A stretch of 45,253 nt of DNA, from assembly GCA_002269645.1 (NCBI GenBank), contig NIVC01000484.1, positions 1 to 45,253 of the forward strand. Reading direction: 5' to 3'. Of the stretch, positions 1 through 45,253 are shown piece after piece. Below the pieces are notes generated by a model. That model did no database searches. It worked only from the letters and a program-made list of their open reading frames with translations, and was not told the DNA's origin. How positions within the stretch are numbered: position 1 is the stretch's first letter; each line of letters opens with the position of its first letter. The DNA is from Macrostomum lignano. Its lineage: Eukaryota. A program made the position numbers and the translations under genes.

Positions 1-772
1 AACATTAAAGAGCCACTATGTCAGATATAATAGAGCCACCATGTCAAACGTTAAAGAGCCTCCATGTCGAACATTAAAGAGCTACTCAGCTACCATGTCA
101 AACATAAAAGAGCCACCATGTCAGATATAATAGAGCCACCATGTCAAACGTTAAAGAGCCTCCATGTCGAACATTAAAGAGCTACCATGTCAAACATAGA
201 AGAGCCACCATGTAAAACATATAGGTGACTCCATGTCAAACATTAAAGAGCCACATGTCAAACATTCAAGAGCCACCATGTCAAACGTTAAAAAGCCACC
301 ATGTCAAACATTAAAGAGCCACCTGTAAAACATATAGGTGACTCCACGTCAAACATTAAAGAGCCACCATGTCAAACATTCAAGAGCACCATGTCAAACG
401 TTAAAGAGCCACCATGTCGAAAATTAAAGAGCCACCATGCCAAACATTCAAGAGCACCATGCCAAACATTAAAGACCTACCACGTCGAACATAAAAGAGC
501 CACCATGCCAAACATAAAAGAGCACCATGTCGAACATTAAAGAACCACCATGTCGAACATTAAAGAGCACCATATCGAAATTAAAGAGCCACCAAGTCAA
601 ACATAAAAGAGCTACATGTAAAACATTCAAGAGCCACAATGTCAAACATAAAGGAGGCATCATGTCAAAAATATAAAGAGCAACCATGTCAAACATTAAA
701 GGCACCATGTCGAACATTAGAGAGCCACCATGCCAAACATAAAAGAGCCACCATGTCGAACATAAAAGAGCC
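1..772. repeat. 23-bp tandem satellite, block 1 (runs off the window start)
   Basis: Unit approx. ATGTCAAACATTAAAGAGCCACC (23 nt; three units translate as the 23-aa pseudo-repeat MSNIKEPPCRTLKSHHVKHKRAT). Copies are degenerate. Confidence 0.97.
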
Positions 773-799
773 CTATTTGTTATTTGTCTATTTGTTATT

Positions 800-851
800 T
801 GTAAAGAACAAGGATTCTATCCAGATGTCCCCCATCGGGGGCGAAGATTGC
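800..851 (+). mobile_element. Helitron-like 3' terminal motif, copy 1 (terminal CTAG missing)
   Basis: GAACAAGGATTCTATCCAGATGTCCCCCATCGGGGGCGAAGATTGC directly follows satellite block 1. It is nearly identical to 5445-5494 and contains a CCCCC-ATC-GGGGG hairpin. Confidence 0.45.
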
Positions 852-1424
852 AAATGAGTTGTCTGTGGGTATGCGATAGATTTCAGAAAAATTGGCTCAA
901 CCGATTTTCTTCAAACTTGCACCATTCGATCAGAAATTTTCCTGGGACGGTACATGCATCTTGGCTAAGAAATTGCTCAATTCTAAAGGGATTAAATATT
1001 CGAAAAACATGCTTTTTTGCAAAGGTCAAGCAAAATTTTCGACTTGAAATGCATTTTAAGAATGCTAGAGAAAAAACTGACTGGCTGAATTCTGATTGTG
1101 GTAATGATTGCATCACAACAAGTTCAAAACAGTGCGAAGAAATGCACACAAGACTTGATTGTAATTGCGTAACCATATTGCTAACTTGAATTTGAGACTG
1201 ATACTGGCTGACTGAGAAATTGATTATGTCATAACTTTTTACTCCAATTGACTTGCTGTAAGAATTGAATTATAAGGGCCACAATTCATGTTTCCAATTG
1301 AAAAGAGATAGCCCTGATGCGAACAGACTGGAATGCTAATGTAGCGACCTGGGTTCGAAATCTTTAGTACTGCAAAAAGATTTTTTTTATTAAAAACCTT
1401 AAAACACAACAAAACTGCTAAACA

Positions 1425-4400
1425 TCAAAGAAGCGCAATGTCAAACATAGAAGAGCCAACATATCGAACATAAAAGAGTTACCATGTCAAACATAAAAGA
1501 GCTACCATGTCGAACATTAAAGAGCCACCATGTCAAACATTTAAGAGCCACCATGTCAAACATAAAAGAGCCACCATTTCGAACATTAAAGAGCCACCAT
1601 TTCGAACATTAAAGAGCCACCATTTCGAACATTAAAGAGCCACCATTTTGAACATTAAAGAGCCACTATGTCAAACAATTAAGAGCCACCATGTCAAACA
1701 TAAAACAGCCACCATGTTAAACATAAAAGAGCCACTATGTCGAAAATTAAAGAGCCACCATGTCAAACATAAAAGAGCCACCATGTCGAACATTAAAGAG
1801 CCACCATGTCGAACATTAAAGAGCCACCATGTCAAACATAAAACAGCCAACATTTCGAAAATGAAAGAGCCACTATGTCAAACATTAAAGAGCCACCATG
1901 TCCAACATTAAAGAGCCAACATTTCAAACCTAAAAGAGCCACCATGTCGAACATTAAAAAGCCACCATGTCAAACATTAAAGAGCCACAATGTCAAACAT
2001 TAAAGAGCCACCATTTCAAACCTAAAAGAGCCACCATGTCGAACATTAAAGAGCCACCCTGTCGAACATCAAAGAGCCACAATGTCGAACATTAAAAAGC
2101 CACCATGTAAAAAATTAAAGAGCCACCATTTCAAACCTAAAAGAGCCACCATGTCGAACATTAAAGAGCCACCATGTCAAACATAAAAAAGCCACCATAT
2201 CAAACATAAAAGAACTACCATGTCAAACATTCAAGAGCCACCATGTCGAACATTAAAGAGCCACCATGTCAAACATAAAACAGAGCCACCATTTCGAAAA
2301 TTAAAGAGCCACCATGTAAAACATTAAAGAGCCACCATGTCGAACATTAAAGAGCCACCATGTCAAAGATAAAAGAGCCACCATGTCAAACATAAAAGAG
2401 CCACCATGTCAAACATAAAACAGCCAACATTTCGAAAATTAAAGAGCCACTATGTCAAACATTAAAGAGCCACCATGTCGAACATTAAAGAGCCACCATG
2501 TCAAACATAAAACAGACACCGTTAAAAACATTAAAGAGCCACCATGTCGAACATTAAAGAGCCACCATGTCAAACATAAAACAGAGCCACCATTTCGAAA
2601 ATTAAAGAGCCACCATGTCAAACATTAAAGAGCCACCATGTCGAACATTAAAGAGCCACCATGTCAAAGATAAAAGAGCCACCATGTCAAACATAAAAGA
2701 GCCACCATGTCAAACATAAAACAGCCAACATTTCGAAAATTAAAGAGCCACTATGTCAAACATTAAAGAGCCACCATGTCGAACATTAAAGAGCCACCAT
2801 GTCAAACATAAAACAGACACCGTTAAAAACATTAAAGAGCCACCATGTCGAACATTAAAGAGCCACCATGTCGAACATTAAAGAGCCACCATGTCAAACA
2901 TAAAACAGCCACTATGTCGAAAATTAAAGAGCCACCATGCCAAACATTAAAGAGCCACCATGTCGAACATTAAAGAGCCACCATGTCAAAGATAAAAGAG
3001 CCACCATGTCAAACATAAAAGAGCCACCATGTCAAATATTATAGAGCCACCATGTCAAACATTAAAGAGCCACCAAGTCAAACATGAAAGTGCCACCATG
3101 TAAAACATTAAAGAGCCACCATGTCGAACATTAAAGAGCCACCGTGTCAAACATAAAACAGCCACTATTTCGAACATTAAAGAGCCACCATGTCAAACAT
3201 AAAACAGCCACTATGTCGAACATTAAAGAGCAACCATGTCAGACATAAAACAGTGCCACCATTTCGAAAATTAAAGAGCCACCATGTCAAAAATTAAAGA
3301 GCCACCATGTCGAACATTAAAGAGCCACCATGTCAAAGATAAAAGAGCCACCATGTCAAACATTGAAGAGACCCCATGTCAAACATTAAAGAGCCACCAT
3401 GTCAAATATTAAAGAGTCACCAGTTCAAACATATACATGACTCCATGTCAAACATTGAAGAGCCACCATGTCGAACATTAAAGGGCCACCATGTCTAACA
3501 TAAAAGAGCCACCATGTCAAACATTAAAGGGCCACCATGTCAAACATTAAAGAGCCACCATGTCGAACATTAGAGAGCCACCATGTCAAACATAAAACAG
3601 ACACCATTAAGAACATTAAAGAGCCACCATGTCGAACATTAAAGAGCCACCATGTAGAACATAAAACAGCCACCATTTCGAAAATTAAAGAGCCACTATG
3701 TCAAACATTAAAGAGCCACCATGTCAAACATTAAAGAGCCACCATGTCAAACATAAAACAGACACCATTAAAAACATTAAAGAGCCACCATGTCGAACAT
3801 TAAAGAGCCACTATGTCAAACATAAAACAGCCACCATTTCGAAAATTAAAGAGCCACTATTTCAAACATTAAAGAGCCACCTTGTCAAAAATTAAAGAGC
3901 CACCATGTCGAACATTAAATAGCCACCTTATCAAACATTAAAGAGCCACCATGTCGAACATAAAAGAGCCACCATGTAGAACATAAAATAGTCACCATTA
4001 CAAACATGAAAGTGCCACCATGTAAAACATTAAAGAGCCACCATGTCAAACATTAAAGAGCCACCAGGTCAAACAGGAAAGTGCCACCATGTCAAATATT
4101 AAAGAGCCACCATGTCAAACATTAAAGAGCCACCAGGTCAAACATGAAAGTGCCACCATGTAAAACATTAAAGAGCCACCATGTCGAACATTTAAGAACC
4201 ACCATGTCAAACATAAAATAGCCACCATGTGAAACATATGCGTGACTCCATGTAAAACATTAAAGAGCTACCATATCAGACATATACATTACTCCATGTC
4301 AAACATATACGTGACTCCATGTTGGACATTAAAGAGCCACCATGTCGAACATTAAAGAGCTAACATGTTAAAAATACAAGAGCCACCATGTCAAACATAT

Positions 4401-5235
4401 ACATGACTCCATGTCAAACATTAAAGAGACACCATGTCTAACATTAAAGAGCCACCATGTCGAACATTAAAGAGCCACCATGTCAAACATTAAAGAGCCA
4501 CCATGTCTAACATTAAAGAGCCACCATGTCAAACATAAAACAGCCAACATTTCGAAAATTAAAAAGCCACCATGTCAAACATTAAAGAGCCACCATGTCG
4601 AACATTAGAGAGCCACCATGTCAAACATTAAACAGACACCGTTAAGAACATTAAAGAGCCACCATGTCGAACATTAAAGAGCCACCATGTAGAACATAAA
4701 ACAACCACCATTTCGAAAATTAAAAAGCCACTATGTCAAACATTAAAGAGCCACCATGTCAAACATTAAAGAGCCACCATGTCAAACATTAAAGAGCCAC
4801 CATGTCAAACATATACATGACTCCATGTCAAACATTGAAGAGACACCATGTCTAACATTAAAGAGCCACCATGGCAAACATATACATGACTCCATGTCAA
4901 ACATTAAAGAGACAACATGTCAAACATTAAAGAGACACCATGTCAAACATTAAAGAGCCATAATGTCAAACATTAAAGAGCCACCATGTCGAACATTAAA
5001 GAGCCACCATGTCAAACATAAAAGAGCCACCATGTCAAACATAAAAGTGCCACTATGTCAAACAATAAAGAGACACCATGTCAGACATTAAGAAAACCCC
5101 GAATCAAACATAAGAGAGCCACCATGTAGAACATAAAAGAGCCACCATGTCAAACATTAAAGAGCCACCAAGTCAAACATAAAATTTACACAATTTCAAA
5201 CGTAAAATTAAGCGTCATGCCAATTTTAAAGGAGC
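1425..5235. repeat. 23-bp tandem satellite, block 2 (~165 units) with higher-order duplications
   Basis: Same unit as 1-772, with TGTCGAAC/TGTCAAAC variants. A near-exact ~301-bp higher-order repeat is visible (2281 vs 2582, 2461 vs 2762), as is a 161-bp one (3537 vs 3698). Confidence 0.97.
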
Positions 5236-5444
5236 CACTATAGAGCTAAGGAAATTGTAGCACTAGCTACTTATTTTATGGTGGATGCTTACTTTTTCGG
5301 GATGCTTGCTATCTGGGGGATGCTTGCAATCTGGGGGATGCTTGCTGTCTTGGGATGATTTCTTTTTGCATTACACTTTATTAGAGCAGTTTGTCTGTCG
5401 TCTTTGTGAAGGCTTTATTTGGCTGTCTTTTTGTTACTTGTAGA

Positions 5445-5494
5445 GAACAGAGATTCTATCCAGATGTCCCCCAACGGGGGGCGAAGATTGCTAG
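5445..5494 (+). mobile_element. Helitron-like 3' terminus, copy 2 (hairpin + CTAG|T)
   Basis: GAACAGAGATTCTATCCAGATGTCCCCCAACGGGGGGCGAAGATTGCTAG|T: GC hairpin ~10 nt before a terminal CTAG followed by T, the canonical Helitron 3' layout. Confidence 0.55.
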
Positions 5495-5759
5495 TTTCTG
5501 CTAAATTTTAAACAATATTTAGGCTTTCAAATTCTTATTAGCTAATGATAATCCAAACAAAATATCTTCCTTTAATAAGTTTTTTTGAATATTTTTAGAG
5601 AAAGTATATTTAAAACATCAAATATGAAAGAAAAAAGCATATTATTGTATGCCTTTTTACACCTTTGCTATAATAATTTGGTTGTATTTTTTATTTAAAA
5701 ACATGGCACAAAGCATCAGAATGGTTTCTTATCTTTAACTTGAGTGTCCATTCTTTCTC

Positions 5760-6031
5760 ATGAAGCATCAGAGCAAGCAGCAGAGCTCAGCAAGTGGCAA
5801 GAGAGCCACACCATTGGCTGAAGCCGATGCACATCTGCGAGAGAAGCGCTATGTCGAAGCCATGCTTGCTTACTCCATGCTGATTGACAGCCCAGATGGA
5901 CAGCAGTCAGGCTTTCTGCCTGACGCCTATGCTGGTGAGTCTGACAGGCTGGCATAACAGTGCTTGGTGAGCTTTTAATCAGTGGATCATATATATTTGG
6001 CTACTTCTTCCCTGGTAAATCTGGCTTTATA

Positions 6032-6084
<53 letters not shown>

Positions 6085-6085
6085 G

Positions 6086-6160
<75 letters not shown>

Positions 6161-6215
6161 GTGTCTGTGTGTCTGTTTGTCTGTCTGTCTGTGTCTGTCT
6201 GTCTGTCTGTCTGTG

Positions 6216-6250
<35 letters not shown>

Positions 6251-6275
6251 GTGTCTGTCTGTCTGTCTGTCTGTG

Positions 6276-6306
<31 letters not shown>

Positions 6307-6337
6307 GTGTCTGTGTGTCTGTTTGTCTGTCTGTCTG

Positions 6338-6380
<43 letters not shown>

Positions 6381-6381
6381 G

Positions 6382-6424
<43 letters not shown>

Positions 6425-6425
6425 G

Positions 6426-6486
<61 letters not shown>

Positions 6487-6501
6487 GTCTGTGTGTCTGT
6501 G

Positions 6502-6540
<39 letters not shown>

Positions 6541-6622
6541 TTGTCTGTCTGTTTGTCTGTCTGTCTGTTTGTCTGTCTGTCTATTTGTCTGTCTGTCTGT
6601 CTGTCTGTTTTAGTTTCTGTCA

Positions 6623-6664
<42 letters not shown>

Positions 6665-6680
6665 TTTAGTTTCTGTCAGT

Positions 6681-6728
<48 letters not shown>

Positions 6729-7295
6729 TTTAGTTTCTGTCAGTCTGTCTGTCTGTTTTAGTGTCTGTCAGTCTATCCACCTCCAATGGTCCCGCAGGCC
6801 GCAGCGAGTGCCTCCGCCAGCTGGAGCAGCTGTACCACAGTCTGGAAGACGCCGATCGGGTCTGCCTGCTGCGGCCCCGCTGGCCCCGCGGCCACGCTCT
6901 CCGTGGCGAGGCCCTGCTAGCCGGCGTCAGCCAGCCGAGGCTCTGGCAGCTTTTCGCGAAGCGGCCCGTCTCGATCCCGGCGACGAGCTGCTGCTCGATC
7001 GGGCGCGTCGTTCAGTGGAAGAGATTCGCAGCGAAGCGTCAGCAACCAGCCGGCTGATGAGGCGGTCAGTTCTGCTGGCTGCCGGAGTGGCGCTGCTGCT
7101 GGCTCTGCTGGATTTGGCGGCGCTGGAAGGCCGTCTGCACTCGCTGCTGCCAGCGTGGCTGTTATACAGCCTGGCCTACTGTCTGTCATTTTGCTGCTGT
7201 TTCGGCATTGGCTGGGCGTACAGATGGCTGCTACGACAGCATAAGCGAGACCTGTTAAAAAAACCCATTGATTTGTTGGAGCACCTCAAGCAGAG

Positions 7296-7299
<4 letters not shown>
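5760..7299 (+). CDS. TPR-repeat protein with predicted C-terminal transmembrane segments (2 exons, ~225 aa; apparent 1-nt frameshift)
   Basis: Exons 5760-5934 (GCTG|GTGAGT) and 6798-7299 (CCCGCAG|) join in phase 1 to give [47 protein letters not shown], a TPR pattern. The frame shifts near 6925 into [18 protein letters not shown], then hydrophobic stretches ([16 protein letters not shown]; [26 protein letters not shown]). The start codon is uncertain. Confidence 0.75.
6031..6772. repeat. (TCTG)n microsatellite filling the TPR-gene intron
   Basis: ~740 bp of TCTG/TGTG/TTTG units between donor 5935 and acceptor 6797. Confidence 0.98.

Positions 7300-7376
<77 letters not shown>
7300..7376. repeat. 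(AG)n microsatellite right after the TPR stop codon
   Basis: Direct reading of the sequence. Confidence 0.97.
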
Positions 7377-7384
<8 letters not shown>

Positions 7385-7395
7385 AGGGAGAGGAG

Positions 7396-7638
7396 CAAGG
7401 ACCACTGTAGAAAATACGACGTAAAACTCAAAGATTGTGCTACTTTTTTGGACTTCGATTTCGTGGAAAAAATAGACTGCAGAAGATAAGAAAAAAATCG
7501 TTCATATTAAATCACATAATCAATGACTGCATTAATTTGATCAGGGGCAGTAAAGATCACATTTTTGCAGGAAATCGGCCTCGGAAAACACTACACGATC
7601 TTTGAGTTTTACGTTCTGTTACTCTACAGTGGTCCTTG
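7396..7638. mobile_element. MITE, ~243 bp, with ~44-bp imperfect terminal inverted repeats
   Basis: Left CAAGGACCACTGTAGAAAATACGACGTAAAACTCAAAGATTGTG; reverse complement of right end CAAGGACCACTGTAGAGTAACAGAACGTAAAACTCAAAGATCGTG. No clean TSD (8-nt flanks match 6/8 in low-complexity sequence). Confidence 0.75.
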
Positions 7639-8104
7639 AAGAAGAGCTGAGAAAAGACGCAAACCTTTAACGGGTCGGATTGCTGCTATTATTGTGAAGT
7701 TTCAATGGACCCTAAGGCCGGATAAAGAGGCTTCGTGTGCTGGAGTTTGCCGTTAATTTGATGGACAAGCCGGAACAATCATGCGTTGGCATTTTTTAGA
7801 CAATTGTTTCAATTTAAACTGATTTATTCTGATTAATTTTTCGGCGCTGATTTGACTAACTTTAAAAAGAAGTGCTTTTTATTGTATTATGTATTAGTTT
7901 CAACTTTACATGTAGCTTGATGACCCAGTCTTGCAATATGTTGTCTTGTTTATTATGAATATATTAAACAAAATAATTTTTTGCCTAAATAAATAATATG
8001 ATTGTAAGTTTTTAATATTTGATAGCTACACATTTATTTTTTTATTAGTAACATCGTTTTGTCTAAATTTTAATAAATTATACTAAATTATAAATTACAA
8101 TTAT

Positions 8105-8875
8105 AGTATAAAGTGGGTTTTATCAAGAGATTTTAGTATAACTAACTAGCTAGTTACTAGATATATGCCACTCTTAATCGAGGTTGTGAAAAACTAGACC
8201 ATAGTCTTATTTTCAGTAGTTGGTTAGTTTAAATTTATTGACGCAGTCTAAAATTTCCTCTCCTTCCTCGGGGGCTTTAAGCCTCCGCAGCATATGGGGT
8301 TAATAATGAACAGCACGCATTTAACTCGATGTACACCAGTGAACGAAAGACCGACGAAACTTAGCCTAGGCGGAAGGTCCAATCCGGCTCAACCAATGAG
8401 AGAGCAGTAAGGAGAGGTATGAAAGTCAGAGGACGTAACTCAGCCTAGGCGGCAGGTCCACTCCGGCTCAGCCAATGAGAGAGCAGTAAGGAGAGATGTG
8501 AAAGTCAGAGGACGTAACTCAGCCTAGGCGGCAGGTCCAATCCAGCTCAGCCAATGAGAGAGCAGTAAGGAGAGATGTGAAAGTCAGACGGACGAAACTC
8601 AGCTTAGGCCAGGCCCAAATAATCTAATTCAGCCAATGAGAGAACAGTAAGGAGAGAGGTCAAAGTCAGACACAAGCGGGCAAGAGAAAAGCCAAACTGT
8701 TTATCGACCTGAGCTTGCTGGGAATTTGGGAGTTGAGGCGCCGTCTCACCTCTTGCAAACACACTGGATTTTTCCAGTTTCCCTGCAATCAAGATGAAGG
8801 AAATCTAGATGAAGATGAATATGATAATTAAACGGATCTGCTTGTCGAAAGCCAGAGTCGATTGTCGCAGCGTCG
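8105..8875 (+). repeat. Dispersed element copy A, with four ~80-bp CCAAT-containing tandem monomers
   Basis: Monomers start at ~8353, 8432, 8511 and 8591 (GACG.AACTCAGCCTAGGCGGCAGGTCCA.TCCGGCTCAGCCAATGAGAGAGCAGTAAGGAGAG). Both flanks are homologous to the reverse complement of 21445-22225. Confidence 0.8.
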
Positions 8876-9130
8876 AAGACGAAACAAATTGTAAAATTTG
8901 TGAGTCTTAATTTTACTAATTTGTAAGGGGAAAGCTCATTATACTAGTAAAAAGAGAACATTATTTTAAGAGTAACTATAGAGTAACATCGAGCTGTTGT
9001 TCTACGAGTAGTAACTGCAGGTTTACCATAGATAAACTTAATCGATAAAATATCGATTTTATTGCAGCACTTATCACTACTGCAAGTATTAAAACTAGCA
9101 AATTTTTCGTTTAAATTCACAGCGACCAAG

Positions 9131-11109
9131 ATGCAGCAACACATCAGCCTGTCTGACTGGGATTTATCCAGCGGTAAATCTGTTGTAGTAATGACCGCCA
9201 CAACTCCCAGAGATCCCTACTATGGAAAATACTTCAACGAGATTTTTAATTTTCAAATCGATTTGGGCAAGAAGATTCTGTACGATGGCGGAGATAATTT
9301 CCTTGTACTGGCTGACCCCAGCGTGGCGGACAAGTTCGGTCTGGGTTGCCGGCCAAATGCGTGGCCGAGTACTTAATCGATGACATCTGGGTTAGAGATT
9401 TTGCGCCCATTGGCTTGGTGCGACACGCTTGGTTTAAGTGCGTTTATTATTATATCGTTAGAAACCTCTAATTGTCAAAATCTCGCCAAGCCGTGCCAGC
9501 CTTTCAGATCCTCAATTGCTGGGCCAGCCTTTCAGATCCTCAATTGCTGGGCCAGCCTTTCAGATCATCAATTGCTGTGCCAGCCTCTCAGATCCTCAGT
9601 TTCTGTGCCAGCTTCCCAGATTCTCAGTTTCTGTGCCAGCTTCCCAGATCCTCAGTTGCTGAGCCAGCCTCTCAGGTCATTAGTTGTTAGGCCAGCCTTT
9701 TATTGCTGAGCCATGCAGCCTCTGAAATCCTCACTTGCTGGGCCAGCCTCCCAGATCCTCAAGTTGCTGGGCCAGCCTCCCAGATTCTCAGTTGCTGGGC
9801 CAGCCTCCCAGATCCTCAGTTGCTGGGCCAGCCTCATAGATCCTCAGCTGCTGCGGGCCATTGCCGCTGCCCTCAACACAGATACCCATACAGACAAGCA
9901 TTTATAAAAACCGCCATCCGCAGGTACCAGCCCAGCTACTTAAACAAGTCGGAAGCATCCAGCGTTCAGCAGCAGTTCCGCAGATTTCTCAGCCTGAACA
10001 GTCACCTTTTCGGCGACTTGCACTCAGCTGCAGCCGGAGACCCCACAGCTGCATCTCTCCGACTCGACGGCGGAAACGTGGTAGACAATCAGCCAGCTGC
10101 AGCGCCTGCCGACTCCTTAGCCGTGGTAACTCGTCGAGTAGTTCGCGACAATCGACGTCAGCTGACTGAGGATCGCCTGATGGCTGTTTTGCGTCGTCAG
10201 CTGGATTGTCGGCGTCTGGCAGCGATCCCCGAGCCAGATAATGACACGACAGGCCACGCCGACGGTCTGGTGGCTTTCATTGACGAGAATCGGTTGGCTG
10301 TGCAACTGCAAACTGACGCAGGCAGCGATAGAGACGATGCTGAGAGTCGCCTGCTGATGCAGAAGCTCGCTGATCAGCTGGGCAGCGGCGTGCGGCTTGT
10401 GAAGCTGGAGGCTTCGGCACCCGTTAGACAGGTAAGATGTGTACGAGATTCCCTCACATCCCATCAGATCCTCAGGTTGATCCGGCATCTACCATATCTC
10501 AGTTGCTGGGCGACAGACTCCCAGATCCTCCTCAGTTGCTGGGCGACAGACTCCCAGATCCTCCTCAGTTGCTGGGCGACAGACTCCCAGATCCTCAGTT
10601 GCTGGGCGACAGACTCCCAGATCCTCCTCAGTTGCTGGGCGACAGACTCCCAGATCCTCAGTTGCTGGGCGACAGACTCCCAGATCCTCCTCAGTTGCTG
10701 GGCGACAGACTCCCAGATCCTCAGTTGCTGGGCGACAGACTCCCAGATCCTCCTCAGTTGCTGGGCGACAGACTCCCAGATCCTCAGTTGCTTGGCTCGT
10801 GTTTAAAGCAAATCCCCTTATCACTGCCAATCCAACTGTTGAATCCGTCAGACCTGGCGTGGATTCGACTCAGCCTGCGGCCTCCACGTCAACCTGCTGG
10901 CCACCAGGCGCAGTCTATACGTGCCGGTGTTCGGCTCGGATGAAGCCAACAGGAAGCTGGGCCAATCAGCGGAGCTGGACAGTCGAGTGCTAGCGGCAAT
11001 CCGAGCGAATACAAGCAAAACAGTGGTGCCAGTTGATGTACCGAATGCGATCTGCCGGATGGGCGGCAGCGTTCGATGCCTGACTTGGGCTTTCGCGCAG
11101 TCTTTGTAG
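9131..11109 (+). CDS. Agmatine deiminase / Porphyromonas-type peptidyl-arginine deiminase family protein (3 exons, ~357 aa; apparent 1-nt frameshift at ~9338)
   Basis: Exons 9131-9437 (TTTAA|GTGCGT), 9924-10431 (CCGCAG| ... CAG|GTAAGA) and 10852-11109 (CGTCAG|) join in phases 2 and 0. Motifs: [19 protein letters not shown] (across intron 1), [39 protein letters not shown]. The exon sum is 1073 nt, exactly one base short of 358 codons. Confidence 0.85.
9490..9855 (+). repeat. 28-bp CCCAGATCCTCAGTTGCTGG-family minisatellite in deiminase intron 1
   Basis: Units such as GCCAGCCTCCCAGATCCTCAGTTGCTGG. Confidence 0.9.
10460..10795 (+). repeat. 30/33-bp variant of the same minisatellite in deiminase intron 2
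   Basis: CAGACTCCCAGATCCTC(CTC)AGTTGCTGGGCGA, about 10 copies; explains the spurious [10 protein letters not shown] tail of ORF 9703..10806. Confidence 0.95.
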
Positions 11110-11159
11110 ATAGATATCGCCAAGGCGTGTACATACATGTACTATAAATGTTGAAGGAC

Positions 11160-11495
11160 CAATTAGGCGCCAAGGTCAAGATTTTAGCGCCACTGTCAAT
11201 ATTTTAGCGCTAATTAAGCGCCACGGTCAAGATTTTAGCGCTAATTAGGCGCCACGGTCAAGATTTTAGCGCTAATTAGGCGCCACGGTCAAGATTTTAG
11301 CGCTAATTAGGCGCCACGGTCAAGATTTTAGCGCTAATTAGGCGCCACGGTCAAGATTTTAGCGCTAATTAGGCGCCACGGTCAAGATTTTAGCGCTAAT
11401 TAAGCGCCACGGTCAAGATTTTAGCGCTAATTAAGCGCCACGGTCAAGATTTTAGCGCTAATTAAGCGCCACTGTCAAGATTTTAGCGACTATTA
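11160..11495. repeat. 31-bp tandem repeat, about 10 copies
   Basis: GCGCCACGGTCAAGATTTTAGCGCTAATTAG repeated just downstream of the deiminase stop codon. Confidence 0.95.
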
Positions 11496-12179
11496 GGACC
11501 CACAAACAAGATTTTTTACAATAAACAATAAATAACTTATTAAAACATTCCAATAATAATTCTTTGATTTCGTAAGATTTATTATGAATTATGCATTCAA
11601 ATATAATATGTTAGCAATCAGGCTTCGCATAAGAATTCATAAACGAAGCTAAATATGGTCATGAAGAATCAAAATACGCTCGTAACTAAGCTTTGAGATG
11701 GAATTGTTTTCTTTTCTCTAACAACAAATAATCAAAGCAGAAAAGACACAATTAATATTACAACGCAAACTGACAACACACGAGAGGTGCCACACAGGAG
11801 ACAAAGGATTCAAGTCAAAACAAAGCAAAAAAAGCGAAGGTAAAACTTGTTCATGCCGCTTTTATTAGAAAATGTACTATTAATGACTAATAAGACAATA
11901 ATTAAAGTTTATTGGAATTCGCCTTGATGGATAATTAGTCTGAAAATTTTATGGAAGAAAGGAAAGCCTCGACCACGAAATTTAGCGGCGTAAAACAATA
12001 TTATTTATAACAAAGCAGATTGAAAATCAAAAGTAAAAATAGTTCGAACCTGTGTACACAACGAAAAATCTAATAGATCAGTTCTAATGACCGTTGGTAG
12101 ATAGTCTGCTTAATTTATAGAATTTACAAGCAAAATGACAGCAAAACGGGAATTGCGAAATTTTGTTAACACTTACTGT

Positions 12180-12722
12180 CTAGAGGCTGGCATAGCAACT
12201 GAGGATCTGGGAGGCTGGCATAGCAACTGAGGATCTGGGAGGCTGGCATAGCAACTGAGGATCTTTGAGGCTGGAATAGCAACTGAGGATCTGGGAGGCT
12301 GGCCCAGCAACTGAGAATCTGGGAGACTGACAGCAACTGAGGATCTGGGAGGCTGGCATAGCAACTGAGAATCTGGGAGACTGACAGCAACTGAGGATCT
12401 GGGAGGCTGGCATAGCAACTCAGGATCTGGGAAGCTGGCATAGCAGCTGGGGATCTGGAAGGCTGGCCCAGCAACTGAGTATCTGGGAGACTGGCCCAGC
12501 AACTGAGGATGTTGGAGGCTGGCCCAGCAACTGAGGATCTGGGAGGCTGGCATAGCAACTGGGGATCTGGGAGGCTGGCATAGCAACTGGGAATCTGGGA
12601 GGCTGGCCCAGCAACTGAGGATCTTGGAGGCTGGCCCAGCAACTGAGGATCTGTGAGGCTGGCCCAGCAACTGAGGATCTGGGAGGCTGGCCCAGCAACT
12701 GATGATCTGGGAGGCTGGCAGG
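12180..12722 (-). repeat. 28-bp CCCAGATCCTCAGTTGCTGG-family minisatellite (reverse orientation)
   Basis: Plus strand reads GCAACTGAGGATCTGGGAGGCTGGC(CCA/ATA), about 19 copies. Confidence 0.95.
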
Positions 12723-13502
12723 AAGGAAATAGGAAAAGTAATCTAATTATTATACTTTTTATGAAGGTAAAATTTATGGACAGTAAGTGAGGAATGCTTA
12801 AGCCATGAAATGAGTTGAATCAATTTTCTATAATAATTTAGTGCATTATAATATGCTGACAGCAAAACTTCATTGCAGCGAGTAACGAGTATCATATTGG
12901 GGATTCCTCATTAGCTCAAAATATAGTATTGATCATAAGTGGAAGAAATAAACGACACAACTGTAACAATACATCAATCAATATGTCGTAGATTTACGTG
13001 TGTGAGAAGGCACAGCATAACAGTAAACACTAATTTAGATCAATTATATCAGGTCTGACAATTAAAATCAAACTTGAACAAACATGTCAGCAAGAAAAGA
13101 AAAACTTCAACCATAAGAAATTGGGAAATTGATTATCAATATTAAATATAATAATAATAATACAGCACCAGACGGCACAACGGAAAATATTATGAATTTT
13201 CACTTAATATTTACTAAGACTTCAATTAATGCAATTAATAAGTAAAATAAAGTAATCACAATTAGGTCAATAATAACGTAAACACGAACAATGAGTATTT
13301 TAAACTTTATATAAGCTTATCTATCTAGGGGATTAAAATTACTAAACTAATAATAACTTACGCAATCAATTATTTGTATCGACTAATTTACAATAAAAAA
13401 ACCCTACACAAAGACAGACAGACAGACAGAAAACGCAAATAAATCAGCCCGAATTGCTACACGCTACTCGTGCTAACCAGTAGTAGTTATAGCAGTGAGT
13501 GA

Positions 13503-16500
13503 CTATTTCTTAGACGCGGCGGCAGCGATGCCAGAGCACAGGTCGCGATGCAGCACGCTGCCCAGAGTCATCTGTTCGCAGTGGACTCTCAGCAGATTGG
13601 CCTGCCGATCCAACGCCACGTAGACTGGAATTGGCCGACTGGCGCAGGACCGGCCGGCGAACCACAGCTGTCCGGTTGGGGCGCCGGACACCGCCACCAG
13701 ATTGGCGCTGGATCGGACAGCTTCGGCCAGGTCCGAGTCGCTTAACTGGCTGGCGGCTTCGGGTAGGCGGCCTTAAAAAGGACACGGTGTACTATTGCAG
13801 CTCAATTTAGGTCTATATGTACTTTTGTAGACTAATCAGGGACACATGTACTTTTGTATGATACAAAAACGTGTACTTTTTAGCCGGATTAAAACAATAT
13901 TTTGCAGCCTAATTAAGGACAGTACATGTACGAAGTATGTACTTTTGTAGCATAATTTGGGTCCATATGTACTTTTGTGAGACTAATCAGGGACACGTAT
14001 TTTTTAATTTTAGCACAATACAACATGTGTACTTGTGTTACCCCATGAAAGACAAAATGTACTTTTGTATGAATCAAAACCGTGTACTTTTTAGCCTGAT
14101 TAAGATTAGTATGTACTTTTGTAGCTGAATTTAGGACAACCTGTACTCTCGTAGCGCATTACAAGAACCATAGGTATTTATAGCTAAATACGAGTAAATT
14201 GAAGATTTAGTGTACTTTTGTATTTTAGTTAAGAAGAATCTGTACTTGACCATTTTTTAGAGGTAGGGGGGGGGTTGTGTGCACCCTGGCGCACTTTAAG
14301 CGACATTGGCACACAACCGGCGAGAGGCATTACTGCCCATTCCGCCGACTCCCCTGAGCAGGCATACAAGCGCGCGGATACGTACGCAGGCACACACTCA
14401 CACAGGAGTGTACAGCGGCCCTAACTTTATTTTATCGTTAGGCATGTACACTTCACTGTGCCTTGGGGGTTGGCTCTCAAGGCCGTTAATTGCACGAGCA
14501 GAGCCAAGCCGAGATTCCAATTCAGCCCCAAATTAATGTGACTGCATTTGGAATCGAGCCTGGGCCGCTGGCACACCAGAGCAGCTGCGCTACCGCTGGG
14601 CTACGGCCCCCCTCTGTACTTGACCATATAAGGATTATAACAATCAATTTACTAATCTACCTTTCTCCTCATTAAGTCCTTTTAGCTTGCCAGACTCGGC
14701 AGTAAACTGCTGAGCAGACATAGTAACCGGGGCAAGCAGTTCCCCAACCGGAGGCTGGACGCTAGCCCGAATCTCCTGGGCGCCATTGTCCCAGCGCAGT
14801 AACAGCTGACAGGCTGTGGTTGAGTCGCCCCAGGCCACTTCAGCCTGTCGGGTGGTATTAACGCCAGGCTCCAGGGTGTCAATGGGTTCCGGCGGTTGCA
14901 GAGCCGGTCCGGCGGCGTGCTGCAGGGTCACGTGACGCATCGCGGCGCTGCTGTGATTGGTGAAGACTAGGCTAAGAGCGATTCGACCGCTGGCTAGGCA
15001 GGTGCGAGGGAAGGAGTAGTCCACCTGGGGGATTAGATGGGGCATAAGTGTTATATTATGTAATTCGCTTTTACAAGCTCACTCAATTTATATACAGGTT
15101 AGTAGTCGATGTAGCCTGTCAATAAGAACCCATTTTGAGCTTCAATTAGACGTTAATTAGGGGAAAAAATAATTATTAGGCGACAATTAGAAGCCAAATT
15201 GGGCGACAATTAGAAGCGAAATTAAGCGCCAATTAGAAGTCAAATTAAGCGACAATTAGAAGCCAATTTAGGGACAATTAGAAGCCAAATTAAGTGACAA
15301 TTAGAAGCCAATTCAGGGACAATTAGAAGCCAAATTAAGTGACAATTAGAAGCGAATTTAGGGACAATTAAAAGCCAATTCAGGGACAATTAGATGCAAA
15401 ATTAAACGACAATAAGAAGTCAAATTAAGCGACAATTAGAAGCCAATTTAGGGACAATTAGAAGCCAAATTAAGTGACAATTAGAAGCCAATTCAGGGAC
15501 AATTAGAAGCCAAATTAAGTGACAATTAGAAGCCAATTTAGGGACAATTAAAAGCCAATTCAGGGACAATTAGATGCAAAATTAAACGACAATAAGAAGT
15601 CAAATTAAGCGACAATTAGAAGCTAAATTAAGTGACAATTAGATGTTAAATTAAGCGAGAATTATAAGTCAAATAAATCGTCAATTAGAAGCTAAATTAA
15701 GCGATAATTAGAAGCCAAATTAAGCGCCAATTAGAAGCCAAATCGAGCCAAAATTAGAACCTAAATTAAGCGACAATTAGAATTCAAATTAGGCGACAAT
15801 TAGAAGGCCAAATTAAGCACCATTTGGAAAGCTAAATTAAACGCTAAATAGAAGCCAAATAAATCGTCAATTAGAAGCCAAATTAAGCATTAATTAGAAG
15901 CCAAATTAGGCGCTAATTAAAAGACAAATTAAGCACCTTTTAGAAGCCAAATTAGGCATTTTTTTAAACCAAATTAGGCGCCAATTATTAGCCGTTTTTT
16001 CTAAAGACAAAAGAAAAAGAAACAATACGTATATACGCACCTGCAAGCCAGAAGCGCTGTACTTATTAACCAGACTGTACATCCTGTTAGGCGTGGGCAG
16101 AAGCAGCAGATCATCCGGCATCAGACCGAACGGATCAACTGGCCGACTGGTAGACTTCGACGGAGCAGCTGGGGCAGCGGTTGGATTAGTCGGGCCGAAA
16201 TCTAACAGGCTGGCTTCCGCCGGCTGTTGCTGCTTCTGCTTGGATTTCTGCTCTTTCGGCTTGACAGTCACGGCTGGTTTTGCATTTTGTTGCTGCTTAG
16301 TTTTAGGCGGCGCCGCCACTGAAGAGTCTGATGAGTCTTCTTCTTCTTCATCTGAATCTTCATCTTCGTCTGAGTCGTTTTCTTCTTCTTCAGAAGATTC
16401 CTGCGTCTTCACGGGCTTTTTCTGCTGAACGATCGGCTTCTTTTTAGTATTCTCTTCCTCGCTGGAATCCTCTTCTTCATCATCATCTTCCTCTTCTTCT

Positions 16501-19500
16501 TCTTCTTCATCTTCATCTTCCTCCTCATCTTCTTCATCATCTTCCTCATCTTCGTCTTCATCTTCTGATTCGTCTGAGCTGCCGGAAATCCTGTCGACGC
16601 CGCCGCGAGAATAAGCGGCCATAGACGATGGCGCCGGAGCGGGCGCGGCCACAGCCCGAACGCTCGAATCCGGCTGCTCAGCAGGCCAGTCTGGCAGAGC
16701 CTGGTAGCCCGGCAGTCGGAGATTAAGCAGGTGCGACAGGCTGCCCAGCTGGAATGGCGACTTTTCGGCGAATCTAGACTGAACCTCCGGAGCGGGCTTC
16801 GGCGCTAATAGTATCTTCTTCACTCGCTTGCCGGCTAGCAGTGTCGGTTCAGCGACGCTCGGATCCGGCAGGACTAGCGGGCGTAGGAATCTGCTGCGAT
16901 CGCGGATGTCGTAGTTCTGATCGTATTTGGCCAGGTTCAGCACGTACTGGGCTAGCAGACGGGCCTGCTTGGGATTGCACACACACAGCTTGGCGGCCAG
17001 GTTCACGATCTGCAGCTTCACCTGCGGCGATGAAGCGGTATGCTAATCTTGAGGATCAGGTAAGGTTTTCCCAGCAACTGACACTCTGGGAGGCCGTGGC
17101 CCAGCAAATCAGGATCTGGGAGGCTGGCGGCCCGGCAACTGAGGATCTGGGAGGCTGGCGGCCCGGCAACTGAGGATCTGGGAGGCTGGCGGCCCGGCAA
17201 CTGAGGATCTGGGAGGCTGGCGGCCCGGCAACTGAGGATCTGGGAGGCTGGCGGCCCGGCAACTGAGGATCTGGGAGGCTGGCGGCCCGGCAACTGAGGA
17301 TCTGGGAAGCTGGCCCAGCAACTCAGGGTCTGGGAGGCTGGCCCAGCAACTCAGGATCTGGGAGACTGGCATAGCAACTGACACTCTGCATGGGAGGCTG
17401 TTCCAGCAACTGACACTATGGGAGGCTGGCCCAGCAACTGACACTCTGGGAGGCTGGCCCAGCAACTGACACTCTGGGAGGCTGGCCCAGCAACTGAGGA
17501 TCTGGGAGGCTGGCTCAGCAACTAAGGATATGGGTAACTGAGTGACAAACCCTCACCTGGTCCTCCTCCTCCAAGAATGACTTGGCAAACTTGCGCAGCA
17601 CGTCAGGTGCAATCTTCGGTATGCGATCGCAGTACTCGCCAATCAGCCACAGAATAGAGGCCCTGGCCCTAGGTATGGCGATGCCATCAACCAGCCTGGC
17701 GAGGTCAACAATCATGTGACTGTGATCGCTTGTTTGCACCTGTAGTAGTTTCTTAATTACTACTATAGCCTCAGCAACAACAGATTCGTCTTTTTTAGCC
17801 AGCAGACTGACAAGGTTATTCAGGCAGGTGTCGGTGGTGTCGGGCAGCTGGGAGGCGCATCGACCGATGGCGCGTACAGCGGCGCTTGCCAGTTCAGAGT
17901 CTGGCGACGATACGTAGGCTTGCAGTTCGCGGAGCAGAACCTACAGTATGTGAACGAATAATGGGATTGAAATAGCCATTCATGAGCTTACAGGGCCAAT
18001 GTAAAAACCAGTCACCAAGGTCTAGAAGGTACATGTACAGGGTACACCCTGTGCGAGCGAGAGTTCTTAATGGCTCATTGGGTCTGCGAAGTGGAATGGC
18101 TCTTAAGTCGCCAAGGCTTATAAGAGGAGAATTGCTACTGAGATCCCAAGGCTTAAAAAACACATCAAATAGAACTAACTCTTTACAGACTATTATTATG
18201 TTTGTAAGCTTTGATCCCCCCAAAGGGGGCTTCGTGCGCTAGTCCACATACTAAGTTGATAAAAGTCTAATTACTGTCAATTAGACAATAAAACTCACCG
18301 GAAAATTAGAATCGGTAGCCAGATTAGTAAGAATATCCAGTTTCACCAATTTCACACTACTCGAGTCGGTGCTATGAATGTAGAAACACTTCAAATGACC
18401 GGATAGCAGATGCGGCGAACTGGCCGACAGGGCCGACAGACTGGTCAGTACGCAGCTTTGCACTTCGGGCGAGGCGCGTAACAAGCGAACTAGATGACGG
18501 ATTACAATATTCATGTAGCCGGGAGGGGCGCAGTGGTAATACAGCTGGGCTACAGCCATCACTACAGCCGCGTTCTGGCTTTGGAATAGCGGTCGAACTG
18601 TCCGCAGTAGCAGCTCGTGATCCGGGTCTAGCGGGTTTTGCCTCTCCTGCTTTTGGTTCTGCTGGGCTGGATCTAGGAACTGCGTGCGGACGTACCTGGA
18701 TTGGGACAGGGTGGGGACAGATGGATAGATAGGTAGATAGAGCAACAGTATCCACGTTGGGGTAGAATGAGGGTAGACACTGGGGTAGAGTGAGAGAGTA
18801 GACACAGTGGGGTAGAGTGAGAGTAGACACAGTGGGGTAGAGTGAGAGTAGACACAGTGGGGTAGAGTGAGAGTAGACACAGTGAGGACGAGGTAAAGTG
18901 AGATAGTAGTAGACACACTGGGTAGAGAGAGTAGACAGAGAAGTAGAGTGAGATAAGAGTAGGCACTATGGGGTAAGAGTGAGAGAGTAGACAAAGTGAG
19001 GTAGAGTGAGGGAGTAAACACAGTAGGGTAGAGTGAGAGACTAGACACAGTGGGGTAGAGTGGATAGTAGACACAGTGAGGTAAAGTGAGATAGTAGTAG
19101 ACACACTGGGTAGAGAGAGAGAGTAGACAGTGAAGTAGAGTGAGATAAGAGTAGGCACTATGGGGTAAGAGTGAGAGAGTAGACACAATGGGGTAGAGGG
19201 AGAGTAGAAGAAGTGATAGTGAGATGGTTTGCACAGCAGCAGGGGGCTCACCTAGTCAGCATATTGATAATGACAACCTGTCCCCAGTCTTGCACATCGG
19301 CTAGCAGTTCGCACAACTTCCTATAATTCTTGTGAATCAAATCGATTCGATTCGGACAAATCTCTTCAAAAGCTTGTATAGCAACGCCAACAACTAGTGT
19401 GGTTTTATCGGCTAGCAGTTTCTCAATAACGCCCATTAACTGTGGCTTAGTCTCTGGGTCTAGGCTATAGATTTTCGGTATGGCCAATGCGGCAGTTTTA

Positions 19501-20036
19501 CGAACGTAGGCTGACATATCGGACACAGCGTCTTGCAGAGCGAGAGTCTGTATTGGCAGGATCACGGGCACTCGAATACTAGTTAAGACTCGAAGAGCGC
19601 TAGCCCTAATCAGCTGATTAGGATCTTTCAAAGCGCGCTGGAATGTAGCAATAGACAGCAAAGCCAAGTCTTGCTGCTCCTCGGCGTAGCGAGTCAAGTA
19701 AACGTAAACCAATTTTTTCACTTCCGAATTTTTCGATACGACATTTTTAACAACAGACGGAAACAAATCCGAGCAATCTTTGCCCTTAGCAACCATAGCT
19801 ATGATTCTGCGCATAGCTTCGAGTTTCTGCGAATCTTTGCTAGACTCTAACATCGCTCTTAGGTCGTCGTGCTTTTTGAAATCGCCGGAGAAGAACGCGG
19901 AGCCAGCTGGATCAGCGGCGCTACTCCGGGTGCCTCGGTCGCCATCCTGACTGCCCGTTGATGAGGCGTGATCTGGCGGGGGCAGGCCCAGCTGGTCCAT
20001 GGGCGAATTGTAGGGTTGGAAACCGCCGTTGCTCAT
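13503..20036 (-). CDS. AP3B1: AP-3 complex beta subunit (beta3-adaptin), 6 exons, ~1059 aa
   Basis: complement(join 19252-20036, 18299-18695, 17557-17940, 16041-17021, 14661-15024, 13503-13771): all GT-AG, phases consistent, 3180 nt open. Adaptin trunk ([29 protein letters not shown]; [26 protein letters not shown]; [15 protein letters not shown]), acidic Ser/Glu/Asp hinge, clathrin-box-like SLLDF and a C-terminal appendage. B1 vs B2 paralogy is not resolvable. Confidence 0.96.
13790..14225. repeat. Degenerate tandem repeat (TGTACTTTTGTA core) in the last AP3B intron
   Basis: More than 12 recurrences of GTACTTTT with partially duplicated context (ACTAATCAGGGACAC at ~13831 and ~13983). Confidence 0.75.
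14420..14612 (-). mobile_element. Putative tRNA-derived SINE
   Basis: Minus strand reads GGGGCCGTAGCCCAGCGGTAG (A-box-like) ... GGCTCGATTCC (B-box-like) at tRNA spacing, followed by a non-tRNA body and an A-rich tail (TAAAATAAAG). No clean cloverleaf. Confidence 0.55.
15175..15990. repeat. 22/23-bp minisatellite with a 180-bp higher-order duplication (AP3B intron 4)
   Basis: Unit GACAATTAGAAGCCAAATTAAG(T/C). 15241-15420 and 15421-15600 differ at about one base. Confidence 0.95.
17060..17525 (-). repeat. 28/31-bp CCCAGATCCTCAGTTGC-family minisatellite in AP3B intron 3
   Basis: Plus strand GCAACTGAGGATCTGGGAGGCTGGCGGCCCG (31 bp), about 6 copies, plus 28-bp variants. Confidence 0.95.
18210..18242 (+). 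mobile_element. Helitron-like 3' terminus in AP3B intron 2
   Basis: GATCCCCCCAAAGGGGGCTTCGTGCGCTAG|T: the same hairpin + ~10 nt + CTAG|T layout as 5467-5495. The 5' end was not identified. Confidence 0.45.
18770..19225. repeat. Purine-rich ~25-bp minisatellite in AP3B intron 1
   Basis: GTAGACACAGTGGGGTAGAGTGAGA variants, with a ~188-bp duplicated block (18891 vs 19079). Confidence 0.9.
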
Positions 20037-20274
20037 TTTGCTGGCGCTGCTGCTGCAAGGTGCAGATCACGACAGATGAGTTGCGGCGTACAATTGCTAC
20101 TGTATGACACGCTGATATTCTCTGTATCGTATGGGGCTAGCCTAGGGTTCAATCAGGGTGTGGGATTAATCATGGGATACTTAAATATATGGGGTCGCTT
20201 AGATCATGGGGTATTGCTTGGTCTGGAATAGATTAGAGTGGGCTTGCTTTGAGGGAGATCAATCAGAGTATGGA

Positions 20275-20650
20275 TTGAGGTATGGGATCAATCGGGGTAT
20301 GGGATCAATCGGGGTATGGGATCAATCGGGGTATGGGATCAATCAGTGTATGGGATCAATCAGTGTATGGGATCAATCAGACTATGGGATCATTCAGTGT
20401 ATGGGATCAATCAGTGTATGGGATCAATCAGACTATGGGATCAATCAGTGTATGGGATTAATCAGTGTATGGGATCAATCAGACTATGGGATCAATCAGT
20501 GTATGGGATCAATCAGTGTATGGGATTAATCAGTGTATGGGATCAATCAGACTATGGGATCAATCAGTGTATGGGATTAATCAGTGTATGGGATCAATCA
20601 GACTATGGGATCAATCAGTGTATGGGATTAATCAGTGTATGGGATCTATC
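20275..20650. repeat. 17-bp tandem repeat upstream of the AP3B start
   Basis: GTATGGGATCAATCAGT / CTATGGGATCAATCAGA, about 22 copies. Confidence 0.95.
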
Positions 20651-21444
20651 AGGGTTTGGAATCACCCTAGGGTGCGAGATCAATATTTAATTATAGGATT
20701 GCAAACTAAACCCTGTATAATCATAACTTTCTAACTAAAAAAAGTTAGCAAAAAAGTCAGAAATACTCCAAAGCGTTACACACTGAGACCAAAAGAACTC
20801 AACAAAATAAGCGCTGCACCCATCCCCCAAAACAGCAAACCGCTTTCCAGCAGAGGAGGAGCAGGTAGGCTGGCGCGGAAAAAAAGCTACGACTCTCGTT
20901 CACCCTCTCTCCCAAACCGCCAAACGTTTGCCAATGTATTTATTTGCCAAGACAACTTTAAACAGCTATAACCAAACTGAACGCTCTCTGTGAAGCAAGA
21001 GGGGAATCACTGGGGACGGGTATAACACGTCAAGCAGACACTGGGACAGACAGAGTTAATCGTCAAGCAGTTTCAGTCGAGCACAAATCAAACAACAAAG
21101 AATTTTTTTTAGCCACTCGCGCACTTTTTGTCGAACTCTTTCAAAGATCGATTTGGAAAAGAACCCCAATAGCGACGAAGAAATTTGATAAAACGAAAAC
21201 AATATGATGGCATTCCAATCCCCGAACGTAAGGGTATTAAAAGATTAAATTTAGACTTTAAAAAAGTGGAACAAACAATAATCATTACTATTAATAGAGC
21301 AAACAGCTGTAGTTAAGCATGGTAAGACTACAGTTACTAGAATAGCTAGATTAAACTCGCAAAATACATCTATACTACTTTTCAGTAGCAAATTTCGCTT
21401 TTTTCGTTATCCAAGTTTTTCTTCCAAGATTCTAAAAGGTAATT

Positions 21445-22225
21445 ATCTGCAACAATCGTCTCTGACTTTCTACAAGCAGACCCATTGAACAAGCATCTTC
21501 CCCCTGTTTTACAGACTCTAGACTGCCTCAGACTTGAAATTATTCAAAAGCAGCGTTTGAAGCGTCGCTTCTGCATCAGGCAAGAAAGAAAAAGATTGGC
21601 GCCTCTTCCCTCCAGCCAGGCCGATAAACAGTTTGGCTTACCTCTTGCTCGCTTGTCTGAATTTTTCCTCTCCTTACTGCTCTCTCATTGGCTGAGCCAC
21701 ATCGGTCCCCTTGACTGAGTTTTGTCTGTCTGATTTTGCCCTCTCTCCTTACTGCTCTCTTATTGGCTGAGCCAGATCGGGCCTGTCCCCTAGACTGAGT
21801 TTCGTCTGTCTGATTTTGCCCTCTCTCCTTACTGCTCTCTTATTGGCTGAGCCAGATCGGGCCTGTCCCCTAGACTGAGTTTCGTCTGTCTGATTTTTCC
21901 CTCTCTCCTTACTGCTCTCTTATTGGCTGAGCCAGATCGGGCCTGTCCCCTAGACTGAGTTTCGTCTGTCTGATTTTGCCCTCTCTCCTTACTGGTCTCA
22001 TTGGCTTAGCCAGATTGGGCCTTCCCTCTGGACTGATTTTCGTCCGTTTTCATTCGTTCTTAAGCCCCATATGCTCCCAAAAGAACGAAATTTTAGACTC
22101 CCAAATTAAATTTAAATGACAATGCGCAGACAAACTACTGAGAACAAGAGAAGACATACTACTGTTTATGACTTTACTGCGAGTGACATACCTAGTTATT
22201 CTAGTATCTGTGGATAAAACCTAGC
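21445..22225 (-). repeat. Dispersed element copy B, with five 80-bp CCAAT-containing monomers
   Basis: Period 80 (21721, 21801, 21881, 21961). Reverse complement CAGACAGACGAAACTCAGTCTAGGGGACAGGCCCGATCTGGCTCAGCCAATAAGAGAGCAGTAAGGAGAG. Shares flank blocks with copy A (AGTCTAAAATTTC, AGCATATGGGG, AAGCCAAACTGTTTATCG, GG.TCTGCTTGT.GAAAG.CAGAG.CGATTGT.GCAG). Confidence 0.8.
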
Positions 22226-22406
22226 AAAATAATAACAATTCTAACAACACGCCCAATTTACGTAAGTAAATACCGGTGGATATACTTAGTATTATCAATT
22301 CCTATTTAATGCAGCCGAAACAGATGACAATAGACAGAGTCGCTGAAAATCGTACGCAAGGGCGCCAATTTCCCGTTTAAGGAGTTTATCGAATAAATAA
22401 TTGCTA

Positions 22407-25400
22407 TTAACCGGAAATCTTGACGGATTCCACAGCGCTGGCCAGATCTCCAGCCGCCTTCTTCTTGGCCTTCTTCTTTTGGGCTTTCTTGTTCAGCGCG
22501 CCAGTGATTACTTTCAGTAGTTCGGCGTCCTCAATTTTATTATCGGATTTGTAAGCGGCGGTATCGAATGGCAGGCCCGTGATGCGCATTTGGCCTGTTG
22601 GGGGGGGGGGGTTCATTCAATATATCATTTTAATTAAAGTACATTAAACAATTGAAAATCTACAATACTCGAAGTGTTGCTCAGATTTCCCATGGGTTCA
22701 TTTTTGTTAATTAGAGGGGGTATTTTTTAGATTCCTATTGGGATATTTCCGCTAAGTAAAATGGAATTTGCCATCCAATTTTTAGCCCCCCCCCCACATT
22801 TTTCCGCTAGATAAGAAGGGGAATTTCTCGCTAGATAAGAAGGGGAATTTCTCGCTAGATAAGGGGAATTTCTCGCTAGATAAGAAGGGGAATTTCTCGC
22901 TAGATAAGAAGGGGAATTTCTCGCTAGATAAGGGGAATTTCTCGCTAGATAAGAAGGGGAATTTCTCGCTAGATAAGAAGGGGAATTTCTCGCTAGATAA
23001 GAAGGGGAAATTCTCGCTAGATAAGAAGGGGGGTTTTTTGCTAGATAGGAAAGTAATTTCTCGCTAAAAAGAAGGGGAATTTCTCGTTAGATACGGAGAA
23101 TTTTTCGCTAGAATAAAGGGGAATTTTTCAATAGAATAAAGGAAATTTCTCAGATAGCTGAAAAGGGATTTTTTGTTAAAAAATCGTCAATCTTGCTGCA
23201 GACTTTTTAAGTCGATGTATGCAGGGGAATTTTTCCTTAATTTCATCTGATTTCTTATCCCCACACCAGCTCACCGTTCGGCATCAGCAGCAGAGTAAAT
23301 TTGAACTGAGCAACAAACTCTGCGTCCTTCTCCCAGTAGACAGTCAGCGGCTCAACCAGAGAATGCTTGACGCATTCGACAACGCCCATACGAGCCTTGT
23401 TCTCGTCTTCGAACGAGCGCAACGAGAACGGATAGGCCTGGAACTTGGCGTTCATCTCGGAAAAGAACTGACGAGACGCTTTCATCTTCAAGCTGTAGAC
23501 CGTCTCCTTCTTCCTGAACACCGTGGTCTTGGTGTCGCGCTCCTTGGCCTTGCCATCGCCAGTCGACACCAGCACATCGACGTTCCAAACTTCGTGGACG
23601 TCGAATTCGCATTTTTCAACAGCTTTCTTAACAGTCTCGTCCGGATTCCAAACAACTGACTTGTCCGCTTCTACAACGTGCTGTTTGGCCAAGTGGCACT
23701 GCATGTTCTCAACCATTGTGCACTTGTAGGCGCTGGCAATTTTCTGGGCCGTGTCAGCCACCTGAGTCAATGCGCGATTTCATTATGAAGAATGGGATTG
23801 ATGAAGCATGTACTAGCTGCTTAACGTAACTTAGATTCAGTGGCTACCTGTGCATCTTACAGTGGCTACCTATACACCTACAATGGCTACATGTAGATCC
23901 TTCATTTACTTATCTATAGATCACTTATTAGCTACCTGGAAGTCCCTCAGTAGTATCACTAGTTACCTATTATCCCCTAGATCTCTCAGCAGCTAATCCC
24001 CTAGATCCCTCAGCAGCTAATCCCCTAGATCCCTCAGCAGCTAATCCCCTAGATCACTCAGCAGCTAATCCCCTAGATCCCTCAGCAGCTACGCCCACCC
24101 CAAAAATCAGAAATCATCACCTCGGTGTTGGTACCGCCAGGCTTCAGCAGTCGCATGCAAGCCTCGGCAACGTAGTGAGCAGCCAGCATCGCGTCAGCTT
24201 TGCGCCCAGTAGCTGGGGCAGCGGCACTGGCGCCAATAACAAAGGAATGCGCCACACATGCGGCGAACCCGTCGATATGAGCGCCAAGATCGATTTTCAC
24301 CAGATCGCCATCGGCCAGTTCCGGCTGGCAACCGTCAGATCGAAGCGGCGAGAAATGACAGATGCAATTATTGCGCGAGATGCAAGTTGGAAATGCGACA
24401 CCCTTCTTCATTTCTTTCTCTTTTTTAAAGACTTTGGCCGTCTCCTCTTGAATGAGCCGGTCGCCCAGTTCGCACAGGTCGAGAATGCGAGCTCCGGAGA
24501 TGCACTTCTCTAGCAAGCGCTTCAGTACGTCTGTTATTAATAATCAATAAGAAAAAAAAGATTATCATAATTATAGGACAAATATATAAATGTTTTGGCA
24601 AATGTACTCTTATAATGAAGAATACAATCTTACCCCTAAAATTACAACTGAAGTATTTGCAGCAAGAGGATTTTTTACACTTAGTGCCTTGCAACTTGCA
24701 ATTAACTATTTCAATTTCTTAGTCAAAGTGTCAACGGTAAAAAACCCCTTTGGCAATTTTCCTATTTTCATTCATTAATTATTAGTCAACATTTATTTTA
24801 ATTCTTCTAGTATTACTTTCACTGGCATTATACGAGCATACTTGGATCAGAGCTTAATTTATTCTACTTAACTAACTTATTTCTATGCCCAAAAATGCTT
24901 TTTATCTTATATATATTGATTATAATAAGTCTATAACAATTAAAAAAGTTTAAATTCTAGAAATTGTGTTGCAGCACAACAACTTTTTTTCAATTTTATA
25001 GCCTTGGTATTTTTTGTATTTGTAAATCCATAATTGTCATATAGAATTGGAAGCATTTAACTTTTCTGAATTTAAAAAAAATTCATACTAACTGCCTATG
25101 CCACCTTCCCAGCCTATTGTGCAGTGGCCTAAATCTGGCATTAATGATGAAATTTCATCAATTTTTCTCTGGCATAACTGCAAACATGAAACAGACTATG
25201 GCTATCAATAAAGTTTATAGATTATAACACTTTGTATGTACCCCAGAAAAAGTGACCTACATTTTGGTGCATACCAATGTACCCCATATACACTACTTTA
25301 TGCAAAGCTTTAAATTGACAATTTTGAAATGTTACTACTAGACTAATGATTCTGATATTTAATATCAATTACACAATGTTAAAAACTAAAAACAATAGTT

Positions 25401-28400
25401 ACACCTGTATAACATTTCATACATTAAAAAACAGAACAATGCCAAATGTGATTATGTGGAAGAAAAAAAACAATAATGCCAATGGTGAGCTTTTGACTTC
25501 TGTTTTTGTTTTACTGAATTATATTTATACAGGAATAAATTAAAATGCATTTTTGTTTTAATACCTCAAATGCAAAAATTTTGTTTTTTGCTTAAGTCTT
25601 ACACTTTTTGGTAGACTTATGTGTAAATATTATTTATAAATAGAACATAAGCCAGTTCTAAATATAGTAGTATAATATAATATAATAGAATATATTGATG
25701 TTATTTTTCACTTTTTTACACAGACACTTGTAGTTATATTTAAATTGAACAAGTGTTTGTATTACAGATATTTTTATATTCTTTTTCCTTATTTGGTAAT
25801 GGTCTAATGGAAGTCATGGGTAATAAGTATCCCAATGAAAATGGTACCTAGGCCAAGAAGCCTTGCAGAGTCACTTATGTTGCCCTAGAGTCATTTCAGA
25901 TCCATTGCAGATGACATAGGTCAAATAGAAAAGAAGTGACTCTAAACAACTCTAAAATGACAAGATGTCATAGTAAAAGTTGCTAATAAGTTGCAGAAGA
26001 AGCACTTTTGTGTCACTGTAGAATCATTAGTGCATCACTTCTAGGTGCTCTGGGTGCATTATAGAGGCATTACTACCAGCTATAAAACAGACAACTAGAT
26101 AGTCATTTCTGGGCAAATAGAAAATGCATGCTCATTGACTTAAAAGTAATGCACTAACAATTCTACAGTGACACTACAGTGCCTCTTTTGCTACTTTTTG
26201 GCAACTTGTACCATACATGCGCAACTGCTAGCCCACCTAGCCAATCTGGCCACTGTAAATTGTGGTGGACCAGGGGTAAGTTGCAAAAATGCCTACCTCA
26301 AAAATAAATGTTGTACTAATTAGACGACGAGGCATTTAGCTCTTATAAGACAGTTATAGTTACTCCTGCCATTTACCCAAAACTGTGTTAATTTTGCTTT
26401 AGGGTTTCTTTCACATGTTAGTCGCATTTTTGGTCAAAAAGTAAGTCACACAGCCAGTGTAAATCAGGGGAGTTGCGCATGTATGACTTGTATTGTTTTA
26501 CCATAGCATTGTTTTCAATAGGAATTGTAATGGGAAAAAGTCCAAAAAGTAACAATTATTATTGTCTTTTTAGTTACCTAGAAAAAGTAATGCAAAAATG
26601 CCATTACCAAAAAGTAATAACTGTTACCAATTTAGTAAAGAATAACAAGTAATGTGCCCAACCCCATAAAAAATGAAAAAGCATGAAAAAATACATTTAA
26701 AAATACAATAAATTACATTTATTTAAAGTTAGGAGAAAACATTTTGCTTTTCAAAAAAGCACAAAAAGTACTTTTCAACAAGACTAAAAGTGCAGTAATA
26801 TTGTTACTTAACAAAAGGTAAAACAAGTTGAAAATAGACAAACTTTTTTGCAAAAAGATCATTTATATAACAAAATCATGAAAACAATTTGAAATTGAAT
26901 TTTTTTAAAGAAAAAGCTGTTATTATTGCCAAATAACAAAGTTTAATATAAATTGGGTATAGTAAAGCATTGTTTTTTTTAATTATTGGACATTATTCTA
27001 AATTGAGAAGTTTGATAAAATTAGAAATGAATAATATTTCTTTCTACAAATTCTCTAAAAACCATTTGAACTACCTTTTTATAATGTAGCAACTAACTTT
27101 TTAATTTTTTTATTTTAAAAGTGCAAATAAGCAAACATATTCATTGCAGCACAACTTTATGCATCTACTTTAAAGATATTACTTACTTCTACCTCCTATA
27201 ACTTTGTACTGGACATAAAGTGAAAAAAATGATAAAGAATATAAAGGCAATTGCAAACATAAAACAATTCATAAGCACAAGAAATGTTTTATGATAAACT
27301 ACTACTAAACTGCTAAAAGGTATGGTATGCTACAACATTAAATACTATAGTCTCATGCTCAAAGTTTTGGCTTTATCTTTTGCTTTCTTTGATACTTTTT
27401 ACAATCTATACAATTTTTTTCTTTATTTACTTTTGATATCAGTTATTCTATTTAAAATGTTGACAATTTTTTAGTATACATTATATATTATATTAGTTTT
27501 AGATGACAATTATTCAAATATGAAAATTGACTTTAAGTGATAGAATTCCAAAAGTACATTGTTCTTTAGAAAAATGGACTCACACTAAGCCTTTAACCAC
27601 TTGCATATATCACAAATACCAAGGTTAGGATTGTGTACCAGTGTACATTAAAACAAAAATTGGTTCCCTAGCTCATATATTCCAATGTTTGCTAATAAAC
27701 TTTATTGCACACAAAAAATGTCAAAAACATAAATTAAAAATTATAACTAATATTTCAAGGCTTCTAAAATTTAAATATTAAATTTAACTACTTTAACTTT
27801 GTATATAGAGACTATGCCATATTTAATATAATCATTTTTGTATATACCAACTATATATATACCTGCTGTCTTGGCAATCTTCATATGCCAAAAAGGCATG
27901 CTAGTTCCCTCTGTATGCATTGTATACAATGGTATACTTCCCTCTATAGGCTAGAATTTTCTAGCATATATATATACTATCTAGAGCCTAGCTTAAAAAA
28001 ATGACCCTAGCCCACTTGCCTACTGGCCTATACTCCAGATCATATAGGATATGCCCAAAAATTTAGGCATGCATTAGCCTTGCATGCCAAAGGTAGGTGT
28101 GTATAATTGATATACATCACTCCTAAGAAAATAATATACATGCACAAGTGGCATGCATTTTATGAATCACATGAAAGATGAAGAAATCACTGAAAGTCAT
28201 TTCAGTGACAAGAAAAATGACCCTTTTAGTGATAGCCATTCTGTTTTTGAACAGAAAATTAGATTGCAAATCTAAAAGGATATTGAACCTAAAGTTTTAT
28301 AATTTTTTGAAAAGGTTAAGTTCTGCTTCATGTAGTTTTGTTTATTTACAATTAAAGATTTGTGGTCTTTTGAATTGTTTTTCAATTTAAATGTATAGTG

Positions 28401-29873
28401 TCAATTTCTGCTTTTCTCATGGTTGGCATTTTACCACACTTAGGAAGGTGTACATTATGGCGGAAAATTCCGGCGCACATCAACGAAAAATATGCGCGAA
28501 GTGGCGCACACGGCGCACAACAGAGGCTTAGCAGAAGTTTTTAGTGCACATTAGCGCATAGCAAAACCCGATCAGAAAAATTTAGCCCACAATGAGTCAC
28601 CTAAATGTATAATCTGGATATGCAGTGCGTAAAATATGCTTTAAGATTAAGTTTTTTCCAAGCCTATCAATGAAAAAGTGTTTCTTGGTAAGTGAAACGA
28701 ATAATAAAATTCTAAATGGTATTTTACTGTAAAGTTAAAGCTTTTTTTGACAATTTTCTACGTGAGCTAAAAAAAAGCAACAGTTTTGAGTTAAAAAAAA
28801 GCCTACATAAAGTACAAAAATTTATCCGTTTTTTTAGTTTTGTTTTAATTATATTTTTACCGAGTTTTTTGTGCTACGGCTCATTAGTACTCTAGCAATG
28901 TATTTGTCAATAAACGAATGTAGACCTCTGCGCACAAATTCATATTTTAGCTTCGCGCACAGCGCACACTCCAAAAATACGCTGAAATATATTCCGGCGC
29001 ACATGTGACACCTTCCTGAGTGTGGGCATTTTATGAGGATTCTCTATATAGGTTTATGGTTTATATGTCTGAAAACTCTTGGACAATTCAAAATGATCTG
29101 TACAAAAAGAAAACAACAATTAGTTTTATTTATTTTCCTAAATATATTAATCTTTTGACAAAAATATTTAAATATATGTGTATGAAGCATAAATCTTAAC
29201 AAAATAACTACAAGCTAATATTATGAAGCACCTGTTATCACCAAAATGGCAATACCTATTATATCTTTAATTTTTCATAAAAAATAAAGTGTGTCTATCA
29301 CAAAAGCAACTTGTCACCAAAATGACTTATGACTATTTGTCACCAAAACAACTGGTACCCATAAAAAAACTAGTCTTGAATTTAGTTACCATGTAAATAA
29401 CACTGGCACTATTTATACAGTACCATGCAAGTAACAAGTGCCTTTTTTATCCCTGAACTGAAGCCTAAGCCAATTTTTATTACCTAAATGGTTTTGAAAA
29501 TCTGTCAAGAAGATCTACGCAATTGAGTGCAAACATTCCCATATTTTTCAATTAAAAAATCTCACTGAATTCTGTATCCATAGGTTTATAGACACAAGGC
29601 ACAACTTATGATTTGCCTAATCTTAATTGTGATAATATACTTTCCTAATACTCTTAGTCTTATTTTATACTGAATTTTAATTTCACTATGTAAGACATAA
29701 AAATTGAGTAGCTACGCATGCATGAGGTTAAAAAACTAAATAAAGTACATGCTACAAAAAAGTTACTAGGCATAAATTTTACCATTTATCAAGTCGCCAG
29801 CCATTTTGTACTTCGTGACAACAATGTCCTCTGCAATGGTGTGCATCTCTTCATCTTCTTCAATCTCTGCCAT
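22407..29873 (-). CDS. PA2G4: Proliferation-associated protein 2G4 / EBP1 (MetAP2-fold), 4 exons, 391 aa
   Basis: complement(join 29783-29873, 24121-24530, 23275-23761, 22407-22594) = 1176 nt open with GT-AG junctions. [30 protein letters not shown]|[53 protein letters not shown], basic C-terminus KKKAKKK. Confidence 0.97.
22795..23150. repeat. ~24-bp minisatellite in PA2G4 intron 3
   Basis: GCTAGATAAGAAGGGGAATTTCTC, about 12 copies, some with a 3-nt deletion. Confidence 0.95.
23975..24090. repeat. 24-bp minisatellite in PA2G4 intron 2
   Basis: CCCTAGATCCCTCAGCAGCTAATC, 4-5 copies. Confidence 0.9.
25979..26204. repeat. Degenerate inverted repeat (~65-bp arms), probably an old MITE
   Basis: Left GTTGCTAATAAGTTGCAGAAGAAGCACTTTTGTGTCACTGTAGAATCATTAGTGCATCACTT; reverse complement of right arm GTTGCCAAAAAGTAGCAAAAGAGGCACTGTAGTGTCACTGTAGAATTGTTAGTGCATTACTT. 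Confidence 0.7.
26208..26492. mobile_element. Possible MITE with CATACATGCGCAACT inverted ends
   Basis: CATACATGCGCAACT near 26212 and AGTTGCGCATGTATG near 26471. The TSD is not clear. Confidence 0.45.
28434..29025. mobile_element. 592-bp MITE with TIRs and an 8-bp TSD
   Basis: CCACACTTAGGAAGGTGT ... ACACCTTCCTGAGTGTGG, flanked by GCATTTTA on both sides (28426-28433, 29026-29033). Many subterminal GCGCAC motifs. Confidence 0.88.
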
Positions 29874-30789
29874 TTTTTAAATAGATGTAAATAAATAAAA
29901 TAAATGACACTAAAGAACTGATTTAGCAGCTTAGCAGTTTACTGAAAGCAGTTTCTTAACTTTCCTTTCTTTGCTATTTTTGACAATATTCGAAATATTT
30001 CGGTCTACGGTGAGAAAATTTCTATGATACGCGCAAGATCAGGATCCACTGCAATCTACTTTAAAAATTTAAATAGTTTAAAGCTTTAGCGTTAAAGTTG
30101 TATCAAAATTTGATTCTTTTATTTTTATAAAACTTTTATAAACTCATTGATAGTATAAATAACTATTTTATTTCTTACGTAGATATTTTTATATACTGCA
30201 TGTTTCTTAGTCCTTTTTCAAATGTGTTTATTTCTATGAACTCTACAAGATTACGCTTTAAACTTAAATTAGAAATGTTAGCTTCATTTAGACCGTAAGG
30301 TAGACCGCCGGCCGATAGACCGGAGACATACAGCTGTCAACCATGAAGGATTAAGTTAAGAAAGCTATTTTTGTAGCTTGGAAAGCTAATAGCTCGTATT
30401 TTCTTTTAATTCAAACATTTGATTTGGGGTGTCTCGTGTCTGTTTTCAGCTTCAGTTTCAAGTGAATATCTGACATACACATAGGTGATGTAGGCCTAGT
30501 AGCAAAGGCAAAGGGTAGAGCTAAATTTTGCGTAATAGTAAAGTGTTGTCCCCAACAAATTTGTTTGGGCTCATTTTCCTAAGTCTTTCCTATTTTTTAA
30601 AGAACTTTTTGAATTGAAGTTCTGCTTGTTTCTTTCAAACAAGACTTTATTCAGGTGGTAAAATGTTATATCAATTGCTCATTTTATACATTTATGCTAG
30701 TTTATCTAAATTATAATATTAGTAAGCCTTTGAATTAGTTTATATTGTAAAACAAATTTTAAAAATTACATTTTATTTATGAACCCTAT

Positions 30790-32011
30790 TAGTGTTCCGC
30801 TGTAAGGAGGGTCCATGTACCGTAGCCGTAGCCATAAGCAAAACTACGGCTTATTCCAATTCTCTGTATCCGTAGCCGTAGGGCCAGGTTGCGGATGGTA
30901 TGCATATACACCAGAACTTTTCTGGCATACAAAACGGCCACCCTCAGTCCTTGGCGTACACAATCGGCATACACAACCCTTGGCGCACTTTGGTGGCGTA
31001 CACTATTGGCGTACACAAGTAACACAGCCACGCATACTTTTTTGGCGTACAAATTTTGGTGAATCAATTCATGCCGTGCATGAAAATTGTAATGTAAATT
31101 AATGTTTTTACGTAAAGTAAAGGAAAATTTATATTGTCAGTGATAAACTTTTTGCTTATTTTAAGCTAAAAAAAAATAAAATTAGTGTAAAATTTTGCTG
31201 AAAGTATTAACTTTGCATGATATTTTTTGTAGGTGTTATTTAAGTTTGTTTAAACTGACAATATTCGTAATATTTTAAAGACACTTTTCATACGAAAGCC
31301 TTTCCTAGAAAACTCTACTCGTGAAAACCGAATGACCCTTTTTTAGGAACTTTTGGTGTACATTTTAGTGCAACTTTTTGTTTTTGGCGTACACTGGCGT
31401 ACAAAGTCCTTGACGCCCAAATTTTTTCCGGCGTACACGGGTACATGATCCGCACACTGGCCGTAAGGACCCCGAAATTACCATATTCCCATAGTTCCCA
31501 TAGCCGTAGTTTTAACAAAAAGACTAAAAAGTAAAATATTTTGAATCAAGACGATAACCTAGTGCTTAAACAACTGCAAATTAAATTAGAAAATAAAAGA
31601 AACACTCGATTGCCTTTGTAAGATTATATTTCGTCTTTTTTCAGAGCAACAATACTTAATTGTTACTGAAAGTACTAACGCTAAAATTTTTTACATTAAT
31701 AAAAATTAGAGTTTGCTAGTGTTTTATTGTACTTTTTCAGGTATATTCTATAAGTTTCTAGGTTGATAATACAGTTTACTAAATGTATATTTGTTTTACT
31801 CTACCTGTTTCTAATATTTTTATAAATTTTTAACATTAATAACTATGGCTACGGGAATCTACGGAATGTGACAGCAAATACCATATTTCCGTAGTCGTAG
31901 CCGTAAGAGCAGCTAGCTACCGTAGGCGTATCCGTAGCTGCCGTAGGCACCTATTTTACCGTATTTGCCGTAGGATCCCGTAGCCGTAGCTACGGCTACG
32001 GCGGAGCACTA
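30790..32011. mobile_element. hAT-type non-autonomous element (1222 bp) with an 8-bp TSD
   Basis: TIR TAGTGTTCCGC / GCGGAGCACTA; TSD AACCCTAT (30782-30789, 32012-32019); subterminal CCGTAG/CTACGG motif arrays. Confidence 0.9.
30881..31462. mobile_element. MITE nested inside the hAT element
   Basis: GGGCCAGGTTGCGGAT ... ATCCGCACACTGGCC inverted ends, flanked by GTA/GTA, with repeated GGCGTACA subterminal motifs. The GGGC start suggests PIF/Harbinger (inference). Confidence 0.65.
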
Positions 32012-32605
32012 AACCCTATTACTATTACTATATTAGGAAATAGTTCGGGGTCTAAGTCTAAGCTAGGCATATCAGCATATGTCAAATGGCACATGAAAAA
32101 CAGATAGAATAAAGAAAAATTTTGTTGATCAAGTATTAAACTAGGCTTATTCAATAGTTATTGATCAATTGAAACAGTTGTAGACATGCTTAATTTTTTG
32201 TTTTATTTAGCATTTGTTTTATTTAGCCAATGGGCAATGGCCACACTTTAGCCATTTGGGTCTTATAATATATGCCCAAAAAATTTGGGTGTACATTGTC
32301 CTTGTATGCCAAAAAATAGACATGTATAGTTTGTGCGTATTACTCCTCCTAAGAAAATAATATATATATACACTTGGTATGCATTTTAAAGAATCAAATT
32401 TTGCATAAATTTTAAGCTTTCTTCCAGTTTTTAAGCTTGTAATAAGGCATTTGAACAAATGTTTATGGGTATCAATTTTCTGCTACAAGTAAAATAGTAT
32501 AAGCAAAAAAGATAAAAATAGTCAACTAAATTATTAGCCAAAAAGGTCATTTATTCAAAACAAAAAAGGTCATTTATTGTTCTAACACTAGCCTAGATTT
32601 AAAAG

Positions 32606-33078
32606 CAGTGCTGCCACAGCTGCGCAAATTTTTCGCAGTGTGCAAGATTTAATTTTCTGCACAAATGTGCAAATAATATGCAAGACCTTAAATTTCTATG
32701 CAAATCAGACTTTGGATTGTTAAAAATCTGTCAGTAGCAAAATGTTCAATTCCACTTCAAATGATGATAAATTGATATTTCACTTTTCAGTTATGGCTAC
32801 TCTTTGTTTGCACTTAAAATAAAACACGCAATTTTCATACTACTTTGTTCATTTTCAAAAATTAAGCATTTGATTTATCATTTGATTCATTTAGGAAAGA
32901 GTTTTTAAGGATTTGAAAGTTTTGACTTAGAAAAAATATGACAAGAAAAAAGGATGCTGGAGTCCTTAGACTGAATTTCTTAATTTTTTTCTTCATTTTA
33001 CTAACAATCAGCTTTGGTTTCTATCTAGGCAATTTTTTTACCCTGTGCAAAAAATAATTATGTTGAGTGGCAGCACTA
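32606..33078. mobile_element. Older hAT-like MITE
   Basis: CAGTGCTGCCAC ... GTGGCAGCACTA termini. The 8-nt flanks are only partly similar (TTTAAAAG / TTTGGGAG). Confidence 0.55.
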
Positions 33079-34490
33079 TTTGGGAGTGTAGGTATGCACT
33101 CAAATATTTTTAGTGTGCATTTATAAATTTATTCAATTTTTGTTTAGGTATATAGACAACATGATCCAGACTATGAATACAATAATATTCTAATTAATAT
33201 AATTGTATTATAATTATAGTTATGCCAAACAGACAATTGATAACAATTATAAATATGCCAATTATCATAGATAGGCAAAGTTGATAGAATTGTAGATTTT
33301 GTTAGGATAGATTTCTTATTGTGACTTTTACTATAATGATGTGGTCTAGGGATTCTAACCCTAGGGAGCTATTTATTTTTCTTCTAGTGAGTTTTATACT
33401 TTACATAATATTATTACTATACTAGCAGTTACACAGTCAAATAAACATTTGCTAATGGTTAGAAAAAGGGAAAAGAGGAGAAAGAAAACAGATAGGAAAA
33501 TAAGTTAGGGAATATAGGAGAAGAAAGATAGCCATACTTAGGAATTCAAATATAGAAATGGAAAAAAGGAAAAAATTTGAAAGAGGAATAAAGAGATAAA
33601 AAAGGATAAAAAAGAATGAAAGAGAGAGGAAGAAATTGGAAAGTAGGGAGCTGATAAAAGACACAACCTTAAGTAAGTTTAGATTGCTATTGTGAAGTTT
33701 CAAAGGACCCACAGGCTAGAGTTTGACAACTTTTAATGTACAAAGTCAAACTACTACACATCTGTAGCTTTCTTTAATCTTTTGGTTTTGAACTTTGAAT
33801 GGATACATTTTTTATGTCTATACATTCTTTATTAGGGACCTACCCTAGGGTTTTAGCCAAAAAATCCCTGGTTTCTCAGGGTGCAAATTTTCTGTGAAAT
33901 TGATATGACACTCTTAATATGGCCCTACTAAGAAATATGACCATTTCCTTCAAAATAAAAATTGTTATTATAGTATAATTCATAGTTTTCCATTTTTGCC
34001 ATTGCCATTGATTCACGCACAAAGTATTAAACACTTGTTCTTTAGAACTGCTATTATTAAAGCTGTCTTTATTTGCAAAACTGTCTGCCTCGTTTCCATG
34101 GTAATTACAGCCTTTAAACAGTTATAGTACAGTGAAGCATGTACTAGTAAGCTCAGACTTATTGCATTTCATTTACTTTCTGAGGCACTGTGCTAAATAA
34201 GTGCTTCAGATATTGTGAAAATCTCATAGCTAAGTGCACTGCACTGATAAATGTATAAGGCCCCTCCCTATCTAATCTCTATGACAATTAGCAAGTCTTA
34301 TCGCTTCTCTTGCCTTTTGGCTGTTTTTGGAAGAAGTTTAAAAAGCAGAGAACATTAAATAATTAATAATTGTAGGAGAAACACTGATATTCACTTGTGG
34401 GGGGGGCATCACAATCGATCACAAAGCCAAAATATCACAACACCGAAAGTGCTAGCAACGCCCATTATCTGTAGTATTATCTGTATTATC

Positions 34491-36818
34491 TGTAGTGCGC
34501 TTGTGTGCTGAGAAAATCATGATCTCTTGGACCGTATATTTGAGCTACTATATAGTATCACTGCCGACGTGCGACTACAATGTTACGCAATAGTTGAGGG
34601 TCAAGTGGCAGTGCACGTTGGTCGAGAGGGCTATGGTTAGTCATCACAGAAGAGTAAAGGCATAGAGTGGGCGTACACTACATCTCTCCCCTAACCAAAA
34701 AAGTACAAAGTCTGTAATTCGATTAACGGAGATTAACGAAACGAGATTTCGGAACAGTTGTGTTAGTCAGCCGTTGAGTGAAATTTACGTTTGCATGTAC
34801 ATGTGATAATTAGTAGTCTGCAGTCTGCAGTTAGTAGGATGAGGCTCTGTTTTGCTGGCCTTGTGGTTTGCTGACGTGCTGGCGTGCGGCCAGTGGACCT
34901 CCCAAATGCCGTCGCACCCTTCGGTCACCTGGCGGAGCGCCGATCGAAATTAGCGGCGTGCGCCGTCTGGTCACCAGCTTCCAGCCGGGCTCGGACGGCT
35001 GCTGAACGTCTGCTGTGTCTGCCGGCCGCTGTTGGCCGGCTGAGAGCGTCTCGCTCGCGCCAACGCCTCCGATGTCCTGGCGCTGGCGTCTCCTTGACTC
35101 CCCCGCAGCTGGTCGATGGCCTTCCTCCTGCCGAATTGACCCTGGTGGGCCCAACTGATGGTCTGCTGCTGAAGCGCTGCGGGTACAACGATTCTGTTGC
35201 CCCTGAGCAGCACGCCATCACGCACCTGGAGCTCATCCTTGAGCGAGTGGAAGCTGCCGTCCTGGGCTGTAGCGCCGGAGCGCCAGTTGCCAGTTGCCAA
35301 CGCCTGCATGACGAAGGTCAGAGCCAGGTCCCCAGCTGTGGCATCGCGGACGCTCTTGATGTTCGGGCCTTCCGGTGCGGACTTGACGGAGTTGAGCTGC
35401 TGCAGCGGTACGTTGTCCTGGACTGGTTGCGCGTTTGGAGAATCGCTCAGACTTGTTGCCTCTCTGGCCGGTGCCCGGGCCTGCGTCCCCAGACTCAGCA
35501 GCTGCAGGGATGTCGAGGTTGCACGGCCGAGCACGCTGGTGCCGGTCCCTGGGACGATGATGAAGTCGGACCATTGAGCCAACCGAAACCTGCAGGCTGC
35601 AGGCTCCCACAGTGCGCAGAGGTTTAGCTGATCGAAATGATAAAATCTTCTTTGTCGTCGGCTGAAGGCCTGGGGGTCCCGGGAGCTCTCGCCAGGCTGC
35701 CTCAGTGAGAATGTTACAGTCGGCTCCGCTGTCCACCAGCACCTGCACTGGAGTCGCTTCTACCAGCACCGTGGCAAGAGCCGCTGTTGCGTTCGTGTCT
35801 GAGGCCATCACGGTCAGGCAGAATACGTCGTCCTCTTCGCCTGAACTGTCGCTGCCGAGCCGCAGAGCTCGCACGTCCTCCGGCCGGGACAGGCAGGCCT
35901 TGGCGAGGTGATTTGGCTTGCCGCATCGGTTGCAGGTCTTGCCTACCGCTGCGCTGCAGCTGCGGTGGCCGAAGTTGCCGCAGCGGATGCACTTTGGCTG
36001 CGTGCGATCGGCTGTCTGCGTGGCTGATCTCTGCGGCTGCCCTGGCGGGCTGAACTCGAGCTTCCGCAACCGATGCACGGTCGCTGCGCTGGTCTCCATG
36101 AGGCTGGCCTGCGACTCCGCTGCCTCCATGGCCCTGGCCACCCGGACCGCCTGCCCAGGTCCACGTTGTCCATGGCCAGCAGCTTCCTGCGGAGCTGCTC
36201 GGAGCTACAGCCGGCGATCAGCTGGTTGCGGATCAGCGAGTCCCGGAGGCCTTCGAATTTGCAGCAGTCCGCGGTGTTGTTGAGCCGCCGCAGCCAGTCG
36301 TCCAGGGACTCTCCGGTCTGCTGGGTGCACAGCCGGAACTGGTAGCGGGTGAAGGGCAGGTTGAGCTGGCTGGTGAAGTGCTCATTGAGAGCCTTGATGA
36401 GCTTGTCGACGTCATCACCGGTGTCGGCGAGTCCGGCTGCAATGGCCTGCAGGTCCTCGCCCGCTGTGTATAGGAGTTGGCGAAGTCGCTTCTTGTCAGA
36501 GATGTCAGCAGCCGCGGCGAACAGCTGGAAATGAGCCAGCCACTTGCTCCACTTCGTATGTGCCGCATGGGGCTCTTCGCGCAAGTTCAATGTGGGCGGT
36601 GTGGGTAGGCTTGCTCGCGACGCCATTGTAGTGCGCTTGTGTGCTGAGAAAATCATGGTCTCTTGGACCGTATATTTGAGCTACTATATAGTATCACCGC
36701 CGACGTGCGGCTACAATGTTACGCAATAGTTGAGGGACAAGTGGCAGTGCACGTTGGTCGAGAGGGCTATGGTTAGTCATCACAGAAGAGTAAAGGCATA
36801 GAGTGGGCGTACACTACA
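34491..36818 (-). mobile_element. Ty3/Gypsy LTR retrotransposon, internally deleted (non-autonomous), 2328 bp
   Basis: 192-bp TG...CA LTRs at 34491-34682 and 36627-36818 with 4 differences; TSD TTATC on both sides; PBS-like TGGCGTCGCGAGC after the 5' LTR; PPT AGGGGAGAGA before the 3' LTR. Confidence 0.95.
35030..36626 (-). pseudogene. gag-protease plus integrase N-terminal remnant of the Gypsy element (frameshifted; RT, RNase H and integrase core absent)
   Basis: Gag starts MASRASLPTPP and contains RYQFRLCTQQTGESLDDW...LIRNQLIAGCSSEQLRRKLL; two Zn knuckles (CIRCGNFGHRSC; CNRCGKPNHLAKAC); protease VLVDSGADCNIL; then DGVLLRGNRIVVPAALQQQTISWAHQGQFG. No YxDD motif seen. Frame breaks near 36150 and 35575. 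Confidence 0.88.
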
Positions 36819-38499
36819 TTATCTTAAAACTGAAACTCGTAATTCCAAAAACAATACAGCGTTTAGCGTTGTTAGCAGTTCAGTGTTATGATATTTCAGG
36901 TTTGTGATTATTTCGATTTCATGATAGGCGTTGCCAGCATTTTCGGAGCTTGATCGCTTTAAAGTTTTTGTTATGATTGGAAGTAAGAAAGTACAGTTAG
37001 ATAGAAAAGCATCACGAGTCACGACAAGACCCCAACGGGGAGCATGAGAATTGCCCGCCGAGATTTGCTCGCGAGTGAATTGCAATTCGTCAGCGGGCAA
37101 TTCTCATGGACCCACCAACCCAAATGAGAACCCAAGCGAAGTGCAAGACCTAGATAGTTAATTTAGTTTTTTAAAGGAAGGGGTGGTTGATCAATACAAG
37201 GGCAATAAAATAATTAAAGTGACAAGAGGCCAACACAGAGGGAGGGGGAGGCAAGAAAAGAAAGATAAGGGGGTTGAAAACGGATCGATAATTTCAATAC
37301 CCCCTAGGCCTACAAGAACATCAGTTGTTCACTGATTATGTAGGACGAAGGGACAGAACGAGAGGGAAAGGGTGCAGGCACGATTTTCGCGACCATATAC
37401 TCATAAAAAGCGACGCGTCAATCCAAAGTCCAAACGAAAGGACGTGCAAAACTTTTTTCAGAGCGCGTAAAGCTGGCAGAAAGTAATTTGCGAGTTTTTG
37501 TGAAAGAGAGAACCCTCAAGGGAGACTTATCACAAAGACTGGGTGAATTTTTGTAGGCCCAATCTTTGGCTTAGAAATCACTGCTATATACTGCTAGCCA
37601 AGCACCTGTTACTGCTTTCTCACTTCTCAGTACTTTTTTTGTTTTTTTATTGCCCGTACCGTAGCCCGGTAGCTAGTTGTTTTTGTTTTAATATATACCT
37701 GAATCCCTAGACCGATTCACGTGATTTTCCGCCCTTAAATTTGAACTGCTTACCTAATCAGGCAGAGTGAGAGAAGGGAGGAAAACACTCTGTGTACTTT
37801 TAGTGTTTCACTAAAACCTAGCTTTACGCATTACACATTTTGCTAAAATCCTGTGCTCAAGCTCATTGTGTGTGTGGTGTGCCCACAGTAAATCCGTGCG
37901 AGTCCAGCACACTGTTTACTCTTATTTTCTCTCTTACCCCCTTATATCTCTCCTATACTCATGTTCTGCTAGCACTGAGCTAACATTGTCTGCCTGTTAG
38001 ACTTTATTCATGCCGTTGCTAGGGCGTTGTCAGGTGGGGGGGGAGAGGGCTTTTTTGATAGGCTTAGTTCCGGCTGTGGAAGCACTGCACTAGAGCTTTT
38101 ACTGCAGTCTGTATATTCCATACAATTAAATATGCAGTTTTATTTAGTTTATCTTCGATTATGCTCGCAATTTTAATTTTTCTCAAGACTTTTACCAATA
38201 CTCATAAATAAGGTTGCCTTATTTATCTTTATAAGCCTGTTTTCTTGGTCTAATTATATTATATATAAAATATTATATTATACACTCACCATACGCAATA
38301 GATAGTGACAGTCTGAGGTTACCTAATCGTTTTGCGCTTCAAAACATAATAGTTATATTTATCGCTAAAACATAAGAAAAGTATGTGCTCTCGTATCTTG
38401 AAATATTTTGAAAACACTTCTCAGATGTATCGTAGACAGATATGATATGTACGAGTATGTAGCATGTTACTGTCATGTAAAGTTCTAAAAGGCCGATTG

Positions 38500-39290
38500 A
38501 AAAGCAGACAAACGGACACAAAGACAGACAGACAGAAACACCACGAAACTAAAACAGACAGACAGACCACCAGGACACTAAGACAGACAGAAGCGCTAGA
38601 CACGAATACGCACAGAAGCGCTAAGACACGAAGACAGACAGAAGCACTAAAACACGAAGACAGACAGAAGCGCTAAGACACGAAGACAGACAGAAGCACT
38701 AAACCACGAAGACAGACAGAAGCGCTAAACACGAAGACAGACAGAAGCGCTAAGACACGAAGACAGACAGAAGCACTAAACCACGAAGACAGACAGAAGC
38801 GCTAAGACACGAAGACAGACAGAAGCACTAAACCACGAAGACAGACAGAAGCACTAAACCACGAAGACAGACAGAAGCACTAAACACGAAGACAGACAGA
38901 AGCACTAAGACACGAAGACAGACAGAAGCACTAAACCACGAAGACAGACAGAAGCGCTAAGACACGAAGACAGACAGAAGCACTAAGACACGAAGACAGA
39001 CAGAAGCACTAAACCACGAAGACAGACAGAAGCACTAAGACACGAAGACAGACAGAAGCGCTAAGACACGAAGACAGACAGAAGCGCTAAGACACGAAGA
39101 CAGACAGAAGCGCTAAGACACGAAGACAGACAGAAGCGCTAAGACACGAAGACAGACAGAAGCGCTAAGACACGAAGACAGACAGAAGCACTAAACCACG
39201 AAGACAGACAGAAGCACTAAGACACGAAGACAGACAGAAGCGCTAAGACACGAAGACAGACAGAAGCACTAAGACACGAAGATGGACGGA
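38500..39290. repeat. 26-bp minisatellite just upstream of the OATP acceptor
   Basis: GAAGACAGACAGAAGC(G/A)CTAAGACAC, about 28 copies. Confidence 0.95.
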
Positions 39291-39422
39291 CAAGCAAACA
39301 CTAAGACTCGAAGAGAGACAGACAAACAGATTTGTGTTCTATCTGTAGTGTTTCTGAATCTTTAATAATCATATAATAAAAGTATCTATAAAAAAACTAA
39401 TTTTACTGCGCAATATTAGCAG

Positions 39423-42225
39423 TTGTGGCGTCCAATTCAGCATCCTTGACACCCAGCGGCAACATGCCGCCGGGTCAAAACGGCGGCCATGAGCACAGCA
39501 CCGCCGCCCCTAACGGCGGCCATGAGCACAGCACCGCCGCCCCTAACGGCGGCCATGAGCACAGCACCGCCGCCCCTAACGGCGGCCATGAGCACAGCAC
39601 CGCCGCCCCCAACGGTCATCGCCGACTAAAAAGCGACGCCGGGCCGCTCAATAATCGTCATCACAACCACGCATCGTCTACTGATAAGTCAGCCGCGGTG
39701 GCTCGAGCGCATTCGTTTGCGCCTGGACCTCGCGTCGTGCCTCGTCATCATCAGCACCATCAGCAGCAGAACCAACACGGAGCAGCTCTGGGCCATCGGC
39801 GAATGCACAGCTGCCCGCCGACTCCGCACCAGCTGTTTCTTCCAGGCCTGGCCATCCTGCCTGGAGGCTTCAACACCGAGTCAATCGTTGACAATCGACA
39901 GGATCAGCATCAGCATGGCAACAGTCGAGCTCGAGACTACGAGTTGGCAGTCGGCGCCACCCAGCTAGAGACGCCAACAACTTCGGCTTCGGACGGAGAC
40001 GATGTCGGAATTGTCAACGATGCTTCGGAGGCTACGACAACGACGACATCGACGGAGCCAGAGCTGGACCCGAAGCTCACCCAATGCGGCCTGTTCTGCT
40101 ACCACCCTGCCTGTCTGCAGCCGCTCGCCCGCCCCCTGCCATTCCTTGTGTCCGTCATTGGCTTGTACTTTGTCCAAAGCTTCATAGTCAGCGGCTATAT
40201 TAATAGCATCAATACTACTATTGAGCTGAGATACGGACTAACAACTAAAGAGATTGGCTACATATACGCGTCGTATGAAGTGTTCTGCATTGTGGCTACA
40301 TTCTTCATATCGTATTTTGGTCACGGCGGCAACAGATCCCGTCTATTGGGCATTGGCTGCGCAATCATTGGTATTGGATATTTTTTCTTTGCTTTTCCTC
40401 ACTTCCTTGGCAGTGCCATTAGTAACACGGTGCCAGTGTCTGGTAATGCTTCCTCTTCTTCGACTGGCTCTTCTGCCTCCACGATTAGTAGCAGTGGAGT
40501 CAAGCTGTGCAGCGGGGGAGGCGGTGGCGGCACTTCAGATATGAACTGTCAAGTGCAGGACTCAGCCTTGCTGATCCTATGCCTGAGCTTTGGTCTCATT
40601 GGCCTGGGCGCTAGCCCGTGTACATCCTCGCCCCAACCTACCTGTGGGACAATGTACCTCAGAAGAGCTATCCTCTGTACGCGGCTTCGTTGCACATCAC
40701 TAGCGCTCTTGGACCGGCTTGCGGCTTCCTAGGCGGCGCTGTGTTCCTGTCGTTGTACGTGAACTTTCCAAGCTCAGCGCCCGACGGTTTAACAACCAGC
40801 CATCCTCTATGGACGGGAGCCTGGTGGCTAGGATTCGTCATTTTCGCTGGTCTCGCTCTGCTGGTGGCTGTTCCTCTGCTGGCATTTCCAACTGTAATGC
40901 CGCACACTGCAGCGAAACGGTTGCAGAAGCAACAACAGCAGCAGCAGCAGCAGCAGCAGCAAAAAGCGCAACGTTCAACGTCCTCTCTAGACGCCGACGA
41001 GTTGACGCGAAATTCTTCAACAACAAATAGCGACGCAGCGATTGTGTCTTCAACAAATGATGACGATGAAGAGCCTAACTCGTCTCTGGATCAGTCGGCA
41101 GCTTCTTTAAGTCCGGCTGAGAAGCCGCACATTCGCGACATCCCAGCCGGTTTAAAGCGGCTGTTCAAAAACGCGTTATGGCTGTTTATCAGTCTGCTAA
41201 TTGTGGCCGAGCAGTCTGTAGTACAAGCCTTCGTTGCTTACGTCAACAAGTACATGCAAAAGTCTTTTAATATCCCAGTGACGCAATCCAGCATCATCAC
41301 AGGTTTGTGTCTTGATTTTTAAAATTCAATTCAGTGACTTCGTATATTTCGTTGACTAGCAGGTCCTTAAGTGTATATTTTGACAGATCCTTCAGTGTCC
41401 ATCATGACACATCCTTCAGTGTCCCATCATGACACATCCTTCAGTGTCCATCATGACACATCCTTCAGTGTCATCATGACACATCCTTCAGTGTCCCATC
41501 ATGACACATCCTTCAGTGTCCCATCATGACACATCCTTCAGTGTCCTCATGACACATCCTTCAGTGTCCATCATGACACATCCTTCAGTGTCCCATCATG
41601 ACACATCCTTCAGTGTCCCATCATGACACATCCTTCAGTGTCCATCTCAACACATCCTTCAGTGTCCATCCCGACAGATCCTCGGTTTAACTCCCATTCT
41701 GACACCACCAGCTTCGGTTTAACAAACTTGCTCCCCCAAAACTACTACCAGGCGCTCTCGTCATTCCTAGCGCCGTGATTGGCATCGGCGCCGGGGCTTT
41801 AATAATGCGCCGCTATAGGCCTAGCAACAAATCGGTGAGCCTACTCATGATGGGCCTGTGCGCCGCTACCACATTGCTCACTATTGGCCTGGCATTTTGC
41901 ACCTGTCCGAATGTCAGCATGGCGGGACTGAATGCTCAGTATGGCATCCCGGCTACTAGCGGTGCGGCAGCTTCATCATCAACAGCTGCTGCTCAGTTGC
42001 AGCTAAATGTGAGCTGCAATGCCGCCTGCCATTGCGGCAGTCTCAGCTACGATCCGGCTTGCGATGCTGTGAGTTTTTGTTCATTCTTCTGCTTTTGTGA
42101 CATACAAGCTATCTTCAGTTGCTTCTGGTTTCTTGTGGATCATTTCCACTTACTTTTCACTACTAGGTTTAATTTATGAGTGTAAGATGATCTTGAAAAC
42201 TGTGATTGGTCAGTTCGTCAGTTAA

Positions 42226-42282
<57 letters not shown>

Positions 42283-42283
42283 C

Positions 42284-42334
<51 letters not shown>

Positions 42335-42335
42335 C

Positions 42336-42366
<31 letters not shown>

Positions 42367-42379
42367 CAGTTAGTTAGTC

Positions 42380-42413
<34 letters not shown>

Positions 42414-42429
42414 CTAGTTAGTTAGTCAA

Positions 42430-42461
<32 letters not shown>

Positions 42462-43449
42462 AAGTTAGTCACTTAGTTAATTAGTCAGTTAAATAGTTAG
42501 TTAATTAGTCGGTTAGTCAGTTAGTTAGTTAGTTAGTTAATTATTCGGTTTGTTAGTCAGTCAGCCAGTTCGCAAGAGGTACTTCCACACTGTCACAAAT
42601 CAAGGCCACGGCCGACCCGCAACCAGGTTAATCTTATTATTTTTGTTATTATCGCTTACTGACAAGTAGTGATTGAAGAGTGTAAAGCGATTGATTGTAT
42701 GCTTATAGACCACAAATTTGACACGTTTTCGCAATGTAAAGTTCAACTCGCCCCACCCTACCCAGCTCACGGGAACAACCTACTTCACGCCGTGCCACGC
42801 CGGCTGTCAATCAAAGCAGTCCTCGACAGGGTCGAGCGATTCCTGGAATTACACCGACTGCTCATGCGTTCCCATAGCAACCAATGCCAGTCTGCCCGGT
42901 GGTTACGTCACTGGCGGTAAATGTACGGCTGCTTGCTACACGTTTGGCCCGTTCTGTGCACTGCTGTTCATCATTGTGCTGCTGACCGCCTGCGGCTACG
43001 AGCCCAGCCACATCCTCACTTTGTCCTGCGTCTCCGAGTCAGACAGCAGCTTTGCATTGGGCATTCAAAATATTCTGCAACGTTTATTAGCCTTCATACC
43101 GGCCCCGATCTACTTTGGCAGCCTGTTCGATTTCAACTGCCTGATGCGTTCGTCCGATTCGGCTTGCAGCAACGCCGACGCCTCGGCGTGCATGGAGTAC
43201 GACTTGACCAGACTGCCCTACATGTGGATTGGCGTCATTCTGGGATTGAAAGTTGTCGGCTTCCTGTTTGCCAGCGCGTGCTTTCTGGTTAGTCGGGCTA
43301 GCCGAGCTGTTGATCTGCTGGACGTTGCGGCCGATGCCACAGTTGCTAAGGAGAAGGATGGTGGCGCCATGTCGGCTTCGACAAAGACTGCAGTTCAAAT
43401 TGGTGCCTATAGTTCTAAGACTGATGTTGACGGAAATCACGTAGCCTGA
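39423..43449 (+). CDS. Organic anion transporting polypeptide (OATP/SLCO family), at least 3 exons, ~950 aa; apparent 1-nt frameshift at ~40618
   Basis: Exons 39423-41302 (TTAGCAG| ... ACAG|GTTTGT), 41752-42068 (|GTGAGT) and 42766-43449. Motifs CGLFCYHPACLQ, SGYINSINTTIELRYGL, SYFGHGGNRSRLLGIG, TYLWDNV, WTGAWWLGF, Kazal-like CNAACHCGSLSYDPACDALTGTTYFTPCHAGC, AFIPAPIYFGSLFDFNC. First ATG is at 39464; an upstream exon is possible. Confidence 0.92.
39479..39615 (+). repeat. In-frame 33-bp coding tandem repeat (NGGHEHSTAAP x4)
   Basis: AACGGCGGCCATGAGCACAGCACCGCCGCCCCT, four near-identical copies. Confidence 0.95.
41385..41685. repeat. 24-25-bp minisatellite in the first OATP intron shown
   Basis: CATGACACATCCTTCAGTGTC(C)CAT, about 11 copies. 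Each unit has an internal GACAC...GTGTC stem. Confidence 0.95.
42225..42560. repeat. (GTTA)n microsatellite in the second OATP intron shown
   Basis: Direct reading, with occasional GTCA interruptions. Confidence 0.97.
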
Positions 43450-43491
43450 GTGATTGAGCGGGTGAAGCTACCGATTCTGAAGGGAGATATA

Positions 43492-43722
43492 TACGGGGTG
43501 TCTCAATAAAATGTGACCACAGTTATTGTATACCAGGGACACTCCATCTTATCGGCTGCGTTCGAAACTCAACTAGAAGAGCTGACAATTGGAAATGGGT
43601 TTGCATTTTGACTGCCGCCTTGCATGTATTGCCTCAGACAACAATAGCCCTGCCATGGGGCTCCCATCTCATGGACGACAGCATCTAAATTGGGGTCCAT
43701 TGTTATTGAGATACCCGTTATA
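43492..43722. mobile_element. Tc1/mariner-like MITE directly after the OATP stop codon
   Basis: TATACGGGGTGTCTCAATAAAA vs reverse complement of right end TATAACGGGTATCTCAATAACA; TA-flanked. Confidence 0.5.
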
Positions 43723-43778
43723 TTGCCTTTTTTATCATGCTAAAAGTGATAAAATAACGAAAAGCCTATTGGATAAAG

Positions 43779-43924
43779 GTAGGTTTGGCCATAGACAGCA
43801 GACAGCAGCCATAGACATCCTCACCGGCTTTCGGCTCATTTCTAAGAAAAGCAGCACAGAATGTTCCGTGATAAAATAAAGTTTATCAGTCAGAAATTTG
43901 CATGTTGTCTATGGCCCAACCTAC
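43779..43924. mobile_element. Short MITE-like inverted repeat (146 bp)
   Basis: GTAGGTTTGGCCATAGACAGCA vs reverse complement GTAGGTTGGGCCATAGACAACA. No clear TSD. Confidence 0.55.
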
Positions 43925-45253
43925 TATTTTCATAGAGTTTTTTATGAAGCTCGACGATTTTAGCTGAAAACCTCTATTTAACTGTATCTCTTAGAGATTG
44001 AGAAATGGTTCTGTTTTGGTTTTTTGACACTATTTTAATCCTTAGATTAAGAGAGCTATTTTTACAAGTGTGATATGTCATCAGATGAGATTTTACCTAT
44101 GCAAAATTTTATGCGTGCCTTGTTTCAGTGAATTGACTCATTGATGCCATCCATTCATCCTTGCCATGACGCCTATCTGTCACATGTACTTTGCTAGATA
44201 GTGCAAGCTATACACATTCTTAAAAAATTTCATTTCGGATTTTTTTTAATTCCAAGACTTTTAGATACTTTTCTTACTCTGATAACAGTCCCCCCGTTTG
44301 ATATAACATGTACATTATGCCATGTAATCTGTACAGTATTTCCCTATCCAAGCACCGCTTTATCCAGGTAAAATTTTTGTGTGTTCTACTTCACTAGTTT
44401 TGAGTTGTTATTCGCTTTGTTTTTTTTAAAATGACTCTTATTGAAAACTGATGTTTTAATCCGAGCTTTATCTTAGTAAATTGCTTAGCACTAGTATGTG
44501 TTGCTGTGCGTTTCAAATGGTTAAATGGGTTATTGTATTTTTTCAGTGATACATTAACTACTTCATCAAAGATAATGCTCATTAGTAACTTATCAACTTA
44601 GGCATTTGTTTTTTTTGAGCAAAACTCCATGGCTATACAGACTTCAGTACTTATCAGATATTTATGAATTTCGTAGCTTAATGCGGTATTGTGAACCTTC
44701 TATCTATACGCCTGTTGTTCAGACCAAACCAACATTCCAAGATTTTACAGAATTCTTGTCTTATTTTCTTATGTCTGTCACGAACGAGTTTTTCCTTGCA
44801 CAACTCTGAACTGTTTTCAGAATTTGTTTTACAATCCAAGCTGACCTTTAATGATAGATTCTGTTAATCATTCAATATTTAAAACTCTTATTGGTTAACT
44901 TTTCTGACATATATAAGGATGTAGCAAGTACCTAAAGTTGCACGTGGTACTGCCATACTTTTTACACAATATTAAACTATTAAATATATTAATTTATGAC
45001 TCAGTGGCTTTGGATTTGTTTGTTTAAAAAGTTGTTTTTTGAAAAATCAATCATATGAGGATGGAATTTACAACGAACGAAACTTTATTTTTTCGATCAA
45101 TATGGCACGCTTGGGTAAAAGCTACATACTACTTCTATGTATTGTACTTACACAAAACAAGTTATATACACATAGCTCACTTAGCTAACTTTGTTCATCA
45201 GACTTGTCCTAAGTACTGCAAGTAACATGATTTCAATATTAATCAATAATATT

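What the first reader, a model, noticed from the sequence alone, without database searches (positions are those of the whole stretch)
9131..11109. Intron-bearing, bacterial-style agmatine/peptidyl-arginine deiminase in an animal genome
Seen: no single ORF in the track shows this gene, but three exons (split by repeat-filled introns and one frameshift) splice into a ~357-aa protein with [22 protein letters not shown] and GGSVRCLTW. Established: these match the catalytic Asp, His-x-Asp and nucleophilic Cys of the Porphyromonas-type PAD / agmatine deiminase family (PF04371). That family is mainly bacterial and plant, and is distinct from vertebrate PADI enzymes. Inference: the N-terminus ([21 protein letters not shown]...DNFLVLAD) and the F.YQPSYL motif recall bacterial members, so this is either a domesticated horizontal transfer or a patchily retained ancient gene. 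It could give an invertebrate an agmatine-to-N-carbamoylputrescine polyamine route or a protein citrullination activity.
Basis: partly seen in the sequence, partly recalled or inferred. Interest (0 to 1): 0.78.

Follow-up and report, generated by a model that had tools for sequence, protein, structure and literature searches.

The report
Flatworm agmatine-deiminase-like gene, one frameshifted copy
The window holds a real, spliced and transcribed gene of the flatworm Macrostomum lignano for a divergent bacterial-type agmatine-deiminase-family enzyme; this copy lacks one base, an intact twin lies elsewhere in the genome, and relatives in nematodes and other eukaryotes argue against a recent bacterial transfer.

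Summary
Three exons (9131-9437, 9924-10431, 10852-11109, + strand), split by two GT-AG introns filled with minisatellites, splice into a 357-aa protein once a missing base at 9337/9338 is restored. The protein scores 68.9 bits against Pfam PF04371 (cut-off 25). Its predicted structure (pLDDT 90.7) matches solved agmatine deiminases best, and every catalytic and agmatine-contacting residue is kept.

The window is a Macrostomum lignano contig. GenBank already holds an RNA-seq-derived partial model of this copy (PAA82243.1, 169 aa; UniProt names it "Agmatine deiminase"). An intact 359-aa twin (PAA91538.1) sits in a collinear duplicate that has TTCCGG where the window has TTCGG. So this copy is either a young pseudogene or carries an assembly error.

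The protein is not a canonical AguA (14 bits against a 382-bit cut-off), and no prokaryotic homologue exceeds about 38% identity. Its nearest relatives share an 11-residue insertion. They lie on eukaryote-like contigs and in four nematode genera, where the catalytic residues are lost. This argues against a recent, Macrostomum-specific transfer and for an old, patchily kept eukaryotic clade of probable bacterial origin.

The substrate, most likely agmatine or something similar, is inferred and not shown. I rate it a new member of a known kind, of moderate interest.

The parts
9121..9122 (+). AG just upstream of the annotated transcript start; likely spliced-leader trans-splice acceptor or mRNA 5' end (inference)
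   Evidence: The twin's RNA-seq-derived CDS starts at ACC AAG ATG, 6 nt before the ATG. In the window that is 9125, two bases after the AG in ttcacAG|CG. M. lignano transcript ends were cut at trans-splice sites (PMC5730564).
9131..9437 (+). Exon 1 (M1 to the first two bases of K103). Encodes the conserved YYGK...FQI N-terminal part and the DDIWVRD motif (D85 9382-9384, W87 9388-9390, D90 9397-9399).
   Evidence: The junction WFK|YQPSYL matches homologues without a gap and is identical in the deposited twin.
9337..9338 (+). Frameshift site: one C is missing (TTCGG here, TTCCGG in the twin). Without it the ORF stops at 9374-9376.
   Evidence: exon alignment with L005; frames. With the C restored the peptide reads ADKFRSGLPAK.
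9438..9923 (+). Intron 1 (GT...AG, phase 2), holding a 28-bp minisatellite at 9495-9853
   Evidence: The splice sites are identical in the twin copy.
9924..10431 (+). Exon 2. Encodes DGGN (10066-10077), D210 (10243-10245), and H214 and D216 of TGHADG (10255-10263).
10432..10851 (+). Intron 2 (GTAAGA...CAG, phase 0), holding a 33/63-bp minisatellite at 10498-10796 of the same repeat family as in intron 1
   Evidence: The junction is confirmed by deposited protein PAA82243.1 at 100% identity.
10852..11109 (+). Exon 3. Encodes [10 protein letters not shown], the clade-specific 11-residue insertion ([11 protein letters not shown]), and GGSVRC with nucleophile C348 (11077-11079). Stop codon TAG at 11107-11109.
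11187..11525 (+). 3' flank: a 31-bp minisatellite (11187-11515) followed by the first AATAAA (11520); possible 3' UTR and poly(A) signal (inference)

Best explanation
This is a resident nuclear gene of the flatworm Macrostomum lignano. It encodes a divergent member of the PF04371 (agmatine deiminase / Porphyromonas-type PAD) branch of the pentein superfamily of guanidine-modifying enzymes.

It is transcribed, cis-spliced at two GT-AG introns, and probably trans-spliced at its 5' end. The enzyme most likely works like an agmatine iminohydrolase. Asp90 and Asp216 hold the guanidinium group. Cys348 attacks its carbon. His214 acts as general acid/base, ammonia leaves, and the thiouronium intermediate is hydrolysed to a ureido product (N-carbamoylputrescine if the substrate is agmatine). 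Asp210, Asp85 and Trp87 form the channel that binds a positively charged tail.

The window copy is one of two collinear duplicates produced by the recent genome or chromosome duplication of the DV1 line. It lacks one C at 9337/9338 and so encodes only truncated products, unless the deletion is an assembly error. The twin copy is intact.

The gene belongs to a small clade marked by an 11-residue insertion. Most of that clade's members lie in eukaryotic DNA, including catalytically dead versions in nematodes. The gene therefore entered, or was kept in, animals long before Macrostomum. The clade sits inside a very broad bacterial and archaeal subfamily, so a bacterial origin is plausible.

Shown: gene structure, family, fold, residue conservation, duplication, and the relatives. 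Inferred: substrate, trans-splicing, direction and age of any transfer, and whether the frameshift is real.
For: Family and fold:
- PF04371 scores 68.9 bits against a cut-off of 25.
- A profile of the subfamily hits solved agmatine deiminases at E 1e-25.
- The AlphaFold model has pLDDT 90.7 and pTM 0.92. Its best Foldseek matches are agmatine deiminases (E 2e-17, TM 0.64-0.71). PPAD comes next (E 1e-11 to 1e-12), and DDAH, ADI and PADI are far weaker.

Active site:
- D85, W87, D90, G152, G153, N154, H214, D216, G343, G344 and C348 are invariant across 41 subfamily members.
- The MtAIH residues that contact agmatine are Asp89, Trp91, Asp94, Asp220, His224, Asp226, Gly361 and Cys366 (PMC6447857). 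By my reading of the motif spacing, they correspond to D85, W87, D90, D210, H214, D216, G343 and C348.

Host integration:
- The neighbouring genes are animal genes.
- GC3 is 0.61, against 0.52-0.70 for the neighbours.
- The same locus occurs on a 1.12-Mb M. lignano contig with the same neighbours.
- The deposited models come from RNA-seq (StringTie/TACO; PMC5730564) and use my junctions.

Duplicate and frameshift.

Clade:
- The shared insertion is shown.
- Nematode members are Romanomermis, Aphelenchus, Parascaris and Toxocara.
- The twin copy aligns over its full length at 30% identity with the Romanomermis protein, with no gap in the insertion.
- Contexts look eukaryotic for P0002 (Sulfotransfer_2 neighbour), P0226 (tandem paralogues next to DRY_EERY/Surp genes), P0216 (MMACHC) and P0295 (split gene in a very large assembly).
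- The NJ tree recovers the clade, with Mlig sister to P0001/P0002.
- Prokaryotic homologues reach only 28-35% identity by tblastn, across many phyla.
Against: - The protein is not a canonical AguA: TIGR03380 scores 14.4 bits against a cut-off of 381.8.
- No member of this subfamily has a known activity.
- Five prokaryotic homologues have no aguB or polyamine gene next to them.
- The insertion clade has only 32% NJ bootstrap support.
- Pairwise scores link the nematode group no more closely to the Macrostomum group than to some prokaryote-like sequences.
- One clade member (P0207) lies on a bacterial-looking contig, so several independent transfers from one bacterial lineage cannot be excluded.
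- No intron position is shared with the nematode genes.
- The two M. lignano copies differ by 9 nonsynonymous and 2 synonymous changes, with about 1% divergence in exons and in unique intron sequence alike. So there is no evidence of current purifying selection; statistical power is very low.
Confidence: 0.6

Rival explanations
1. The gene came from a recent, Macrostomum-lineage-specific horizontal transfer from a bacterium and was then domesticated by gaining introns.
For: The subfamily is overwhelmingly prokaryotic. The closest relatives, P0001 and P0002, have no introns. No intron is shared with the nematode homologues. One member of the insertion clade looks bacterial.
Against: No prokaryotic sequence exceeds about 38% identity among 1.8 billion representatives and 185,579 species genomes. 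Composition matches host genes. The nearest relatives (41-66% identity) lie on eukaryote-like contigs or split genes. The 11-residue insertion is shared with nematode and other eukaryotic proteins.
Confidence: 0.12
2. The window copy is a true young pseudogene. The single-base deletion is real, this duplicate is decaying, and the twin carries the function.
For: The frameshift survived Pilon polishing with Illumina and RNA-seq reads (PMC5730564). GenBank annotates only the 169-aa C-terminal ORF for this copy. The DV1 line carries redundant duplicated chromosomes. The 9:2 ratio of nonsynonymous to synonymous changes between copies fits relaxed constraint.
Against: A one-base indel is a typical long-read consensus error in my experience, and I would expect polishing to be unreliable in blocks more than 95% identical (own knowledge). 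Everything else in this copy is intact, including splice sites and all catalytic codons. The locus is transcribed.
Confidence: 0.5
3. The enzyme acts on a guanidino substrate other than agmatine: free arginine, a guanidino acid, a methylarginine, or peptidyl or C-terminal arginine (citrullination).
For: It fails the AguA equivalog model. It is only 15-18% identical to solved agmatine deiminases. The subfamily has its own invariant features (YY near the N-terminus, T172/R174, SACG, and GGSVRC with Arg before the nucleophile). There is no aguB linkage in prokaryotes. PF04371 also includes PPAD.
Against: All MtAIH residues that contact agmatine, including the amine-binding Asp220 and Asp89 equivalents, are kept. 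Agmatine deiminases are clearly better structural matches than PPAD. PPAD's extra C-terminal domain is absent: the protein is 357 aa, all of it catalytic domain.
Confidence: 0.3
4. The gene is bacterial contamination or a mis-assembly and is not part of the animal genome.
For: The family is bacterial in type, and the exons are richer in GC (0.56) than the window as a whole (0.42).
Against: It has two spliceosomal introns filled with a host minisatellite that also occurs in the AP3B intron and the intergenic DNA. Animal genes flank it on both sides. The same arrangement occurs on an independent 1.12-Mb contig. GC3 equals that of the neighbouring host exons.
Confidence: 0.01

Closest known systems
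Agmatine deiminase / agmatine iminohydrolase (AguA, AIH; EC 3.5.3.12; e.g. PDB 6B10, 3H7C, 6NIB, 2JER, 3HVM)
   Same: It is in the same Pfam family (PF04371) and has the same five-bladed pentein fold. It is the best structural match (E 2e-17, TM 0.64-0.71). The Cys/His/Asp/Asp catalytic set and the Asp/Trp residues that line the agmatine channel are kept. It is a single-domain protein of similar length.
   Different: Identity is only 15-18%. It scores 14 bits on the AguA equivalog model (cut-off 382). The motif around the nucleophile is GGSVRC in this subfamily, against the GS(L)HC and GGNIHC seen in the solved deiminases aligned. The subfamily has its own N-terminal YY and SACG motifs. There is no linkage to aguB in the prokaryotic homologues examined. 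Activity is unknown.
Uncharacterised prokaryotic 'agmatine deiminase family protein' subfamily with the MGGSVRC motif (Acinetobacter, Roseivirga, Saprospiraceae, Anaerolineales, Nitrosopumilus, Gracilibacteria and others)
   Same: Alignments run full-length at 28-38% identity and share every invariant residue and subfamily motif. This is the true parent group of the flatworm protein.
   Different: The flatworm protein and its clade carry an 11-residue insertion after VPxFG. The Macrostomum/P0001/P0002 branch also lacks the C-terminal helix (G..A..LI.AAR). The flatworm gene has introns and eukaryotic low-complexity inserts.
Nematode PAD_porph-like proteins (Romanomermis A0A915JB91, Aphelenchus KAH7729845.1, Toxocara KHN75901.1, Parascaris A0A915CBD9)
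   Same: They share the insertion clade. The Romanomermis protein is 30% identical over the full length of the twin copy, and the insertion aligns without a gap. They are intron-bearing animal genes.
   Different: The nematode proteins have lost the Trp of DIW, the His of TGH and the nucleophile Cys (RC becomes RS), so they are presumably pseudoenzymes. Intron positions differ. Two of the three tested fall below the Pfam cut-off.
Porphyromonas gingivalis peptidylarginine deiminase (PPAD; PDB 4YT9, 5AK7)
   Same: It belongs to the same Pfam family and has the same catalytic-domain fold (E 1e-11 to 1e-12, TMq 0.63-0.64).
   Different: PPAD chains in the PDB are 417-438 residues, against 357 here, and the TM-score normalised to PPAD is only about 0.55. 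From my own knowledge, the extra PPAD length is an Ig-like domain and the enzyme is secreted; the flatworm protein consists of the catalytic domain only. Similarity is lower than to agmatine deiminases.
Vertebrate PADI1-4/6 (PF03068), reported as acquired by HGT from cyanobacteria (PMC8826395)
   Same: The shared pentein superfamily fold is only distantly similar (E about 1e-4). The theme is the same: a guanidine-modifying enzyme in animals with suspected bacterial ancestry.
   Different: It is a different Pfam family, with three domains and calcium dependence. The flatworm protein has no PF03068, PF08526 or PF08527 hit.

Membership tests
PF04371 PAD_porph (agmatine deiminase / Porphyromonas-type PAD family) | Pfam HMM score above the gathering threshold | tested here: met
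   68.9 bits, E 5.9e-19, cut-off 25, covering residues 67-351. The twin copy scores 72.3 bits.
PF04371 PAD_porph (agmatine deiminase / Porphyromonas-type PAD family) | Pentein (five-fold alpha/beta propeller) fold | tested here: met
   The AlphaFold model has pLDDT 90.7 and pTM 0.92. All 30 top Foldseek hits are agmatine deiminases, PPAD or uncharacterised putative deiminases of the same family, with probability 1.00.
PF04371 PAD_porph (agmatine deiminase / Porphyromonas-type PAD family) | Catalytic Cys nucleophile, His, and two guanidinium-binding Asp | tested here: met
   C348, H214, D216 and D90 are invariant in 41 aligned subfamily members and align to the catalytic residues of solved enzymes.
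Agmatine deiminase proper (AguA, EC 3.5.3.12; NCBIfam TIGR03380 equivalog) | Score above the equivalog cut-off | tested here: not met
   14.4 bits against a cut-off of 381.8. NF010070 scores 13.6 against 483.
Agmatine deiminase proper (AguA, EC 3.5.3.12; NCBIfam TIGR03380 equivalog) | Residues that bind the terminal amine and line the agmatine channel (MtAIH Asp220, Asp89, Trp91, Gly361) | tested here: met
   D210, D85, W87 and G343 occupy the same motif positions (residue roles from PMC6447857). This rests on sequence alignment only. I could not inspect the geometry because model coordinates are not exposed.
Agmatine deiminase proper (AguA, EC 3.5.3.12; NCBIfam TIGR03380 equivalog) | Pathway partners (N-carbamoylputrescine amidase or putrescine carbamoyltransferase; arginine decarboxylase) | tested here: inconclusive
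   None lies next to the gene in five diverse prokaryotic homologue loci. Their presence elsewhere in the M. lignano genome could not be searched with these tools.
Agmatine deiminase proper (AguA, EC 3.5.3.12; NCBIfam TIGR03380 equivalog) | Agmatine to N-carbamoylputrescine + NH3 activity | not testable with these tools
   Needs an enzyme assay.
Porphyromonas-type peptidylarginine deiminase (PPAD) | Catalytic domain plus extra C-terminal domain, and secretion | tested here: not met
   The 357-aa protein is entirely catalytic domain. PPAD chains are 417-438 aa, and the TM-score normalised to PPAD is about 0.55. I did not run a signal-peptide predictor.
Vertebrate PADI (PF03068 with PF08526/PF08527) | PAD_C, PAD_M and PAD_N domains | tested here: not met
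   No such Pfam hit at E <= 1. Only a superfamily-level fold resemblance, E about 1e-4.
Horizontally acquired gene in an animal | Physically integrated among host genes, with host-type gene structure | tested here: met
   Introns, host minisatellites, flanking AP3B, OATP and Peptidase_M24 genes, and a syntenic duplicate.
Horizontally acquired gene in an animal | Well-supported nesting within a prokaryotic donor clade, and absence from related animals | tested here: inconclusive
   The eukaryote-rich insertion clade sits inside a prokaryotic radiation in an NJ tree, but with 32% bootstrap. Homologues do exist in nematodes and in unidentified eukaryotes. No ML tree or systematic survey of metazoans was possible.
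Pseudogene | A disabling mutation confirmed in reads | not testable with these tools
   The one-base deletion is present in the assembly. No read data are available.

The most novel reading that the evidence does not exclude
An old, so far undescribed animal clade of bacterial-type agmatine-deiminase-like enzymes exists. It is catalytically competent in Macrostomum and several marine or unidentified invertebrates, tandemly expanded in at least one of them, and converted to a conserved pseudoenzyme across nematodes. If so, some animals have an agmatine (or other guanidino-compound) deimination step that textbook animal metabolism lacks. The clade would stem from one ancient bacterium-to-animal transfer, or from an ancestral eukaryotic gene lost almost everywhere.
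Probability: 0.3. Interest if true: 0.65.

Novelty: new member of a known kind. Interest (0 to 1): 0.45.

Why it matters
Animals are generally described as making putrescine through ornithine decarboxylase and removing agmatine with agmatinase; the agmatine deiminase route is treated as bacterial and plant (PMC6447857). A catalytically complete, expressed PF04371 enzyme in a tractable regeneration model (M. lignano has transgenesis, PMC5730564) would give a directly testable case of an extra guanidino-compound pathway in an animal.

The nematode relatives, which have lost the catalytic residues yet are kept from Enoplea to Chromadorea, would be a new pseudoenzyme family worth a look.

For genome annotation, the practical point is that the 169-aa model PAA82243.1 is a truncation artefact of a single missing base. 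The locus should be treated either as a full-length gene with an assembly error or as a pseudogenised duplicate.

Tried and rejected
- **Profile search for named eukaryotic homologues.** The third homologue search, run with a profile of the insertion clade, gave no new named eukaryotes. The word filter saturated on prokaryotic sequences.
- **JGI metagenome scans.** Three attempts failed or found nothing. I therefore could not read the DNA of the closest partial relative, P0315 (66% identity over exon 3; split gene on a 1.3-kb contig).
- **Accession look-ups in papers.** Searches for GCA_024449465, JAANSR and the SRA/ERZ accessions found nothing, so the organisms behind L001, L002, L006, L007, L089 and L090 stay unidentified.
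- **Literature on the gene.** Searches for agmatine deiminase in Macrostomum, Metazoa or invertebrates found no study of this gene or clade.
- **Gene neighbourhood in prokaryotes**. There is no conserved operon and no aguB, so context gives no functional clue.
- **Selection test between the two M. lignano copies**. Only 11 substitutions separate them, and exon divergence equals unique-intron divergence, so the test has no power.
- **Shared intron positions as evidence of common ancestry**. None is identical. The nearest cases are a nematode phase-2 intron two codons downstream of intron 1, and an intron in L006 three to four codons from intron 2, also phase 0. This is suggestive at most.
- **Programmed ribosomal frameshifting, as in antizyme.** Rejected, because the twin copy has no frameshift at the same site.
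- **Contamination.** Rejected (see rival explanations).
- **Introns created by insertion of the minisatellite element ('introner').** The boundaries show only 2-3 nt of possible target duplication (GT, CAG), which is not informative.
- **Active-site geometry.** I could not inspect it because model coordinates are not exposed.
Full report
**1. What is in the sequence**

On the + strand an ATG at 9131 opens an exon that runs to 9437. It is followed by a GTGCGT donor, a 486-bp intron (9438-9923), a 508-bp exon (9924-10431), a GTAAGA donor, a 420-bp intron (10432-10851) and a last exon (10852-11109) that ends in TAG.

Both introns are mostly minisatellite: 28-bp units at 9495-9853 and 33/63-bp units at 10498-10796.

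Exon 1 changes frame near 9337-9345. Adding one base gives a 357-codon ORF whose length at that point equals that of its homologues.

**2. Identity of the locus**

An exhaustive HMMER search found a deposited protein 100% identical to residues 189-357, spanning the exon 2/3 junction. It is PAA82243.1 (BOX15_Mlig025637g2) of Macrostomum lignano, on a contig of exactly the window's length. UniProt A0A267G880 names it "Agmatine deiminase".

The same 90% cluster holds PAA91538.1, 359 aa and full length, on the 1.12-Mb contig NIVC01000084.1. That region (L005) is collinear with the window across the whole stretch retrieved, window positions about 5.5-22 kb. It has the same neighbours: an upstream gene with a weak TPR_2 hit, and AP-3 beta downstream on the opposite strand.

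The two copies have identical splice sites. Their exons differ by 11 substitutions (9 nonsynonymous, 2 synonymous) and one indel: the window reads AAGTT-CGG where the twin reads AAGTTCCGG.

The published assembly is PacBio/Canu polished with Pilon. Its GenBank gene models derive from RNA-seq (StringTie/TACO/TBONE). The sequenced DV1 line carries large duplicated chromosomes, with 180 Mb in non-repetitive duplicate blocks at least 95% identical (PMC5730564).

Three conclusions follow:
- The gene is transcribed and spliced as modelled.
- The window copy is one of two duplicates.
- Its 169-aa annotation is simply the longest ATG-initiated ORF left downstream of the missing base.

Whether the missing C is real cannot be decided without reads.

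The twin's CDS starts 6 nt before the ATG, two bases after an AG (9121-9122 in the window). This fits a spliced-leader acceptor, but that is an inference.

**3. Family, fold and active site**

The spliced protein scores 68.9 bits on PF04371 (cut-off 25) and hits no other Pfam family. It scores only 14 bits on the AguA equivalog TIGR03380 (cut-off 382).

Single-sequence similarity to solved structures is marginal (E about 0.005). A profile of 41 subfamily members, however, hits agmatine deiminases at E 1e-25 over their full length.

AlphaFold2 with that alignment gives pLDDT 90.7 and pTM 0.92. Foldseek ranks agmatine deiminases first (6B10, 1XKN, 3H7C, 2CMU, 2JER, 6NIB; E about 1e-17, TM 0.64-0.71, 15-18% identity). 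PPAD follows at E 1e-11 to 1e-12. DDAH, arginine deiminase and human PADs are far behind.

D85, W87, D90, G152, G153, N154, R174, H214, D216, N286, G343, G344 and C348 are invariant in the subfamily.

In Medicago AIH the triad is Cys366/His224/Asp226. Asp94 helps hold the guanidine. Asp220 and Asp89 bind the terminal amine of agmatine, the latter through a water molecule. Trp91 lines the channel and Gly361 leaves room for water and ammonia (PMC6447857). By motif spacing and the printed alignments, I read these as C348, H214, D216, D90, D210, D85, W87 and G343 in the flatworm protein.

The catalytic machinery is therefore complete, and the channel residues suit a substrate with a cationic tail such as agmatine. 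That is an inference from alignment; no member of this subfamily has been assayed. Immediate neighbours of the gene in five diverse prokaryotic homologue loci include no aguB or other polyamine gene.

**4. Relatives and origin**

Among 1.84 billion representatives only 26 proteins reach E < 1e-30. The best non-self hit is 45% identical.

In 185,579 prokaryotic species genomes the subfamily (motifs DIWxRD and MGGSVRC) is widespread. It occurs in Gracilibacteria, Anaerolineales, Bathyarchaeota, Acinetobacter, Nitrosopumilus, Saprospiraceae, cyanobacteria and others. It never exceeds about 35% identity by tblastn, or 38% against P0002 by BLASTP.

A subset of sequences shares an 11-residue insertion after VPxFG, with the conserved pattern D.EN...G.S...D. 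It comprises:
- the two M. lignano copies;
- P0001 and P0002, from TARA and other marine metagenomes. They are intronless. P0002 lies beside a Sulfotransfer_2 gene on sparsely coding, 35%-GC contigs;
- P0226, one of three to four tandem paralogues next to genes with DRY_EERY, Surp and cystatin domains;
- P0216, next to MMACHC;
- P0295, a split gene on a contig of an NCBI assembly whose contig numbers run past 13 million;
- P0315, 66% identical over exon 3 and also split;
- proteins of the nematodes Romanomermis, Aphelenchus, Parascaris and Toxocara.

The nematode proteins align over their full length (30% identity to the twin copy for Romanomermis, no gap in the insertion). They have lost the Trp, the His and the nucleophile Cys. 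They are multi-exon genes among ordinary nematode genes.

One clade member, P0207, has a hydrophobic N-terminus that looks like a signal peptide and lies on a gene-dense contig with GFO_IDH_MocA and ParA-like genes. It looks bacterial.

A neighbour-joining tree recovers the insertion clade with no named prokaryote inside it, and places M. lignano sister to P0001/P0002. Bootstrap support is only 32%. Pairwise scores alone do not tie the nematode group to the flatworm group.

No intron position is shared between flatworm and nematodes. The nearest is a nematode phase-2 intron two codons downstream of intron 1. The L006 gene has a phase-0 intron three to four codons from intron 2.

The M. lignano exons have GC3 of 0.61, within the range of neighbouring host exons (0.52-0.70).

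Taken together, a recent Macrostomum-specific transfer is unlikely. The data fit an old presence in animals or other eukaryotes with patchy retention, ultimately of bacterial type. Several older transfers from one bacterial lineage that carries the insertion are not excluded.

**5. Selection and state of this copy**

Exon divergence between the two copies (about 0.9%) equals that of the unique intron segments (about 1%). The 9:2 ratio of nonsynonymous to synonymous changes is what neutrality would give. The duplicates are too young to test.

Long-term constraint is shown instead by two things. All invariant residues are retained, and the twin keeps an open 357-codon frame despite 55-60% divergence from its nearest relatives.

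I put the chance that the window's deletion is real at about one half.

**6. Verdict**

The gene is already deposited and auto-named, but I found no study of it or of its animal relatives.

It is a new member of a known enzyme family, in an unusual host group. A possibly interesting animal clade and a nematode pseudoenzyme branch are attached to it. The specific activity, the reality of the frameshift, and the age and direction of any transfer remain open.

Noticed in passing
window 9495-9853, 10498-10796, 12183-12720, 17070-17514: One minisatellite family (core CAGTTGCTGG..CC.CAGATCCT, units of 28-33 bp) occurs four times within 8 kb. It lies in + orientation in both introns of the deiminase-like gene. 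It lies in the opposite orientation in the downstream intergenic DNA and at 17070-17514, between the AP-3 beta ORFs. It creates long spurious ORFs (for example 9703-10806 and 12166-12670).
   Followed up: partly
window 8353-8670 and 21668-22044: Two tandem arrays of a 79-80-bp unit containing GCCAATGAGAG are reverse complements of each other. They bracket the roughly 13-kb segment that holds the deiminase-like gene and the AP-3 beta gene. The twin locus L005 has them too. Their function is unknown.
   Followed up: no
window 1-5184: A 23-bp satellite (AAACATTAAAGAGCCACCATGTC, about 190 copies in two blocks) fills the first 5 kb and shows strong AT skew. A related-looking 23-bp array lies at 15175-15979.
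   Followed up: no
window 6032-6774: A (TCTG)n microsatellite of about 187 copies produces three overlapping 190-260-aa 'CLSV' ORFs that are not genes. Directly downstream (6709-7299) is an ORF that aligns with the region of the twin locus where a 214-aa gene with a weak TPR_2 hit is annotated. The window ORF itself gave no Pfam hit.
   Followed up: partly
window 14644-20036 (- strand): An AP-3 complex beta subunit gene in several exons (Adaptin_N and AP3B1_C hits). It is 70-80% identical to many bilaterian orthologues, and no near-identical match was listed. Its acidic Glu/Asp/Ser-rich linker exon lies at 15906-17021.
   Followed up: partly
window 23255-24516 (- strand): Exons that look like a PA2G4/EBP1-type gene. 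One ORF (24082-24516) hits Peptidase_M24 at E 1e-13; the other (23255-23770) has no Pfam hit.
   Followed up: partly
window 34884-36656: A GC-rich (about 0.6) retroelement remnant on the - strand, with gag-like ORFs (PNMA and zf-CCHC hits) and overlapping antisense ORFs.
   Followed up: partly
window 39425-43449 (+ strand): An organic-anion-transporter (OATP/SLCO) gene in at least four exons. Its N-terminal exon holds a perfect 33-bp coding repeat (39479-39615, 4.2 copies of NGGHEHSTAAP). Minisatellites of 25 bp and 4 bp lie at 41381-41682 and 42212-42561, between its ORFs.
   Followed up: partly
L089 1366-5843: An unidentified eukaryote (SRA run SRR13325274) carries three full-length tandem paralogues of the same deiminase-like gene, plus a fragment of a fourth. 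At least two of them have intact catalytic motifs. They lie next to genes with DRY_EERY/Surp and cystatin domains.
   Followed up: partly
L006 300-560: The intron of the homologue in assembly GCA_024449465.1 contains a pair of inverted repeats of about 60 bp (MITE-like) and, further on, repeated GGATCCACC motifs. The contig ends in long G and C homopolymers.
   Followed up: no
L004 8669-9754: Another subfamily member (P0186, 31% identical to the window protein, without the insertion) lies on a 66-kb metagenome contig with IFRD, EF-hand, HlyIII/PAQR and fatty-acid desaturase genes. This is probably a eukaryote too, which hints at more than one eukaryotic acquisition of this subfamily.
   Followed up: no
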